Positions 1 through 64,000 of a DNA stretch of 64,000 nucleotides are shown here, piece after piece. The notes beneath the pieces were generated by a model. It saw only the letters and a program-made list of their open reading frames with translations. It had not been told where the DNA came from and made no database searches. Numbering within the stretch: the stretch's first letter is position 1; the number at the start of each line of letters is the position of its first letter. Source of the stretch: a virus. The stretch spans positions 64,001 to 128,000 of the IMG/VR virus record IMGVR_UViG_3300032308_002010. One strand, 5' to 3'. The position numbers and the translations under genes were made by a program.

Positions 1-689
1 TCTACATATTTTACAAAAGAATCGATCAGCGGTAACTGGGTATGGCTGTTGACGGGCACGGTAAGGCTGGCAATTGCCGCCTTGTACTTCATCGAGTGAA
101 TTGCAAAATCTTGAAAAAACGTTGATACACCACCCGCTGCGTCCGGCTTGGGAATCTCTAGGCAGCGGTTAATTGCCGCATCTAGTACGTATTTCCCGCC
201 GCGAAAACCAAGTAGTTTCCACAGCAGGTCGTAGTGCCGCTCTTGAAGCCCGCGCGTCACAGCGTCGGCCATAACAACATTAACGACATAATCCGTGTTG
301 ACGAGCTTATCGCGCACGTCAAAAAACGTACTGGCGTAAGCTTCGATTGTCTCAACTTCTGTGCCTAGTTTGTTGGCAATTTCTTGATCGGACTCGCCGG
401 CCAGAATGCGGGCTTCAATTGCCCAGCGCGTCGGTTGCTTATCGGCAGCCCAGAGCGAATGCGCCCAAAACATTGCGCCGTCGCGTAGCATGGCGCCGTA
501 CGTCGCGGTTGGGTCGTTATTCGCCTGCTCGAAGTGCCGCTTAAGCCGCAAAGCCCGGCGTATCCACACAAAGCCGTCCGCGCCGTCGAGCGCGCGGGAA
601 GCCTTTCGGCCGCCGCTGTCGATTTGTACAGCCCGCAGCCAACGCCAGTTTGGTGGGCGCAACGGGTTGGTGCGGAACGCGTTAAGCAT
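1..689 (-). CDS. Partial ORF running off the left edge; hypothetical protein with an HTH-like segment
   Basis: Manual translation from ATG at 689 (MLNAFRTNPLRPPNWRWL...EARILAGESDQEIANKLGTEVETIEAY...) has no stop before base 1. The start overlaps the stop of 682..1341. Confidence 0.7.
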   Translation of the reverse strand, partial: MLNAFRTNPLRPPNWRWLRAVQIDSGGRKASRALDGADGFVWIRRALRLKRHFEQANNDPTATYGAMLRDGAMFWAHSLWAADKQPTRWAIEARILAGESDQEIANKLGTEVETIEAYASTFFDVRDKLVNTDYVVNVVMADAVTRGLQERHYDLLWKLLGFRGGKYVLDAAINRCLEIPKPDAAGGVSTFFQDFAIHSMKYKAAIASLTVPVNSHTQLPLIDSFVKYV

Positions 690-1341
690 TTTGATCAACA
701 AACCCGAAACAGACTGTGCAGTAATATTCGGCGGCACCGTAGTTAAACGTCACACTACTCATTGTTCCGTCGATTCGAATGATGTTAAAGCCCTCTTCAC
801 CGACAAACTGCGTGTACTGGGTAGAGCTTACTTGATTTAGATACGTTGTTTGCGTGTTAGGAACGGTGTCGTTTGACGACCAAATCGGCGTAAACGGTTT
901 TGGCGCGCCATTCTCGTCAAGCACTTGTACGGGAACTGTTCCATTCGCTTGACCAACACTCGCAAACGCAACTAAGGCGTTCGTGACGGGCGAACTAAAC
1001 ACCGCAGTAAATACCCCGGCCTGCGTGTTTGCGATTTGATTACCGCCGAGTGGTATGCCGTATTCTGCCGGGAACAGGGAACCTGCGACCATGCCAGTGT
1101 GCAAAAACATACCGCCGCCGCTCTGGGTAATCGCGACTGTGATATTGTTTTGCCCGATTCCAGCCGCCGCGGATTCAGTCACAGAATTCATCGTCATCCA
1201 CTGAAACCCGGAACTGCCGAAGTCCGATTCAAACACTAACGTATTGCCCAGAAACGCCTTGAACACATTACCGTAGCCGACCCTGAGCGCCGTTATGTTG
1301 AGCGAGCGAAAAAATATGTCGCTGTTTACTGTTGCGGGCAT
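682..1341 (-). CDS. Putative virion decoration/tail-associated beta-rich protein
   Basis: 219 aa. The N-terminal 'ITALRVGYGNVFKAFLGNTLVF' motif is typical of small phage tail proteins. It is packed against the neighbouring genes. Confidence 0.5.
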   Translation of the reverse strand: MPATVNSDIFFRSLNITALRVGYGNVFKAFLGNTLVFESDFGSSGFQWMTMNSVTESAAAGIGQNNITVAITQSGGGMFLHTGMVAGSLFPAEYGIPLGGNQIANTQAGVFTAVFSSPVTNALVAFASVGQANGTVPVQVLDENGAPKPFTPIWSSNDTVPNTQTTYLNQVSSTQYTQFVGEEGFNIIRIDGTMSSVTFNYGAAEYYCTVCFGFVDQNA

Positions 1342-1346
1342 AACAA

Positions 1347-2279
1347 TTACCCGTTAATGATATACAGCGTCGCGGCATCTTTGGTCGTCAACGCATCGTA
1401 AACGGCTTGACTAACAGCGACAATATTTGTGATAGCAACAGCGTCGGTAAGCCCGGTAACGTCGCTTTCGATGTAGTTGTTTGCGCCGCCACCACCGCCG
1501 CCGACAATTTCTACCGTTGTAGTGTCTTCAAGACCGGCGTACAGTTTGTTTTCTTCTACGTCGTACAGCATCTCGCCCGGCTGCACGTTGATCGGAGTCG
1601 GGTCTAATTCGCTAACAACCTCGCGTCGGCGGTTCGGGAAGTGCATGGCCCTGAAAACACGCGTAACAGCCTCAACCGGACCTTCGCTGATTTCGAGGTA
1701 CGTGAAGTAAGCCTTCTCGTTAGTCTCGGTATCAAGGTCGGCGTGGAAACCGATGCGGTAGGCGCCAGCCGGAAGAACCTCTTCTGCAATCGTAATCGTA
1801 TTAACAGGAGAGCCACTTGCGCTGCTGCCTTCAAACAATTCGTGCGTAACGGTTTCCTCGACCGGGTTATAGGTCACGCGCGCCGTATACGTATCTCCAA
1901 CTGTGAGGAAGTACTCCCCGTTAGTGCTGTTATTGTTTTGCCCGTTAATTTCTGGATTGCCGCAGTTGTATTGAACTGCAATGCGGGATGCGTTATCGCC
2001 CCAACTCCAGTATGGTTCAACGTCGGCTTTGAAAAAACAAATGCCGTGGTCGGGGCAGGCGTCCTCTCCGTCGAAGTCGACGCCGGCGTGCACAAACGTG
2101 TAAATAACTACGACAGTCGTATCGCCGTCGATGTCATAGTTCGTGCGGATAGGGTACGGCGCGTCGCTCGCGTCGCCGGAGAACCACATGCCGGTAGAGT
2201 CAAAGCCAAACGCTACGTCCGCGTCTGGAAACGTGTCGAGCCAAAACGGTTGTGTTTGCAGATTGCTAGAAACACTCAT
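1347..2279 (-). CDS. Putative tail/decoration protein with lectin-like beta domain
   Basis: 310 aa, acidic and beta-rich. The C-terminal 'ITNIVAVSQAVYDALTTKDAATLYII' motif is typical of phage tail proteins. Confidence 0.5.
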   Translation of the reverse strand: MSVSSNLQTQPFWLDTFPDADVAFGFDSTGMWFSGDASDAPYPIRTNYDIDGDTTVVVIYTFVHAGVDFDGEDACPDHGICFFKADVEPYWSWGDNASRIAVQYNCGNPEINGQNNNSTNGEYFLTVGDTYTARVTYNPVEETVTHELFEGSSASGSPVNTITIAEEVLPAGAYRIGFHADLDTETNEKAYFTYLEISEGPVEAVTRVFRAMHFPNRRREVVSELDPTPINVQPGEMLYDVEENKLYAGLEDTTTVEIVGGGGGGANNYIESDVTGLTDAVAITNIVAVSQAVYDALTTKDAATLYIING

Positions 2280-2302
2280 GCTATTTCCCCAGTATGTGCC
2301 GC

Positions 2303-2722
2303 TTACCGAAGCGTTGGCGTTTCGACGGTGACGGTCAGCACGAAATTCTTGGCGCCGCTACCGTTCGGTTTGATTCGCAGATACAAAAACCGCTGCGGAT
2401 TTGACGGCGAACCATCGCGATTAAGATAGGCCACGTTTACGTCGCTGTTCTCGGCAATCGCTACGACGTCTTGATCGGATACGACGTCAGCAAAGTCCGC
2501 CAGACTAAGCACGTGAAATGCTTCAGCCGGCAAAGTATTATTCGGCGCTGTGTCCTGCTTGCTGGAATAAAGGTCAGCCTCAAACTTGTTGTCGGCGCCG
2601 GTTAGCTGAACGAGTGCGTACCCGCGCAAAATTGCCCGGTGCGGCATCTTTACCGGCACAGTTGTTTCAGTGCCGCTTGGCGCAGTAAACGTAGTGGTAC
2701 CCGACCAAATCGTGCTAGCCAT
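2303..2722 (-). CDS. Hypothetical protein (possible virion protein)
   Basis: 139-aa ORF co-oriented in the gene string, with GGGGA upstream. Confidence 0.6.
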   Translation of the reverse strand: MASTIWSGTTTFTAPSGTETTVPVKMPHRAILRGYALVQLTGADNKFEADLYSSKQDTAPNNTLPAEAFHVLSLADFADVVSDQDVVAIAENSDVNVAYLNRDGSPSNPQRFLYLRIKPNGSGAKNFVLTVTVETPTLR

Positions 2723-2731
2723 TTTTCACCT

Positions 2732-5137
2732 TTATGCGTTAGCGATAGCGCCAAGATCAATATCCTGCGCGGCTTCTTCGGGATACGGCTCGATGGTCTT
2801 TTGCTTGAGGAACAAGATCACGTCGCCGAGCATTTCAAACGCGTTGCGCAGCGAGTCTTCTAGTTCCGGCATGTCAGACTTGCCGTAACGTTCGGCAAAC
2901 CGGTCACCGTGCCAGTAGAACATGAATAGAATGCGGCCAAGCTTATCGAGACCCTTAGTGAGTTCGCCCATATACCTGTCGACGAGCGAGTCGTCGCGAA
3001 CGGCGCGCAACATGGCGCCGACCATGGCGGTGTCGAACACTTCGCGCTGGCCGCTCTGGGCGGCGTCGATGACAGAGCGAACGTCGCGCTGGTCGAGCAT
3101 CGTATTCGGGTTATAGACGCTGCGGTCGGTTTGGCTGGCGCTCATCCCCGGTACCTGCACGGCAGTATCGATACCGAGCTGCGTCGGAACGCTCGTGCCC
3201 ATGATGCTTTCGCCACCCATAACCGGGCCCGGATCTGTGGGCGCGGAAGGCGCGCCGTTAATCATCATTGGCGCGCCGTACGGATCGGCGTACTTGACGC
3301 GGCACTCAAACTTACGCTTGGCGGCTGCTTGCTTTAGGATTTCACGGGCAGCGTGCTCACGAAGGCCGTGGTGTTCTACCAGCGTAACAAGCGCTTTAAC
3401 GGGGCTCAGATTAGCTTCTTTGTTAATTGTTACCGACGAACCGTTGTGGTAAACAGTTAGCGCGGCAGTCTTCTGCAGCAGCGCCAGCTGGGCGTCTACA
3501 AGATTGCCGGGCATCAGAGCCGGCGGGTCGCTAGCGCCACAACCGCAGGCGCTTTGATCTTCTGCGTTTTCGGCGTCGTCTTCGCCCTTGGTGACTTTGA
3601 GCAGCTTGAATCCTTCCGGCACGTAAATGTCGCCCATGCTCGCGCGCAGGCTGGCGCCCTTCTTGCCGTTAAGATGCAAACGTACGCCGTCGCGGTACTT
3701 GTCGTAGTTCAGCGGGTCCGTGTAGCAGCAAGCGCCGATTGAACCCTTGGGCGGGTACTTTGAGTGGTCCTCAAGATGCACTTCGTAAACAGTGCTACCG
3801 TTGCTGTCGCCGTACTCTTTAATCACGCGAAACGGCGCTGTCGTATCGCCGCGCTTGCTGAGCGCGATGTATCGAGCATCTTTGCCCGATACGCTGTTGG
3901 CGTCAGGCAGGCCATCAAACCACTTGTCAAACTCTTCGCCTTCAATGCGGGCAAGAGCAAAGACTTGGTCGGCGCGGGTGTTGAGCCAGTTACGCGCACC
4001 CTCGACGCGCACTACCGTAATGAAGTTTTCACGCTTGGCTGCGCCTTGCGGATGTACAGCTACGTAGCAACGTTCAATGTTGCCCGGCTTGACTAGAATC
4101 TCGTACAAGCCACTTTCGGTCGGGTTAAACAGCTTTTTCTCGACCTGAATGTGGTACGGAATCGATACGTTATCTCGGTCGCGCTCGTCTTGGATCAGCA
4201 CTCCATCGCGCAGCAGCTTTTCCTGATCTTCTTCGCTGTGGCCGACTGGTGCCTTGGTCTGAATCGTAACGTCATATGTGATAACGGTTAGACCCTTAAC
4301 AGACGCCGGTTCTTTAGGCGCCTCAGACAAGACGCTGGCGATCTTAGTACTGGCCGCAACTTCACGTGCCGCAGCATCCGCAATGGCCTGCTTCACGATA
4401 TCTAAACCGTGAAACTCCTCAATTGCGGCAGCCATTTGCGGCGCGTGTTTGCAGGTGTTAATAAGAGTGCCGATCATTTCTCGGCCGGCCTGCTTCAGAA
4501 ACGACTGCAGATTTAACGCGTCGCCCATTTCTTTGAGCGCCTGCGCGGTATTTAACGTAGCGCTCTTGGCGAGAGCCGGCATTGCGGCCGTCATCATTTC
4601 CTTGAGCGTGGGCTGCGCCGAACCAAACTTGGCCGGGCTGCGCGAAAGCTGTGTGAAGTCGGGCTGGCGCTGGCCGAGACCCGAAAGATTCCGCTCGACG
4701 CCGCTGCCCAGAATGTTGGGCTTACGATTAACGAGATAGTTAATCCAGTTTTCCTTGAGCGGCACGAACATGTCCTGATTCTTGATATACAGGAGTTCGT
4801 GGCCCTTGAGGTCGCCGTTGAGGAAGAACACCGGCGCATACAGCCAGTTTGAGCCGACCTTGAACGCAAAGACGCCGACCGCCTTGGTGTTTTCGCGGTT
4901 ACGGTCAAGGAGCTGGAAACCGATTTCGTGGTCGAGTAGCTTCGGGGCTGAGTCGCGCAGATAGGCGTGGGCCAGATTGCTAAACGACTGCTCGAAGGAG
5001 GTGTCGTCGCCCTTGCCGCCTAAATCGGCGTATTTGGTCTGGGTGCGGTCATACGACTGCATCACCTTCAGCCAATGCTTAACAGACGACTCTTTCGCTT
5101 TTTTGTTATACACGGCCAGCCTCCATGCTGCGCTCAA
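2732..5137 (-). CDS. Large hypothetical protein, probable virion core protein with K-x-A motifs
   Basis: 801-aa ORF directly downstream of the RNAP genes. Internal TKYAD, AKSAT, TKIAS, QKTAA and VKYAD motifs. Confidence 0.7.
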   Translation of the reverse strand: MSAAWRLAVYNKKAKESSVKHWLKVMQSYDRTQTKYADLGGKGDDTSFEQSFSNLAHAYLRDSAPKLLDHEIGFQLLDRNRENTKAVGVFAFKVGSNWLYAPVFFLNGDLKGHELLYIKNQDMFVPLKENWINYLVNRKPNILGSGVERNLSGLGQRQPDFTQLSRSPAKFGSAQPTLKEMMTAAMPALAKSATLNTAQALKEMGDALNLQSFLKQAGREMIGTLINTCKHAPQMAAAIEEFHGLDIVKQAIADAAAREVAASTKIASVLSEAPKEPASVKGLTVITYDVTIQTKAPVGHSEEDQEKLLRDGVLIQDERDRDNVSIPYHIQVEKKLFNPTESGLYEILVKPGNIERCYVAVHPQGAAKRENFITVVRVEGARNWLNTRADQVFALARIEGEEFDKWFDGLPDANSVSGKDARYIALSKRGDTTAPFRVIKEYGDSNGSTVYEVHLEDHSKYPPKGSIGACCYTDPLNYDKYRDGVRLHLNGKKGASLRASMGDIYVPEGFKLLKVTKGEDDAENAEDQSACGCGASDPPALMPGNLVDAQLALLQKTAALTVYHNGSSVTINKEANLSPVKALVTLVEHHGLREHAAREILKQAAAKRKFECRVKYADPYGAPMMINGAPSAPTDPGPVMGGESIMGTSVPTQLGIDTAVQVPGMSASQTDRSVYNPNTMLDQRDVRSVIDAAQSGQREVFDTAMVGAMLRAVRDDSLVDRYMGELTKGLDKLGRILFMFYWHGDRFAERYGKSDMPELEDSLRNAFEMLGDVILFLKQKTIEPYPEEAAQDIDLGAIANA

Positions 5138-5194
5138 AATTAGACACAGTATTAATTTACTGCGTCGAAGTCTCTATATCCTACAAAAACGGGC

Positions 5195-7075
5195 TCACGG
5201 CTTCCACCCGCTTGTTGTGCCTGTTACGCCAAACTGCTCGCCCTGCGCTAATGCCGGCACATAACTGCTTCCCGCGGTATCGCTACTTAGCCCGCGCTGG
5301 ACGCTATTCATAAGTCCTTTTTCCTGATACGAACCCAACATGCGGGTCATCCAGTCCGGGTCGTTTGAGATATTCGCCATGCCGCGCACCATTTCAGGCT
5401 GGAACGGCGGCGGCTCTTTATGGGCTTGAATCGTTTTTACGCCGTATTTATTCAAATTGCTCAGCACGTTTTTACCGATCTTTGTGCCAATTGAATAGTG
5501 CAATACCGGTTTTTCAAGATAATGCCCGGTTAATGTGTTAGGCGCGGCAGAAACGCTGCCTTCGCGCGGCGTCCAATTACGCTCAATAGTTGAATACGGC
5601 ACAACGTCGTCGGGTACGTAATCGCCGTACTCGTCATTTAATCGAACGTGATTGACAAGACCGCGCGCCAGTAGCTCGATGTTGCGCCTGTGGGCTGTAA
5701 TACCGCTGTTACCCATGACCTGCCGCATTGCTTGTACAAAATAACGCCGGCCCTCGCCTACGCCTTTGTGCCGAACAATTTCTGCTGGATTTGGCATACC
5801 CTCTGATATAACGTCTCCAGCTTCAAGCTCATCGCCTTTTTTAACCGACAAATTTCTCTCTGTCGGCACGTAGTGGTCCTGACCGTTGATCTGCACATAG
5901 TGCCCGCCCTGCGGAGCCGGGCGAACTTCTTGTACCCGGCCGTCGAGCTGCGCGTGCACGGCGCCATCTGGATATTTCTTCGGGACCTGTACAAGCGCGT
6001 TGAGCGCTTTAAAACCCGAAATTGCACCTGCGCCGCCAACACCGCCAGAGTGCTTTGAGCTAATCTGGCTTTGCGTGACAGGTTCCGACAGCGCTTGTGC
6101 CGCGGTAATACCCACATAATCTCCAATAGGCGGCAAACGGCCTTTTTCCCTATAGCCAACGTCTTTTGCATAAACTCCGCCGTCTCCGGGCCCGCCAACA
6201 ATAGGACTGCGAACTAAGATATCTTTAGCGCCGCTCTCTTTCAGATCACGCAAGATCTTTGGCGTCAGCAGCGTATTGCGTTTGTACGGCCCAACCGCGC
6301 GCGCCAGCATTGCGCCCTCATTGTCTGGGTCGTCTACGTCTGTGGGATACCCGCGCTCTTCGGCCATTGCGCGGCGCTCTTCGTCGGTGTCGTCATCGTC
6401 GTCTGCCGTAACGAGCAGGCGGTGTGTCATCTGCGCCAACTGCTTACCGTAGAAGCCGGCATCGGCGGTAGCTGTCTTCAAGTCGATTACGCCCTTGCGG
6501 GTACCGAATGCGCCGGCAAAGTATTCAACGGGGCGTAAGCCTTGGCTATACCCGCGCAGCACAGGAATTGGAATCGGGTCGCCGCGGTGATCAAGGTACT
6601 GCATGTCAGCGCCGAGGATCGAGTTTAGCTGAAACTTATTGCCGACGCCTGCGCCCGCGATTTGATGCACCAGTGGATTGTCTTGACCTTCCGCTTCTTT
6701 GTACACCTTATCCAGCAGTTCTTGCTGTGCCGCCTGCGCGAGCTCAAGTAACTTGATGTTGCGCTGTTTTTCGTCCATCCGGCGGTCGTCAAAGATATCG
6801 CGCATTTGGTTTTGTACGCGCAATTGAACGTTGCGGGCGGCGAGCGTTGGCCGAATGTCTTTAAGCCCGAACGATAGCCCGTTTGTCGTATAGCCCGCGT
6901 CACGCCCAATGTCGTGAAGGCGCTTCATGACCTCGCGATATTTTTCTGGGTGTTTTTTCGCTAATTCGGTCGCAACGCCGGACATCGTCTTCTTGTTAAG
7001 CACGCGGTCGTAGTCGCGCATTTCGGGCGGCAACGCTTCATTAATCAGAAGTTGTCCAAGCGTTGTCTTCAACAT
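5195..7075 (-). CDS. rpoC: RNA polymerase beta' subunit, C-terminal half (RpoC2-like)
   Basis: Starts 'TTLGQLLINE'. Bridge helix 'GLRPVEYFAGAFGTRKGVIDLKTATADAGFYGKQL'; trigger loop 'GITAAQALSEPVTQSQISSKHSGG'. Confidence 0.93.
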   Translation of the reverse strand: MLKTTLGQLLINEALPPEMRDYDRVLNKKTMSGVATELAKKHPEKYREVMKRLHDIGRDAGYTTNGLSFGLKDIRPTLAARNVQLRVQNQMRDIFDDRRMDEKQRNIKLLELAQAAQQELLDKVYKEAEGQDNPLVHQIAGAGVGNKFQLNSILGADMQYLDHRGDPIPIPVLRGYSQGLRPVEYFAGAFGTRKGVIDLKTATADAGFYGKQLAQMTHRLLVTADDDDDTDEERRAMAEERGYPTDVDDPDNEGAMLARAVGPYKRNTLLTPKILRDLKESGAKDILVRSPIVGGPGDGGVYAKDVGYREKGRLPPIGDYVGITAAQALSEPVTQSQISSKHSGGVGGAGAISGFKALNALVQVPKKYPDGAVHAQLDGRVQEVRPAPQGGHYVQINGQDHYVPTERNLSVKKGDELEAGDVISEGMPNPAEIVRHKGVGEGRRYFVQAMRQVMGNSGITAHRRNIELLARGLVNHVRLNDEYGDYVPDDVVPYSTIERNWTPREGSVSAAPNTLTGHYLEKPVLHYSIGTKIGKNVLSNLNKYGVKTIQAHKEPPPFQPEMVRGMANISNDPDWMTRMLGSYQEKGLMNSVQRGLSSDTAGSSYVPALAQGEQFGVTGTTSGWKP

Positions 7076-7076
7076 G

Positions 7077-7316
7077 TCACGGCGTCCAAACTATGTTTTG
7101 CAACGACTTGGGCTGAAAGTCAGTTACAACAACTGTTTTATTGATACCTAGCGCCCGTAACATAGGATGAAAATCTTTTTCACCCACTGTCGAATACACA
7201 ACGGCTTCGTCGACCTGAATGGCGACAAATAACGGATTGCCTAGATCGTCTTCGACAACGACGCTGTGGGCTTTCTGTTCAGCGGGTTGAAGGCCGTGCT
7301 GCGTTTTAACCAGCAT
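7077..7316 (-). CDS. Small hypothetical protein between RNAP genes
   Basis: 79-aa ORF whose stop abuts the rpoC-C start and whose start overlaps the previous gene. Confidence 0.6.
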   Translation of the reverse strand: MLVKTQHGLQPAEQKAHSVVVEDDLGNPLFVAIQVDEAVVYSTVGEKDFHPMLRALGINKTVVVTDFQPKSLQNIVWTP

Positions 7317-8031
7317 TGTCCGCGATACTCCGAATCATGGCGGCGATAGCATTTGCTTTAATCTGCATTGCCGTAGGCGCGTTCGGATTCGCGTAGCTGG
7401 GGCCAAACGGCCGACCAATCGAAGACGCCGACTTCTCGGCGCGGTCCCACCAAGCAGCCTTAGCGGGGTCGCCTTCCGGGGGTGCTGCGTTCGGCGGCAT
7501 CGGGCCGCCCGGCGGTAGCGGACCGCCCGGGGGTTGCATACCAGCTTGCGCGTTCGGGTCTTGCGGCGGCGGGGCCATAGGGCCGCCGGGAAGCGCTGTT
7601 TCGGCCGGCGGGGCACCGGTCGTTCCGGGCGGAAGCACAAGAGACTCTGGCGGGACTTGCACGCCCATCGCGTTCATGATTGCGGTGAGCTGCTGCTGCA
7701 TGTTGTACAGTCTGTAGTCGAGCATTTGCATCATCTGCTCAGGTTTAAGCTTTTGCTGCGCGCCAGCTGGGGCTGCACCCGGGGCAGCGGGAGCGGCGGG
7801 CGCTGCAGGAGGAGCAGCTGGCGGCGCCATTCCCATGGCCGCAGGATCAGCCGGCGGCGCGGCGGCTGCAGCAACAGCAGACGGATCAGCCGGCGGGACG
7901 GCCCCCATGGCGGCGGGATCAACCGGCGCGGCACCGGCGGCAGCGGGATCCACTGCCGCTCCGGGCACTAATGCGGATTTTTCAAAGCGCGCCTTCGCCA
8001 GCGCAATGAGTTCGGGGTTTACCGTGAACAT
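7306..8031 (-). CDS. Pro/Ala-rich disordered protein with EKSA motifs
   Basis: 241 aa, low complexity; FEKSA and AEKSA motifs; GGAGG SD upstream. Confidence 0.7.
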   Translation of the reverse strand: MFTVNPELIALAKARFEKSALVPGAAVDPAAAGAAPVDPAAMGAVPPADPSAVAAAAAPPADPAAMGMAPPAAPPAAPAAPAAPGAAPAGAQQKLKPEQMMQMLDYRLYNMQQQLTAIMNAMGVQVPPESLVLPPGTTGAPPAETALPGGPMAPPPQDPNAQAGMQPPGGPLPPGGPMPPNAAPPEGDPAKAAWWDRAEKSASSIGRPFGPSYANPNAPTAMQIKANAIAAMIRSIADNAG

Positions 8032-8052
8032 ACAACCTCCATGTTTAACGAT

Positions 8053-11000
8053 TTACGTATTATCTTCCACAATATGCACTGGGGTGTCCACCTCTATTTC
8101 GCCGCGCCGGTACGCCTGTACGGCATCCTGTTTGCTACGAAATACGCGTGGTTTGGACTTCTTACTAATCCGACTAGACGCCAAGTATAGGCCAGTTTGA
8201 TAGTCTTTGTTAGGCACATAGTGCGCTTTGAAAGTCGACGCTGCAAACAAGTTCTTGCTCGGCAACATCTTTTCTACAGCTTCTTTTGCCGCATCTTCTG
8301 TGCTCGGGACGTGATACTGCATTGCGTCGCCGTCAAAATCGGCGCCAAACCCCTTTGTAATAACGGGGTTTACTTCCATGACTTTGTTCTTAGTTAACTT
8401 GGGGTAGAACGCCATCATGCCGTAACGGTGGAGCACCGGCGCGCGATTAATAACAATTGGACGCGAGGACATCTGCCGGTCTAACTCCGCCCCGGCTTCT
8501 TTGTTCTTGTCCTCGACAGCCTGTAGCGCCTGCATACGCGGTAGACCGCGGCGCACAAGACCCCGCACCACGAATGGCTTGTAAATATCCCACGCTTTCT
8601 CTTCCGGCAGCGCAACCTCGTCCATGTCCAAATCGGGGTTGGGTGTAATGACTGCGCGGCCAACAAGGTCGACTGTCGAGCTGAGCAGTTTGCGCTGGAC
8701 TGTGCCGTACTTGGGCGAGTTACCAAACACATGCCGCAGGAAACCCTTAACGTTGCGCTCGACGTTCTTGGGCTGCTGCGGTTCGCCAAGGCCGCTCACG
8801 GCTTTCATAGAGTCATAGACGCTCAGCCGCTCATCACCGTAATCAGCCAACGTGCCCGACGCTTCTTTCAGCGTGTCATTCGCGTCGAGTAGTTCTTTGT
8901 ACAAATAGTTAGCGTCAGCCACGAGCGGCAGTTTTTTACTGCCCATTGTGCTCACTGGGCGGAAGAGCGGCGGCAAGACGGGAACTTTATTGATCATCCA
9001 GTCTTTGGGGTGCACACCAGTTGTCTCGGCGCTTTTCAAAAAGCCAAGCCGGCGGACAGCAGCATCGCGTAGTGTTTTGCGGCCGGATTTAATATCTAAA
9101 CGCGCCTGCTCAATTGCCTTCGGTAAATTAATACGTTCTAGTGCGGCCTTAATCGCAACGGGTCCGGTTTTGTCGCCCAGCTGCTCACGCCCGGCTAGCA
9201 CGCTGCGGAACTGCTTTTCAGTCATGCCCAGCACGCGCCGAATTGGGTCTTCCATAACTGGGTTAGGAAGCGGCTCGTGCAGCGTAATCTTGCTCCATCG
9301 GTTACCGCCGTGACCGCCAGTCAACGTTTCATCGAAGAGGCCGCCCGCGATTGGCTTGAGCCGGCCCTTCCAGTCAACCGTCTCGGAACTCTTTAACTCA
9401 CGGGCGCCTGCTAGCTCGTCGACGTCTTTGTCGGTCATAGCCATCAGATTTGAGCGCGTACCCTTACGCACGACGTTAATACCAGACGCCTTGAGCTGCG
9501 TGACGAACTTCTCGTAGACATGGGGCACCTTGGGAAGCGGCGGAGTGTAGCCGGCCATGAACTGCGACCAATACTCTGGGTTCGCTTGTCCGCGCACCAT
9601 CTTGGCGTCGCGAATAACTTTACCGGCACCGTGAGAAAGTAACGCGCCAAGGTCGAGCATGCCGACGCGCTTGGCGCCTTCGCTGCCGCCTTTAGCCGGC
9701 GTGCCCTCAGCGGTGTACGCGCCCATCGACCGGCCCTGCGCTTTTGACTCGCTGGTGTGGTGCAACTTCATGAAAAACCGGCTACCAGTCAGTACGCCGC
9801 CGATTTTACGTCCTGTTTCAGGATCGATGACGTCTTCGGTATCTGACAACCCGTGCTTTGAGAGTTCTTTTTGCGCAAACTCAATCAGGTCTGTTTTGTT
9901 ATCAAAGTCTTTAAGCTTGTACGACGAACCGGTTTTAGCTGCGACCTTGCCTAGCGCGGCTTCGATAACCTGCGCGGGGTTAATACGGCTGATCAGGCCC
10001 AGCGGCGAGACGAGAACTTCAAAAGGATTGCCATCGCGGTCTTTGGGCATCTGGTCGTCCGGGACAATCTCAGCCACGACACCCTTGTCGCCAAAGCGCC
10101 CGGTGAGCTTGTCGCCAACGTCCATTGGCGCTTGGTTCTTCACCACAACGCTTACGCCTTTTTTGGTGTGCATAACGTCGGTCACAATACCCGGGGCGTG
10201 ATGCTCCCACGTGATTGTGTCGTTCGTGAAGTTGCCGGCACGACCACGATGCACTTTGCCGTACACGCTGTCTTTCTTCTTAGCCACGAGCACAAGCGGA
10301 TCGCCAAATTTAACTGCGGTGCCTTTTTTAATAGCGCCGTCGTCGTCAAAGTTGTCGAGATACTTTTTGTCGTACTCGGTCGGGAACAAACTCACGAACG
10401 CCTTCTTGCCAACGTGAGTGTTGTCGTCCCACTCGGCTTCGTGCTGATACATATGCTCAGACGTTAGCCGTTTGGATGCAGATTCAGAAATTACGACTGC
10501 GTCTTCGTAGTTCTTGCCGCGAAACGGTAGATATGCCGTACGCAGATTTAAACCGAGCGCTGCGCTACCTTTTTGATCGGTAAAGTTTGAGCGCGCAAGT
10601 AACTGCCCCGGCTCGACGGTATCGCCCGGTTTTACGAGCGGCGTTTGGTGTAAAAACGTCTTCCGGTTGTACGGCATCTCGTTGTATAAATCGATCGTCT
10701 TTTTGTTGCCGTCTTTGTCACGCAGCACTATGCCATCTGGCGTGACATCAACTACCTGCGCGCGCTCAGTGGCTCGTGTCGCCCCGAGCTTTTCGCCCAT
10801 CTCGTCTTCGTGCGACACACCCTCGTCGTCTGCCTTGGCGGATTGCAGCAGCGGCGCCTCGGCGTTTACGAGCGGAAGCGCCTGCGTAAACATACGACTA
10901 CCCATGATCACGCGATGGCCTTTGATCATGGACTTAATCGGTACCATGTTGGACAGTGTCGAGAACGTCGAGTCCATGTTTGGCAGGCTGAACTGCGCTT

Positions 11001-12456
11001 CTTTTCGCGGGACGTACTTGAGCTTGCCATTTACAAGCGCCGCAACTACGGGCAACCCATTGTCTTCTTCACCGGGAAATACCAACGGCGTATCAGCTAG
11101 TTCTTGCGGCGTCTTGTACACCTTGTCGCCGGTTTTCATATCTACAACCGGCGTATACACCTTGCCGTCTGAGCCTTTCATGGCGCCGCGGGCAAACCGC
11201 ATATCAACGCCCACTTTTCCAGACTCGGGCGTGCGCAGGTAGTCGATAAACCCAAGATGGCTGGGTTGAACTGAGCGCGACTCAGCTGGCACGGCGTCCA
11301 GTGAGCCGATGCCCCCTTCGCCCATTCGGGTCACGCGCGTTTGGTGGTCAAAGATCTCGGCCGGGTTGATTTCTTCTAGGCTCGACCCAAGTCCGCTACC
11401 AATGAGCGCGGCTGAGATCGCCTTGTCGAACACGCCGGACGGAATGTGATCGATCGACTTTTTAGCGGTGGCTTTCCAGAGCAGCTTATTAAGCGACTGA
11501 CGATCTTTAGTAAACCGCTCTGCAATAAGGTCTTCCGGGCCGACGACAGACTGGTACACCATGTTGTCGCGGTCGTCGCTCTCGGCCTCGCGGCGATTGA
11601 CGGCGATAAGTTTTTTGGTGATCGCCAGAATAGTTTCCGGCGTCATGTTTTTGTACTCAGACCCCAACGTTCGGCGTGTAACTTCTGGGTCGAGTTCCGT
11701 CTTTGCGAACTCGGCAGCTACGGCTTGAGCTTTAGCGCGCGCGTCGGCACCCGCAACTTGTTTGTTAACAAGCCGGGCGTAGATCTTGTCCATCGTGCCC
11801 GCGTCGCCCTTCTCCATGTTGACGGCGGTAATCTCGTTGCCCCATGCCTTGCGGATGTCCTGATCTGACACGCCCATGGACTTGAGCAACGGCATAAGCG
11901 GGATCTGAGCCTGCCCGATGCTGATCTTGAACACACCGGTTTTGGGGTCGAGGAAGTACCGATGCGAACGGCCTTTACCGGGCAACGTGTTTACGTGCGC
12001 CTCGATCTCGCCGTTGTCTTTCTCGCGGGTAAACACGCCGGGGCGCAAGCGCATCTGGTGGGCCAGTGTGTACTCAACACCACCGTTGACGAACGTGCCT
12101 GAGTCGGTGAGATACGGCACGTGTGCGATCGTGGCGCGGCGCTGGCCAACAGGCTGGCCGGTTTTGTTATCAGTAAGCGTCCACGTACCTTGTAGCCGCC
12201 GGGCAAGTGTCCCTCTGGAAAGGACAGCTTTCTTCTGATCTGACCTTGTAAAACGGTCAGGTCCCGAGTAACCGACATCTTGAAGCTGCAGCGTATAAAG
12301 ATCGTTCTGCAGCGGCTTAAGGCCCTGCGCGCTCGTAAGCGCCTGATTAAAAATGTTATCCCGCATCATGCCGACATCGCCAAACGTGCGCATCGTGGGC
12401 GCAACCGGCGCGGGCATCGTCGGTGATTTTAAATCAGGCAGTTCGGGGGTTGGCAT
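8053..12456 (-). CDS. rpoB: RNA polymerase beta subunit fused to N-terminal half of beta'
   Basis: Beta motifs TDSGTFV, 'NPAEIFDHQTRV', 'GDKLTGRFGDKGVV', 'KLHHTSESKAQGRS'. Then beta' motifs 'GGLFD', 'VPVLPPLFRP', 'NRAPVLHR' and the catalytic 'GADFDGD' (~8326-8346). Confidence 0.95.
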   Translation of the reverse strand: MPTPELPDLKSPTMPAPVAPTMRTFGDVGMMRDNIFNQALTSAQGLKPLQNDLYTLQLQDVGYSGPDRFTRSDQKKAVLSRGTLARRLQGTWTLTDNKTGQPVGQRRATIAHVPYLTDSGTFVNGGVEYTLAHQMRLRPGVFTREKDNGEIEAHVNTLPGKGRSHRYFLDPKTGVFKISIGQAQIPLMPLLKSMGVSDQDIRKAWGNEITAVNMEKGDAGTMDKIYARLVNKQVAGADARAKAQAVAAEFAKTELDPEVTRRTLGSEYKNMTPETILAITKKLIAVNRREAESDDRDNMVYQSVVGPEDLIAERFTKDRQSLNKLLWKATAKKSIDHIPSGVFDKAISAALIGSGLGSSLEEINPAEIFDHQTRVTRMGEGGIGSLDAVPAESRSVQPSHLGFIDYLRTPESGKVGVDMRFARGAMKGSDGKVYTPVVDMKTGDKVYKTPQELADTPLVFPGEEDNGLPVVAALVNGKLKYVPRKEAQFSLPNMDSTFSTLSNMVPIKSMIKGHRVIMGSRMFTQALPLVNAEAPLLQSAKADDEGVSHEDEMGEKLGATRATERAQVVDVTPDGIVLRDKDGNKKTIDLYNEMPYNRKTFLHQTPLVKPGDTVEPGQLLARSNFTDQKGSAALGLNLRTAYLPFRGKNYEDAVVISESASKRLTSEHMYQHEAEWDDNTHVGKKAFVSLFPTEYDKKYLDNFDDDGAIKKGTAVKFGDPLVLVAKKKDSVYGKVHRGRAGNFTNDTITWEHHAPGIVTDVMHTKKGVSVVVKNQAPMDVGDKLTGRFGDKGVVAEIVPDDQMPKDRDGNPFEVLVSPLGLISRINPAQVIEAALGKVAAKTGSSYKLKDFDNKTDLIEFAQKELSKHGLSDTEDVIDPETGRKIGGVLTGSRFFMKLHHTSESKAQGRSMGAYTAEGTPAKGGSEGAKRVGMLDLGALLSHGAGKVIRDAKMVRGQANPEYWSQFMAGYTPPLPKVPHVYEKFVTQLKASGINVVRKGTRSNLMAMTDKDVDELAGARELKSSETVDWKGRLKPIAGGLFDETLTGGHGGNRWSKITLHEPLPNPVMEDPIRRVLGMTEKQFRSVLAGREQLGDKTGPVAIKAALERINLPKAIEQARLDIKSGRKTLRDAAVRRLGFLKSAETTGVHPKDWMINKVPVLPPLFRPVSTMGSKKLPLVADANYLYKELLDANDTLKEASGTLADYGDERLSVYDSMKAVSGLGEPQQPKNVERNVKGFLRHVFGNSPKYGTVQRKLLSSTVDLVGRAVITPNPDLDMDEVALPEEKAWDIYKPFVVRGLVRRGLPRMQALQAVEDKNKEAGAELDRQMSSRPIVINRAPVLHRYGMMAFYPKLTKNKVMEVNPVITKGFGADFDGDAMQYHVPSTEDAAKEAVEKMLPSKNLFAASTFKAHYVPNKDYQTGLYLASSRISKKSKPRVFRSKQDAVQAYRRGEIEVDTPVHIVEDNT

Positions 12457-12459
12457 GGA

Positions 12460-13314
12460 TCACCCCGCCTGCGACTGCTCAACTTGCTTCTTCAGCGCGA
12501 CGATCTCTTCGGGATCGACGTACGTCGGCAGAATACCGGCGATACGCGCTTTCGACTTTGCAGCCTCTTCAACCGCTTTTGCGCGGGAACGTTCGCGGGC
12601 GCGGTCGTACATAAGCTTCGCAGCTAAACCGCCAAGGCCCAGACCCCCGGCCACATATGTACCGCCGAGCGCCGCAGGTACACGCTTGGCTGTGTCGTAC
12701 GCGCTGGTGAGCCAGTCGAGCAACGCCTTTTTCTCGGCGGCTGCTTTTTCACTCGCCGCGTCATATGCGCTATCGAGCGCTTTGGCAGAGCCGCCCGTCA
12801 GCGCGTCGTAATATTCTTTTTCAGCGGCAGCAATTTGCTCCTGCTGATCGCGTTTCTTTTTACGCTTGTGCAGCGTTTCGATTAGTTTGTAGCCGCCGAG
12901 TCCGCCCAGTGCCGCTGCGCCAAACGTCGCGCCTGTACCGAATGACGAGCGAATGACGTTTGGGTCGTACGAGTTCTGGCCTTTGTTTGTCGCGGGCGTA
13001 AACGGCCGTAAAAAGCTGAGCACCGAGTCAGGCAGCATCTTGCCGACGCCCTCGGTGACGTTGTCGTAAATGCCGGCCGCTTTTGTCTCGGTAATCTTCG
13101 GCGTTTCTTCTTCGTTTTCTTCGTACTTGGGTTTGTTTAACGCCTGCGACAATCCGCGGGCCAGATAATACAAACTAGCAGCAGTAGCGCCAGCGCCAAG
13201 CCCGCCCAAACCAGTACGCACAATACGATCGCCCCAGAAGCGCTGGTAATCTTGGGCGGTAGGTTGGCCAACAGGGGCAGCTGGTGGGACGGCATTGTTT
13301 GCGAGTTTTTCCAT
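12460..13314 (-). CDS. Glycine-zipper/membrane-segment protein with K-x-A motifs
   Basis: 284 aa. MEKLA start; three Gly-rich hydrophobic segments (e.g. GLGGLGAGATAA). Confidence 0.6.
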   Translation of the reverse strand: MEKLANNAVPPAAPVGQPTAQDYQRFWGDRIVRTGLGGLGAGATAASLYYLARGLSQALNKPKYEENEEETPKITETKAAGIYDNVTEGVGKMLPDSVLSFLRPFTPATNKGQNSYDPNVIRSSFGTGATFGAAALGGLGGYKLIETLHKRKKKRDQQEQIAAAEKEYYDALTGGSAKALDSAYDAASEKAAAEKKALLDWLTSAYDTAKRVPAALGGTYVAGGLGLGGLAAKLMYDRARERSRAKAVEEAAKSKARIAGILPTYVDPEEIVALKKQVEQSQAG

Positions 13315-13326
13315 AAATGAGGCTCA

Positions 13327-13674
13327 CTAATTTTTGGGCGGAATCATGCCATAAACCTGCGCCCACTCTAACCAAACACGAAAATGTTTATTCTCGTCGT
13401 CCCAGTTGTCGTTGCGCTTCAGTAGCCGATACCAACCGTTCACTATTTTATCGTTTATGTCGTCAAATTCTGCTTTTTGCGTCACATCCCACAGTTCAAA
13501 CATCCGAGACTTAAAATCATACTGGATGTCGATGTTTTCCAGTTCTTCTTGTTTCAAGTCCGCGCGGTTACCGGAACCAATCACCGGAAAACCGTCGAGG
13601 GTGCCGGGCCAGTTCAAGCGGGCGTTGTTGTGCTGCTCGCCGCCGATTTCACCGTGATATTTGCGCAGGCTCAC
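13327..13674 (-). CDS. Hypothetical protein
   Basis: 115-aa ORF in a tightly packed string. Confidence 0.65.
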   Translation of the reverse strand: MSLRKYHGEIGGEQHNNARLNWPGTLDGFPVIGSGNRADLKQEELENIDIQYDFKSRMFELWDVTQKAEFDDINDKIVNGWYRLLKRNDNWDDENKHFRVWLEWAQVYGMIPPKN

Positions 13675-13677
13675 AAA

Positions 13678-14037
13678 TTACCTTTCTGGCCTATAGAGAC
13701 GTAACTTCCTATTTGTCTTAGCGCGGGCTGCGTACGCTTTATAAGCGGCAGCGAGTTCGCGCGCTTTCAAGTCTTCTTCGTCAACGTCGGGCTCCGTCAT
13801 CTTGCCCGCGACGTGCCCGGCTAGTCCGCCACCAACCGTGGCCAGCATGAGCGGCGTATACGCAATGTTTCCAAGCGCCTGAAACGAGTCAGCCATTGTT
13901 GGCAGCTGCATAGCCGCGCTTTTTACAAACGCCTCGGCGGCTTTGATGCGCGTTTCAAGCGCAGCGCCTGTTAACTGCTCTTCGGCGCAGCGGCGAAGAA
14001 ACCCGAGTTTAAAAGCTTCTTTTTCATTGACATCCAT
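13678..14037 (-). CDS. Small K-x-A motif protein with glycine-rich hydrophobic segment
   Basis: 119 aa; 'EAFKLGF...VKSAA' leader, then LATVGGGLAGHVAG. Confidence 0.6.
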   Translation of the reverse strand: MDVNEKEAFKLGFLRRCAEEQLTGAALETRIKAAEAFVKSAAMQLPTMADSFQALGNIAYTPLMLATVGGGLAGHVAGKMTEPDVDEEDLKARELAAAYKAYAARAKTNRKLRLYRPER

Positions 14038-14038
14038 G

Positions 14039-14533
14039 TCAAAACTCTCCGGGCAAAATAAGTTTTTTGGTTGGCGCGCCGACAGTAAAGTCGGGCGCGG
14101 CGTACCGTCCGGTGTCTTTTCCTACCGGTAAGGCACCCGGCAACGCAGATGTAAAATTTGCGCTGCTGGCCAAAGATATCTTACTCTTTCTGCCCGGACG
14201 GTGTCGCATAAACCACGCATCAACGGCGGGATCATCGCGGTCGCCTTGTTCTTTTGCTTCTTTTGACACGGCGACCATGTTTTCAATAGCCTGCTGCAGT
14301 TCTGCTCGGTCGGCTGATAACCACGCGGCTTTTCCGGGGTTTTCAGCGGCCATATGCCGTAACCGCTTGGCCTCGTCGCTTAGAGCCTGCGCCCGCTGTA
14401 GGAACTCTTTGCGGGTAAGCACAAAAAACTCGCCGGTTTCCTCGTCATGCAGGCAGATGAAACCGTTTTGCGCGTAAAATTTAAGCCCGCGATACGAATA
14501 GCATTTGCCTGTTGAGCCGTGAACAGCGGTCAT
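14039..14533 (-). CDS. Hypothetical protein
   Basis: 164-aa ORF in the string. Confidence 0.6.
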   Translation of the reverse strand: MTAVHGSTGKCYSYRGLKFYAQNGFICLHDEETGEFFVLTRKEFLQRAQALSDEAKRLRHMAAENPGKAAWLSADRAELQQAIENMVAVSKEAKEQGDRDDPAVDAWFMRHRPGRKSKISLASSANFTSALPGALPVGKDTGRYAAPDFTVGAPTKKLILPGEF

Positions 14534-14541
14534 TAAACACC

Positions 14542-14955
14542 TTATTTACGTGACGTACCAGACCGTAGCGTACCGTTAGAGCCGGACACGGTCGTAGGAA
14601 TTGGACACCCGTCTTCGTCGCAATCTTCTTTCTTAACGGGCGGAAGCGGATTTGCCTGCAGACGCATCGACGGTCGCGGGCCGGTATTTTTCATCTCGCC
14701 GGACGTGTCGCCTGTATTTGGCTCGCAGTCGGGGCAGTCGGTCCACGGATGGTTGCTGTCGCCGGTCGGGATCTTACCGGTACCGTTACAGCGCTTGCAG
14801 TCTTTGGTGTCAACAATCGGCTTGGTTACCGGCGTATCAGGAAGCAGAGAAGCATAAGCAGCCTCTGTAGCGACCACCCCGACAAAGTCTTTTTTGGGCG
14901 GTTCTGCATGGGTCACCGGCAGTAGCGCTAAAAGCCATTCGATCATCGTGATCAC
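14542..14955 (-). CDS. Signal-peptide protein with DnaJ-type Zn-finger motifs
   Basis: Hydrophobic N-terminus; CKRCNGTG...CPDC. Confidence 0.55.
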   Translation of the reverse strand: MITMIEWLLALLPVTHAEPPKKDFVGVVATEAAYASLLPDTPVTKPIVDTKDCKRCNGTGKIPTGDSNHPWTDCPDCEPNTGDTSGEMKNTGPRPSMRLQANPLPPVKKEDCDEDGCPIPTTVSGSNGTLRSGTSRK

Positions 14956-14976
14956 CTATTAAAGTTTACCAGTTCA

Positions 14977-16002
14977 CTAGATCCGACCGCGCGCGCCGTA
15001 ACTGCGCAGCTTTTTCGGGGGCCAGCCGTTCACGCCAGAAATCGCCACCATGTAACGATTTTTGATATCAGACCACTTAGCCCAGAAAGCGCCAACAGGA
15101 ATATCAACGACAGTCCCAAAAATACGGCGGCTTCCGGCATTCCACGCACCCCAGCTGTTTTGGACCAATACAAGCGGCTCGCCATAAAGTTTTTTAATCT
15201 CGTCGCGGTCGTCTACGCCAAGGTAGGCGAGCGCGTGCGCCCAAGAACCTTTACGTTTACTTACGCCGTTTAAATCACGCTCCGACGAAAATCCCTCGCT
15301 CCCGCAGCTACTCACGCAGTAACCATTGGCGAGAAGATCGCGTAGCGCCTCGTACTCTTCGATCTCGGTGATCGTCTGGACGAGGTGCAACTTACCAACC
15401 TCGCGCCACGCGTCCGGCGGCGTTTTTGAGCCGTATATGCCGGCGTTGCGCGATGAGTACTGCGTAAAATCAACGCCAATCTCGTCATACTTCTTGCGCA
15501 ACCACAAGCCGCTGTCGTTGAGCATAACTTGCGCGGCTTCGGCGCAGCTCCAGCCGTCCCCGCCGTGGCGGCGCCAATTGTAAATCGCTTCAGTACTCAG
15601 CACACCGTTGAGCCGCGCAGTGTCGCTTACTTCCGGGGCGCCCTCAAGCCGATTACTATTCGGGTCAGGGAGGCCGCTGGTAATCTCGCAGCACATTGTG
15701 CCGAGTGCCGCGTTTCGGCTCGACCAACTTACGCAATCACCGCGACCTTGGGCTCCACCCGGAAGGCAATCCGGGTAGAGCTTCAAGATCTCTAGCACTG
15801 GAAGACTTAACTTTCCTTTTCCTGTTTCTTCCAGTGAATATTCCGAGCACGCCATGGCGCCATCGGGGATGCCGCCAGCGGCTTTAATTTGATCGCGGAG
15901 CGCTTCAGCGGCTTCTGGGTTGCCATACGCCCCCACAAAACCCTTTTCATACGCTGCCACAACGTCATAGACGTTTTCAAAAAATTGCTCGGTGTCGGCC
16001 AT
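14977..16002 (-). CDS. Papain-like (C1) cysteine peptidase
   Basis: Oxyanion Q and catalytic C in 'QGRGDCVSW', His in 'WAHAL', Asn in 'QNSWG'. GGAG SD upstream. Confidence 0.85.
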   Translation of the reverse strand: MADTEQFFENVYDVVAAYEKGFVGAYGNPEAAEALRDQIKAAGGIPDGAMACSEYSLEETGKGKLSLPVLEILKLYPDCLPGGAQGRGDCVSWSSRNAALGTMCCEITSGLPDPNSNRLEGAPEVSDTARLNGVLSTEAIYNWRRHGGDGWSCAEAAQVMLNDSGLWLRKKYDEIGVDFTQYSSRNAGIYGSKTPPDAWREVGKLHLVQTITEIEEYEALRDLLANGYCVSSCGSEGFSSERDLNGVSKRKGSWAHALAYLGVDDRDEIKKLYGEPLVLVQNSWGAWNAGSRRIFGTVVDIPVGAFWAKWSDIKNRYMVAISGVNGWPPKKLRSYGARGRI

Positions 16003-16020
16003 TGTATTCTCCTGCTTAAA

Positions 16021-16347
16021 TCAAGCGGTCGGCTCTTCGCCCTTGGTTTCACTCACGAGTGTCACGCCCAGCGAACCGGGCTGCGCCGGCGGCAGCGTGT
16101 CTTCTGCAACAAACGTCAGCGCGGCAGGCTCGGAGCGGTTGCCGGCGTCGTCGATGTCGACCACACGTAGCTCCACAGACGAACCCTGCTCAACTAAAAC
16201 GTCACCTAACTCAGTTGCCGACGGCTCGTAAGCACGAACCTCGCGAGCAGCTTCGGCGCCGTTTACGTACACCGACAGCTCGCGTGTTACTACGTCAACG
16301 TCAACAACCGGACCAACCGAAACACGATACGTCAAAATATCAGCCAT
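16021..16347 (-). CDS. Fibronectin type III-like small protein
   Basis: Likely start MADILTY at 16347; 'VVDIDDAGNRSEPA' is an FN3 C-terminal strand motif. Confidence 0.55.
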   Translation of the reverse strand: MADILTYRVSVGPVVDVDVVTRELSVYVNGAEAAREVRAYEPSATELGDVLVEQGSSVELRVVDIDDAGNRSEPAALTFVAEDTLPPAQPGSLGVTLVSETKGEEPTA

Positions 16348-16477
16348 AGTATTTAAACTCCTAATTTGAAACACTTTTAAACCTGTTGGCGACAGCGGCG
16401 GCGCAAAAAAATGCGCCATAACTATCAACAACCAAAAAACCAAGCACAGTAAAACAACAGCTGCTTCAGCGCCCATG

Positions 16478-16930
16478 TTATTTAGCCGCTACCACCGAAC
16501 TTGCAACGATGTCGCACGCCTCTCCGAGTTTTTTCAGCGTTTCCGGGTTACCGGGCATCACGTCATCGGTTCCAACTGCCGTCTGAAACACGCGCTCAAT
16601 TGCAACGTCCAGCCCGGGGTACTTGTTCACCTGCTCGATTGCCAAATCTAACGTGCGGCCGTGCAGCTCTTCCCACTTCTCTGTCGTCGTGATGCGGTCG
16701 GGCGCTGTCGGGCGTTGAAGTACTGTTTTCAAAGATGTGTATACGTCGTAGATCCGTGCGCGATCAGCAGCAGTGCCGCCGGTCAGCAGTTTGACGATCT
16801 CAGCGTCTGTTGCCGCGTCGGCGATAACGGGACGAACAGCCGGTTTATTAAACACCGGCAGCGTCGGACCGTTTGGAAAAACTAACGACGTTAAAAGCAG
16901 TAAACCGGCGACCCAAACAAGCTTTTTCAT
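16478..16930 (-). CDS. Membrane-anchored/secreted hypothetical protein
   Basis: Likely start MKKLVWVAGLLLLTSLVF at 16930, with ATGA overlap to the upstream gene. Confidence 0.6.
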   Translation of the reverse strand: MKKLVWVAGLLLLTSLVFPNGPTLPVFNKPAVRPVIADAATDAEIVKLLTGGTAADRARIYDVYTSLKTVLQRPTAPDRITTTEKWEELHGRTLDLAIEQVNKYPGLDVAIERVFQTAVGTDDVMPGNPETLKKLGEACDIVASSVVAAK

Positions 16931-17205
16931 ACAACACCCTTTGACGGTTGTTCGTACTCCACGATCACGCGCAATAAAGACGTGCAAGCATCTACGCCAC
17001 TTTGGCAACCCTCAGCCGCCAATTTATCGCGCAGCTTGGTAACGGCAAGGATGTCGTCCACAAGCGGAACGGCAATAGACTCCTGCACAATCGGACCGCC
17101 GACAACAGCCGACGCGCCGCGAAGTCTGGCAAGAATTTCATTGCGATAAGTTACCGCAAGCAAAGCTACAAACAGCGCGCTGCTTACTAATTGAAATGTA
17201 GTCAT
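16927..17205 (-). CDS. Small N-terminal TM protein
   Basis: 92 aa, single hydrophobic N-terminal helix; GGAG SD. Confidence 0.6.
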   Translation of the reverse strand: MTTFQLVSSALFVALLAVTYRNEILARLRGASAVVGGPIVQESIAVPLVDDILAVTKLRDKLAAEGCQSGVDACTSLLRVIVEYEQPSKGVV

Positions 17206-17240
17206 AGGTTCTCCAGTTTGAGTCAGGAAAAGTTATTTTA

Positions 17241-18068
17241 TCACGTTTGCGGAACGAGCACATACGGGCGGCCGTTAATTATCAGTGTACCGCCGACGTT
17301 AATGCCGGCGTCTTTGGTGAGTGGATACGCTTTCGTGCGTTTGCCATACAGCTTGATAATTTCTGCGATGTCGCCTTCTTGCGGCTTTGTGACGTTTGGG
17401 TCGTAGTAAGGCGCCATCAGATTGCCGGCATTCAAATGCGGCAAACCCAGCGCGTGCCCTAGTTCATGGCAGATGACGGCCACCGCCATGTTGAAGCTCC
17501 AGTCCTCAGCTTCGTCAAACATCTGATCGAGCTGGACGTTTTCTGCAACACCGCACGGCAGCTCACTCCACGCTAGCGTACCGCCTTTGTTATCTAAACC
17601 GCTTTTTTTGCCGGCACCTGACCGCGCATAGATGTTTGCTTTTTTATGCGTTTCAACTCGCACCGGATCAATAGCGCAAACTTCGGCCCACTGAGAAAAC
17701 GCAATGTCGTAAGCCTCGGCGACTTGCGCGTTGGTTAAGCCGGGCAGATGCAGCTCGTGATAGTACGAGATGTTCGGCATCGGCCATTTGCACGGGTCGC
17801 CGTCAGGTGAGGTGATATTGAAGTCGGGCAGACCGCAGCGATGACGATTAATACGATGCGCTGTTTTTGGGCCGACTGTACCGGTCGGATTTAGGCCGTT
17901 GAACTCCTGAAACGTACGAACCGCTTTCTGCAGCTCGGCGCCTTTGATTTTCTTGACTTGCGCCAGCGTTTTGTCGCCGAAATACCCCAGCACGTGGAGC
18001 CGACGTAGAATCTCGCTAATTGGCAAGACATGGGCCGTACTTGGTTGTTTCGCTGGCTTCCGTGCCAT
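17241..18068 (-). CDS. Matrixin (M10) zinc metalloprotease with peptidoglycan-binding domain and cysteine switch
   Basis: PG_binding_1-like 'LQKAVRTFQEFNGLNPTGTVGPKT', switch 'HRCGLPD', Zn motif 'HELGHALGLPH', Met-turn 'LMAPYY'. Confidence 0.88.
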   Translation of the reverse strand: MARKPAKQPSTAHVLPISEILRRLHVLGYFGDKTLAQVKKIKGAELQKAVRTFQEFNGLNPTGTVGPKTAHRINRHRCGLPDFNITSPDGDPCKWPMPNISYYHELHLPGLTNAQVAEAYDIAFSQWAEVCAIDPVRVETHKKANIYARSGAGKKSGLDNKGGTLAWSELPCGVAENVQLDQMFDEAEDWSFNMAVAVICHELGHALGLPHLNAGNLMAPYYDPNVTKPQEGDIAEIIKLYGKRTKAYPLTKDAGINVGGTLIINGRPYVLVPQT

Positions 18069-18088
18069 AATGCGCGTCCCTGCAAAGG

Positions 18089-18493
18089 CTATTGCGCGGC
18101 CGCCAACTCCATGAGCCCTGCTGCTGCCGCGTCGTCGATTGTATCACTTAGCGTGTAGACGGCGCCAACGACAGGGTTATCTCGCGTATATTCGACGCCT
18201 GTTTTTTCGCAGTGGTCGCGCCACACGTTATTTAAACGGCGCCGTAAACGCATCAATTTACGCGGCGGGAGTGTTCGTAACTCGCGCATGGCTTCTTGAA
18301 TTTTTTCTTCGCTGTTCTGTTCTCGGCAATGAATGATCACCTGCACAATGATCGAAATGATCATGACGATAGTGAGCGGATCAAATTGATACGAGTTGTT
18401 ACCCTGAGCGACAAGCTCATCCGTGAGCCTGTCTCTCAGGGCTGCCAGCGCAGGCGACTCGTTCACACGGCGCTGCAGTTCTTCGTTAGTCAT
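18089..18493 (-). CDS. Single-TM hypothetical protein
   Basis: 134 aa; 'FDPLTIVMIISIIVQVIIHCR' hydrophobic helix. Confidence 0.6.
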   Translation of the reverse strand: MTNEELQRRVNESPALAALRDRLTDELVAQGNNSYQFDPLTIVMIISIIVQVIIHCREQNSEEKIQEAMRELRTLPPRKLMRLRRRLNNVWRDHCEKTGVEYTRDNPVVGAVYTLSDTIDDAAAAGLMELAAAQ

Positions 18494-18864
18494 TAGTTTA
18501 CCGTCCGTTCAGCGCGCATTTTCTCGACGGCAACTGCTTCCATGTAGTGATAGCGTGACTCGATCATCTTCGCACGAATCTGCGTACGGCCGCTGAGATA
18601 CTTCCAGATGAGCGCGCTGTTGACAACAATAATCTGGGTCGCGCCAAGAACAGCAGTGATTGACTTTGTTAGCGTTTCGGCTTGCGAGTAATCAATCCAG
18701 CCAATGAGCGCGGCCACTGTCACAAGGTTCCCGACAGCGCCAAGCGCCATCGTCCAAAACTCGGGTGTCAGCCAGCTGTTGGGATCGACGGTGGTGTCGT
18801 CTACGGCAGAGTTTAAAACACGCAGCTCTTCTCGAACCGTATCAATGCTTTTTTTTGTAGCCAT
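18493..18864 (-). CDS. Holin-like membrane protein
   Basis: Likely start MATKK at 18864 (GGAG SD). 'LTPEFW' precedes two TM helices, followed by a charged C-terminus. Confidence 0.55.
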   Translation of the reverse strand: MATKKSIDTVREELRVLNSAVDDTTVDPNSWLTPEFWTMALGAVGNLVTVAALIGWIDYSQAETLTKSITAVLGATQIIVVNSALIWKYLSGRTQIRAKMIESRYHYMEAVAVEKMRAERTVN

Positions 18865-18927
18865 TACGTTCTCCTTGTAACAAAGTGATTTGTATTTTAT
18901 CGCGCACCGTAAGACGCGCAAGACTGT

Positions 18928-19944
18928 TTAGCGCCCGAAAAGGCTCGGGACAACGGCGTGCATCATCCCGCCCCACAACCCCATGTCTTGTAATTTAGCC
19001 TGCCCGGCCGGGGTCAAACCAGCCATGGCCGACAACGCCTTACCAGCCACGGTAGCTGTAGCTAACCCGACACCAGCTGACGCAATCCCACGCACAACAT
19101 CAATTGGACGAATAATCGGCGAGCGCATGTTAGTGCTAATGCCGCTCATTAACCCGGTAGTCGCGGCCGCAAACTGCGGCGGCGTGTGGTTTTGAAAACC
19201 GCGATACATGCCCATATTCACGTCCTGCCACGCGGCGTTATTAAACTGCGGCACAAAAACAGTCGGCGCAAACATTGGGTTCGGCGCGCCAAACGAAGAC
19301 TTTTTACGCAGCTGCTCTTCATACGGATACACGACCGGCGTTTTGTTATTTGTCAGCAACCCGCGCAGCATGCTCGTGCGCAGCGCCTTCGAGTTGGCGT
19401 ACGAGTTTAAACCGGCCACACCGACTCCGCTTAGTGCGCCCATCAATCCAAGCGTGCGGCGCAGTTTGCCGCGCTCTAAATAGCGCTCGGGAAAAAACTG
19501 CTCAGCTAGCGTGCCGGCGCCGTAGCCCACCCCGCCAGCCAACAAACCAGTCATGATGCCGTTAGATAGCGGCGTCGGGCCGCCCAGCATTGCGTTGCCG
19601 GTGTTCCATACTGTCGGTAGGCCCGGCACCAAAGAACCGCGCTTTACCAAAATTTCTTCATTCCAGTCTGGCTGAACCTCGTCGTATAAAACGCTGGCTA
19701 AACCGCGTTCGCCGTCATAGATAGCCTGCTCGTAAACCGCGTACGCCTGCTTGTCGATCGGCCCAGCTGAATACAACGTAATTGCGTTGGTTTCGGGCCT
19801 CCACGTGGCGGCAGTGGTGGCCAAGATACCGGCTTTGAGCGCCGCTTGTTCATGCGCCACTTTTGTCCGTACTGCCGCCGGCAGAAGCGTTGTCACGCGT
19901 TCTGGAACAGTCTGCCACTCGTATAGTGTGGTCGCGGATTCCAT
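18928..19944 (-). CDS. Glycine-rich membrane-segment protein
   Basis: 338 aa; several Gly-rich hydrophobic helices. Confidence 0.6.
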   Translation of the reverse strand: MESATTLYEWQTVPERVTTLLPAAVRTKVAHEQAALKAGILATTAATWRPETNAITLYSAGPIDKQAYAVYEQAIYDGERGLASVLYDEVQPDWNEEILVKRGSLVPGLPTVWNTGNAMLGGPTPLSNGIMTGLLAGGVGYGAGTLAEQFFPERYLERGKLRRTLGLMGALSGVGVAGLNSYANSKALRTSMLRGLLTNNKTPVVYPYEEQLRKKSSFGAPNPMFAPTVFVPQFNNAAWQDVNMGMYRGFQNHTPPQFAAATTGLMSGISTNMRSPIIRPIDVVRGIASAGVGLATATVAGKALSAMAGLTPAGQAKLQDMGLWGGMMHAVVPSLFGR

Positions 19945-19947
19945 TGT

Positions 19948-20217
19948 TTACCGATTAAGCGCAAATAAGAATTTTACAAACACTAACAACCACGCCAAAA
20001 AACCGCTGATAGCAAAAAAAACAACAACCCCGCTGGCGCCGACAGCGCGACCCAGCTTTTCAATTGGAATGTCTTTCAGCAATCGCCACGCCTTGAGATA
20101 ATCAACGGCGGCCGGCGGACTTGTCGGCGTCGCTGGGGTCGGCGCCGGGTCTGGGTTAGTCGGCTTCTTTTTGCGCCATAAAAACGAATTCAAACTATCG
20201 AGGAGCGAGTTTGCCAT
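19948..20217 (-). CDS. Small C-terminal TM protein
   Basis: Likely start MANSLL at 20217; hydrophobic C-terminus. Confidence 0.55.
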   Translation of the reverse strand: MANSLLDSLNSFLWRKKKPTNPDPAPTPATPTSPPAAVDYLKAWRLLKDIPIEKLGRAVGASGVVVFFAISGFLAWLLVFVKFLFALNR

Positions 20218-21661
20218 TTGGTTTCCCCCAGTTTTGAATCGTGTCAAAGATATCATTGCCGTAAAGCTGCGTAGCTTTGTCAAACGTGTTCATTCGCGGT
20301 AGCGTTCCAAGCGCGGCAGCTTGCGCCATCTGATAGCGATAATTTGGATCAAGCGCTGTGCGGTAAATATGCGATTTTTGTCGCGCGGCCAGAATAAAGT
20401 CACCGCGCTGTTTGGCCTTCAACAAGTGATCAGTAACGTTTGCAAACACCGGCTTGTTGTGGTCGTAAACAAACGGCGTACGAAAATCGAGCAGGTTACG
20501 AAACTGCTGCGCGTATACGCTGCCGGTCGCCGCTTTGACCTGCGAGCTAATCACACCGCCGGGAGCATGAAACCGAAACTTTGTCGGCGCGTGTGTGATG
20601 CCTTTGTATTTTGGCTTTGGGTCATCTACGTGCCAGTCTTGCGGCGATTGCGCAATCAGTCGCCGCAGGATTTCGTGCTTGCGGTCATACTCGCGGCGAT
20701 CAGAGTGCGTTTTTGCCGCACGTAGCTCGTCGAGGATGTTGGGTTTCTTTGCCTTGGGCTGTGCTTCTGCGCCCTTCTCTATTTCTTTGATTTTTTCGTA
20801 GTACTGCGGATCTTCGGACAGGTGATCCTTGGCAATTTCTTTGGCAACTTGATCGTCTCTTGTGTGCTCGTGCTCATGTTTAGCTCCTTCGGCTAAAGCA
20901 GGTTCAGAAAAGTCCCGATCGGGTAAATTATCGCCCGCGCCACCCTGTAACAAGTCTTTTTTTACCGTGCGGGAAAGATTTTCGTCCCGGTCGGGTATAT
21001 TGCTGGCGGCTTTGAGTTCTCCCCTACTGACGGGGTTACTAAACCTATGCCCTTCGGCGCTTTCGGCAGGGGTTTCGTAACCCTTGGCTTTGCCGTTATC
21101 GAGCAGTACGCCTTTTCGGCGCGCAGCGACTGTGATGTGAAACGGATGGTCGTCGTTCTGGAGCGCCGATAAACCGTAACTCTTGCGCAGTGCTGATAGG
21201 GCCGGGCTACTTATTTGAATCGCCCAGACTTTGCTTACGCCGTCAACGTTTTTGACGTCAATCTCTTTCAGCCCGCCCAACGTGTAGCCAAACATGTGGC
21301 CGCGCTCATTGATCTTGTCGGCACCGATAGCTGCTACTTCATCGGCATTCATGACCGATATATGCGCATTAACGATGTGAGACTCGACGTTTGGGACGTT
21401 GAACACACCAGCTGTTGGAAGCTCTGCACCCGGCTCGACTAGCGCGTCAAATACGCCGCGCACAAGGGCGTTCGGTACAGATAACAAAAGCCAGCCGGAT
21501 TTGGCGAGGTAGAGGCGGCCGGCAAGGGGATAACTCGTCGCGGCTTGCTTGTTACCGCCGCGGTAAAGCCAACCGAGCGCGTTGCCGGCTGAATAGGCCG
21601 GATGCTCGCGGAAATACTGCGGGTCCCAAGCGAGCGGGTCGAGTGCTGAGAGGCTGTCCAT
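20195..21661 (-). CDS. Modular protein: 2H phosphoesterase + DUF5661-like + further modules
   Basis: Two HxS/T motifs (NAHISVM, PFHITVA); 'EHEHTRDDQVAKEIAKDHLSEDPQYYEKI' module. Modules are separated by KQAA, LKAA, EKGA and VKAA. Confidence 0.7.
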   Translation of the reverse strand: MDSLSALDPLAWDPQYFREHPAYSAGNALGWLYRGGNKQAATSYPLAGRLYLAKSGWLLLSVPNALVRGVFDALVEPGAELPTAGVFNVPNVESHIVNAHISVMNADEVAAIGADKINERGHMFGYTLGGLKEIDVKNVDGVSKVWAIQISSPALSALRKSYGLSALQNDDHPFHITVAARRKGVLLDNGKAKGYETPAESAEGHRFSNPVSRGELKAASNIPDRDENLSRTVKKDLLQGGAGDNLPDRDFSEPALAEGAKHEHEHTRDDQVAKEIAKDHLSEDPQYYEKIKEIEKGAEAQPKAKKPNILDELRAAKTHSDRREYDRKHEILRRLIAQSPQDWHVDDPKPKYKGITHAPTKFRFHAPGGVISSQVKAATGSVYAQQFRNLLDFRTPFVYDHNKPVFANVTDHLLKAKQRGDFILAARQKSHIYRTALDPNYRYQMAQAAALGTLPRMNTFDKATQLYGNDIFDTIQNWGKPNGKLAPR

Positions 21662-21675
21662 AGCGCGCTTTCAAA

Positions 21676-21747
21676 CTGCCTGAGTAGGACTCGAACCTAC
21701 AACCCCAGCATTAACAGTGCCGTGCACTACCATTGTGCTATCAGGCA
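21676..21747 (-). tRNA. trnN: tRNA-Asn(GUU)
   Basis: Full cloverleaf TGCCTGA...TCAGGCA-G; anticodon loop CT-GTT-AA; T-loop TTCGAGT; no encoded CCA. Confidence 0.92.
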
Positions 21748-21884
21748 AATGATGTCACGGGGTCGCGCTAATATTTGGTGTCGGGATGCTTCCCACTGCG
21801 TGATGTGATACCGCAGCCGACGCAGACGCCAACAGCAGCAGGCAAAACACGGCGGAAGCGCCCCACGCGGCTACGCTCAATTGT

Positions 21885-22241
21885 TTACGGACGGTCATTG
21901 TCATGTTCGTGCTCCAGTTTTTGATCACGCTCGTGCACAATGGTTACTTTGATGCCGGCCCCTGCCAATAGCGATATTGCCAGATCCGTTAAAGTTGAAC
22001 CGCCCATACCTGCTAGCACGCAAATGCCGATCAGGCCGTGGACGTTTTCTGCTTTCCGATAGTTTTGATACCAAATCAGGGCAATGGCGAGGCCGAGAAA
22101 CCCGGCGTTCAGCATGGCACTGACCACAGCTAGTTTAGACAGTTTCTTGGCAAACCGCAAAAGCGTTGCCAGCCCGGCAAACGCCGCCGCACCAAATGCG
22201 CTAGAAAGCACCGACAACGAATGTAATGTTTCGTCGCCCAT
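21885..22241 (-). CDS. Holin-like (LydA-type) 3-TM membrane protein
   Basis: 118 aa; three hydrophobic helices with 'AGFLG' and 'LAGMGG' patterns. Confidence 0.5.
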   Translation of the reverse strand: MGDETLHSLSVLSSAFGAAAFAGLATLLRFAKKLSKLAVVSAMLNAGFLGLAIALIWYQNYRKAENVHGLIGICVLAGMGGSTLTDLAISLLAGAGIKVTIVHERDQKLEHEHDNDRP

Positions 22242-22274
22242 GATTTATAACCGCCTGTCATTGTTAGTGTTATA

Positions 22275-22502
22275 AATTGTGTCAAAAGCCCCTGCGATCC
22301 CCTGTCCGCAGGACCTATCACAGCCGAAGCTGTGATTCTGCAGCAACTTTCAAGGACATATTTTCGTCCCGTGTGGCATTTGCTGCTCCTCCGCCCGTGA
22401 GCCCGACAAAATCTGACCACGGAACCTGTAACCCCCGCGGCATCCCTGCCTTAGAAGCTACGCCTAACCAGCCGACCACCACGGCTAACTTTTGACACAA
22501 TT
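22275..22502 (-). ncRNA. Unassigned structured ncRNA candidate (~228 nt)
   Basis: Perfect 14-bp terminal inverted repeat; internal 8-bp C(UUCG)G hairpin and four or more further helices; intergenic. Confidence 0.7.
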
Positions 22503-22578
22503 ACAGTTTAACATGTTCTACGCAGCACAAGAGCATGCCGAATAAAACCGCCGCGACAAATTGTCAAAGAACGCGCAG

Positions 22579-23031
22579 TTAAATGTAGCTCGCGGGAGAA
22601 TTACTGCACAGACCAGCTGGCTCAAATTTCTCGACCCAGCCCGGCAACGTTTCTGGGAGAAACGCAATTGCCCGCGGCGCCAACTCGTGCGGGGCGGGCG
22701 TCCAAATAAATTGCGCGCTTGTCAGTGTGGGAGTAGCGCTGTCAAAAAGCGCATGCGCGCCTACATTGCACAGCGCGTCGAGCGTTTCGCAGTCAAAGCA
22801 GCGCGACCAGACACGCTGCTTAGAGAAAAACCCCGGCGGAGCAATGTTGAACCCGCCGTCAAAAGGCAGTAAAAAACTACCCTGATGAAACACGACGTTT
22901 ACGCACACGTGCCAGCCGGCGTCTAACGTAGCTTTGAGATAAGCCAGCCGATTTTCTTTCTCTGGCTGCGACCCGTGAATGTTACCAAGATTGGCAATTA
23001 AAATACCGTCAAATCGAGTGTGCCGCGCCAT
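22579..23031 (-). CDS. Degenerate glycerophosphodiester phosphodiesterase-like protein
   Basis: 'ILIANLGNIHGSQPEKENRLAYL...GWHVCVNV' follows the phage GDPD pattern, but with the catalytic H and E-x-D replaced. Confidence 0.5.
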   Translation of the reverse strand: MARHTRFDGILIANLGNIHGSQPEKENRLAYLKATLDAGWHVCVNVVFHQGSFLLPFDGGFNIAPPGFFSKQRVWSRCFDCETLDALCNVGAHALFDSATPTLTSAQFIWTPAPHELAPRAIAFLPETLPGWVEKFEPAGLCSNSPASYI

Positions 23032-23118
23032 ACCTGCTTCCCTGACTTGTTAACAACTGCCACGTTTTTGTATGTGGCGTATCGTACCCGTGACCACGAT
23101 GTGTGTCCACGAGAAGCG

Positions 23119-24153
23119 TCAAAGAATTTTGGCGGCGATTAGGCAGCCACGCGCAACAGCGTGCAGCGGGTCTTTCGCGTGACGAACTTCCTTCACAGGT
23201 AGAGGAAAACCGTTCTCTTCCAACTTCTTGGTGAACATTTCAACGAAGCCTTTAGCGCGCGTAGTGCCGCCAGCTAAAGATATCAGAATCGGTTCTTTGA
23301 ACTTCGGCAGCGCTTTGTGGTCACGAAGCGCAGAGGCGAGCTGCTTTGTTGTGTAATCAATTAGACGCTCGTAATACACGCTCACGGCGGCCAGAATAGC
23401 GTTATCGCCACCGCCTTCGCCGATGACAAACGTGCCGTGCTCTTTCTCAGCTTGCACTACCGAATCCGGCTCATTCGTCGCTACAGCGGTCATGCGATCG
23501 ATCCAGTCACCGGACTTTGTCGTCGAGAATAGCACCGTAGGCTCGCCGTTGAGCATGACGCAGACGTTCACCATGCCGGCACCCCACGACAGGCCGATGC
23601 CGGTGTAATCATCGTGCTCTAGCTCTGAGTAGCACAGCGCCTCGGCTTCGTTAATAGCGCGGGCGGCGTATCCCTGCTCGGCTAACACAGTGCGCACGAC
23701 GTCTTCGTGATACGCCACGTCGAAATCGTCATCCTCTTGGTCGACGGGTTGCGCGGGTACGCAAAAGATAAGCTTTTCATTAGGTTGGCCAGCTGTTCCG
23801 ACCACTTCCTTGAGAATAAACGCCAGCACGCGCTTCGCTTCTTTCTCTTTGGGGCTGACCACGCCACGAAACATGGGGCGTTTGGCCGAGTCGTTGCGCT
23901 CGACAGCCTTCTCGATGGCGTCTTGGCCGAGAATGATAAAGCTCCCGTCAGCGTCCTTGACGAAGACTTTGCCCTGCAGCCCCTTCTCAATCATTTTTGT
24001 AGCTACAGGCGTCGTCGGCTTGATGACGTAAAAAGCGTCGCGAAAGTCTTTGTATTGCACATTGCCAACCACGTGCGGGTCGGTCGTGGAGTTTGCGGCG
24101 GCGTCTTGGGCCAGCACGATAAACGATGTTCCAACGTCGAGACCTTTAGCCAT
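23119..24153 (-). CDS. Actin-like ATPase (MreB/MamK/FtsA superfamily)
   Basis: Phosphate-1 'GLDVGTS', connect-1 'INEAEA', phosphate-2 'SWGAGMVNV', adenosine 'AGGTT', connect-2 'AVARG'. Confidence 0.88.
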   Translation of the reverse strand: MAKGLDVGTSFIVLAQDAAANSTTDPHVVGNVQYKDFRDAFYVIKPTTPVATKMIEKGLQGKVFVKDADGSFIILGQDAIEKAVERNDSAKRPMFRGVVSPKEKEAKRVLAFILKEVVGTAGQPNEKLIFCVPAQPVDQEDDDFDVAYHEDVVRTVLAEQGYAARAINEAEALCYSELEHDDYTGIGLSWGAGMVNVCVMLNGEPTVLFSTTKSGDWIDRMTAVATNEPDSVVQAEKEHGTFVIGEGGGDNAILAAVSVYYERLIDYTTKQLASALRDHKALPKFKEPILISLAGGTTRAKGFVEMFTKKLEENGFPLPVKEVRHAKDPLHAVARGCLIAAKIL

Positions 24154-24155
24154 GA

Positions 24156-24527
24156 TTACTTCCCTTTTAGTTGCGCGAGCTTGGACACAGACGAACTAAT
24201 ATCATCCTGTGTTTGGATCGTTTTGCCAAGTTCGAGTTGTTGCGTTTTTTGCAACTTGTCTGTGTTAATTTCGCCTACGTACTTACCCGTATCAATCTCG
24301 ATCTTTGCTTTACCTATTACGCTGTCTTTTTCTTTCATGGCTGCGCGCAACGTATTTGCCGCAGGAGCAACCGACGCCGGAGTATACTCGTGTTTCGTTG
24401 CGGGTCCGGCAAAACGCACAATCAGTAAATCTACGCGCCCAATCACGTAACCAAACGCAAAGCTGAAAAAAACACAGAGAAAAAGCGTAGAGTACGTCAG
24501 TGTCAGCATGTTTCGGGCTTGCGCCAT
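24156..24527 (-). CDS. N-terminal TM protein cotranscribed with the actin homolog
   Basis: 123 aa; TM helix then a soluble tail; 2-nt gap to the actin start. Confidence 0.6.
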   Translation of the reverse strand: MAQARNMLTLTYSTLFLCVFFSFAFGYVIGRVDLLIVRFAGPATKHEYTPASVAPAANTLRAAMKEKDSVIGKAKIEIDTGKYVGEINTDKLQKTQQLELGKTIQTQDDISSSVSKLAQLKGK

Positions 24528-25207
24528 CCTCGGTGTGATTTAATACGCCCGGCGTTTACGCTACGCATGTGGCAGTCGCGCAGTCCGTTGTGCCGGCAAA
24601 AGTCCTTAAGATTGTGAATGATAACTAAATCGCCGTCGGGGTTGAGGAAGTTATACGTTTTGGAGTACTTCGCTCGAATGGCGTTGCGGCCGCGTGCGCG
24701 CAGCTCTTGCATGCGTTTTTCTGGAATAGCGTGCACGCCTGTTTTCATTTCTGCGGATTTTGTGCCGCCGATGCTTGCCCATTTCTGCCGCGTCGCCGGG
24801 TCCATACCAGCAAAGCCAGAACCACTATTTTGAGAGCGCTCTAGGGCTAGTTTGCGCTGGGCATCTGTGAGCAAAAATCGTCCGGCAGCGTTGCGATTGA
24901 GGCACATGTCCGGGCCTAGATACTTTGTGTCGGCATGTGCTGTTTTGATCAAAGCGGTTTCAGCTTTGGATAACTCCGTCGCGGCTTTTTTTGACTCTCT
25001 GCGATATTGCGCGTGCAACACGACTTTAATCGCGTCAGATTGATATTCAAGATGCGCGGAGTCGTTGTAATGCGCAAACGTAACCGGCGAGCCAAAATAC
25101 TGATGGTCGTCTTCCGGGCGGCGGTCCGTAATCCGCGAACCGTAATAAAATTTGTACCCCAGCGACGGGTACAAAATTACATACAGATAGTACCAGCGTT
25201 TACGCAT
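24503..25207 (-). CDS. GIY-YIG-type (Seg-like) homing endonuclease with NUMOD C-terminus
   Basis: 'YYLYVI...KFYYGSR...YFGS', E in 'SKAETALI'; C-terminal 'NLKDFCRHNGL...SHRGW'. Confidence 0.7.
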   Translation of the reverse strand: MRKRWYYLYVILYPSLGYKFYYGSRITDRRPEDDHQYFGSPVTFAHYNDSAHLEYQSDAIKVVLHAQYRRESKKAATELSKAETALIKTAHADTKYLGPDMCLNRNAAGRFLLTDAQRKLALERSQNSGSGFAGMDPATRQKWASIGGTKSAEMKTGVHAIPEKRMQELRARGRNAIRAKYSKTYNFLNPDGDLVIIHNLKDFCRHNGLRDCHMRSVNAGRIKSHRGWRKPETC

Positions 25208-25280
25208 ACACTGAATCCGTTCAGCGCGAGTTTTCAGCCAAATCCTTTTGACTGCCGGTGTTTTAATTCCCGGACTGGAA

Positions 25281-25505
25281 CTATTTTAACAATTTGTGCG
25301 CGATAGGCGGAACTACCATATATGTAAGCGCGATCGCAATTAACCACAAAATAGAGATTACAACGCGCCGAATACGCATGTTTGTATGCCAATAACGCGC
25401 CCTGATTTCGGCGGGGTCGTGCAGCTGCATAAGTCGCGCGTCGAAAGCAATCCGTTCTTCTTCAGTGCGGATTGGCCGCGGTTCCCAAGGCATATAGCGA
25501 CTCAC
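25281..25505 (-). CDS. Small C-terminal TM protein
   Basis: 74 aa; start overlaps the dCMP deaminase stop. Confidence 0.5.
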   Translation of the reverse strand: MSRYMPWEPRPIRTEEERIAFDARLMQLHDPAEIRARYWHTNMRIRRVVISILWLIAIALTYMVVPPIAHKLLK

Positions 25506-25990
25506 ACTTCAATTTGTTTTCCGTCGCGTAACACAAAGACGCCCAGCTTTTCTTCCAGCCGGCGATACACGACACCAGCCTCACGCAGCATCTCGTCGCC
25601 GCGGTCGCAGCTCTCTTGCCACGAACCGTGTGCTGGTACATGCGCGAGCCCGATCACTTCGGTAATCCCCGCGCAGATAATTGCGCGCGCACAATCAGCG
25701 CAGGCAAACCACGGGCAGTACAGCGTGGCGTGCTTTGTCGGCATTCCCATCTTAGCCGCGTGATAAATAACATTACGCTCGGCATGCTCGATGTAGGCGT
25801 ATTTCAGCGGACGCTGCAGCCGCGCATCATTCTTTTTGACGTTAGCTGGCAGGCAGTTGGCGGCAGAGATAATGTCGCCACGCGGCGTCACCAGCACAGC
25901 GCCATTCTGGGTATGAATATCGTCGGCCTGCGTGGTTGCGACGTGGCAGGCAATACGTAGATAAAACAACGGGTCGACAGCGTTTGGCAT
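25502..25990 (-). CDS. dCMP deaminase
   Basis: 'HAERN' and 'ACADCARAI' Zn motifs; likely start MPNAV at 25990. Confidence 0.9.
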   Translation of the reverse strand: MPNAVDPLFYLRIACHVATTQADDIHTQNGAVLVTPRGDIISAANCLPANVKKNDARLQRPLKYAYIEHAERNVIYHAAKMGMPTKHATLYCPWFACADCARAIICAGITEVIGLAHVPAHGSWQESCDRGDEMLREAGVVYRRLEEKLGVFVLRDGKQIEV

Positions 25991-26011
25991 AGTTGTAATA
26001 AGACGCGGGCT

Positions 26012-26240
26012 GAATACTGGCAGCAGGACCGCTCGTGTCCCGCTTATGCTCGTGTAACGTTGGGGCGAAGGAGGCGCTTGGAAACGTTTGAAACCCGACA
26101 ACCAGTATTCGGCACCACGGCTAACCAAGTGCAGTGCGAACACCGGGAGGACAACCGGTGTTCTGCGGCGTCACGTCCGGGCTGGCGCAGAACGGACGGG
26201 AGTGATCCGTTCGCAGCGCATTCCGGCCACCATGCCGCAA
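26012..26240 (-). ncRNA. Structured leader/ncRNA candidate upstream of dCMP deaminase
   Basis: Helices of 9, 8 and 7 bp (26012-20/26102-10, 26139-46/26155-62, 26190-96/26206-12). Most G.U wobbles favour the minus strand. Confidence 0.5.
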
Positions 26241-26267
26241 CTCTCCCGCATGTATGTATCTGTTGAC

Positions 26268-26708
26268 TTATAAGTCACCCATAATCCGGCGCATCTTTTC
26301 GCAGTCTTCGTAGCTGTCTTCCAGCTGATTTTCATAGAAGATCGTGAGGTACGCGGCCACAGTGGGATGTGCGCCAGCCAACGCGTCCAGCTCGTTAATA
26401 CGCTTGGCGTAGTTATCGGCCACGGCGGTTTCTAGCTGAATCGCGTGGGCCAAGATGTCACTGATATTCGTGTACTTCGGAAAACTGTGGCCGTCAGACG
26501 TGGGCATCTCATAGTTCAACCCAAACAAGCGATGCGTGAACTGCAGGACATGCTCTAACTCGCCCTTAGCCGCTTCGTGCAGAAACTCTCTGTACTCTTC
26601 GGCGTGCAGGCCCGTCACGGCACCAGCGTGATACAGGTAGAACTGCAGATGTGTCCACTCGTTGCGCAAATCGGCGTTCATCTTCTCAACGAATTCTGAC
26701 AGAGTCAT
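26268..26708 (-). CDS. Ferritin-like (bacterioferritin/Dps family) protein
   Basis: Four-helix pattern with 'NEWTHLQFY', 'ELEHV', 'QLETAVADNY' and 'EDSYEDCE'. Confidence 0.7.
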   Translation of the reverse strand: MTLSEFVEKMNADLRNEWTHLQFYLYHAGAVTGLHAEEYREFLHEAAKGELEHVLQFTHRLFGLNYEMPTSDGHSFPKYTNISDILAHAIQLETAVADNYAKRINELDALAGAHPTVAAYLTIFYENQLEDSYEDCEKMRRIMGDL

Positions 26709-27241
26709 AACAACTGCTCCTTTAAGTATGCCGCCAACCGTTCGGCCTGCGGTATTTCTTCTTTGACAATCTGGTCGAAGCAGACCGCGCCGTACTGCCG
26801 AAAGATCTGCACGTTATTTACGAACCAGCCCATATGGTACCCCTGCCGCATAAAGTTGCAAAGGTGATTTGTCGCCTCTTCGTCGTACACGTAGTTGTGG
26901 CAGCCGAACTTGTGCGCCCAGTATTCACGCGGCTGGCAATTAATGTGTCCGTGCCCGCCCTGTCCGGGTTGCGCGGCGCTAAAAATAACTGTCGGCGCCG
27001 TGTTGACTAACTTCTGTACAAACGCGTCGGCAAGCTCTGGATTGATGTGCTCGGCAACTTCGAGACACAAGCAGATATCATAATTTCGATACATGTCGAA
27101 CTGCGCGTCGAATACGCTGAGTTTGTCGTGCGGGCAGCGCGGATCAGGGTCAACTCCATCTACGGTAAACCCGGCGGCGCGGAGGGCGTCGACATAGATA
27201 CCGGGGCCGCAACCGACGTCAAGAACGCGCATTGAAGTCAC
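26705..27241 (-). CDS. Class I SAM-dependent methyltransferase
   Basis: 'VLDVGCGPG', 'LCLEVAEHI', 'IFSAAQPGQGGHGHINCQ'. Confidence 0.85.
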   Translation of the reverse strand: MTSMRVLDVGCGPGIYVDALRAAGFTVDGVDPDPRCPHDKLSVFDAQFDMYRNYDICLCLEVAEHINPELADAFVQKLVNTAPTVIFSAAQPGQGGHGHINCQPREYWAHKFGCHNYVYDEEATNHLCNFMRQGYHMGWFVNNVQIFRQYGAVCFDQIVKEEIPQAERLAAYLKEQLL

Positions 27242-27890
27242 CAGCAGCGAGAGCGTGTAATCCAGCTAAATCGGCGGGCGGGGCGCGCATCTTAGATACC
27301 GGCGCATTCCAACAATCCCACTTGTATTTCCAACCGTTTTGGCTCGTGGGATCGACGTCGCCTTTGCTGCCGAACGTAGCGATATCAAAAAACTTCGCCT
27401 TGGGCATGAAACCCAGCAGCCACGCCCGCTCGCAGTCTTTGTGAATGCGGGCGAAGCAGTACCAGTCGCAAAGCTGTCGGATGTTCGCGTCGCAGACCGT
27501 GCAGTTATAGAACCCGCGCGGCGTCTCAGCGTAATTCTGCAGCTTCGTTTTGACGTCTATGCGCCCCAAGATCTGGTCGCGCAGATCCCAGTGATATATG
27601 TCGTCGCCAAGCGAGCGTTCCCACTGTTGCGCGTAGAAGTCGTGCACAACTTCCTCGCCCAAGAGGCCCGTAAACACACCGTAGCCGGCGCGGATCGAGT
27701 CGTTTAAATGTGCGCGGCCATACTTTGACAGCAGCCGCTTTTCCATCTCATCCACCCGCGCGAGCGCCCGTTCTAGCTGCGCATCGGTAATGGGCACTTC
27801 AATAACATGCTGCGTTAATACAGCAGAAGTCATACGCGTCCTTTCACTTCGGGGTGGGCGAAGTGTAACGCGCATGTTCAATACACGCAA
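27219..27890 (-). CDS. Putative PD-(D/E)xK nuclease-like protein
   Basis: 'GLLGEEVV...WD...IDVKTK' pattern. Confidence 0.45.
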   Translation of the reverse strand: MRVLNMRVTLRPPRSERTRMTSAVLTQHVIEVPITDAQLERALARVDEMEKRLLSKYGRAHLNDSIRAGYGVFTGLLGEEVVHDFYAQQWERSLGDDIYHWDLRDQILGRIDVKTKLQNYAETPRGFYNCTVCDANIRQLCDWYCFARIHKDCERAWLLGFMPKAKFFDIATFGSKGDVDPTSQNGWKYKWDCWNAPVSKMRAPPADLAGLHALAAGDFNARS

Positions 27891-27894
27891 TACG

Positions 27895-28602
27895 CTATAG
27901 CTTTTTTAAGATAGCGGCGACCAGCGGATGGCGCACGACATCACTGTGGGCAAACTGCACAACATCAATCCCCGACACGCCCTTGAGTTTATTCACTACT
28001 TCGTTCATGGGCGGCGGCGAAATCGGCAAGTCTGTCTGCTGGGGATCGCCCGTGACAATGATCTTTGAGTTCTGCCCAAAGCGCGAAAGAAACAGCTTGA
28101 ACTGCGTATACGTGGCGTTCTGGGCCTCGTCAAATACGCAGATACTGTCGTTGAACGTCCGGCCGCGTAGATAACATAACGGCGCCAGCACCACCGCTCT
28201 GTTGACAAACTCACGCTTGGGGCCAATTTTGCCCAAGAGCACATCCATGGTGTCGTACAGCGGCTGCATGTACGGATTGACCTTCTCGCCAAACGAACCG
28301 GGGAGATAACCAAGCTTTTCGCCGGCGTCTACGATCGGCCGGGTGAGCACGATAGATTCAGCGCGCTTGGCCAATATTTCATTGATAGCAAAAGCCATTG
28401 CCAGAAACGTCTTGCCCGAGCCAGCAGAGCCGAGCAGAAACGTGATGTCATTATCGTGCAGCGTTTTCCACGCCCGTCGCTGCGCTTCGGTGCGCCATTC
28501 GATTTCGCACGGCGTTAATAATGCTTTTGCTTTTTCCTGTTGGTCCTGTCGTTTCTTCGATTTCTTCTCGGCTCGCCGCACATTCCGTTGCTTGGGCGCC
28601 AT
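27895..28602 (-). CDS. phoH: PhoH family ATPase
   Basis: 'GSAGSGKT', 'LTRPIV', 'LGYLPGS', 'RGRTF', 'DEAQN', 'VTGDPQQTD', 'DVVRHPLV'. Confidence 0.95.
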   Translation of the reverse strand: MAPKQRNVRRAEKKSKKRQDQQEKAKALLTPCEIEWRTEAQRRAWKTLHDNDITFLLGSAGSGKTFLAMAFAINEILAKRAESIVLTRPIVDAGEKLGYLPGSFGEKVNPYMQPLYDTMDVLLGKIGPKREFVNRAVVLAPLCYLRGRTFNDSICVFDEAQNATYTQFKLFLSRFGQNSKIIVTGDPQQTDLPISPPPMNEVVNKLKGVSGIDVVQFAHSDVVRHPLVAAILKKL

Positions 28603-28643
28603 AAAGACTCGCTTTCAGGTTGTGTTACTCAGGTGCTCTTACC

Positions 28644-30581
28644 TCACAGACTCGCGGTCGGTGTTACGCGACCTGACTGCCGCGGCTTTGCGCGGTTCTG
28701 ATTCTGCACGATAGGCGACCGGAACTGCATCTGTACAGGTGATTGAAGCTGCGGTTGACCAGCGCCGTAGTACGCCGCAGCGCCGACGGCCGGCAGCGCT
28801 AACGCCGAATGTCGACCGGCGAGTTGACCCGCCTGACCTATAGCGCTTGTTGCCGCGCCAGCAGCTGCGCCAGCTGTGCCCATCATATTGCCAACAGCGT
28901 TCAACGTCGGCCGGTTGGGCGCGGCGTTAATAAGGCGCGTGCTCTGCTGCGCCACAGTGTCGCCCACAGTCGTAGCCGCGCGGCCCGCGCCGCCTACCAG
29001 TCCACGCGCACCAGCAGCCAGTCCGCGAGCGCCAGCAGCTAATCCGCGCGCAGCGAGGCCGCCAAACGCCTGTAACGCGTTTGCGTTTTTGCTGGCGCAC
29101 GCTGAGCCGGCAGCCGCAGCTAGCATTGGTAGTTTTTTCTTTACAACCGGTTTTGGCGCCGGCTTTGGCAGCGGCTGCTGAGCCTGAAACGGCACGGCCG
29201 CCGACTTTGCCACGGGTTGCTGCGCGTTGGTCGCGTCAGTTGCGACGGGCATCGCGGCTGGTCGCTGCTTGTCGTCGATCGGCTTACTTGTGCCACGAGA
29301 ACACGGCGTGCAACTCATCTCGGTCTTGCCGCGGGGCGCACTGGAGCCAGCTTTCTTTTCTTTCTTCTTCTTACTGCCAACGGGGCGGCACGAGTTGTTG
29401 CTGTACGGCTTCTTGCCCGGTACCGGTTCGTAGCCTTTCCAGCACCGACCAGCCATCTTACCGAACTCAAACGCCGAACCCTGCTTCACACCAGTCAGGC
29501 TCGCGTTCTGCAGCTGCGGCATGAGCTGTTCAATGATATTTTTATTGTGTGTTAGAAAGTCGTACATCTGTCTCCCCTGATCGCTAGACATATTGGGATC
29601 TCGGCCCATCAACATCGTGGTGCCGAACTCCGGGCTGAGCTGCCCGAGCGCATTAATTTGATCCATAGGGTTGCCGCCCTTGCCGCCGCCCATCATGCCG
29701 TAAAGAGCATTCGCGCCTTGGCCAACCATGCGGCGCGGGCCGTCGCCGAACATGCCGGCTCCAGCTGCCCCCAGACCAGCCGCACCCAAACCAAGCGCGC
29801 CCATTGCGCCGCCCATGCCATAATTTCCGCGGCCGCCCATAAACGCGCCAGCTAGCGCTAAGGGAACGCCGGCACCAATAGCGTAGCGAGCTTCAGTCGG
29901 CAGGCTGTTCCACATACCCATCAAGCCGCCATTCGCTGCGGCGGCCTGCGGATTTGCCTCGCCCTGCTGCTGCGCCATCGCCTGTGTCGCCGATTGTTGA
30001 TTCGCAAGCGTATCGGGTGTCGGCTCTGCGCCGCCGCCAACTAAACCCGTAGCCCGCGCACCGCCGTACATCGCACCGGCGCCAGTCGCGACGTTCAGCG
30101 GGTTGAGCTTGTCGCCCACAGGGCTTGTACCGAACATGCGGCCAGCTTCTGTCTGCACAGGACGCACAATACGGTCACCGAGCTTGCCGCCAGTAGCAGC
30201 AGCGCGGTTTGGGCCGTTCATAGCGTAGCGCGCGGCGTCGTCGGCGTAGTTCAGCCCTTGGCGCGTGGCGTCTTGCGCCACTTGGCCAACGCTCCCGACA
30301 AACTTAGTCGCATCAACAGCTTTGTTTGCGATCGTTTTGCCGGCACCGCTAATACGGTTTCCAACAGCGTCGTCCGCATTTTGTAAACCTTTTGCGGCGC
30401 CAGCGAGTACGGGTTTGGCCTTTTCAACGCCTTTTGTGACCAGCTGTTTGGCGGCAGGAAGCGCGCGCGTCGTGGCGTAATTGGCTGCTGCGCCGAGCAT
30501 ATTTTTAACGCCCGCGCCGACGTTGGCGTCTTTTTCAACTGTGTTTGCGATCAGAGCGCCAAACTGTTGTGTGTTATTCAT
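28644..30581 (-). CDS. Gly/Ala-rich modular K-x-A protein
   Basis: 645 aa; 'QQFG...EKDA' leader, glycine zippers, internal 'AFEFGKMAGRCWKGYEPVPGKKPYSNNSC' module. Confidence 0.7.
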   Translation of the reverse strand: MNNTQQFGALIANTVEKDANVGAGVKNMLGAAANYATTRALPAAKQLVTKGVEKAKPVLAGAAKGLQNADDAVGNRISGAGKTIANKAVDATKFVGSVGQVAQDATRQGLNYADDAARYAMNGPNRAAATGGKLGDRIVRPVQTEAGRMFGTSPVGDKLNPLNVATGAGAMYGGARATGLVGGGAEPTPDTLANQQSATQAMAQQQGEANPQAAAANGGLMGMWNSLPTEARYAIGAGVPLALAGAFMGGRGNYGMGGAMGALGLGAAGLGAAGAGMFGDGPRRMVGQGANALYGMMGGGKGGNPMDQINALGQLSPEFGTTMLMGRDPNMSSDQGRQMYDFLTHNKNIIEQLMPQLQNASLTGVKQGSAFEFGKMAGRCWKGYEPVPGKKPYSNNSCRPVGSKKKKEKKAGSSAPRGKTEMSCTPCSRGTSKPIDDKQRPAAMPVATDATNAQQPVAKSAAVPFQAQQPLPKPAPKPVVKKKLPMLAAAAGSACASKNANALQAFGGLAARGLAAGARGLAAGARGLVGGAGRAATTVGDTVAQQSTRLINAAPNRPTLNAVGNMMGTAGAAAGAATSAIGQAGQLAGRHSALALPAVGAAAYYGAGQPQLQSPVQMQFRSPIVQNQNRAKPRQSGRVTPTASL

Positions 30582-30636
30582 AGCCTGTAGTTCCTACCGT
30601 AAAAAGTGTGCGGAGACGGTTTGCGACGCGAGCGGA

Positions 30637-31218
30637 CTACCACTCCAGCTCCACCGGCCGACGTGTCCTGTAGTTAACATCAAAATCAATCGGCGACTGG
30701 AACTTCACGCCGGGCAGCGGCAGCTTCGGCGCGACAGAAGCCGTACCACCAAGTAACCCAGCTGCTACGAGTGACGGCACGCCATAAGAAGTTTCGGCCA
30801 GCTGCGATAGGCCGCGGCCGCCAGCCTGTAACGCTTTGCCCGCGAAGTCTGTGACTTGGCCGACACCACGCGTTGCCCGACCAGCCGCGCGGCCGCCAAA
30901 GCCCAGCGCGGACATCACGTCACCGTACATGCCGGTGTTCTTGGCGCCGTGATCGAGCACTGTTTTGCCGCCCTTCATGACTTCGCGGCCGAAGCCCTTG
31001 GCTAACCCAGCGGCGCCGCTTGTAGCTTGGCCAGCACCTTCAATTCCGCCGCCAAAACCACGTATGAGATGCTTAGCGCCCTGATTGATCGTCTTGGCGC
31101 CGGTCGCCACGCCGCGGCCAGCTTGCGCAAGCCGGGCAAAGATCGCGCCCATGTTGACGCTTGGCGCGGCAGATTTTTCCAGCTGCCCAACGCTGTATCC
31201 AAACTCAAATGGAGTCAT
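30637..31218 (-). CDS. Gly-rich K-x-A protein (FEFG leader)
   Basis: Likely start MTPFEFGYSVGQLEKSAA at 31218. Confidence 0.65.
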   Translation of the reverse strand: MTPFEFGYSVGQLEKSAAPSVNMGAIFARLAQAGRGVATGAKTINQGAKHLIRGFGGGIEGAGQATSGAAGLAKGFGREVMKGGKTVLDHGAKNTGMYGDVMSALGFGGRAAGRATRGVGQVTDFAGKALQAGGRGLSQLAETSYGVPSLVAAGLLGGTASVAPKLPLPGVKFQSPIDFDVNYRTRRPVELEW

Positions 31219-31249
31219 GTGCCAGTCCTTTGTTATGAAAATGCGTGTT

Positions 31250-31897
31250 TTACCACTTGAACGGTTGCACGCCGGGCGCTTGCAGCTGCTGCGCGCCAAT
31301 TTGCGCCGCGCTGCTTTCAACCGGTTGAGAGCCCATCGTCATGCCCACGGTGTTAATCGGATTGCGAATCATGGCGTTGCCAAGCGATTTTACAGGATTC
31401 ATTGGCACAGACATCGGGCCCATCTGTTTCCAGCTCGTTTGCATCTGCGGAATGTGCTTTTGAATGCCCTGCGACATCGTGGTGTTTATGTTATTTGCGG
31501 CGCGATTTGCGGCTACCATGCCGCGGCTTAACGCCTGCGCGCCATCGGCTGCGGCGCCCAGACCCTTGCCGACAGTCTGCGCTACGCGGCCACCACCGGC
31601 TAAGGCACGACTGCCGCGAAGCAGGCCCTTCGCGGCTCCCGTAGCCAGCGCAGCTCCCGGAATGAGGCCCAGCGCCATCATGCCGGCAGAGCCCAGCGAG
31701 CCAAGCACGTTGCCCTGACTAACGTTGTGGTACAGGTCTTGAGCGGATTGAACGGAGCCTAATCCCGGCACAAAGTAACCCAATCCGCGCGCGAGCGTGT
31801 TTTCTTGATTCAGCGGATTAAAACCGCCAAGGCTTGGGCCCAACGCCTGCTTTTCAATATGCGCCCCGACACTGTAGCCAAACTCGTATGGGCGCAT
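31250..31897 (-). CDS. Gly-rich K-x-A protein (YEFG leader)
   Basis: Likely start MRPYEFGYSVGAHIEKQA at 31897. Confidence 0.65.
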   Translation of the reverse strand: MRPYEFGYSVGAHIEKQALGPSLGGFNPLNQENTLARGLGYFVPGLGSVQSAQDLYHNVSQGNVLGSLGSAGMMALGLIPGAALATGAAKGLLRGSRALAGGGRVAQTVGKGLGAAADGAQALSRGMVAANRAANNINTTMSQGIQKHIPQMQTSWKQMGPMSVPMNPVKSLGNAMIRNPINTVGMTMGSQPVESSAAQIGAQQLQAPGVQPFKW

Positions 31898-31926
31898 GTG
31901 TAACTCCGACAGCTGACGATAGTTTA

Positions 31927-32463
31927 TTATTTCGTGGCGCATTCCCGGCCGCAACGAAACACCAGCGAATAGCGGGTGCCCGTGACCGGAAGTATTTCAT
32001 GGTTCCAATTGTAGCGAATTTCGTCGCGCAGTTGTACAAGGCTTCGGGGCGGCAGCTCTACGGAAAACGCACGCTGCTCTAGTGTAAACACCATCGTGGC
32101 CGGCGTAAGCAGGCTTAATACGGTAATTACAGCGCCGCCTTCGGGGAGATCAACGTGGGGTTTGATCACCTGTTTTTCCAGATATTGATTGAGTGTGATC
32201 GAGTCCGGGCGCTGTTCCACCAGTTTTTGCGTCACAAGCCGGTCTAGCAAAAACTGAAAATGTTCTGGAATCTTGTCCGACAAAATATCATTGGGGTACG
32301 GAACTGAAGAACCCCAGCGCTGAATAACATTTCGCGTCTTGGCGTGTCGGCGGGCGTGGCCTGTTGGAATACCCGCTTCGATGTGGGCGAGTAGCGTGCG
32401 CTCTTCAACGGGCGATAAAAACTCATCCAATAGCGTAAGCGTACGGACATCAGGTGGAGTCAT
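31927..32463 (-). CDS. AlkB-family 2OG-Fe(II) oxygenase
   Basis: 'LNQY', HxD 'PHVD', 'VLSL', distal His 'WNHEI', 'RYSLVFR'. Confidence 0.85.
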   Translation of the reverse strand: MTPPDVRTLTLLDEFLSPVEERTLLAHIEAGIPTGHARRHAKTRNVIQRWGSSVPYPNDILSDKIPEHFQFLLDRLVTQKLVEQRPDSITLNQYLEKQVIKPHVDLPEGGAVITVLSLLTPATMVFTLEQRAFSVELPPRSLVQLRDEIRYNWNHEILPVTGTRYSLVFRCGRECATK

Positions 32464-32477
32464 GCCGGACGCTCATT

Positions 32478-32852
32478 TTATTTAGTGTAGTTTGTAGGGC
32501 ACCGCCGATTGTCGCGCATTTCTCGGCGAAACGCTGCCGCCATTTTGCGCACATTACGGTTGTAGCAATGATAGTTTAAAAAATGCCCGAACATGAAATG
32601 ACACGATGTTTCGCACAGCGTGATGAGATTACTTTCGGTGAGTTCGAGTTCTGGCGCGATGCTCACCGGAAAAATATGATGCACGGCTAGGTTTTGCGCG
32701 CGGCCGCAGACCTCACACGCCGGATGCTTGGCTAAGTGCGCGGCTCGGACTCGTCGCCACTCACTTGCGCGCTGCCGCTGGCCGAGGATGTAGCGCGGCC
32801 GGAGCCAGTATGGGAGATATTTTGTGATTGTTGCAACAAGCGTTGAAAGCAC
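32478..32852 (-). CDS. HNH endonuclease
   Basis: 'CEVCG...VHHI...NLITLCETSCH'. Confidence 0.85.
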   Translation of the reverse strand: MLSTLVATITKYLPYWLRPRYILGQRQRASEWRRVRAAHLAKHPACEVCGRAQNLAVHHIFPVSIAPELELTESNLITLCETSCHFMFGHFLNYHCYNRNVRKMAAAFRREMRDNRRCPTNYTK

Positions 32853-32967
32853 GATTGCACCTCACGACTTCCGCACACATGTTTTGGCTCATAAGGACAG
32901 TTTTGGCAGCGACGCCCACAACACATTTCTTGCTGCAATAAAAATTGCCACGACAACGGCTGGCGGC

Positions 32968-33354
32968 TCATAGCACAGCGGAGGCGTGTGTGAACTTCTT
33001 CTCGTAATGCGAGTAGATCTCAGCAAACGCCACACCCCACGCAGCGTCGTGGGCGAGCTTGTTAAACGCCTCGTCTGTCTTAGCTTCGTCCAGACGATGG
33101 TTCCACGCCCGCGCATGCGCCCACTCGTGGATTAAGACGTCCATAGCGCGCGATTCGTCCAGACCTTTGTCGATCTGGATGTGGAACTTCTTGCCCTGTT
33201 TCCAGCAGCGGCCCTCTAGTTTAGATAGCTTTACCCGGCGCGCGCTCACGGGAAAAGCCGCAGGACACTCGTCTTTGAGCATCCGCAGGAGGGCATGATA
33301 GTACTTAAAACGAGCCGCCATGCTCAGTCCTCCTGCCGGGCGTCCTTGCCACAA
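32968..33354 (-). CDS. Small HExxH zincin-like protein
   Basis: 'VLIHEWAHA' and a downstream 'HDAAWG' motif; GGAG SD. Confidence 0.55.
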   Translation of the reverse strand: MWQGRPAGGLSMAARFKYYHALLRMLKDECPAAFPVSARRVKLSKLEGRCWKQGKKFHIQIDKGLDESRAMDVLIHEWAHARAWNHRLDEAKTDEAFNKLAHDAAWGVAFAEIYSHYEKKFTHASAVL

Positions 33355-33396
33355 CAGGGTGATTATACTTGAGCTGGCTAGTTTTGGCGGCAGTGA

Positions 33397-34185
33397 TTAT
33401 TCAGCGTTTTTCTGCAGCTGCGCTAATACCCGGGCAGCGCTTTCTTTCACTTCCTCGTCACCCGAGTCTTCCGACTTTTCTTCGGACTTCTCTTCTTTCT
33501 CTTCGCTTTCGGGCTTTTCTTTCTTCTTGCTAAAACTAGCGCCGATGTTCGCGCCGATGTTACCGCCCATGTGAGCGCCAGCGCCCAGACCAGCAGCGCC
33601 GCCAGCCAGTAAACCCAATCCAGCGCCCGGGCCGCCACCAAGGGCGCCGCCACCCAGCGCGCCCAGAATCCCGCCACCAGCGCCGCCAGCAAGGCCGCCG
33701 AGACCGCCGCCGGCCAAGCCGCCGAGCACAGAGAGCACAGAAGCTTTCTTACCTTCCCACGAGGGCTTGCCGAGAGCTGCGTCAGCTGCGGCATAGCCGC
33801 CGACGCCGCCCAACACCGCTCCGGGGACACCCCCGCGAACAACAGAATTACCGAAGTGACTCACTGCGTTTTGCACGCCGGCTCGCGTCGGGCCCATAAC
33901 GCGTGGCGGGCGGGGTCGAAACTTGCCGCGTGTCGCTAACATAGCGAGCAGCGTGCCAAGCATCATGCCGCCGGTCGAGCCAGCACCTGTGCTCAAGCCT
34001 TTTACAGCTCCGCGGCCAGTACTCTCCATGCGCATTTTGATATCGTCGGCGCCAGACACACTACCAGTTGGCGCTGTAACGGCGCCCAAGCCCGCGCCAA
34101 TACCGGCAGCTGCTGGTAGTGTAAAGAATGCTTTCTTCATTTGCTGGCCCATCTGCATCCCAAACTGCTGCGGCGTAATAGTCAT
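33397..34185 (-). CDS. Glycine-zipper K-x-A protein
   Basis: Likely start MTITPQQFGMQMGQQMKKA at 34185 (frame open to 34311); long GxxxG repeats after KKA and GKKAS. Confidence 0.7.
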   Translation of the reverse strand: MTITPQQFGMQMGQQMKKAFFTLPAAAGIGAGLGAVTAPTGSVSGADDIKMRMESTGRGAVKGLSTGAGSTGGMMLGTLLAMLATRGKFRPRPPRVMGPTRAGVQNAVSHFGNSVVRGGVPGAVLGGVGGYAAADAALGKPSWEGKKASVLSVLGGLAGGGLGGLAGGAGGGILGALGGGALGGGPGAGLGLLAGGAAGLGAGAHMGGNIGANIGASFSKKKEKPESEEKEEKSEEKSEDSGDEEVKESAARVLAQLQKNAE

Positions 34186-34288
34186 TCGGTCACCTGTGGC
34201 TTGCATGGAGTTTTGAATCTTGCGGGTGGCAACGTGCTGCATGATCTTCTCAAACAGCTTGCGCCGCGACAACGCCAGTTCCGTGAGT

Positions 34289-36550
34289 TTACTTACTGGA
34301 ATCGGCGGCATTGTCTTCGTCCAGAATACTCTTGCTGGGTTGTTCTTTGGCGTCTGGATATTTTAACAGCCGGCGCTTCTTCTTTGAAAGCGGGCGTTTC
34401 GGCACGTCTGGCGTGAGTTTGAGCGAACGAAACACTGCGCTGGCTTTCTCTTCTTGCGGCGCCTCTTTTGTTAATAACCGGTTGCGGCGCTTGAGATACT
34501 TTTGTAACTCCTGCTCCTGATACGCCTCCAGCATCGTTTTCACTTTGTCTGCCTTGGTGGGGGCGACTAGTTTCGCGGGGTCAATCGCCCAGTTTCGCAG
34601 CGCCCAGCCTCTGCGCGGCGTGGGCTTCGTCGAGAACGGCCCGCCATGGCGCGCTTTGAAGCTCGCCCACCGCTTGATCTGCCGCGTATCTTCGTCGGGG
34701 ATTCTGCGGCCGGAGTTATAGTTCTGGTACCACTCCAGCCAGCCCTTGGGGTCATGCTCCGTGACCCATTCTGGTTTCCATTCTCCTAAACTAGCGAGCC
34801 GCGGGCCTTCTTTTTCGTACAGCGATTTATACACACCCATGCGATGTAACTGGCCGGGTGTGAAGTCCGGCTGGAAGTCTGGTAGCTCAGCCTCCGCGTG
34901 TTTAAAAAGCGCAGGCACAACGCACACCACCTGACCCGGTTCTGCTTCGGTGGTGTGTTTGGGGTCAGAAACCGGAAAAAGTACCCCTCGTTGTGCCTGC
35001 GCAGTTTTATTATTTGCTTGCTGTTCTTGCTCTTTTTGTTTGCGATACTTGTCGCCCTCGTCTTTCAAGATCTTACGGAAGATCTCGTTGAGCTGTTCTT
35101 TTTCGGCCGTGAGGTGTTCGAGCACTTCGTCGCCGGTGCGCTCGCGCTTGTACCCCATGAGCTTACCAATCATGCTCGGGTCTTGGCTGGCGCTTAGATA
35201 TCTTTGGACTTGGACGTTCTTGAGTTCTTCAGGGAGATCTCGATGCGAGTCAAAACGTAAGCCACGACCGCGAGCTTGCTGGCTACGCGACTCATGCCAG
35301 TGCGGGTCTAAGAGCTGAATAAGACTCGTGCCCTTCGTTGACAAGCCTTCGGCGCCAGCAGGGCCAATTAAGAGCGCCCGCAGCTTACCTGTGTTGTATG
35401 CGTCCACGGCAGCTTGGCGCGCTTTTGGTGTGACGCCGCCGTGAAAGAACGCATGCGGGATCTTGGCTTTCTCTAGGCCAGCTGCATAAGGCGCCAAGCC
35501 AGAGTCAATGAAGTTTGAGTAAATGATGGCTTTCTTGCGCTTGTCTTCACCCAGTGTCTTCTGCAAATTCTGGAACGCCGTCTGTAACTTGGCGCTCTGC
35601 TGAAACGCCTTGCCCGGGTCTTTGTCGGCCCGAAACGGCTGTGTACTAAGACTTACTTGGCGCAAGCCAGTTAAGAAGCTATTTAACTTCGCTAGCTCGT
35701 CTTTACTTAACGGAAACTCTTGATCCAGCTTCCACAAGAACCCCGGCGGAATCTTCGTACGAATAGCCTTCTGAATCTTGTCCTGCGCTGGCGATAACGG
35801 CACACGCACGACTTCTTCTTTGACGTCGACGCCTTCAGGAGTCTTGCTGGGCTGATAGTCAACTTTGCCCTGCAGCAACTGGCGTAGCTCTTGCTCGTTC
35901 TTGACGACTGGCTTGACGCCGGGCTTCACGCCACGCAGCCAGCCAAACAAGCCGGGCCGCACAGTCTTATAATCTATGTAGCGCTTCTCAAACTCTTCGG
36001 GTGAGATCTGTTTATTGTTCAGCATCGATAACAAACTCGCCAAGTCCGTGGGCGAGTTTGTGATCGGCGAGCCTGTTAATAACATCAGCCGTTTAGCTTG
36101 CGCGGCGGCTTCAGCAGCGCCCGCAGAACTGGCGCTTCCCGGATTACGAAGTCTGTGCGCCTCGTCCATGATCAGCGTGCCGGGCTGCTGCTGGAACTTC
36201 TTGCCCAGCGCCAGCCCCGTGTAGCTCATGATCTCAGGGTTCGAGTTGCGCGTGAACTTCTTGATCTCTTTGTCAAAGTTGCCGCGTAAGCTCGCCGGGA
36301 CTACCACGCCATACTCTTCGCCGTCTTGCTCTTTGGCAGCTTCGGCGGCAGCGAGCGACGAGAGCGACTTGCCCGACCCTAAGCCGTGATAGACCAGCAA
36401 TCTGGGGTCAGGGCCGGCAATGCGATCGGCGATGCGTTGCTGATGCTCTTGCAGCTGGATCTCAGGCAAAAGCTCAGCGATTTTGTGCCACAGCCCAGCC
36501 GGCAACGCAGATTTTTTCATCGGCTGGTCATCGTCGAGAATGCTGTTCAT
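34289..36550 (-). CDS. SF2 helicase/ATPase (poxvirus D6/D11-like) with appended C-terminal domain
   Basis: 'LLVYHGLGSGKS', 'DEAH', 'LTGSP', 'AGAEGLSTK', 'GRGLRFDSH'; C-terminal 'DPKGWLEWY...GRR...DTRQIKRW' domain after KTA/KHA motifs. Confidence 0.85.
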   Translation of the reverse strand: MNSILDDDQPMKKSALPAGLWHKIAELLPEIQLQEHQQRIADRIAGPDPRLLVYHGLGSGKSLSSLAAAEAAKEQDGEEYGVVVPASLRGNFDKEIKKFTRNSNPEIMSYTGLALGKKFQQQPGTLIMDEAHRLRNPGSASSAGAAEAAAQAKRLMLLTGSPITNSPTDLASLLSMLNNKQISPEEFEKRYIDYKTVRPGLFGWLRGVKPGVKPVVKNEQELRQLLQGKVDYQPSKTPEGVDVKEEVVRVPLSPAQDKIQKAIRTKIPPGFLWKLDQEFPLSKDELAKLNSFLTGLRQVSLSTQPFRADKDPGKAFQQSAKLQTAFQNLQKTLGEDKRKKAIIYSNFIDSGLAPYAAGLEKAKIPHAFFHGGVTPKARQAAVDAYNTGKLRALLIGPAGAEGLSTKGTSLIQLLDPHWHESRSQQARGRGLRFDSHRDLPEELKNVQVQRYLSASQDPSMIGKLMGYKRERTGDEVLEHLTAEKEQLNEIFRKILKDEGDKYRKQKEQEQQANNKTAQAQRGVLFPVSDPKHTTEAEPGQVVCVVPALFKHAEAELPDFQPDFTPGQLHRMGVYKSLYEKEGPRLASLGEWKPEWVTEHDPKGWLEWYQNYNSGRRIPDEDTRQIKRWASFKARHGGPFSTKPTPRRGWALRNWAIDPAKLVAPTKADKVKTMLEAYQEQELQKYLKRRNRLLTKEAPQEEKASAVFRSLKLTPDVPKRPLSKKKRRLLKYPDAKEQPSKSILDEDNAADSSK

Positions 36551-36564
36551 AGCGGACCGGTGAC

Positions 36565-37413
36565 CTATTTTGACGCATTAATATCTAAATCAGCCACGGG
36601 GTTCGGCCCCAATGTGGCCTGCGCCGCCAACTCACGCTCGTGCTTCTGAATTTCAGATTCTACCCAATCTTTGTACAAACTCACACGGGTAAACGCGCTG
36701 TCGTCGCCGTACGTGCCGTCTGGTTTCCCGTCGGCGTGCGCTAAAAATGAGTTAATTCCCGCTAATTGATTGCCAATGAACATTCCGCCGCCAGAATCTC
36801 CGGGGGCAATCATGAACTCTAGCGGAAACCGCCCTTCTTTTCTGGGCGAGCACAAAACTGTTGCCAGATGCGCGGACAAAAGCTTGTTGTGTCCCGCCCG
36901 GCGTTGATTATCTGTTTTTGTGGCGCCCGTAATAAAGTTTCCAGTTGAGCCCCAGCCCGCAATCGTCACGGCTTGGCCTATTTCATCTGTGTTGCTGTAC
37001 AGCGGCACATAGAACGCTAGTTTGAAGTCTTCGGCTACGTAGCACAGCGCAATATCGTGCAGCCCGATTTTGTCTGCGTTGTAATCTTTGTGGTGCACCT
37101 TATAGACAACGCGATGTTTCTTCTCGCCCACATGGATTACGTTGTTATTCGATCCATTGATGACGTGTGCGGCGGTTAACGCCCAGTGCGGCCGGATGAT
37201 CACAGCCGAGGCAAGCTGTTCGTGGTGTTCGTCGCACTTCGTGCAGTCAATGTCGTTGGTGATCCGCACGACAAAGGGAAACTGCTTGCCAAACTCGACA
37301 TACTTGGCGTCTGGTGTGCTGGGGTCGATCGTGCCGGCCATCGCAGCGCGCGAAGCCGCCAGAAGAATGATCACAAAGCGTAGCAGGCGGGCGCACAGTT
37401 CTTGCACGTTCAT
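36565..37413 (-). CDS. Secreted trypsin/chymotrypsin-like (S1) serine protease
   Basis: Signal peptide; catalytic triad 'TAAHV', 'HDIAL', 'GDSGG'. Confidence 0.9.
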   Translation of the reverse strand: MNVQELCARLLRFVIILLAASRAAMAGTIDPSTPDAKYVEFGKQFPFVVRITNDIDCTKCDEHHEQLASAVIIRPHWALTAAHVINGSNNNVIHVGEKKHRVVYKVHHKDYNADKIGLHDIALCYVAEDFKLAFYVPLYSNTDEIGQAVTIAGWGSTGNFITGATKTDNQRRAGHNKLLSAHLATVLCSPRKEGRFPLEFMIAPGDSGGGMFIGNQLAGINSFLAHADGKPDGTYGDDSAFTRVSLYKDWVESEIQKHERELAAQATLGPNPVADLDINASK

Positions 37414-37455
37414 GGCAAGCCCCCAGTCTTAGATATGTAAATGTGTCGTGCTATC

Positions 37456-39267
37456 TCATGCTCGTTGTTGTGGCTGTAAGAGTTTCATCGCGTTGGCAAA
37501 CATGTGCGGATCGAGTTTGGGCGGCAGTGGCTTGGCCGGCGGCGCTTTGAGTGCGTTCCCCAGTGCGCCGGCACCGTAGCCCGCCGCACCCATTAATCCC
37601 GTAGCCCCCAAACCCAGCAGCGTACGATTGCGGGCCATTAAGTTTAAGCCTTTTTGCACAATCGGCTTATTCGTAATGCCGAGTATTTTAACACCCGGCT
37701 GCGTCAGGAGCGTGCTGGGTAAGACATCCATGTGCGAAAGCTGCGGTTTGACAGCGCCGACATCGCTGAGCACGGCGGACGGCATCGAGCCGCAGTGATT
37801 GCCCCAGCAGCGCGTACCCTGACCCCGACCGCCAATAAATGGGAGCTTCTGCAGCCACGGAAACCGCCGCCGCAGCATGTTCAGCCCCATGACTTCTTTT
37901 GTTCCGGCGCCGATCGCGGCAGAACTTGCGTAGCCCTTATTTGTCTCGACGTTCAGCGACTTCGCGAGCTGGCTTTCATCAATATGGTCTGCGGCGCGAG
38001 CATAGATCGTGCCGCGGGGCTTTTTGTCGTAATAGCCTTCTGGAAAGAACTGCGAACGATCTTTCACGGCGTCGTCATAGACGTTGTCAATGCCTATGGA
38101 GTCGCTGGTATTAAACTTCCACGGACGTTTCTTGGCGTCAAGGCGGCCACGAGCAATTTCTTTGGCGTTCTCTCGTGACCGTTGCCGCAGAATGTTCAGG
38201 CTCACGCCATTGCGCTCAGCAATCTCGCGCTGCGCGGCTTCCGGCAGTGTCTCGAACAGCTGAAACAACGGATCATGCACTTTATCAAGCGCTGCGCCGC
38301 CGTGATGCAGCGTGGGAATTAAGCGCTCAAACGCCTTGGGTTTAAATAACTTTGAGCGCGCCAGCTGCCCCTGCGGCATACCCACGTCATCAATAGCTTT
38401 CGTGATTTCTTTCGCTAGCGCCGGGGAGGCTTTTGTACCGCGGCGCCGAAATAAGTCTGCGAGCGCTGTGAGCCGTTCTTTCTTAGCGAGGCTCGTGGGC
38501 GAGGCAGGATTATCAGCCAGCGCACGAACATCTGCCTCAAGACTGCGCATCTTGGCCTGCGGCGTGCCTTCAAAGAACTCACGCAGACCGCCTTTGGCTG
38601 CGTAGGTCCCGCCTGTAGGTGTCGTGCGCTCGGTCGTGAGGAAGTTCTTGAAGTTCTTGACTAACTTATCGCGCTGGGCAACAAGCTGGCTGGCGTCAGA
38701 ACCCGTGACTTTGGCCTGTTGAATCTGCCGAGACAAAGCATTTAAGCGCGCCTTCAGCAGGCCGTATTTATCGCCGCCGCCTTCAAACGCCATGTAGCGA
38801 GAAGCGTTTCGGGCGTTACGAATAAAACGTTTGCGGTTCGTCGCGAGTGCGGGGTTGTACACCTCTCCGGCGTCGTTCACTAAGAATGAAAGCGGCGGAG
38901 GTTTGCCGCCCGGGGGTGTGTTTGTGAGCTTGTGCGGCGCTTGGATATACGGCCCCACCATCTGGCCGTGCATGCCCGGGCCGCCTGATGCTGAGCCTGA
39001 GCCCTGAATAAGAAAATTAACAAGTGCGCCGTCCGGGCTGCGCTGCAAACCAGATACGCCGAGATCCCCCGGCTTGAGAGTTCTCAGCATCCGTGCCACA
39101 TCGACATTGCCGTTTGCCAGCGTCCAGTCCGGGGCGTCATTGACCAGCTTGCGATACTTGGGCAGCGTGACGAGGAGATATTCCAGTAAGCTCGCCGCCG
39201 GAAGAGCTGCGCCCGCGGTTGCGCCGATTGGGCGTAAATCTACGCCGTTGTCTTCAGGTGCGGGCAT
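37456..39267 (-). CDS. Large basic protein; possible permuted papain-like (NlpC/P60) core
   Basis: 603 aa; 'LHHGGAA' precedes 'HCGSMPSAVL'; Gly-rich hydrophobic C-terminal helix. Confidence 0.5.
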   Translation of the reverse strand: MPAPEDNGVDLRPIGATAGAALPAASLLEYLLVTLPKYRKLVNDAPDWTLANGNVDVARMLRTLKPGDLGVSGLQRSPDGALVNFLIQGSGSASGGPGMHGQMVGPYIQAPHKLTNTPPGGKPPPLSFLVNDAGEVYNPALATNRKRFIRNARNASRYMAFEGGGDKYGLLKARLNALSRQIQQAKVTGSDASQLVAQRDKLVKNFKNFLTTERTTPTGGTYAAKGGLREFFEGTPQAKMRSLEADVRALADNPASPTSLAKKERLTALADLFRRRGTKASPALAKEITKAIDDVGMPQGQLARSKLFKPKAFERLIPTLHHGGAALDKVHDPLFQLFETLPEAAQREIAERNGVSLNILRQRSRENAKEIARGRLDAKKRPWKFNTSDSIGIDNVYDDAVKDRSQFFPEGYYDKKPRGTIYARAADHIDESQLAKSLNVETNKGYASSAAIGAGTKEVMGLNMLRRRFPWLQKLPFIGGRGQGTRCWGNHCGSMPSAVLSDVGAVKPQLSHMDVLPSTLLTQPGVKILGITNKPIVQKGLNLMARNRTLLGLGATGLMGAAGYGAGALGNALKAPPAKPLPPKLDPHMFANAMKLLQPQQRA

Positions 39268-39352
39268 AGTGCGGCTGCCGGTTTTGCTAACAATATTTAG
39301 ATATTCTACTGAGCCTTATTGTATTACAAAAGCGCTGATAGCTAAACAAAAG

Positions 39353-39394
39353 CCTGCAGCCCCGGGGCTTGGGCAGCACCCGGGGATCTGCAGG
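39353..39394 (-). terminator. Intrinsic terminator after 39409..40119
   Basis: GC-rich hairpin (cctgcag/ctgcagg) followed on the minus strand by TTTTGTTT. Confidence 0.65.
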
Positions 39395-39408
39395 ACTTTG
39401 TTACTGCA

Positions 39409-40119
39409 CTAGGCAGCGGCCACGGCGGCCGTACCGCCGCGCATCGCCTTCACCTTCGCCTCAACGGCGGGGAGGATCCGGGCCAGCGTGCTCTTCTCCA
39501 CACCGCCCTCGAACAGCGCGTAGAGCGCCGACGAGGTGCAGAGCGTCGTAGACGCGGCGAACAGCATGCCAGTGGCCTGAATGACAATGTTGGTAGCACC
39601 AAGCTTCGCGGCGACTGCCGCTGCCGTGATGCCAACCACACCGCCGACCGTGAAGCCCACGCCAATCGCAGCAGCAGCCGCGACCAGCTTGAGCATGCCG
39701 GCGTTGATGTCACTCACGTTCATGGAGCTGACCAGCTCGTGAACGGCGGTCAGCGCCTTCTTGGCCTGACCATAGGCAGCGGTCGCCGTCTCCTTCAGCC
39801 AGCCGACCAGCGCCGTGACAGCCTCCTCGAACGCGTTGTACACGCGGCCGAGGAACGACCAGACACCGCTGGCGATCCGCTTGATCGCATCAGCAATGGT
39901 CTCGATCACCGTCAGCACGCCCGACCCGAGGGCCGAGAGCGTGTCGACCACCAGCGAGTTGGTGCGACTTAGCAAGCTCTCATCGGCGAGAGCGCGCTGG
40001 ACAGCGGCGTCGATCTCAGCATCGGTCAGCTCAGGCTTCTTGGCCCGGTTGACCTTACCGACCTTGACCTTCGCCTTCACGCCACGGGTCTTTGCGGGGA
40101 TCTTCTTCGTTGCACTCAT
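39409..40119 (-). CDS. Hypothetical early protein: basic N-terminus, amphipathic helices, C-terminal TM helices
   Basis: 236 aa, very high GC3; follows promoter motif copy 1. Confidence 0.7.
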   Translation of the reverse strand: MSATKKIPAKTRGVKAKVKVGKVNRAKKPELTDAEIDAAVQRALADESLLSRTNSLVVDTLSALGSGVLTVIETIADAIKRIASGVWSFLGRVYNAFEEAVTALVGWLKETATAAYGQAKKALTAVHELVSSMNVSDINAGMLKLVAAAAAIGVGFTVGGVVGITAAAVAAKLGATNIVIQATGMLFAASTTLCTSSALYALFEGGVEKSTLARILPAVEAKVKAMRGGTAAVAAA

Positions 40120-40211
40120 CTGAACAGTTCCTTAAACATGAGGACACGATTACACCGAAACCCATGTAATCTATATGGGGGTACCGGCTACACACCGATA
40201 CCAAGGGGGGA

Positions 40212-40248
40212 TCATTAGATATACCCGGCTTTTTGGCTTTATTTAGCT
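40212..40248 (-). promoter_or_regulatory. Conserved 37-bp promoter-like motif, copy 1
   Basis: AGCTAAATAAA-N9-CCGG-G-TATATCTAATGA. Confidence 0.75.
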
Positions 40249-40249
40249 A

Positions 40250-41335
40250 TCAGCCATTTTGCCGGGTTTTCACCACCATCTGCGAGCGGCCGGGCCACAA
40301 TACCATCTGTTGCATTGTGTCCTCGTCCGTTACGTCTTTCAGTAACTGCAGAGCTGTTACTGGTCGCTGCGCAATACTATCTTTACGCTCGTCGGTCAGA
40401 CTGTTGCGCAGCACAGCCTGAAGCGCGGTATATCGGGGATACGTCACCCACTCATTCTCATCATCGTTCTCTGGGTTGTACTCAGCGTACGGCCCAGCCA
40501 CGTAATGATTCGTTTGCACAAGGCCATGCGGCTTGGTGCGAATGGTTGATTTCTCTCCAACATGCGTTACTACAGTGTGTTCACGGGCTTTGGTGCCAAC
40601 CACGTGCGCAAAGAACGGCACGATGGTTTCATAGCTCCGTAACCCAAGAATCAGACTGTTGTAACTTTTTGGAAATCGGTCGCAGACGGCTCGGACCCGC
40701 TGTAACACGGGCCACCTAAAGAGCAGCGCCGGCGCCGATAACCAGCCAAGCAAGCTATTCAGTTTGTTAACAACTGGAGCCTGATTGACAGTGACAGCCC
40801 ACGAATCACCCATAGCCGATATCACGCCCACCATGCCCGCCACGCCTACAGATGTATAAGCGCTGCGCCCACGGTGAAAGCGAAAGATCCGCGTGTGCCT
40901 GCCTGTACTGCGAGGCACAACCCAGTCCATGTTACGGACCAGCACGGGAGACTTCTCGACCTCAAAGCTGACGCTAGAGCAGCCACAACCATACATCTCA
41001 GAAAGAGAAGTAAAGTCGTAGATGAGGTTTCCCAACATGAGCTTACCCACAGGAACTTCGGCGTGCCGGGCTATGCACGCTAACTCCTGTGTGTAATCTT
41101 CGCCAAACATGCCGACCATTTGGCGAAGTAACCAGCCGCCACCGGACGCCATCGCATGCACAGCCGTGATAAGCGGACTGGGCAGGTGTGGCGCCAATGT
41201 CTCTTCGATCTCTTCTTCGACATCGGAGAGAATGGACTGAATGGCGTCTCCGTTTTGGATAGCAAAATCAGTCCAGCGTTCGTCAGCGGGTGCGTCCAGA
41301 TCAATGTCATGGACTTTCCCGGTGAAGAGCTTCAT
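40250..41335 (-). CDS. Acid ceramidase/NAAA-like Ntn hydrolase
   Basis: 'IDLDAPADERW', 'GNLIYD', nucleophile site 'GCG-CSSV', 'LVRNMDW', 'GMVGVISAM', 'VQTNHY'. Confidence 0.75.
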   Translation of the reverse strand: MKLFTGKVHDIDLDAPADERWTDFAIQNGDAIQSILSDVEEEIEETLAPHLPSPLITAVHAMASGGGWLLRQMVGMFGEDYTQELACIARHAEVPVGKLMLGNLIYDFTSLSEMYGCGCSSVSFEVEKSPVLVRNMDWVVPRSTGRHTRIFRFHRGRSAYTSVGVAGMVGVISAMGDSWAVTVNQAPVVNKLNSLLGWLSAPALLFRWPVLQRVRAVCDRFPKSYNSLILGLRSYETIVPFFAHVVGTKAREHTVVTHVGEKSTIRTKPHGLVQTNHYVAGPYAEYNPENDDENEWVTYPRYTALQAVLRNSLTDERKDSIAQRPVTALQLLKDVTDEDTMQQMVLWPGRSQMVVKTRQNG

Positions 41336-41601
41336 GACGTTTTCCTTTCCAGTCGCGAGTTTAGTCGCGAGACCTGTTCACGCAGCAGATCGAACGCCTG
41401 CGCTCTGACCTTGTCTCCCTCGACCATCTGCTCTATCAGGGTGAGGAGACGCAGCTGGTTTTCCTCCAGCGCCGTGATACGGGCGTTGGTGTCAGCAAAC
41501 ATGATCTGAACGCCGCGGTTTACGGAAAGATCGTTCTTGTCCGTCTGCGGGAGCGCGGCAGGAAACAGGGACCCGATATCGGTTTCAAACAGATTACTCA
41601 T
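41332..41601 (-). CDS. Small coiled-coil protein
   Basis: 89 aa; AAGGAG SD; overlaps the ceramidase start. Confidence 0.6.
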   Translation of the reverse strand: MSNLFETDIGSLFPAALPQTDKNDLSVNRGVQIMFADTNARITALEENQLRLLTLIEQMVEGDKVRAQAFDLLREQVSRLNSRLERKTS

Positions 41602-41670
41602 CGGTCATTCTCCTTAGCCGCACAGCAGCGGCAGAAAGATATCAGAACAACCCAGTGCACTACTGGGGTA

Positions 41671-41707
41671 TCACTGAATATGACCGGAATCAGGCTTTTA
41701 TTTAGCT
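41671..41707 (-). promoter_or_regulatory. 37-bp promoter-like motif, copy 2
   Basis: AGCTAAATAAA-N9-CCGG-T-CATATTCAGTGA. Confidence 0.75.
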
Positions 41708-41720
41708 ATCAGCGCTGGGC

Positions 41721-43373
41721 TTAATCTAGCGAGCTAAGATCGAGGCCGCCCTGCCATTGAGGAGGCTTAGCGGCAGGTGTAATACCCTGCAACTGCCCCC
41801 ATGTCCGCGCGTTCGTTGTCGGGCCGCCCCACGCGGTGAGCTGGGACCGAATCTTCTCGCCAGTCTGGGTATCACTCATGTTGCGGCGGCCCATGCCAGC
41901 CATCACGCGCTCGAATCTGGCTTGGGCATCAGACATGGCAACTCGCGCCTGTTGCGTATCGCCAAAGCGGGGAAAACCACCGGGAACGGCGCCGGGCATC
42001 CGCATGCGAGACTGCGGCGGCTGAGCTGGGCGCTTACTGGCACGCATGAGATAATTATTTACGTTTTCCATGATGTCTGGGTGGCGCATCAAGCTTTCGC
42101 CACGAGCTGCAGCGAGCGGGCCAGCCACAGACGGATGCACGTTGGCGATGTTTAACTTGGGGGCTACAGCCTTGGCCGCCGTATTAGCTACGGCCTTTGC
42201 GCCACCACCAAATAACCGACCAAGGCCGCCAAAATTGAGCCCGGCTTCTTTGCCAAACTCATACGCGCTGGAGCACTTGCAGTTCCATTTGCGCAAGGAT
42301 TTATTAATGCGTGAGTCAGGGTCTTTCTTTGTATCAGCGCCAGTGTTTACACGTTTCATACCGCACATCCTTGAGCAAAAAGAGTTCTGACGCTTGGCCC
42401 GGTCACCTTTGGGTTTGCTCTCAGTTACGGGAGCTTTTAAGTTTCCACCTGTCTCGCGTTCGTAGCTTTTGCGGCCCTTTTCATTGAGCCCGCCCTCTTC
42501 ATTTTTACCAGCAGAACGTTGCCACGCAGGAGTACCGGATTGCTTTTCGGCGCTAATACTGGTGACCTTTTTCCAGCTTTTGCTATCTGGATAGTCTTTG
42601 TCGCCGGGCTTAGCTTTTTTCCCGCCGCGTTCGCGCTTCATGCGAATTCGGTCCCATAACCCAAGCGCGCCGGCTATCTTTTCGCTGCCTACTGAGTTAG
42701 CCGTCCCAAAAGCCGCGTTCCCTGTGATGTCGCCAGATGAAGAGAGCGCGCCATAGGAGTTAATAGGGTTGGCATTGGGAGAGGAACCGCCGCCTACTGG
42801 GGGAAGCTGGCCAGACGGCGCGGGAGATCCCATATTCGCCGGTTGGGCTGCAGGAGCTTGCGGTTGGCCCTGTGGCGCCGCTGCCTGCATACCCATCGGT
42901 AGGGGCGTACCAGCCGCCGGCATGGCATAGTGCTTTAAATTAGCGTTTGCAGGCATGCGGGCGGCCTCTCGGGCCTCCATTTCAGCTCTTTCGTTCTCTA
43001 ACGCCTGCATGATGGGCTGCGACAAGACAGCAGAAAGCTTCGCCATGAGCGGGTTTACTGCACTTTTTGGCTTTATTTCTGAGTTACACCGTTCGCCCTT
43101 GGTTTTGACAACAGTAGGTGGGTTTTCGCCTGCTTCTGTTGGCTTATCACTGGCCGGCTGTTCGATATAGACCTCTTTTGTGTCCGCTTTCTTGGATAAT
43201 TTTCTGTAAATATCGACAGCGACTGTATTTACGGCAGATTGTTTATGAGTTGTTTTTTTATTGGCGTACATAGGGAGTTTCTTTTTGGTTGGATACTCGT
43301 GCGCCCAGCGTTTTGCGATGTCTGGATGCTCTGCCCAAAGAAATCTACGCTGTTTTTCGGACTTAAAGGGCAT
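41721..43373 (-). CDS. Mosaic K-x-A protein of small basic modules (includes a DUF6321-like module)
   Basis: 'MPFKSEKQRRFLWAEHPDIAKRW', 'GLWDRIRMKR', 'AWQRSAGKNEEGGLN...SFCSRM...RKWNC' and 'AYEFGKEAG' modules separated by K-x-A/S/G. Confidence 0.75.
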   Translation of the reverse strand: MPFKSEKQRRFLWAEHPDIAKRWAHEYPTKKKLPMYANKKTTHKQSAVNTVAVDIYRKLSKKADTKEVYIEQPASDKPTEAGENPPTVVKTKGERCNSEIKPKSAVNPLMAKLSAVLSQPIMQALENERAEMEAREAARMPANANLKHYAMPAAGTPLPMGMQAAAPQGQPQAPAAQPANMGSPAPSGQLPPVGGGSSPNANPINSYGALSSSGDITGNAAFGTANSVGSEKIAGALGLWDRIRMKRERGGKKAKPGDKDYPDSKSWKKVTSISAEKQSGTPAWQRSAGKNEEGGLNEKGRKSYERETGGNLKAPVTESKPKGDRAKRQNSFCSRMCGMKRVNTGADTKKDPDSRINKSLRKWNCKCSSAYEFGKEAGLNFGGLGRLFGGGAKAVANTAAKAVAPKLNIANVHPSVAGPLAAARGESLMRHPDIMENVNNYLMRASKRPAQPPQSRMRMPGAVPGGFPRFGDTQQARVAMSDAQARFERVMAGMGRRNMSDTQTGEKIRSQLTAWGGPTTNARTWGQLQGITPAAKPPQWQGGLDLSSLD

Positions 43374-43609
43374 CGCGTAGCTCGTGCGAAATGATGCGCG
43401 GCTGTTCCCAAGCTGAATACGCCCATTTTGTCATAAGCGGGTCAAGAAGAAAAGGAGCAATACATTTTGTTAGAATAATGTGAGGACGGCGGGAACAATA
43501 GTATGTTAAAACCACCACATAACTTTTGGATATACGTGTTGCTGGCTGCGTGGAGTACATTCTTATTGTGGTACGGGCCGCATTTTTGAAACACGAGGGG
43601 CGGACACAT

Positions 43610-43936
43610 ATGCGCACACTATTTTTAATCGTTGGAATGCTCTGCGTGATGGGTATGGGAAAAGCCTGCGCCGATACCGTGCTAATGTTCTCTGCAGACT
43701 GGTGTAAGTACTGCAAACTGGCCAAGAATGATTTACTGGCGAATAAAGACGAAGTGGCGGCGTGGGGCGTGACAGTTATTGATGCCGATGTGAGCAAAGA
43801 TCTGGTTCGCAACTATGGCGTGAAGACGCTGCCGACGTTTATCTATCTAAATGACGCCGGGGAAGAACTGGATAGAGTGGCAGGCTATAAGGGATATAAC
43901 CGGCTACGGCGTTGGGTTGAAAAGAGCGCGCGCTGA
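43610..43936 (+). CDS. Exported thioredoxin-like protein
   Basis: Signal peptide MRTLFLIVG..., 'FSADWCKYCK', 'LPTF', 'RVAGY'. One of only two credible plus-strand genes. Confidence 0.8.
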   Translation: MRTLFLIVGMLCVMGMGKACADTVLMFSADWCKYCKLAKNDLLANKDEVAAWGVTVIDADVSKDLVRNYGVKTLPTFIYLNDAGEELDRVAGYKGYNRLRRWVEKSAR

Positions 43937-43965
43937 TAGCTAAAGAAAAGACGCAGCTTTTCCTG

Positions 43966-44163
43966 TTATAGGGTCTTTACGGCGCTGAACTGTTTTATCA
44001 TCTGCATCACATAACTGAGCAGCGCCGAGTTATCTCCCGGAAGCTCAGTTATGACGTGGTGCATGATTCCGAGCACGAGTACAAGAGCCTGTCGGTCATG
44101 CTCTTTTGACGCGTGCTGTACCGCTTGAAACATCATGACTGTGATGATATCCGCAGGGGTCAT
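43966..44163 (-). CDS. Small hypothetical protein
   Basis: 65 aa; AAGGA SD. Confidence 0.5.
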   Translation of the reverse strand: MTPADIITVMMFQAVQHASKEHDRQALVLVLGIMHHVITELPGDNSALLSYVMQMIKQFSAVKTL

Positions 44164-44227
44164 TAGGTTCCTTTAGTTAAAAAAAAGCGCATGCAGGGTC
44201 AGGGTGTGATACCTGCATGCGCTCCGC

Positions 44228-44449
44228 CTACTGGGCTGAGAGTGTTGTCCACTCGCCAATGTAGGTCTGTTCCAACGGATTGATGATCCGAGGCTTGGGC
44301 ACCGGGGCAGGGCGTGGAGCCGGGGGAGCTATACCGACGGGCTGTTGCCAGCGCGCCGTAAACTCGTCCCAGCCTTTCGGGGCCTTGGCTTGATCCGAAA
44401 CCCACCCAATGAGCGCCAGACTACCAAGGATCATAAGCAGCGTGGTCAT
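44228..44449 (-). CDS. Small N-terminal TM protein
   Basis: 73 aa; AAGGA SD; follows motif copy 3; a hairpin plus T-run follows its stop. Confidence 0.55.
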   Translation of the reverse strand: MTTLLMILGSLALIGWVSDQAKAPKGWDEFTARWQQPVGIAPPAPRPAPVPKPRIINPLEQTYIGEWTTLSAQ

Positions 44450-44509
44450 GCTATTTCCTTTCTTTCAATCGTGACGGGCAAGACGTAATTTTTGGCTTAC
44501 GCCTATCCG

Positions 44510-44546
44510 TCACTAAATATGACCGGAAATAGCAGGTTATTTAGCC
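44510..44546 (-). promoter_or_regulatory. 37-bp promoter-like motif, copy 3
   Basis: GGCTAAATAAC-N9-CCGG-T-CATATTTAGTGA. Confidence 0.7.
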
Positions 44547-44832
44547 CGCAAGAAAACCACCAGATCGAGGTCGTCTTCTTCGTCATCGTCAAAGCTTTCG
44601 ATGTAGATCGGCTCAAAGCTGGGGCGCATATACGTACCTACCGACGACATGGGGCGTGTACCGTGTCGCAATTATACGGTTTTGATAACATGTCCCCTAT
44701 TCGGTAAGGATTAGGCACGCAAGTTTCTTACAACTAATCGACGTAACGTATTGATACGTAAGTACTTAGGACGCGCAGGTTTTTCCTGTTTGCCGTAAGT
44801 CTTTGCGCGCCAATATGTTACGTCTAATAGCT

Positions 44833-44868
44833 AAAAAAAAGCGCGCCGCGGCGGCTTCGCCGCGGGCA
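44833..44868 (-). terminator. Intrinsic terminator
   Basis: ccgcggcgg-cttc-gccgcgg hairpin followed on the minus strand by T8. Confidence 0.7.
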
Positions 44869-45196
44869 TTATGGGCGCGTGACAAGGCTCGCGTCTCCCA
44901 TAAGCAGCTGTATGGGTAGTTGCGTACCCACCCGGTCCGAACACACCAGCCGCAACGCCGGCGTGTTCAGACGCGCTTTTTTTCCGGGCTATTCGCAATT
45001 ACCCGGCGTTCAATACTCTCTTGCGATTGAGAGGAGGAGCATCGAAGACATCCTCAAAATGAAACACCTCGCTGGGAATTGCACCCAGCCTACTAGCTAC
45101 GTAACACCCGCTTTTAAGGCTTCGGTCCGTAGCGGCGATCCGTGATCAGCGGATTGCCGGCAGTGTCTCTAGTGAGGTGGTAGTCGCGAGTTGCGA

Positions 45197-45478
45197 CTAC
45201 GAAACAGGCTCGAACTCGGCGTCGATCACCGTGTAGCTGTCGTAGTCGTCGTTCAGGATTGCTGCCTCTGCCGGGATGCACTCGCAGACGCCCAGCGAGT
45301 GGTGGCAGTAGCAGCAGCGCTCGGTGTCGGTATCGGGCACCGGCAGCACGAACACAACCATCACGTCCCGGTAGTCGTCCACGTTGACATTCACAGCCGG
45401 GTTGTTGCGCAATTGACTAATCATCTCATCGTCCTCCTTGAAGAGAGAAATAAAACTGCCGTCGTCTCGTGACGGCAC
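45197..45478 (-). CDS. Small acidic protein with CxxC...CxC motif
   Basis: 93 aa, 'CCYCHHSLGVCEC'; follows motif copy 4; the true start may be the internal M after GGAGG. Confidence 0.55.
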   Translation of the reverse strand: MPSRDDGSFISLFKEDDEMISQLRNNPAVNVNVDDYRDVMVVFVLPVPDTDTERCCYCHHSLGVCECIPAEAAILNDDYDSYTVIDAEFEPVS

Positions 45479-45606
45479 ACGCTAATGGTCTCTCGCCATT
45501 AGACGGCCCTAACATGTCGCCGGTTAGGGGGTGCGGCTGAGGGTACGTATAACTTCACGCGTAAGGCCAGTGGCTATACCACTGCCGCGGCGAGAGCTAT
45601 AGGTCC

Positions 45607-45643
45607 TCAATAGATATGCCCGGATTTTTGGGTTTATTTAGCT
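45607..45643 (-). promoter_or_regulatory. 37-bp promoter-like motif, copy 4
   Basis: AGCTAAATAAA-N9-CCGG-G-CATATCTATTGA. Confidence 0.75.
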
Positions 45644-45657
45644 GCGGGCCGATAGCT

Positions 45658-45693
45658 AAAAAAAAAGCCGGCAGGGGAGCGCACCCCTGCCGA
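45658..45693 (-). terminator. Intrinsic terminator
   Basis: cggcagggg/cccctgccg hairpin followed on the minus strand by T8. Confidence 0.75.
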
Positions 45694-45753
45694 CTCTTGG
45701 CGAATTAACGAGTCGCCACCCGTGCCGAAGCGACCAATCGGTCGCCAAGAAAG

Positions 45754-53302: not shown

Positions 53303-53992
53303 TTACTTCATCGTGGTCATGCGCGGACGCGCCAAGTTAGGCGTGTTCGGCCACTGACAGTTCCCGTTTGGGCAATCTTCTTCCGGCGGCGCGGCTTTAC
53401 GCTTTGCCGGCGAAGAGGATTTTGCTGGGCGGACCACAGCTTGCTCGCGTGCCGGCGCTTTGCCGTTGGGCCATATCGCCTCAGATGGCGGCCCGTTAAT
53501 CACGTGAGCTTTCCATTGGCCCTTCTCAACCCGCGCATACAACTGATATTCGCACAGCTCCCAGCGCGGCAGCAACCCAGACCGATGCCGATACTCCGTG
53601 TAGTCGACATCTTCGTCCTTGGGCATAGTCCACTGCGTTATCTGCACAGCGGCCCACAGACCCTTGGTATCGCGCCAGCTTGTGATCCACCGGCAATCCA
53701 CAAGCCTGATGTAGACGTCTGTGTCGTCAAACATCTGCTGGCACTCCTGCACGAAGTTCTCGCGGTCTGGACAGTTCGAGGTCATCGTGCTCATTAGCGT
53801 TTTGAGATCTTCCGCGGTGTGAGCTTGGAAGTTCTGCTCCATCACCTCACGAATCGCGGCAGTGGCCGCTTCGACGTATCGCGCCTCGCCGGGGTCGGAC
53901 ACGCTGTTCCACTTGCCTGTCTTTTTATTTGCTTGCGCAAAGACTGGCATACACAAAACAGAAAACATAAGAGCGTAAACAAACCTATTCAT
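53303..53992 (-). CDS. Secreted protein, possible NTF2/SnoaL-like fold
   Basis: Signal peptide; AAGGAG SD; 'VMEQNFQAHTAEDLKTLMST'. Confidence 0.55.
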   Translation of the reverse strand: MNRFVYALMFSVLCMPVFAQANKKTGKWNSVSDPGEARYVEAATAAIREVMEQNFQAHTAEDLKTLMSTMTSNCPDRENFVQECQQMFDDTDVYIRLVDCRWITSWRDTKGLWAAVQITQWTMPKDEDVDYTEYRHRSGLLPRWELCEYQLYARVEKGQWKAHVINGPPSEAIWPNGKAPAREQAVVRPAKSSSPAKRKAAPPEEDCPNGNCQWPNTPNLARPRMTTMK

Positions 53993-54173
53993 CTCGCTGA
54001 CTCCTTGTTAAGCACACGTGGGCAAAGCCGCCTAAAAGCGCCCAGCCCGCACATGCACCTATTACGGTTACCTCTTCTCCTAGGTGGAGTGACTTCGCCG
54101 CTGAGAACCCAATAGCGGCGCCGGCCAAGGTACACATAACAATCAAGACTTCACGCACAATCGGGTATGGCAT
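53985..54173 (-). CDS. Small 2-TM protein
   Basis: 62 aa, two hydrophobic helices. Confidence 0.55.
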   Translation of the reverse strand: MPYPIVREVLIVMCTLAGAAIGFSAAKSLHLGEEVTVIGACAGWALLGGFAHVCLTRSQRDE

Positions 54174-54272
54174 GGTATCCTCCCTGCGTGTCCCGAAAGC
54201 GTGCCATGTTCCGCGAAAACATATTCGCGGGGCACAAGGAATATGCCCGAATATTGCCCAAAATTTAGGCGG

Positions 54273-55412
54273 TTAGGCCGGGGCGCAAGCAGGCCCAAAA
54301 CAACGCTTTTCCGCGCCCAAATCTGGCGGCAGCGTGTACCAGCCTTTGTCGTACAGCTGGTAAATTTTTTGAAACGCTTCATCGTACATAGCCCCACACG
54401 CTTCGAGGCTGTAGGTTTGTCTAGCGGCTTTTGCAATTGCTGCGCGATTTAGGGAATGTACCTGTTTTAAGGCCAGCAGCCAGTCCGCCAGCGTCTTGCA
54501 GCGAAAACCGTTGAAACCGCGCTGCACTGTTTCTGTGAATGCGCCGTAATCAGTAGCGACAAGCGGCGTTCCACATAAAAGACCCTCAACACCAGACCCC
54601 CCGAAAGGCTCGATAAAATTGGTTGGCATTAAAGAGCAGATAGCGTTGCGTAAAAACTCACTTCGCGCCGTTCCGGTCAATGGCCCGTTGTAGATGATAT
54701 TTGGGTGAGTCCATTTCGTATGATCGCCTTGTCCGCTCAACACAATTTTCGGGCCGTCTGCTGGAAGATGTTTAGCGATTTCATGCAGCGTGTCCAAACC
54801 TTTGCAGCCGTCGATACGCCCGAGAAACGCGTAATATTTTCCCGGCTTGAAACTTGGTGTCCACTCTGTGATATCAAAATAGTTTGGAATCACGAACTCA
54901 TAGTGCGTACCGCCGCGACCGTCTTTACCCGCGTGGTAGTGTCGCCACGCGTAGCTTTCAAATATCTTTATCGTGCCGTCTACGAGCGTTGGATAACCTA
55001 TACCCGTTTCAACGTGAATGTTGTTTGGGAAATCTTGCAGCAGCCTAGAATGCGCGTGACCAAATGGGTGACAAATAATATCTCTTGGTTTGACACGTTG
55101 CTGAATAGCTGTAACAAGCCGCGTTTCAAACAAATTGTGCTGCGGTGTTCCTACCGCAGCGTCGTCGCCGTGAAATGATTTTTTGTCGCGCTTGCCAAGT
55201 ATGTTTTCAAATTCGTCTGCCGTGAGCATTTCGACCTGCTCGTCAGCTAGGCTTTCGCTGCCGGCGTTTGCATATTCAATTACGCGATAACCGCACATGC
55301 GCATCATTTTGGAAAAGCGCAGAGCCTTTCCAGTGAATGCGCAATGCGAGTAGGCCGCTGTGTGTTGCGTGTGAAAAATACCAACAAGATGTAGCGTCGG
55401 CTTTTCTGCCAC
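54273..55412 (-). CDS. GT4-family glycosyltransferase
   Basis: 'FLGRIDGCKG', 'EPFGGSGVEGLLCGTPLVATDYGAFTETV'. Confidence 0.88.
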   Translation of the reverse strand: MAEKPTLHLVGIFHTQHTAAYSHCAFTGKALRFSKMMRMCGYRVIEYANAGSESLADEQVEMLTADEFENILGKRDKKSFHGDDAAVGTPQHNLFETRLVTAIQQRVKPRDIICHPFGHAHSRLLQDFPNNIHVETGIGYPTLVDGTIKIFESYAWRHYHAGKDGRGGTHYEFVIPNYFDITEWTPSFKPGKYYAFLGRIDGCKGLDTLHEIAKHLPADGPKIVLSGQGDHTKWTHPNIIYNGPLTGTARSEFLRNAICSLMPTNFIEPFGGSGVEGLLCGTPLVATDYGAFTETVQRGFNGFRCKTLADWLLALKQVHSLNRAAIAKAARQTYSLEACGAMYDEAFQKIYQLYDKGWYTLPPDLGAEKRCFGPACAPA

Positions 55413-55428
55413 GGATGACTCCTTAAAA

Positions 55429-55866
55429 TTAAGCGCAGTCAGAAAACGGTAGCGATTTTTGTTCTGACCAATTAGGTTGAGTTTTTTTTAACGTTTCCGC
55501 TGCGTTTATAAGACTGTCAGCTAGCGCTGTCCGACTTTTTTGGGTCGGCGTGGCGATAAACAAACTGTATTCATTGCGCGGACCAAACCAAATAGTCATT
55601 CCTGTTTCGTCTGTTTTGGTTGTTGCGTCGTCGCCCAGCTTTAGCAAATTTTTAAGGTAGTTATTTTCATTCACAATAGCAGCGATGGTTGCGGCAAGTT
55701 CATTTACGTGATCGTTTTTGAAGCCGACAAAGCGAATGCCGTTCTTTGCAATTTCCAGCAGTTTTGTAATTGCCCACGAGCTTTCCTCCAGCGCCGCTAA
55801 TAACGTCGCCGAACTCGTCATCTCCTCTTTTGGCCGATCGCAGTTTTTTTTCCCGCAGCATCCCAT
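55429..55866 (-). CDS. Hypothetical protein
   Basis: 145-aa ORF in the string. Confidence 0.5.
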   Translation of the reverse strand: MGCCGKKNCDRPKEEMTSSATLLAALEESSWAITKLLEIAKNGIRFVGFKNDHVNELAATIAAIVNENNYLKNLLKLGDDATTKTDETGMTIWFGPRNEYSLFIATPTQKSRTALADSLINAAETLKKTQPNWSEQKSLPFSDCA

Positions 55867-55970
55867 AGTGTTTCCTTTTGTAGTGGTAGGTGTCTCGGTA
55901 GGCGACGTAAAGAATCAATCCGCCCCATACCAGTATTACGCTGACAAAAATAAGCCATTTCGCAAGCATG

Positions 55971-56180
55971 TCAATCTAATCGCATAAGTTTTCGCGCCGA
56001 ACGAAACTCAGTCTGGCAAATTGCGCGGTCTGTTAGACACTCGTCGGCGACGGGAATATACACGACTTTTGTTTTATACACGTAACGCCGCTCAGTTTCT
56101 TTGGGCGACCAGCCACGACGTATTTCAAGTGCTCGGGCTGCGATTTCTTCTGGGCTTGGCGGCGGTACACGAAGAGCCAT
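55971..56180 (-). CDS. Small hypothetical protein
   Basis: 69 aa; AAGGAG SD; 'PSPEEIAARALEIRRGWS' motif. Confidence 0.6.
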   Translation of the reverse strand: MALRVPPPSPEEIAARALEIRRGWSPKETERRYVYKTKVVYIPVADECLTDRAICQTEFRSARKLMRLD

Positions 56181-56189
56181 GTTGTCTCC

Positions 56190-56543
56190 TTAGCCGTACA
56201 GTTTAAAAATTTTGCGCTTTTTTGGCGCGGCGTCTATCTGTGCTTGGGCGTCGGGCTGTGGTGTTTCTGGCGCGCGTATCCGCACAACATGGGTCGCCAA
56301 GCGTTCGCGCAAATTGATTGCCGCCAACTCTTCATGGCGGCGGCGGGCTTCTTGGCGAAAGTGATCCATGCGGCGTTTTCGTTCTGCGAACCACTGTCGC
56401 TCGCGCTGCAGATCGCGCCACAGCCAATATAAAAACAACCCAGCCACAGCTGTCGCCGATGTAACACCAGCGTAACCGGCAACAGGTACATTATGCGGCT
56501 GCTCAACGCGTTCGGCTGTTGTTGAGTCCGTGTTTGATTGCAT
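56190..56543 (-). CDS. TM + coiled-coil hypothetical protein
   Basis: 117 aa. Confidence 0.5.
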   Translation of the reverse strand: MQSNTDSTTAERVEQPHNVPVAGYAGVTSATAVAGLFLYWLWRDLQRERQWFAERKRRMDHFRQEARRRHEELAAINLRERLATHVVRIRAPETPQPDAQAQIDAAPKKRKIFKLYG

Positions 56544-57111
56544 AACACGCTGCGCACGCCGGCAAGTATTTTTCTTCGCAACCTAACTCTACGGACGGCC
56601 CGGCTAACGTGGGTTGACCGTCGCACAGCTTAAGGTTGAACACAGCTTTGCGCAAGCAGAATGTACAGATTGTTTTGATTTCTTCAATAGCGTCCGCCAA
56701 CTCTAATAGCCGCTGTGAAGCTGGGAAAAGTTGGCGGCGAAAATCGGTCCGCAACCCGTAGCAGATGACTGGAATTCCATCTCTGTTATATGGCGGATAC
56801 GTGCAGGCGTGCGCTACATTATGCAGCTGATCAACTGCTTCTACGGACAGGAACTGCGCCTCGTCGACGAGAAGGCACACAACGTCATTGAGATCTGGAA
56901 GCTGGCAGGCGCCTGTTGCTGGCACTAATACATCTGCGGGCGCTTCAAGGCCAGCCCGAGTTTTAATGATATCTTTACCGAATCGAACATCTAGCGCGGG
57001 CTTCAGCAACAATACCTTTTTGTTTTGCTGGCGGTAGTTGTGCGCCACCGCCAGCAAATTCATTGTTTTTGCGCTGCCGACCGTGCCGTAGCGAAAATAG
57101 AGTTTAGCCAT
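56503..57111 (-). CDS. tdk: Thymidine kinase
   Basis: 'YGTVGSAKT', 'VDEAQF', 'YGLRTDF', 'EIKTIC..C', 'YLPACAAC'. Confidence 0.95.
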   Translation of the reverse strand: MAKLYFRYGTVGSAKTMNLLAVAHNYRQQNKKVLLLKPALDVRFGKDIIKTRAGLEAPADVLVPATGACQLPDLNDVVCLLVDEAQFLSVEAVDQLHNVAHACTYPPYNRDGIPVICYGLRTDFRRQLFPASQRLLELADAIEEIKTICTFCLRKAVFNLKLCDGQPTLAGPSVELGCEEKYLPACAACYAIKHGLNNSRTR

Positions 57112-57640
57112 TTGCTGTTTTGGCTTTTTCCTTTTCCTTTTTCTTTTCAGCTTTTTCAGCGAGCGCTATGGCGCGTTTAACAAGCAACTTACCGGCCATA
57201 TCTACAAACGGCAAATTACGTTTTGTGGCTTCTTCGCGCAACCAGCCGACGATCATGTCAATATTTTCTTTGCACCACTGAATACCTTTATCGTCCATGA
57301 TGCGAGCGCGCGCGTTGCAGCTACATGTTGGCGAAGCTTTGATACCAATTTTTGACAACAACTTTTTAAGTTCCGCGCCGGCGCCTTCAGACGGGGGCGG
57401 CGGTGGCACATTGACGGCTTGCGCTTGTTCTTGGCGTTTGAGCAATTCTCTTTGTCGCTGGATTGCGATGGCGCGCATCTCTTCGTTAATAGATCTTTTT
57501 TTGGGGTATTTTGCGTGATCCGTGTCGATGGTCCATGTGGCGCCATTTTGATTTACGACGCACGGCATAACTTCGTGCAGCTTGTAACCGCGTTCGGTGC
57601 AACGATCTATTAGCGCTTTTTTATGGCATGTGATAAGCAT
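57104..57640 (-). CDS. Conserved phage hypothetical protein
   Basis: 'GAGAELKKLL..IGI..CSCNARA..MD..WC..N..IVGWLREEA..LPF' motif. Confidence 0.65.
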   Translation of the reverse strand: MLITCHKKALIDRCTERGYKLHEVMPCVVNQNGATWTIDTDHAKYPKKRSINEEMRAIAIQRQRELLKRQEQAQAVNVPPPPPSEGAGAELKKLLSKIGIKASPTCSCNARARIMDDKGIQWCKENIDMIVGWLREEATKRNLPFVDMAGKLLVKRAIALAEKAEKKKEKEKAKTANG

Positions 57641-57743
57641 GACAAATTTTAATCCTTGTCAGTTGAACATGGTTATCAGACTTGTTTGCGAAACCGCGGC
57701 CGCAGTCAGACAATAACAATTTTGACTTTTTTTGCAAGGTTGT

Positions 57744-60700
57744 CTATGGCAGCGGATTTGTTTTCAGATCTTCAAGCAGCGTAAACGCTTCGGCGCACGT
57801 AACCGGAAGTTCGCCCGGCCAGTCTATGTTTGGAAGCGAACACACCGATTTTGTTGGGTTGCAGAAAGAACTCGGCCCATCAGTGCCGCCGTTTTTGAGC
57901 GCTTCAGCAGTTACGTCTTCAAATTTGTTATCTACGCACATGTACAATTTAATTTCTGATTGCCCGCCCTCGACGGGGCGATTGCCAAAAAGACTAGCGC
58001 AAAGACAGCAAGTATTGACGCAATATTTAATCCGCACGATATACGCATAGACCGCACCCGCAACCGGATGACAGTTTTTCCAGTTGTTGTTCCCTAAGGC
58101 CGCCACACCAAGTCTTATAGAAGTTATGCCAGCTATACCGCCCTCACGGCCACTGCTTCCGGGCGGGGTTGAAAAAGAACCGTCGGGACAATTTCCGGCG
58201 CACGGATGCGTAACAGAGCTTAAACAAGGATACGTGCCGTTTTCGCAACGCGCGGCGTCTGTCGCGCAGCCGTTACCTTCGCACGGGCACTCTCTGCAAC
58301 CGCCCGCACACACGTTTTTACAAGTCAGCCCAGTAACTTGGCAGTTTTGACACCCGTTATTGGTTGTGCAACTCGGATCGTTCGTGCAGGCGGCCCAACT
58401 ATGCGTTGGCGCCTGTGTCGGGCAGGTGCATTTAAAACCGTTTTTTCCGCAGCAGTCAGTTTTTGTTGCGCAAAAAGTATTACCAGTGGCGAGTTCTGTA
58501 CACACACCTTTGCACGGATCACATTTTGTATTAAACGGAACTAGCTCACACGCAGCCGTGTTGTTGTCTGCGTTCTCTTTACAGCACGGTTTATTGCCGC
58601 AATTGATTGAATCACACGTTTCAAACGGTTGCCAGCCCGTCTGACGATCTGGCGGATCTTGTGCTGCCGCTGCAAGACAATCTTCGTAGTTGGTGCCGAT
58701 GCACTCGCCGTTTATGATATTTCCGCCGCCATCAAAAGTAATCTGACAGCACGCGCCGCACTTAGTGCCGTCGCCGCACTGATCGCTCCACGAGTTTTTT
58801 CCCGGGCCACAATTGCTGCCGTCGTCGCCACAGCAGTTTTGTTTTGTATTGCAGAGTTTGGCGCCAGTTGTGTCTGTGCAGATTCCGTGGCAGTAGTTGC
58901 AGTCGTCATTAAAATCTATGTCGGCGCACGTCACACCGATGCACTGCGAATCTTGACAGCATTTTTTTGTCGCGCATTTAACGGTGTCGCATGTTTCAAA
59001 CGGATGCCACGTTGCAACAAAAAATGGCGGAGCATTTTGGGTTGTGCAATCTTCTTGAGTACCGTTAACGCAGTTTGCCGAAACTACGTTGCCGTCTTCA
59101 TACTCAACAACGCAGCAAACGCCACATTTAGACCCGTCTGCGCAATCGGGCGCCCACGAATGTGTTTGGTCTTGCCCGCACACGCCGCCGCATTTGCCCC
59201 CGTCAGAGCCGCAACAGCTCTCTTTTGACGAACATGATTTCTTGCCGGTTTCAATATCGGTGCAGATGCCTTTACACGGATCGCACTCTTTATTGAAATC
59301 AACATCGACGCATCCGACCTTTTTAGCGCAATCTTCTCCGCAACATTTTTTTGTTGCGCATTTAATAGATCCGCACGTTTCAAATTCGTGCCAAGACGTT
59401 ACTTTATCTGGCGGGTCAGACGCGGCGGTACATGATTTATTCGTGCCTTTTGCGCAACTCGTGCTTTTCAGTTCGCCGTCTTCATAATTAAGCGTGCAAC
59501 ATACGCCACATTTTGAGCCGTCACCGCAAGCGCCGCTCCAGCTGTGTGTCGCAACTTTTTCGCAGGCGCCGCAATTTTCGCCGTTAACTCCGCAGCAATC
59601 TTGTTTTGTTTTGCAAGACGTTTCACCGGTAGCGAGTTCTGTGCATATGCTGCTGCACGGATCACACGTCTCGTTAAAATCGATTTGTATGCAGGTAAAT
59701 ACTGTGCTGCCCGGACATTTTGGTCCGCAGCACGTTTTTGTCGCACATTTTACGGACGCGCATGTTTCAAACGGCCGCCAACTCGCGACGATGTCATCGC
59801 CATTGTCTAACGCTAGGCACGCGTCTTTTGCTATCTTTTGACAGTCTGCAGATTTTATTTCGCCGTCGTCGTCTAGCACTATTTTGCAACAGACGCCGCA
59901 CTCGTTCGCATCTGCGCACGCAGCTGACCATGACTTAGTGGCCACACCACCGCCGCAATCTGTCTGATCTTCGCAGGCTTTACCGTCACCGCCGCAACAC
60001 GATTGTTTTGTTTTGCACGTCTTTGCGCCGCTTGCGATATCCGTGCAAAGACCTTTGCACGGATCACACTCTTTATTGAAGTCAACCTCGACACACGCAT
60101 CTTCGCCGGCGCAGTTTTTATCGCAGCATGTTTTTGTTGCGCACTTTGCCGACTCGCATGTGGCGTTGTCAACCCAGCTGTGCGTAACATTCGGCGCCTG
60201 CCCGAGAGCCTGACATTCTTGTTTTGTTTTTTGTATGCACTCGGCCGCGGTTGTTTTAGTGCCGTCTGTGGTGACTTTACAGCAGACGCCACATTTTTCA
60301 TCGCTGCCGCACGGGCCAGCCCAGCCGGCTTTTTTGGGTATTTTTGTTCCGTCGCTTTTTGTGCATTCTTCGCAATTGTAATTATTGTCGCCGCAACACT
60401 CGGCTTTTGTTTTGCACGTAATTTCACCGGGATTGCCGGCAGCGTCATATGCCGTACATAACCCAGCGCATTCGTCGCAGTCTTTGTTGAAATCAACGTC
60501 AATGCAGGCGTTCTTCCCTGTGCACTCGTCTACATCACAGCACTTCTTTGTTGCACATCGCGCGTTTTCACAATTTGTAAACGGTTTCCACGTCCAAAAC
60601 ACATTTGCGTTTACATTGCCGGCTTCGTTAGCGCACTGATCTTGATCTAACTCTTTGCACTCAACTTTGATAGTTTTGCCGTTGGTATCCGTTGTCACGC

Positions 60701-62966
60701 CGCAACAGACGCCGCATTTCTTAGCATCAGCACACGAGGCGTCCCACGCGAATTTTGCGTGATCGCCGGGGTTGCACGGTTCACACTTTTTACCGTCGGC
60801 GCCGCAGCAATCGTCTTTTGTCTTGCATTTAACGTCTGTTTCATTTCCGTCTTCGTCGTATTCAGTACACAGACCTTTGCATTCGTCGCATTCTTCGTCG
60901 TAGTCGACGTCGATACACTGAGACTTGCCGCATGACGTTTCTTTGCAGCATTTTTTAGCTCGGCATATGACCGAGTCGCATGTTTCGTATTGATGCCATG
61001 TCCCAGTTTTGTTTGGATCTTCATTTATTTCGGCGCATTCTTTGTACGTAATTTCTTGGCACGAGGAATCTACAATTTCTCCATCTTCATAAGTAAGTTC
61101 GCAACATACACCGCATTTTTCGTTTTCGTCGCCAATGTTTGTGCAGATAGGCGACCAGCTGTGTGTCTTACAATCTGCCGGGCCGTTACATTTTTGTCCG
61201 TCGTCGCCGCAGCATGAAGTTTTTGTCGCGCACGATTCCTCGTCTGTTTCAAGCTCAACACACCGCCCTTCGCACTCATCGCAGTCGTCTTCGAAGTCGA
61301 CTGTTTTGCAACCTATTTTACCGGTCTCTTCGCAAATGACCCCGCAGCATTGTTTTGTCGCGCATTTTGTACTTTCGCACGTTTCGAATGCACGCCAACT
61401 TGCCACAATGTTGTCGCCGTTATCTTGAGCTTCGCATTCTGTTTTTGTGGTATCGGATTGGCATTCAGTATCCTCTACACCTGTCCCATCTTCTTTTAAA
61501 GTGATGATGCAACATACACCACATTTTTCTGGGTCAGCGCACGCAGAATTCCAAGAAAACTCTGCAGTGTTTCCTTCTTTGCACGGATCGCCTACACATT
61601 TTGTTCCGTCTTCTCCGCAGCAATCTGACTTTGTTGCGCACCGTTTTTCATTGTCTGCGTTTTTAACACAAAATCCGCGGCATTTATCCTCGCAGTTGTC
61701 TTTGCTAACTTTAACGCAAACAACCTGTTTTGATTCTTCGCATTCAACCTCACGACAACAATTTACGCCATCGCAAACAGAACAGGTCTCGAACGGAAAC
61801 CACGAGCCTTTGCTTTTGCCCATCGGGGTTTTTAAATCTTCACATTCGTCTCGTGTCTTCGGACCTTCGTCGCACTCTTTGCCTATTTCTTTGGTTTCAT
61901 CTTCGTTGTAAACGGTTACGCAGCAAATTCCGCACTCGTCTGGGTTACTTCCGCAGTTGGTTTCTTCCCACAAAAATTTTGCGCCTTCTGGGCACAAAAT
62001 ATTGATACATTTTTCTTCGCCTTCTCCGCAGCAATCTTGTTTTGTTTTACAGCTAGACTGTGGGCATTTGTGATTAACGTCTTGACCTTTTGGCGGACGG
62101 CTAAAAGACAAGTCAGTGCATACGCCAATGCACGGATCACACGTCGCTTTATCGCCGTGCCGGCAGACGGCCCGCGTTTCGTCGCCTAACTCGGCTTCGT
62201 AGCAACAAACAGGATTGCAAATATCTTCGTTGTCTGTATTAGCGTGCCATACGCCGCCGACACCTGCGCCAACCCCAACCGCCGCCTCGCACGTTTCTTT
62301 GGTAATAGGGTCGCCATTTGCGTCTTCTTTCCACGCGCGACCGTTGCGACAGCAAATTCCACAATTAGTGCAGCTAATCGCCTCCCATGCTTGCGGAATT
62401 GTGTGTTTGGGTTCTTCGCCTTCTTCGCCGTTTTTGCAATGCGCAATGCAGCGTGAATTGTCGTCGAGGCAGCACTGCGTTAGTGTGGCGCAATTTACGT
62501 CACGATCATCAATTATTTCTTCGCCGTTTTCGTCATAGGCAAATGTTGTGCACTTACCGGCACAGCGATCGCAATCTTCCGGTTCTGGATAACAACGAAC
62601 TTGCTGACAATCTTTTACTTTTTTGCAGCAAGGTTTATCGCCGCAACAGCATTTGTCGGGGTCTTGCTGCGGCGAACGAGATAAACCGCCGCCAACTTTG
62701 ACAAGCTTTCCGTTTTGAACAATGAATACTGGGTCGCTGTCTTCGCAGTCGGAGCAGCACTCGGCAACGCGCCCGTAAGGCACATTTATCTTGTTGCCGT
62801 TTTTTGGCAGCGTAATTTCTTTATTTCTCGTGCAGTCGGCGGCGCTAATTTTGTTGACGTCATTTTCGCCGGCTTTGAGAATAGGTACGCACGCATTCCC
62901 GCCTTTAACGGGAAATCCCTCGTTGTCGTAGAGGTAGATGCAACAGACTTGTGAGTCGGCGGGCAT
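57744..62966 (-). CDS. Giant cysteine-rich tandem-repeat protein, probable virion fibre
   Basis: 1740 aa; about 10.5 repeats of ~130 aa with ~20 Cys each; directly downstream of the collagen-like fibre. Confidence 0.8.
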   Translation of the reverse strand: MPADSQVCCIYLYDNEGFPVKGGNACVPILKAGENDVNKISAADCTRNKEITLPKNGNKINVPYGRVAECCSDCEDSDPVFIVQNGKLVKVGGGLSRSPQQDPDKCCCGDKPCCKKVKDCQQVRCYPEPEDCDRCAGKCTTFAYDENGEEIIDDRDVNCATLTQCCLDDNSRCIAHCKNGEEGEEPKHTIPQAWEAISCTNCGICCRNGRAWKEDANGDPITKETCEAAVGVGAGVGGVWHANTDNEDICNPVCCYEAELGDETRAVCRHGDKATCDPCIGVCTDLSFSRPPKGQDVNHKCPQSSCKTKQDCCGEGEEKCINILCPEGAKFLWEETNCGSNPDECGICCVTVYNEDETKEIGKECDEGPKTRDECEDLKTPMGKSKGSWFPFETCSVCDGVNCCREVECEESKQVVCVKVSKDNCEDKCRGFCVKNADNEKRCATKSDCCGEDGTKCVGDPCKEGNTAEFSWNSACADPEKCGVCCIITLKEDGTGVEDTECQSDTTKTECEAQDNGDNIVASWRAFETCESTKCATKQCCGVICEETGKIGCKTVDFEDDCDECEGRCVELETDEESCATKTSCCGDDGQKCNGPADCKTHSWSPICTNIGDENEKCGVCCELTYEDGEIVDSSCQEITYKECAEINEDPNKTGTWHQYETCDSVICRAKKCCKETSCGKSQCIDVDYDEECDECKGLCTEYDEDGNETDVKCKTKDDCCGADGKKCEPCNPGDHAKFAWDASCADAKKCGVCCGVTTDTNGKTIKVECKELDQDQCANEAGNVNANVFWTWKPFTNCENARCATKKCCDVDECTGKNACIDVDFNKDCDECAGLCTAYDAAGNPGEITCKTKAECCGDNNYNCEECTKSDGTKIPKKAGWAGPCGSDEKCGVCCKVTTDGTKTTAAECIQKTKQECQALGQAPNVTHSWVDNATCESAKCATKTCCDKNCAGEDACVEVDFNKECDPCKGLCTDIASGAKTCKTKQSCCGGDGKACEDQTDCGGGVATKSWSAACADANECGVCCKIVLDDDGEIKSADCQKIAKDACLALDNGDDIVASWRPFETCASVKCATKTCCGPKCPGSTVFTCIQIDFNETCDPCSSICTELATGETSCKTKQDCCGVNGENCGACEKVATHSWSGACGDGSKCGVCCTLNYEDGELKSTSCAKGTNKSCTAASDPPDKVTSWHEFETCGSIKCATKKCCGEDCAKKVGCVDVDFNKECDPCKGICTDIETGKKSCSSKESCCGSDGGKCGGVCGQDQTHSWAPDCADGSKCGVCCVVEYEDGNVVSANCVNGTQEDCTTQNAPPFFVATWHPFETCDTVKCATKKCCQDSQCIGVTCADIDFNDDCNYCHGICTDTTGAKLCNTKQNCCGDDGSNCGPGKNSWSDQCGDGTKCGACCQITFDGGGNIINGECIGTNYEDCLAAAAQDPPDRQTGWQPFETCDSINCGNKPCCKENADNNTAACELVPFNTKCDPCKGVCTELATGNTFCATKTDCCGKNGFKCTCPTQAPTHSWAACTNDPSCTTNNGCQNCQVTGLTCKNVCAGGCRECPCEGNGCATDAARCENGTYPCLSSVTHPCAGNCPDGSFSTPPGSSGREGGIAGITSIRLGVAALGNNNWKNCHPVAGAVYAYIVRIKYCVNTCCLCASLFGNRPVEGGQSEIKLYMCVDNKFEDVTAEALKNGGTDGPSSFCNPTKSVCSLPNIDWPGELPVTCAEAFTLLEDLKTNPLP

Positions 62967-62972
62967 GATAGC

Positions 62973-64000
62973 TTAGATATAAAAGCCCGTAATAATCACT
63001 GTCGCGGAATAGTTATCATAACGTGTACCGGGATCTGTTACCCGCAACACAACGTTTTTAATTCCGCTAACAGTATTTGTGAGCGCGGCTGCCGAGTAAA
63101 GACACAATACGCCGCCGGGTGTGTTTAAACTTGAATTGATTGCAACAGGCGTTGGCATAAGGTTTTGATTGTCTGTTGCGTTATAGACAACAATTGTTGG
63201 CCCGGTTAGAGAAGATCCGCCAAGCGTAGTTTGCGCTGTTTCACACAAAACAAACACAGATGTCAGCACAAATGTACCGCCGGCTGTAGTAAATAATAGC
63301 GCGTCTGCGGTGGCGTTTCCTGATGTTTGTAACGCTACGTTTGATAGTTTCTTAGTGACGAGTGCGCTTAGTGTCGCGCTATACGCTTGTACGTCGGCGC
63401 CAATAACTAATTGCGGCCCTGTCGCTCCGCGTGGGCCTGTCGAACCGGTTGAGCCGGTGGGGCCAGCTATTCCTTGTACGCCTGTCGCGCCGCGTGGGCC
63501 TGTTGCGCCTGTTTGCCCGCGCAGCCCTGTAGCGCCTGTAGGTCCGTTGATACCAATATCACCAGTTGAGCCAACGGGACCAGTAGCGCCAACGTCACCA
63601 GCGGGTCCGGTTGCGCCCGTAGGGCCGATCGGCCCGGTTGAGCCCTGCGGACCAGTTACGCCCATAAGCCCCGAAATACCAGATACGCCAGTTGCGCCCG
63701 CGGGCCCACTAGGACCTGTCGGGCCGGACGCGCCAATAACGCCGGTGGGGCCTATTACACCTGTCGCGCCCGTTGCCCCAGCCGCGCCCGTCGCGCCCGT
63801 TAAACCACTTAAACCAGTTGCACCAAGTGCGCCTGTGACTCCTTGGGTTCCGGTTGGACCTGTAACGCCAGTCGATCCGCTGGGTCCAGTAGCGCCCCCC
63901 GGCCCGATTAAAACACCGATGTTGCGCCATGTTGTACCGGTCCAATATAACCCTGTACCGGTTGTCGCATTTAAGGGCAGCTCTAAAGACGTAAGAGCCC
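62973..64000 (-). CDS. Collagen-like tail fibre protein (5' end beyond window)
   Basis: G-x-T triplet repeats; frame open to the right edge (...[22 protein letters not shown]...). Confidence 0.85.

What the first reader, a model, noticed from the sequence alone, without database searches (positions are those of the whole stretch)
5195..12456. Phage multisubunit RNA polymerase with re-cut subunits: beta fused to beta'-N, beta'-C separate
The 1467-aa ORF holds a condensed full beta, then runs with essentially no linker (junction near 9460, INVVRKG|TRSNL) into the beta' N-half including GADFDGD. Both catalytic double-psi barrels are therefore on one chain. The rest of beta' (bridge helix, trigger loop) is a separate 626-aa gene, split close to the cyanobacterial RpoC1/RpoC2 break. 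Cellular lineages show the fusion (Helicobacter, Wolbachia) or the split (cyanobacteria) separately; I know of none with both. No alpha or sigma gene is visible in the window. The position among virion-type genes suggests a packaged enzyme (inference).
Basis: partly seen in the sequence, partly recalled or inferred. Interest (0 to 1): 0.8.

Follow-up and report, generated by a model that had tools for sequence, protein, structure and literature searches.

The report
Two-chain fused-and-split phage RNA polymerase
An uncultured 194-kb phage makes its only RNA polymerase from two oddly cut chains (all of beta joined to the front of beta-prime, and the back of beta-prime separately). The layout is real and shared by hundreds of related phages, including a few cultured ones, but I found no paper that describes it.

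Summary
- **First gene:** window 8053-12456 (-) encodes a 1467-aa chain. It holds a complete, condensed beta, joined without linker at residue 999/1000 (nt 9459/9460) to the beta' N-half, which carries GADFDGD.
- **Second gene:** window 5195-7075 (-) encodes the rest of beta' (626 aa).
- **The cut:** it maps to E. coli beta' 568|569, about 6-20 residues upstream of the cyanobacterial RpoC1/RpoC2 break.

The layout is not unique. At least 150 protein clusters (50% identity), 68 IMG/VR loci, Salmonella phage Arash and Vibrio phages D69, D148 and D181 share it, and they form one clade. This scan has also flagged it in at least eight other genomes. I found no paper that describes the re-partition; the Arash paper simply calls the two proteins beta and beta'.

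Features of this genome:
- It has one RNAP set, no alpha or omega, and a sigma70-family gene outside the window.
- The enzyme has no cysteine, so it has lost both zinc sites.
- Two conserved small genes of unknown function lie between the RNAP genes.
- The operon runs into the head-gene block.

In Arash, both chains, sigma and an SNF2 helicase are abundant in virion preparations. My best reading is a sigma-dependent two-chain core that is probably packaged in the virion. I rate it a new variant of a known kind.

The parts
9460..12456 (-). Beta module of the fused gene (residues 1-999). It is condensed and lacks the E. coli lineage insertions around beta 225-343 and 938-1040.
   Evidence: Pfam Rpb2_2, Rpb2_3 and Rpb2_6. 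phmmer against E. coli beta aligns residues 102-995 to Ec 116-1337. PDB beta chains match at E 8e-67.
10075..10116 (-). Beta double-psi barrel motif GDKLTGRFGDKGVV, with the two active-site lysines K783 and K791.
   Evidence: Aligned to E. coli GDKMAGRHGNKGV and conserved across the clade.
9454..9465 (-). Fusion junction, ...RKG|TRS... (residues 999/1000). There is no linker.
   Evidence: Alignment of 24 family members shows indels of only 0-2 residues at the junction. E. coli beta ends about 5 residues after residue 995.
8053..9459 (-). Beta' N-half of the fused gene (residues 1000-1467, plus stop). It holds the clamp, clamp helices and catalytic barrel. The N-terminal zinc ribbon is deleted.
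   Evidence: Pfam Rpb1_1 and Rpb1_2. Aligns to E. coli beta' 159-544. The columns of Cys70, 72, 85 and 88 are gaps here, in Arash and in D69, but are present in phages with the standard partition.
8326..8346 (-). Catalytic motif GADFDGD (residues 1371-1377).
   Evidence: Seen directly in the sequence. Across the clade only xxDxDGD is conserved; the otherwise near-invariant N is not kept.
7306..8031 (-). Conserved 241-aa Pro/Ala-rich protein between the two RNAP genes. It has a nearly invariant central segment of about 40 residues. Function unknown.
   Evidence: Homologues sit at the same position in 35 distinct related loci, at 46-97% identity. No Pfam, PHROG, NCBIfam or Atlas lead.
7077..7316 (-). 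Conserved 79-aa protein between the RNAP genes. It overlaps the upstream gene by 11 nt and ends 1 nt before the beta'-C start. Function unknown.
   Evidence: 29-sequence alignment A1. AlphaFold model has pLDDT 87, with a five-stranded sheet plus a helix. No solved-structure match: Z at most 2.4, Foldseek E above 0.4.
5195..7075 (-). Beta' C-half gene (626 aa) with bridge helix, trigger loop and C-terminal clamp part. It has no SI3 insertion and no second zinc site.
   Evidence: Pfam Rpb1_5. rpoC profile positions 548-1048. Aligns to E. coli beta' 722-946 and 1179-1286. Cys814, 888, 895 and 898 are replaced by D, G, Y and D.
5143..5166 (-). Hairpin followed by a T-rich tail, just after the beta'-C stop codon. 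Weak terminator candidate.
   Evidence: Consensus scan. The region as a whole has no more such sites than shuffled sequence.
2732..5137 (-). Conserved 801-aa neighbour downstream of beta'-C, weakly similar to Arash structural protein gp218.
   Evidence: Present downstream of beta'-C in 66 of 68 related loci. tblastn to Arash gp218 gives E 8e-6. The fold model is poor (pLDDT 61) and finds no informative match.
12460..13314 (-). 284-aa ORF directly upstream, 3 nt from the fused gene's start. Same transcription unit by position.
   Evidence: ORF list. Homologues in 38 of 68 related loci. No family match.
34289..36550 (-). SNF2-family helicase, homologue of Arash gp217, the virion-detected partner encoded next to beta'-C in Arash. 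It is unlinked from the RNAP genes here.
   Evidence: Pfam SNF2-rel_dom and Helicase_C, PHROG 62. 34% identity to Arash gp217.

Best explanation
These two genes encode the catalytic core of the phage's only RNA polymerase, a bacterial-type multisubunit enzyme re-partitioned into two chains. Chain 1 (1467 aa) is all of beta covalently joined to the beta' N-half, so both active-site barrels and the sigma-binding clamp helices sit on one polypeptide. Chain 2 (626 aa) supplies the bridge helix, trigger loop and the rest of the cleft. All of this is shown by homology.

The following steps are inferred:
- The beta to beta' tether replaces the assembly role of the alpha dimer. Alpha and omega are absent from the genome.
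- Promoter recognition comes from the phage's own sigma70-family protein, which has regions 2-4 and is encoded 33 kb away.
- The enzyme is made late with the head proteins, packaged in the virion and delivered with the DNA, so early transcription does not depend on host RNAP.
- The complete lack of cysteine and of both zinc sites may suit a protein that has to pass the tail unfolded or cross an oxidising compartment.
- The two conserved small proteins encoded between the RNAP genes are candidate accessory or packaging factors.
For: **Domain content and clean cut:**

**Catalytic residues:** DxDGD, both barrel lysines, bridge helix and trigger-loop segments are all aligned and kept.

**Conservation of the layout:** at least 120 clusters at 76-98% identity, all 1455-1485 aa with PF00562 plus PF00623. 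The best 150 representatives at 50% clustering all span the junction. 68 loci have a separate beta'-C. The layout forms one clade on the beta'-N tree, SH-aLRT 98.

**One RNAP set, no alpha or omega:**

**Sigma:** Pfam Sigma70_r3 scores above its cut-off, and PHROG 351 matches. The protein aligns to SigA/RpoD regions 2-4 in the PDB at E 1e-5. It is 30% identical to Arash gp10 and has 437 homologues.

**Packaging:** in Arash virion mass spectrometry gp206 is the top protein, and gp216, gp217 and gp10 are all detected (PMC10585845). The operon is co-oriented with, and adjacent to, homologues of Arash gp218, gp222 and the major capsid protein. Relatives carry kinase, acylphosphatase and DUF5661 extensions on beta'-C.

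**Cysteine:** there are 0 Cys in 2693 residues of chain 1, chain 2, the two small proteins and sigma. Long ORFs of the genome average about 1.8%. 60 of 61 related beta'-C chains also have 0 Cys.
Against: - No experiment exists on this phage or its close relatives.
- The Arash virion preparation also yielded primase, ribonucleotide reductases and other non-structural proteins, so carry-over from the lysate cannot be excluded.
- In this genome the portal is about 75 kb away from the RNAP genes, unlike in Arash.
- I found no recurrent promoter motif by k-mer counting.
- The beta flap tip, which binds sigma region 4 in bacteria, is about 8 residues shorter, so sigma docking may differ.
- That the tether replaces alpha is inference only.
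- The functions of the two small proteins are unknown.
Confidence: 0.7

Rival explanations
1. The anatomy is the same, but the enzyme is not packaged. Host RNAP transcribes early genes, including these, and the phage RNAP with its sigma takes over for middle or late genes, like the non-virion RNAPs of phiKZ or AR9.
For: The Arash mass-spectrometry list contains many clearly non-structural enzymes, which suggests lysate carry-over. Here the RNAP genes are far from the portal. Phage sigma factors usually serve middle or late transcription (established knowledge).
Against: The genes sit in, and are co-oriented with, the head or structural block, the usual place for packaged proteins. In Arash, gp206 has the highest spectral count of all proteins. 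The enzyme set is cysteine-free. Relatives carry cargo-like extensions on beta'-C.
Confidence: 0.25
2. The fusion and the split are assembly or sequencing artefacts: a missed stop at the junction, or a frameshift creating the break.
For: None found.
Against: The same junction, the same chain-1 end and the same chain-2 start recur in 68 independent metagenome loci and 4 isolate genomes. Two conserved genes, or kilobases of other genes, lie between the two RNAP genes.
Confidence: 0.01
3. The two chains are rejoined after translation, for example by a split intein, to give a single beta-beta' chain.
For: Inteins are very common in these genes in relatives. Two loci look like split-intein breaks at a different site.
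Against: Chain 1 ends, and chain 2 starts, directly in RNAP sequence, with no extra residues that could form intein halves. Neither chain has a cysteine. Arash mass spectrometry reports the two as separate proteins.
Confidence: 0.02
4. It is a degenerate RNAP homologue recruited for another role, for example a structural or DNA-handling virion protein that no longer transcribes.
For: The NADFDGD asparagine is not conserved. Both zinc sites, alpha and omega are missing.
Against: The three aspartates, both lysines, the bridge helix and the trigger loop with its histidine are kept across a clade that has diverged to about 30% identity. A cognate sigma co-occurs.
Confidence: 0.02

Closest known systems
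RNAP of Salmonella phage Arash (gp206 1525 aa + gp216 606 aa, with sigma gp10 and helicase gp217; OQ632216, PMC10585845) and of Vibrio phages D69, D148 and D181
   Same: The two-chain partition, the linker-less junction and the deleted beta' zinc ribbon are the same. The co-occurring sigma-like protein and SNF2 helicase are also shared, as are TerL, portal and major capsid protein homologues. All fall in one clade on the beta'-N tree.
   Different: Identity is only 32% for chain 1 and 24% for chain 2. Arash and D69 keep the four cysteines of the second zinc site, whereas this phage has none. In Arash nine genes separate the two RNAP genes and the portal lies just upstream. Here two conserved small genes lie between them, and the portal and helicase are elsewhere. 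The Arash paper calls the proteins beta and beta' and does not mention the re-partition.
phiKZ-like and AR9 jumbo-phage multisubunit RNAPs (virion and non-virion sets; PMC7598289, PMC7824862)
   Same: They are phage-encoded, lack alpha and omega, and have beta' cut after the catalytic barrel at the cyanobacterial-type site. One set is packaged in virions.
   Different: In those phages beta is also cut into 2-3 pieces and is never fused to beta'. There are two paralogous sets and no sigma homologue. Sequences are far more divergent. Here there is one set, with beta whole and fused, and a sigma70-family factor.
mReC phages (Weinheimer & Aylward 2020, PMC7481178) and other phages with a standard partition (Rhizobium RHph_Y65, Vibrio Va2, Cobetia Carin-5)
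   Same: They are compact bacterial-type beta and beta' in Caudoviricetes, and some have a phage sigma next to them (Carin-5).
   Different: They have separate beta (about 930-1360 aa) and undivided beta' (about 900-1190 aa). Va2, RHph_Y65 and Carin-5 keep the zinc-ribbon cysteines. The mReC selection rules (two proteins of at least 800 aa, NADxDGD) would exclude this layout. Va2, RHph_Y65 and Carin-5 fall outside the fused clade on the tree.
Cyanobacterial and plastid RpoC1 (gamma) / RpoC2 split
   Same: Beta' is cut in the same surface linker after the catalytic barrel.
   Different: The phage cut is at E. coli 568|569, before the TTxGR motif. Gamma aligns to about Ec 574 and RpoC2 starts at about Ec 590-592. 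Beta is not fused in cyanobacteria, and the large SI3 insertion is absent here.
Helicobacter- and Wolbachia-type beta-beta' fusions (NCBIfam NF007172, NF011417)
   Same: The beta C-terminus is joined head-to-tail to the beta' N-terminus. The best NCBIfam hit of chain 1 is NF007172.
   Different: Those chains carry the whole beta' (about 2840-2890 positions). The score here is 345 bits against a cut-off of 5372, so this is not a member.

Membership tests
Bacterial-type multisubunit RNAP catalytic core (beta/beta') | Beta' double-psi barrel with the DxDGD aspartate triad | tested here: met
   GADFDGD at residues 1371-1377. D-x-D-G-D is invariant in 24 family members. Pfam Rpb1_2 matches at E 1e-24.
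Bacterial-type multisubunit RNAP catalytic core (beta/beta') | Beta double-psi barrel with two active-site lysines | tested here: met
   K783 and K791 lie in the motif GDKLTGRFGDKGVV, aligned to E. coli. Pfam Rpb2_6 matches at E 5e-50.
Bacterial-type multisubunit RNAP catalytic core (beta/beta') | Bridge helix and trigger loop | tested here: met
   Chain 2 aligns through both elements to the beta' of mycobacteria and E. coli. Pfam Rpb1_5 matches.
Bacterial-type multisubunit RNAP catalytic core (beta/beta') | Alpha dimer assembly platform and omega subunit | tested here: not met
   PF01000, PF01193 and PF01192 give no match at E up to 1 in the whole 194-kb record, which is 95% complete. The controls matched in 14 of 14 genomes. 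Very divergent analogues cannot be excluded.
Bacterial-type multisubunit RNAP catalytic core (beta/beta') | Two beta' zinc sites (E. coli Cys70/72/85/88 and Cys814/888/895/898) | tested here: not met
   The first site is deleted and the second is replaced by D, G, Y and D. Neither chain has any cysteine.
Arash-like fused-and-split phage RNAP (unnamed clade) | Beta and the beta' N-half in one ORF without linker, and beta'-C as a separate gene of about 600-650 aa cut before TTxGR | tested here: met
Arash-like fused-and-split phage RNAP (unnamed clade) | Groups with the other fused sequences on a tree, apart from bacteria and from phages with the standard partition | tested here: met
   On the beta'-N tree of 31 sequences the fused group is one side of a branch, SH-aLRT 98. 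This was a quick search with only 4 bacteria and 3 standard-partition phages sampled.
Arash-like fused-and-split phage RNAP (unnamed clade) | Co-occurring sigma70-family protein and SNF2 helicase in the same genome | tested here: met
   Sigma lies at G000 35593-36435 and the helicase at window 34289-36550.
Arash-like fused-and-split phage RNAP (unnamed clade) | Presence of the chains in virions | not testable with these tools
   Only the Arash mass spectrometry exists. There is nothing for this uncultured phage.
mReC (Weinheimer & Aylward 2020) | Separate beta and beta' proteins, each at least 800 aa, with NADxDGD in beta' | tested here: not met
   Here beta'-C is 626 aa, the barrel is on the beta chain, and the motif reads GADFDGD.
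mReC (Weinheimer & Aylward 2020) | T4-type major capsid protein (PF07068) | tested here: inconclusive
   There is no PF07068 match in the genome, but the search had no positive control. The capsid homologue found is the 313-aa Arash-type protein.
phiKZ/AR9-type non-canonical RNAP | Beta cut into 2-3 polypeptides; two paralogous sets; no sigma homologue | tested here: not met
   Beta is whole and fused. There is a single Rpb2_6 locus in the genome. A sigma homologue is present.
phiKZ/AR9-type non-canonical RNAP | Beta' cut after the catalytic barrel | tested here: met
   The cut is at E. coli 568|569. The phiKZ-type site is described as coinciding with the cyanobacterial one (PMC7598289). I did not align phiKZ sequences myself.

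The most novel reading that the evidence does not exclude
This is the minimal natural sigma-dependent RNA polymerase. It is a two-chain core free of alpha, omega and zinc, and a large and widespread phage clade packs it into its virions together with its own sigma factor (and perhaps the two small operon-encoded proteins as new accessory subunits). It is injected to run host-independent early transcription. That would be the first virion RNAP to use a sigma70-family factor.
Probability: 0.35. Interest if true: 0.8.

Novelty: new variant of a known kind. Interest (0 to 1): 0.6.

Why it matters
Every cellular RNAP needs the alpha (or Rpb3/11) platform. Most keep the zinc sites and a near-invariant NADFDGD motif. 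Here a very common group of phages runs a bacterial-type, apparently sigma-using enzyme without alpha, omega, zinc or cysteine, and with a relaxed catalytic motif, on just two chains.

- **Experimental system:** it offers a compact natural system for asking what the core really needs for assembly and for sigma docking. The system is cysteine-free and probably rifampicin-insensitive; the Rif-pocket substitutions were seen, and insensitivity is my inference from them.
- **Evolution:** it shows that RNAP subunit boundaries are re-drawn freely in viruses. There is one origin of this layout, plus many inteins and add-on domains.
- **Biology:** if the enzyme is packaged, these abundant environmental phages would be independent of host transcription from the first minute.
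- **Annotation:** the layout is mis-annotated as plain 'beta' and 'beta-prime' in public records, and selection rules like those of the mReC study miss it.

Tried and rejected
- **mReC membership:** rejected. The paper's supplement lists separate beta (1009-1364 aa) and beta' (903-1038 aa), and its filters exclude this layout.
- **Artefact reading:** rejected on conservation.
- **Promoter search:** counting 6-8-mers in 74 upstream regions of a crude gene set gave no recurrent motif. The sigma70 consensus scan found fewer sites than shuffled sequence.
- **The 79-aa protein:** the fold model is confident but matches no solved structure.
- **The 241-aa protein:** no family match and no Atlas lead.
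- **The 801-aa neighbour:** the model is poor (pLDDT 61), and Foldseek hits only uncharacterised phage proteins.
- **Intein check:** Pfam did not recognise intein domains in the 347-aa insertion of P0017, so I call it 'intein-like'. Intein families are on record for beta'-C relatives.
- **False fusion:** an apparent fusion of the 79-aa protein to beta'-C in L033 was a tblastn alignment running over a stop codon.
- **Fully fused single chain:** among the 120 best longer relatives of beta'-C none carries beta or beta'-N domains.
- **Arash gene content:** I compared only about 100 kb of Arash and did not fetch the rest.

Full report
**Setting.** The window is bases 64001-128000 of a 193,815-bp IMG/VR virus record that CheckV estimates as 95% complete. 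Nearly all genes lie on the minus strand.

**Observation.**
- The 1467-aa ORF (8053-12456, -) and the 626-aa ORF (5195-7075, -) exist as described.
- Pfam places Rpb2 domains 2, 3 and 6 at residues 143-915 of the long protein, and Rpb1 domains 1 and 2 at residues 1127-1395. It places Rpb1 domain 5 on the short protein.
- Against solved structures, residues 95-1021 match bacterial beta (E 8e-67) and residues 1070-1463 match beta' (E 2e-47).
- The short protein matches beta' from the TTxGR motif to the C-terminal clamp region (E 3e-36).
- E. coli beta aligns up to residue 995 of the phage chain, which corresponds to Ec 1337 of 1342. E. coli beta' 159-544 aligns to residues 1077-1456.
- The NCBIfam rpoC profile is left at position 535 by chain 1 and re-entered at position 548 by chain 2. 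Nothing substantial of beta' is missing between the chains.

**Position of the cut.**
- In a multiple alignment with four bacterial and three phage beta' proteins, the break maps to E. coli beta' 568|569, just before TTVGR at Ec 572.
- E. coli beta' aligns to the cyanobacterial gamma profile up to Ec 574, and to the RpoC2 profile from Ec 590-592.
- The phage cut therefore lies in the same linker, about 6-20 residues upstream of the cyanobacterial one. 'Close to' is correct; 'identical' would not be.
- The same kind of cut after the catalytic barrel is already described for both RNAP sets of phiKZ-like phages (PMC7598289).

**What is missing compared with bacterial RNAP.**
- The lineage insertions of E. 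coli beta (around 225-343 and 938-1040) and SI3 of beta' are absent.
- The N-terminal zinc ribbon of beta' is deleted and replaced by a short Gly-rich stretch. This holds for this phage, Arash and D69, but not for phages with the standard partition.
- The second zinc site is kept in Arash and D69, which have four cysteines each. In this phage it is replaced by D, G, Y and D.
- Chain 1, chain 2, the two small intervening proteins and the sigma-like protein contain no cysteine in 2693 residues. Long ORFs of the genome average about 1.8%.
- 60 of 61 related beta'-C chains and 15 of 21 intein-free chain-1 representatives also have none.
- Within the clade only xxDxDGD is conserved. The N of NADFDGD is G here and A in Arash.
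- The barrel lysines, bridge helix and trigger loop are kept.
- The flap tip is about 8 residues shorter than in bacteria, and several rifampicin-pocket positions are substituted. Rifampicin insensitivity is my inference from this.

**How common is it?**
- A word-indexed search found at least 120 clusters at 76-98% identity. All are 1455-1485 aa with both PF00562 and PF00623, on contigs of about 200 kb.
- An exhaustive search of 50%-identity representatives returned 150 proteins at 44-60% identity, and the list was cut at 150. All of them span the junction. Many are 1800-3350 aa long because of intein-like insertions.
- 68 IMG/VR loci hold a beta'-C relative at 44-97% identity. Wherever the locus is complete, the fused gene lies upstream and beta'-C is a separate ORF.
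- Among 50,697 deposited phage records only Salmonella phage Arash and Vibrio phages D69, D148 and D181 have this layout. The other hits are bacterial rpoBC contaminants or phages with the standard partition.
- On a beta'-N tree the 24 fused sequences form one side of a branch (SH-aLRT 98). They are apart from the bacteria (SH-aLRT 99) and from Va2, RHph_Y65 and Carin-5. Arash and D69 form the deepest branch of the fused group. This was a quick search with sparse outgroups.

**Literature.**
- The Arash paper reports gp206 ('beta') as the protein with the most spectra in virion mass spectrometry (3516). It also reports gp216 ('beta-prime', 1210), helicase gp217 (1148) and sigma gp10 (467). It does not mention the fusion or the split (PMC10585845).
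- The mReC paper concerns phages with separate beta and beta' genes, and its filters would exclude this layout (PMC7481178).
- Two reviews of phage multisubunit RNAPs, a comparative genomics paper and a 2026 jumbo-phage review do not describe it.
- Earlier notes of this scan report the same layout in at least eight other genomes, with the same closest relatives. I re-derived those points independently here.

**Genome context.**
- The genome has a single Rpb2_6 locus and no alpha or omega.
- It has one sigma70-family gene at G000 35593-36435, outside the window. Sigma70_r3 scores above its cut-off and PHROG 351 matches. The protein aligns to SigA/RpoD regions 2-4 at E 1e-5, is 30% identical to Arash gp10 and has 437 homologues.
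- Only TerL, portal, major capsid protein, two structural proteins, the two RNAP chains, sigma and the SNF2 helicase are detectably shared with the roughly 100 kb of Arash that I compared.

**The operon.**
- It is tightly packed. A 284-aa ORF ends 3 nt before the fused gene.
- After the fused gene come a 241-aa Pro/Ala-rich protein (22-nt gap) and a 79-aa protein (11-nt overlap). Beta'-C then starts 1 nt after the 79-aa gene's stop codon.
- Both small genes are conserved at this position in the subclade with at least 57% identity, and are also cysteine-poor. Their function is unknown.
- Downstream, an 801-aa protein follows beta'-C in 66 of 68 loci and weakly resembles Arash structural protein gp218.
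- Further downstream, just before the window, lie homologues of Arash gp222 and the major capsid protein.
- The RNAP genes thus run straight into the head block.

**Variation in relatives.**
- **Chain 1, TPE|S site:** intein-like insertions occur at this conserved site of beta (residue 411/412).
- **Beta'-C inteins:** these carry Hint and LAGLIDADG families.
- **Broken chain 1:** in two loci the fused gene is broken at residue about 928, with extra residues on both broken ends.
- **Beta'-C extensions:** at least 100 clusters have C-terminal extensions of 470-1500 residues. Some carry P-loop kinase, acylphosphatase or DUF5661 domains.
- **No full fusion:** none of the 120 best longer relatives is a complete single-chain beta-beta'.

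- **Interpretation:** it is partly supported. This is a real re-partitioned RNAP core and is probably packaged. It is the standard layout of a large, mostly uncultured phage clade rather than a one-off, and the genome does supply a sigma.
- **Mechanism:** shown are the homology, the conservation, the gene content and the context. Inferred are the tether replacing alpha, the use of sigma, and packaging with injection.
- **Rating:** I rate it a new variant of a known kind, with interest 0.6.

Noticed in passing
window 57744-62966 (-): A 1740-aa ORF with 241 cysteines (13.9%) in repeated Cys-rich modules. It has no Pfam or PHROG match. This is a striking contrast to the cysteine-free RNAP set, and it is possibly an extracellular fibre or adhesin.
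   Followed up: partly
P0017; L013 and L040 at 3635-9109: Relatives carry an insertion of about 347 aa exactly at the conserved TPE|S site of beta (residue 411/412 of the window protein). Many cluster representatives are 1800-3350 aa long with up to 6 matched stretches. The insertions look like inteins, but Pfam did not recognise intein domains in P0017.
   Followed up: partly
L047 2963-8335; L073 314-7158: The fused gene is broken at residue about 928 into two ORFs that lie 0.4-2.3 kb apart. About 95-115 extra residues follow the first part and 56-79 precede the second. This is reminiscent of a split intein or an invaded gene.
   Followed up: no
L050 9914-14104; L047, L068 and L073; P0395-P0514: In the subclade at 50-55% identity, beta'-C carries C-terminal extensions of 470-1500 residues. 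In L050 the extension holds acylphosphatase, P-loop kinase (AAA_18/AAA_33) and DUF5661 domains. The window's own ORF 20195-21661 has DUF5661 plus a 2H phosphoesterase domain.
   Followed up: partly
OZ196140 (Vibrio phage D181) and OZ196545 (D148), about 144.2-149.6 kb: A homing-endonuclease gene interrupts the fused RNAP gene. The match comes in two pieces and the region is annotated as four hypothetical proteins plus an endonuclease. Sister phage D69 has the gene intact.
   Followed up: no
phage collection records OR844998, OR846602, CAKLQH020000005, AFYI01000006, MT836236 and others: Records filed as phages contain ordinary bacterial rpoB-rpoC operons, flanked by ribosomal protein genes in the Acinetobacter record. 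These are contaminating host contigs that produce false 'phage RNAP' hits.
   Followed up: partly
window 7306-8031 (-): The 241-aa protein combines DPAA/GGAPP-type repeats with a central segment of about 40 residues that stays nearly invariant even at about 50% overall identity. This suggests a conserved binding helix on a flexible tether.
   Followed up: partly

Follow-up and report, generated by a model that had tools for sequence, protein, structure and literature searches.

The classical lysis cassette of phage lambda consists of S, R and Rz/Rz1, that is, a holin, an endolysin and a spanin, and the Lyz protein of phage P1 (the phage, not the gene P1 described below) is a redox-controlled SAR endolysin. 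Viruses also use enzymes of the papain-like clan on wall peptides, including those of non-murein walls, as exemplified by PeiW and PeiP, the pseudomurein endoisopeptidases of archaeal viruses; the known cysteine lysins are of the CHAP, NlpC/P60 or Amidase_5 types, and C1-family peptidases are not among the known lysins (PMC10318531). In Listeria, a phage-derived metzincin (Mtz) and a TIMP-like lipoprotein (Tim) alter the wall and promote phage-mediated lysis (PMC8235301). Here we describe a block of eight phage genes that, with a probability we put at roughly one half, is a phage lysis (cell-exit) module in which a papain-fold protease, P7, replaces the classical endolysin, the lysis role being suggested by the position and content of the block.

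The block lies on the minus strand, as do all the features below, at positions 14542-18921 of the window, the 64,000-nucleotide stretch that was analyzed, which belongs to the genome of an uncultured phage (193,815 bp, about 95% complete). The open reading frame listing gives eight tightly packed genes, P1 to P8, with intergenic gaps of -4 to 35 nt, so that the contiguous coupled string proposed in a sequence-only reading is borne out, together with its lysis-module content and layout, all eight genes being found with matching features. The tight gene string extends from 19944 to 12460 and then continues without a break into an RNA polymerase gene, so P1-P8 do not form a separate unit, and no promoter or terminator signals above chance were found for this string. 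RNA polymerase genes are an unusual neighborhood for late lysis genes, which counts against the lysis reading. Membership of the flanking genes in the module is uncertain: the upstream 338-aa protein (18928..19944), 6 nt from P1 and present in the clade only, has Gly/Ala-rich, weakly hydrophobic C-terminal segments, and the four downstream genes (12460..14533; 164, 119, 115 and 284 aa; spacing 1-12 nt), two of them with Gly-zipper-like hydrophobic segments, look co-transcribed, with a synteny that holds in every clade locus and is absent from distant P7 loci. The clade consists of phages of about 200 kb: some 50 IMG/VR contigs of roughly that size show full synteny of the block, and P1, P2, the matrixin P3 and P4 are confined to it.

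P1 (18493..18864, 123 aa) has two predicted TM helices, an amphipathic N-terminus and a charged C-terminal tail, in line with its earlier description as holin-like; this candidacy comes solely from topology, small size with TM segments and a charged C-terminus being a non-specific criterion. Translation likely starts at the ATG at 18864, which is preceded by an AGGAG site, rather than at the TTG at 18921, to which the frame can be extended. Conservation of the protein is limited to about 70 loci of the clade, among which N46, G55, N82 and W87 are invariant. P2 (18089..18493, 134 aa), also limited to the clade, starts within an overlap with the P1 stop and has one central TM helix, as was expected of the protein following the holin; neither P1 nor P2 matches a family in Pfam or PHROG. 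The pair of membrane-anchored proteins reported further along is likewise recognizable: P4 (16927..17205, 92 aa, clade only) has an N-terminal TM helix as its anchor, and P5 a signal or anchor sequence. P6 (16021..16476, 151 aa) is a TM-anchored FN3-type beta-sandwich, with a TM helix at residues 2-23 and a sandwich of seven strands at 34-123 in the AF2 model (pLDDT 87.7); Foldseek matches it to FN3 domains (E about 2e-4, TM 0.6-0.75 by target), which upholds the FN3 assignment although P6 has no Pfam match. An internal Met44 of P6, preceded by AGGAG, is invariant in the alignment.

The central enzyme of the block is P7 (14977..16002, 341 aa). Its AF2 model (pLDDT 94.7, pTM 0.92) is matched by Foldseek to xylellain of Xylella fastidiosa (PDB 3ois) with E 7e-10, and VIA gives Z 20.3 to the same enzyme (rmsd 2.9 Å over 228 residues; two-lobed papain fold). 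By VIA, procathepsins score Z 17-18, the alignment starting at residue 10, and over 40 C1 enzymes reach Z 16-18. Among 64 sequences, Q85, G88, C90, H256 and W284 never vary, and position 282 is occupied by Asn, in a few by Gln, within an (N/Q)SWG Trp motif. P7 has in common with the C1 peptidases the two-lobed fold, the Gln-Cys-His residues and the Trp motif, and its N-terminal segment aligns to zymogen propeptides; it differs from them in showing only 12-19% identity to its closest structural matches, in having no signal peptide by hydropathy and, compared with xylellain and procathepsins, in being phage-encoded with fixed exported partners. Judging by model and alignment, P7 is a signal-less, cytoplasmic C1-like protease whose Gln/Cys/His active site is intact and whose N-terminus resembles a propeptide. 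The papain-like C1 fold that had been proposed is supported by AF2, Foldseek and VIA despite the missing Pfam match: no Pfam family, including Peptidase_C1 (PF00112), is matched at E <= 0.1, and the P7 profile finds in the PDB only a papain-like enzyme at E 0.26. P7 is most appropriately regarded as a C1-like family that is new. Its relatives form at least 861 clusters at 50% identity, none being found in any cultured phage, and no other gene of the block is as well conserved (63-95% identity among clade loci). In some relatives, inteins are inserted precisely at the catalytic Cys and behind the catalytic His, which argues for a conserved active site in a gene that is needed, inteins at active-site residues being more typical of indispensable genes.

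P7 is flanked by P5 and P8 in every case, and the conserved core of the block is P5-P7-P8, a finding that is new here. P5 (16478..16930, 150 aa), the conserved gene directly upstream of P7, encodes an exported or anchored, putatively helical protein, the true start of which is the ATG at 16930; an N-terminal hydrophobic segment and a Pro-rich linker precede a domain of about 110 aa. It adjoins P7 in L053-L060 and L092-L098 (iterative HMM search, E 1e-13 to 1e-36 within the locus set), and because the alignment contains no invariant residue, P5 is unlikely to be an enzyme. Measured against an i-spanin, which has an N-terminal TM anchor and a periplasmic helical domain, P5 offers the hydrophobic N-terminus and the Pro-rich linker, and its domain of about 110 aa is a candidate for the helical part. 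P8 (14542..14946, 134 aa), conserved directly downstream of P7, is an exported Cys4 zinc-ribbon protein, with the short signal-like N-terminus and the Cys4 motif to be expected from its earlier description as a Zn-finger signal-peptide protein; the motif, CxxCxGxG...CxxC, is invariant, as are C50, C53, G57, D63, C71 and C74 in the alignment. The P8 homologs downstream of P7 have a lipobox in eight other lineages; it is absent in this phage and its clade, so that P8 of this phage lacks a defining feature of an o-spanin. The P8 homologs in two Pirellulaceae loci carry a thioredoxin-like CxxC domain, Thioredoxin_2 in L093 (28.1 bits, cut-off 27; CPPC) and Thioredoxin_7 in L091 (5e-5; CAFC), but P8 of this phage has no thioredoxin domain.

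Copies of the trio are found, next to small TM proteins, in small phages and prophages that are unrelated, where they occupy the classical place of a lysis cassette, just upstream of HNH/terminase in L057 and L091 and after a tail fibre in L060; terminase, portal, RusA and resolvase genes are found near the distant loci. Within ±8 kb of six distant P7 loci, no muralytic Pfam family is among the families listed (all 22 families for A7 and 25 of 27 for A8). The P7 matches in cellular genomes are mostly from Planctomycetota (8 of 12, including one complete Pirellulaceae chromosome), and the P7 module is also present in two contigs of chromosome size from Bacteroidota and in a bin labelled Hyphomicrobiales. 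Conservation beyond the clade is seen for the core and a planctomycete link for the cellular copies of P7, whereas P1-P4 stay within their clade. The further idea that the module is tied to the protein-rich envelope of planctomycetes is weakened, because the module occurs in Bacteroidota and the Hyphomicrobiales-labelled bin as well.

The second protease, P3 (17241..18068), is by its Pfam matches (PG_binding_1, 5e-10; Peptidase_M10, 4.7e-18, with a matrixin score of 66 bits, the cut-off being 24) a pro-MMP-type matrixin zymogen, with an intact HRCGLPD cysteine switch, an HELGHALGLPH zinc site and the Met-turn NLMAPYY. It aligns to human proMMP-1 (PDB 1su3; E 2.5e-18) with switch and Met-turn in register, HRCGLPD being aligned with PRCGVPD of proMMP-1 and MMP-9. 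The prodomain, the RCGxPD switch, the HExxHxxGxxH site and the Met-turn are common to P3, the vertebrate pro-MMPs and the bacterial matrixin karilysin; unlike these, P3 has neither a signal peptide (no hydrophobic N-terminal segment by hydropathy) nor a hemopexin domain, ends in a short C-terminal tail, is encoded by a phage and adjoins holin-like genes. It is 61-92% identical among clade loci and absent from distant P7 loci. P3 had been described as a peptidoglycan-binding matrixin; the matrixin assignment holds, whereas peptidoglycan binding is not supported: the domain in question is the prodomain that keeps MMPs latent and bears the cysteine switch, and the PG_binding_1 match is, therefore, no evidence for such binding.

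The sequence-only reading had also seen no amidase, glycosidase or M15/M23 motif, and this holds genome-wide. Ten classical muralytic families were searched in six frames of the genome: Phage_lysozyme, Amidase_2, Amidase_3, SLT, GH25, CHAP, NlpC/P60 and M15_4 gave no match at E <= 0.05; GH19 gave none either, a weak test because its control search also found nothing; and M23 gave sub-threshold matches only, two inside RNA polymerase genes and a third (E 0.02) containing a stop codon. The whole-genome Pfam scan returned no muralytic family, and thus a canonical endolysin elsewhere in the genome, one of the findings that were to speak against a protease-based exit, was not encountered. About two thirds of the proteins of the genome belong to no family, so that there could be, outside the block, a muralytic enzyme that has escaped recognition.

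The block resembles a lambda-type cassette in that small TM proteins adjoin a hydrolase without signal peptide, which has an N-anchored periplasmic protein as its neighbor, and the loci of P7 relatives extend the likeness, with a small Cys-containing lipoprotein in many of them and a site just upstream of terminase or after tail fibres. Unlike in such a cassette, the hydrolase is a papain-fold protease and not a glycosidase, an amidase or a known peptidoglycan peptidase, and the enzyme gene lies between two spanin-like genes, one of which, P8, encodes a zinc ribbon that has no lipobox in this phage. The block could still be an ordinary holin-endolysin-spanin cassette, with P7, and possibly P3, being peptidoglycan peptidases or amidases of unrecognised families, a reading that overlaps the preferred one, differs from it only in the substrate and, in our estimation, is less probable. 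Planctomycetes have peptidoglycan, and the P7 module is found in ordinary Gram-negative lineages, namely, the two Bacteroidota contigs and the Hyphomicrobiales bin. Furthermore, uncultured-phage proteins in BFVD join a C1-like domain to "peptidoglycan binding-like", "N-acetylmuramidase" or copper-amine-oxidase-type wall-binding parts, which makes it possible that P7 is a peptidoglycan peptidase that has gone unrecognised; P7 itself, however, has no wall-binding domain, and the "PG-binding" domain of P3 is a latency prodomain. Every strong structural neighbor of P7 (xylellain, cathepsins, Cwp84) is a C1-type enzyme that cleaves proteins, and no CHAP or NlpC/P60 enzyme is among the best 50 structural matches in each of two listings. 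The CHAP, NlpC/P60, Amidase_5 and Pei enzymes belong, like P7, to the papain-like clan, but fall into the minimal NlpC/CHAP or transglutaminase-like clusters and have wall-binding domains (PMC10318531), in contrast to the full two-lobed, C1-type P7.

The Listeria pair is, by description, similar to the block in combining a metzincin of phage origin with a lipoprotein partner, although Mtz is secreted and acts on a Gram-positive wall alongside ordinary lysins (PMC8235301). Given that this secreted pair alters the wall and raises sensitivity to phage lysis (PMC8235301), that the matrixin is clade-specific, hence dispensable for the family at large, and that the genome elsewhere encodes a secreted trypsin-like protease, the block might be an accessory module that conditions the envelope, its proteases making the envelope sensitive to another, true lysin, preventing superinfection or trimming proteins of the cell surface. 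We consider this improbable: secreted conditioning factors have signal peptides, which are missing from P7 and P3, P7 ranks with the best-conserved genes of the region and hosts inteins at active-site residues in some relatives, and no other lysin candidate was found in the genome-wide Pfam and six-frame searches. That P3, which is collagenase-like and aligns best with the interstitial collagenase MMP-1, and P7 mature or trim the collagen-repeat and Cys-rich fibre proteins of the phage, or other virion parts, next to unrelated membrane proteins is very improbable, even with six collagen-repeat proteins encoded in the genome, as the trio lies outside the head-tail block, upstream of terminase, in small phages, its constant members beside P7 are exported, and no collagen-repeat protein is among the families listed within ±8 kb of distant P7 loci (25 of 27 listed for A8).

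If the block is a protease-based lysis module, late in infection the two-TM P1, perhaps with P2, would open the inner membrane, and latent P7, together with pro-MMP P3 in the 200-kb clade, would reach the periplasm and be activated there, P3 by release of its cysteine switch and P7 by loss of its N-terminal segment, possibly aided by P8 thiol chemistry. The proteases would then cut the wall, either in the peptide stems of peptidoglycan or in envelope proteins, with P5 and P8 acting as a spanin-like pair at the inner and outer membranes, or as a redox helper. A thiol/disulfide switch in the periplasm, akin to that of Lyz of phage P1, can be imagined, with the P3 cysteine switch, the P7 catalytic thiol and the P8 CxxC/thioredoxin as candidates; unlike Lyz, the block has no SAR domain, and the putative redox partner is a separate exported protein. 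A bolder version, which we regard as rather unlikely, is that P5-P7-P8 is a widespread, undescribed phage lysis system with planctomycete phages as its main users, in which the latent papain-type protease and its exported thiol/zinc-ribbon (thioredoxin-linked) partner dissolve envelope protein and not peptidoglycan, for example, a wall or surface-layer protein cross-linked by disulfides or the tethers between outer membrane and wall, the 200-kb clade adding a redox-switched MMP.

Should P7 prove to be a lysin, its clusters, nameless in Pfam and PHROGs, would constitute a new class of phage lysis enzymes and explain phage genomes that now appear to have no endolysin. The planctomycete envelope has long been debated, and in the literature searched no lysis system is described for phages of these bacteria; the P7 family would offer a first handle on their exit. 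The pairing of latent proteases with a thiol/thioredoxin partner suggests a redox-timed activation step that is directly testable. Finally, it is in itself unusual for inteins to occupy the catalytic Cys and His of a candidate lysin.

The most economical explanation of the tightly packed genes between 18921 and 14542 is that they constitute a lysis module in which a papain-fold protease takes the place of the endolysin. The block comprises eight minus-strand genes, P1 to P8 in gene order: the holin-like P1 (18493..18864), P2 with one transmembrane (TM) segment (18089..18493), the matrixin P3 (17241..18068), the N-terminally anchored P4 (16927..17205), the exported or anchored P5 (16478..16930), P6 with a TM segment and an FN3 domain (16021..16476), the papain-fold protease P7 (14977..16002), and the zinc-ribbon protein P8 (14542..14946). 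Thus, all the elements named in the sequence-only reading are present, with TM, Pfam, AF2 fold or motif features. That reading was also right to describe a contiguous string, with intergenic distances of -4 to 35 nt. However, the block lacks clear limits: an equally tight string spans 19944-12460 and leads directly into the gene for RNA polymerase beta/beta'-N. Promoter and terminator scans of the block gave signals no better than those in shuffled sequence, and the TAGCTAAA motif does not occur near it.

The window covers bases 64001-128000 of a single virus record of 193,815 bp, linear according to IMG/VR and about 95% complete by CheckV, with nearly all genes on the minus strand. Pfam scans of all called proteins recover the gene complement of a tailed phage (terminase, baseplate J, DNA polymerase A, primase, helicase, and RecA), along with a multisubunit RNA polymerase, six proteins with collagen triple-helix repeats, an actin-like protein, and a trypsin-like protease. 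The observation that the block contains no amidase, glycosidase or M15/M23 motif extends to this entire genome, where six-frame and Pfam scans found none above the cut-off. At E <= 0.05, the six-frame search detected no Phage_lysozyme, Amidase_2, Amidase_3, SLT, GH25, CHAP, NlpC/P60 or M15_4; GH19 had no match either, in what was a weak test, given that the control also matched nothing anywhere. The protein-by-protein Pfam scan (E <= 1e-4) found no muralytic, that is, peptidoglycan-cutting, family among those listed, and the six-frame searches cover the three families of protein set A2 outside that listing; many proteins of the genome have no family at all. The M23-like signals are all sub-threshold: two sit within the two RNA polymerase genes, and the last one (E 0.02) has a stop codon in it. 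For the most part they were rejected as lysin candidates, as they reflect the hybrid-barrel motif of the RNA polymerase subunits. An additional, canonical endolysin-holin pair, which had been set beforehand as evidence against the proposal, was sought in the whole genome and not found.

The identification of P7 as a papain-type protease rests on its fold and its active site. Neither Pfam nor PHROGs yielded anything usable for P1, P2 and P4 through P8, and P6 and P7 have no Pfam match whatsoever. However, the AF2 model of P7 (pLDDT 94.7, pTM 0.92) matches xylellain in Foldseek (E 7e-10), with a VIA Z-score of 20.3 and an rmsd of 2.9 Å over 228 residues, followed in the VIA comparison by procathepsins B, K, L and X, papain, Der p 1, and Cwp84, at Z 16-18. 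The matches to zymogens begin at model residue 10, so that the approximately 60 N-terminal residues appear to be propeptide-like. Residues Q85, G88, C90, H256 and W284 are invariant in an alignment of 64 sequences. Long members of the P7 family, of 470-1084 aa (P0122, P0131, P0132, P0145, P0165, P0181, and P0232), contain Hint and LAGLIDADG inteins at three sites: exactly between GD and the catalytic cysteine, which becomes the +1 residue (GD|intein|CVSHS); before the cysteine aligned with C153; and directly after the catalytic histidine. These insertion sites suggest that the active site is strongly conserved and that the gene is not dispensable.

The second protease, P3, matches PG_binding_1 (5e-10) and Peptidase_M10 (4.7e-18) in Pfam, and the former match had been taken as a sign of peptidoglycan binding. 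It is no sign of such binding: residues 40-244 align to full-length human proMMP-1 (PDB 1su3; E 2.5e-18), with HRCGLPD on PRCGVPD, the zinc site in register, and NLMAPYY on the Met-turn. The domain is thus the prodomain that keeps MMPs latent, and Pfam classifies it as PG_binding_1. PHROG matches to 'endolysin' span the prodomain only.

The remaining genes encode membrane or partner proteins. P1, whose start is most likely the ATG at 18864 with AGGAG in front, contains two TM helices and ends in a charged tail; P2 has a single TM helix, and P4 has one at its N-terminus. In the AF2 model of P6 (pLDDT 87.7), a TM helix leads into a sandwich of seven strands resembling FN3 domains. Its internal Met44 (16347), preceded by AGGAG, does not vary among 18 homologues and comes after the first beta-strand of the fold; P6 may be made in both an anchored and a soluble form. 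P5, starting at the ATG at 16930, combines a hydrophobic N-terminal signal or anchor sequence, a Pro-rich linker, and a domain of about 110 residues presumed to be helical. Judging from the family, in which not a single residue is invariant, P5 is probably non-enzymatic, and a hidden signal-anchor-release endolysin is ruled out on the same ground. P8 has a short hydrophobic N-terminus and a zinc ribbon with the invariant pattern CxxCxGxG...GDG...CxxC; its homologues in eight lineages carry a lipobox, which is missing from P8 of the clade of ~200-kb uncultured phages that share the whole gene string. At the two Pirellulaceae loci, a thioredoxin-like domain with CxxC is fused behind the zinc ribbon (L093:9039-9680, Thioredoxin_2 at 28.1 bits against a cut-off of 27, CPPC, also with a lipobox; L091:9005-9601, Thioredoxin_7 at 5e-5, CAFC), and at another locus, L098, a 72-aa exported Pro- and Cys-rich protein replaces P8 downstream of P7. 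These features of P5 and P8 fit a spanin-like inner/outer-membrane pair or, equally, a periplasmic thiol-redox helper of a cysteine enzyme. A three-chain complex prediction for P7, P5 and P8, whose score was independent of P7, was given no weight.

About 50 IMG/VR contigs, several of them 198-205 kb long, preserve the entire string in synteny, beginning with the upstream 2H-phosphoesterase gene and ending with the downstream RNA polymerase. P7 (63-95% identity) and P3 (61-92%) are among its best-conserved genes, P1 and P2 being far more variable; neither P7 nor P3 has a tblastn match in 50,697 GenBank phage records. Quite different, smaller phages and prophages hold relatives of P7 at 36-56% identity, and an iterative HMM search across all fetched loci shows that, in most of them, P7 has P5 as its immediate upstream and P8 as its immediate downstream neighbour. 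The conserved core thus consists of P5, P7 and P8; in that search, P1 to P4 and the genes flanking the block occurred in the ~200-kb clade alone. At L057, small proteins, a P5-like protein, P7, a lipoprotein P8 (lipobox LVGC), two small TM proteins, and HNH precede the small and large terminase; at L060, a tail fibre and TM proteins are followed by a P5-like protein, P7, an inserted HNH, a lipoprotein P8, a TM protein, and a sigma factor; at L091, the trio precedes the terminase, with capsid and tail-tube genes beyond. The L091 element, flanked by the planctomycete-specific host domains PSD and PSCyt, lies within a complete 7.8-Mb Pirellulaceae chromosome and is thus a genuine integrated prophage; the genomes that contain L091 and L093 are both MAGs. 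Within 8 kb on either side of six distant P7 loci, Pfam identifies terminase, portal, prohead protease, RusA, and resolvase, and no muralytic family among those listed (all 22 for protein set A7 and 25 of 27 for set A8). A weak muralytic match may exist among the families outside these listings, two in A8 and nine in protein set A13.

A Planctomycetota label is attached to 8 of the 12 P7 loci in one-genome-per-species prokaryote contigs (two each from Pirellulaceae and Kuenenia and one each from Planctomycetia, Pirellulales, Planctomycetaceae, and Planctomycetota), counts that favour close relatives given the 14-sequence P7 alignment used for the search. The others come from two contigs of an Aquaspirillum-labelled bin, which are the ~200-kb clade itself, and from a Hyphomicrobiales and a Saprospiraceae bin. 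In even phylum samples, with the seed genome excluded, the P7 profile is modestly enriched in Planctomycetota (5/400, against 2/400 in Bacteroidota and 0/400 in Pseudomonadota). Together, these results indicate that the P7 family is centred on, yet not exclusive to, planctomycete phages. For the clade itself, the bin labels conflict (Betaproteobacteria, Sphingorhabdus, Aquaspirillum), and matrixin-like domains, found in 18 of 301 Planctomycetota and 1 of 300 Pseudomonadota at identities of at most 43%, are insufficient to name the host.

The main argument for a role of the core in lysis is where it lies in the distant loci, close to terminase or tail-fibre genes and surrounded by small TM proteins. 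To this module, the ~200-kb clade would have added the holin-like pair, a second latent protease (P3), and the anchored FN3 protein P6. Both P7 and P3 lack a signal peptide and are zymogen-like, which would suit them to wait in the cytoplasm for the holin and to switch on outside. As for the target of P7, a peptidoglycan peptide is at least as likely as a protein: the module is also found in ordinary Gram-negative lineages, and some uncultured-phage proteins in BFVD have a C1-like domain fused to wall-binding parts, although the closest structural neighbours of P7 are all protein-cleaving enzymes, and the cysteine lysins known so far fall into other papain-like clusters (PMC10318531). The literature searched contains no description of C1-type endolysins or of planctomycete phage endolysins. 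Alternatively, the block could be merely accessory, conditioning the envelope; as a precedent, the wall of Listeria is conditioned by a metzincin/lipoprotein pair of phage origin (PMC8235301). Processing of the phage's own collagen-like fibres by P3 is possible but does not suit the distribution of the P5-P7-P8 trio.

Several neighbouring and more distant genes deserve mention. Immediately downstream of the block, a single 1467-aa protein joins the RNA polymerase beta subunit to the N-half of beta' (8053-12456, minus strand), and Rpb1 domain 5 is encoded further downstream by a separate gene for 626 aa (5195-7075, minus strand). Just upstream, a clade-syntenic 488-aa protein (20195-21661, minus strand) unites a 2H phosphoesterase 'Swiss Army Knife' domain with DUF5661. 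Clade-specific neighbour proteins (18928-19944, 13678-14037, and 12460-13314, all minus strand) contain glycine-zipper-like, Gly/Ala-rich hydrophobic segments, so that the membrane-directed gene set may reach past 18921 and 14542. The trypsin-like serine protease (282 aa; 36565-37413, minus strand), with GDSGG and a signal-like N-terminus, may be a third protease with an envelope target. A 361-aa protein (40250-41335, minus strand) has an N-terminal match (3e-6) to NAAA-beta, an Ntn-hydrolase-type linear-amide hydrolase. The actin-like protein is a Volactin match (3e-62) in the genome stretch 59,966-107,812, and the genome also carries capsule/polysialyltransferase-like genes and a SET-domain protein.
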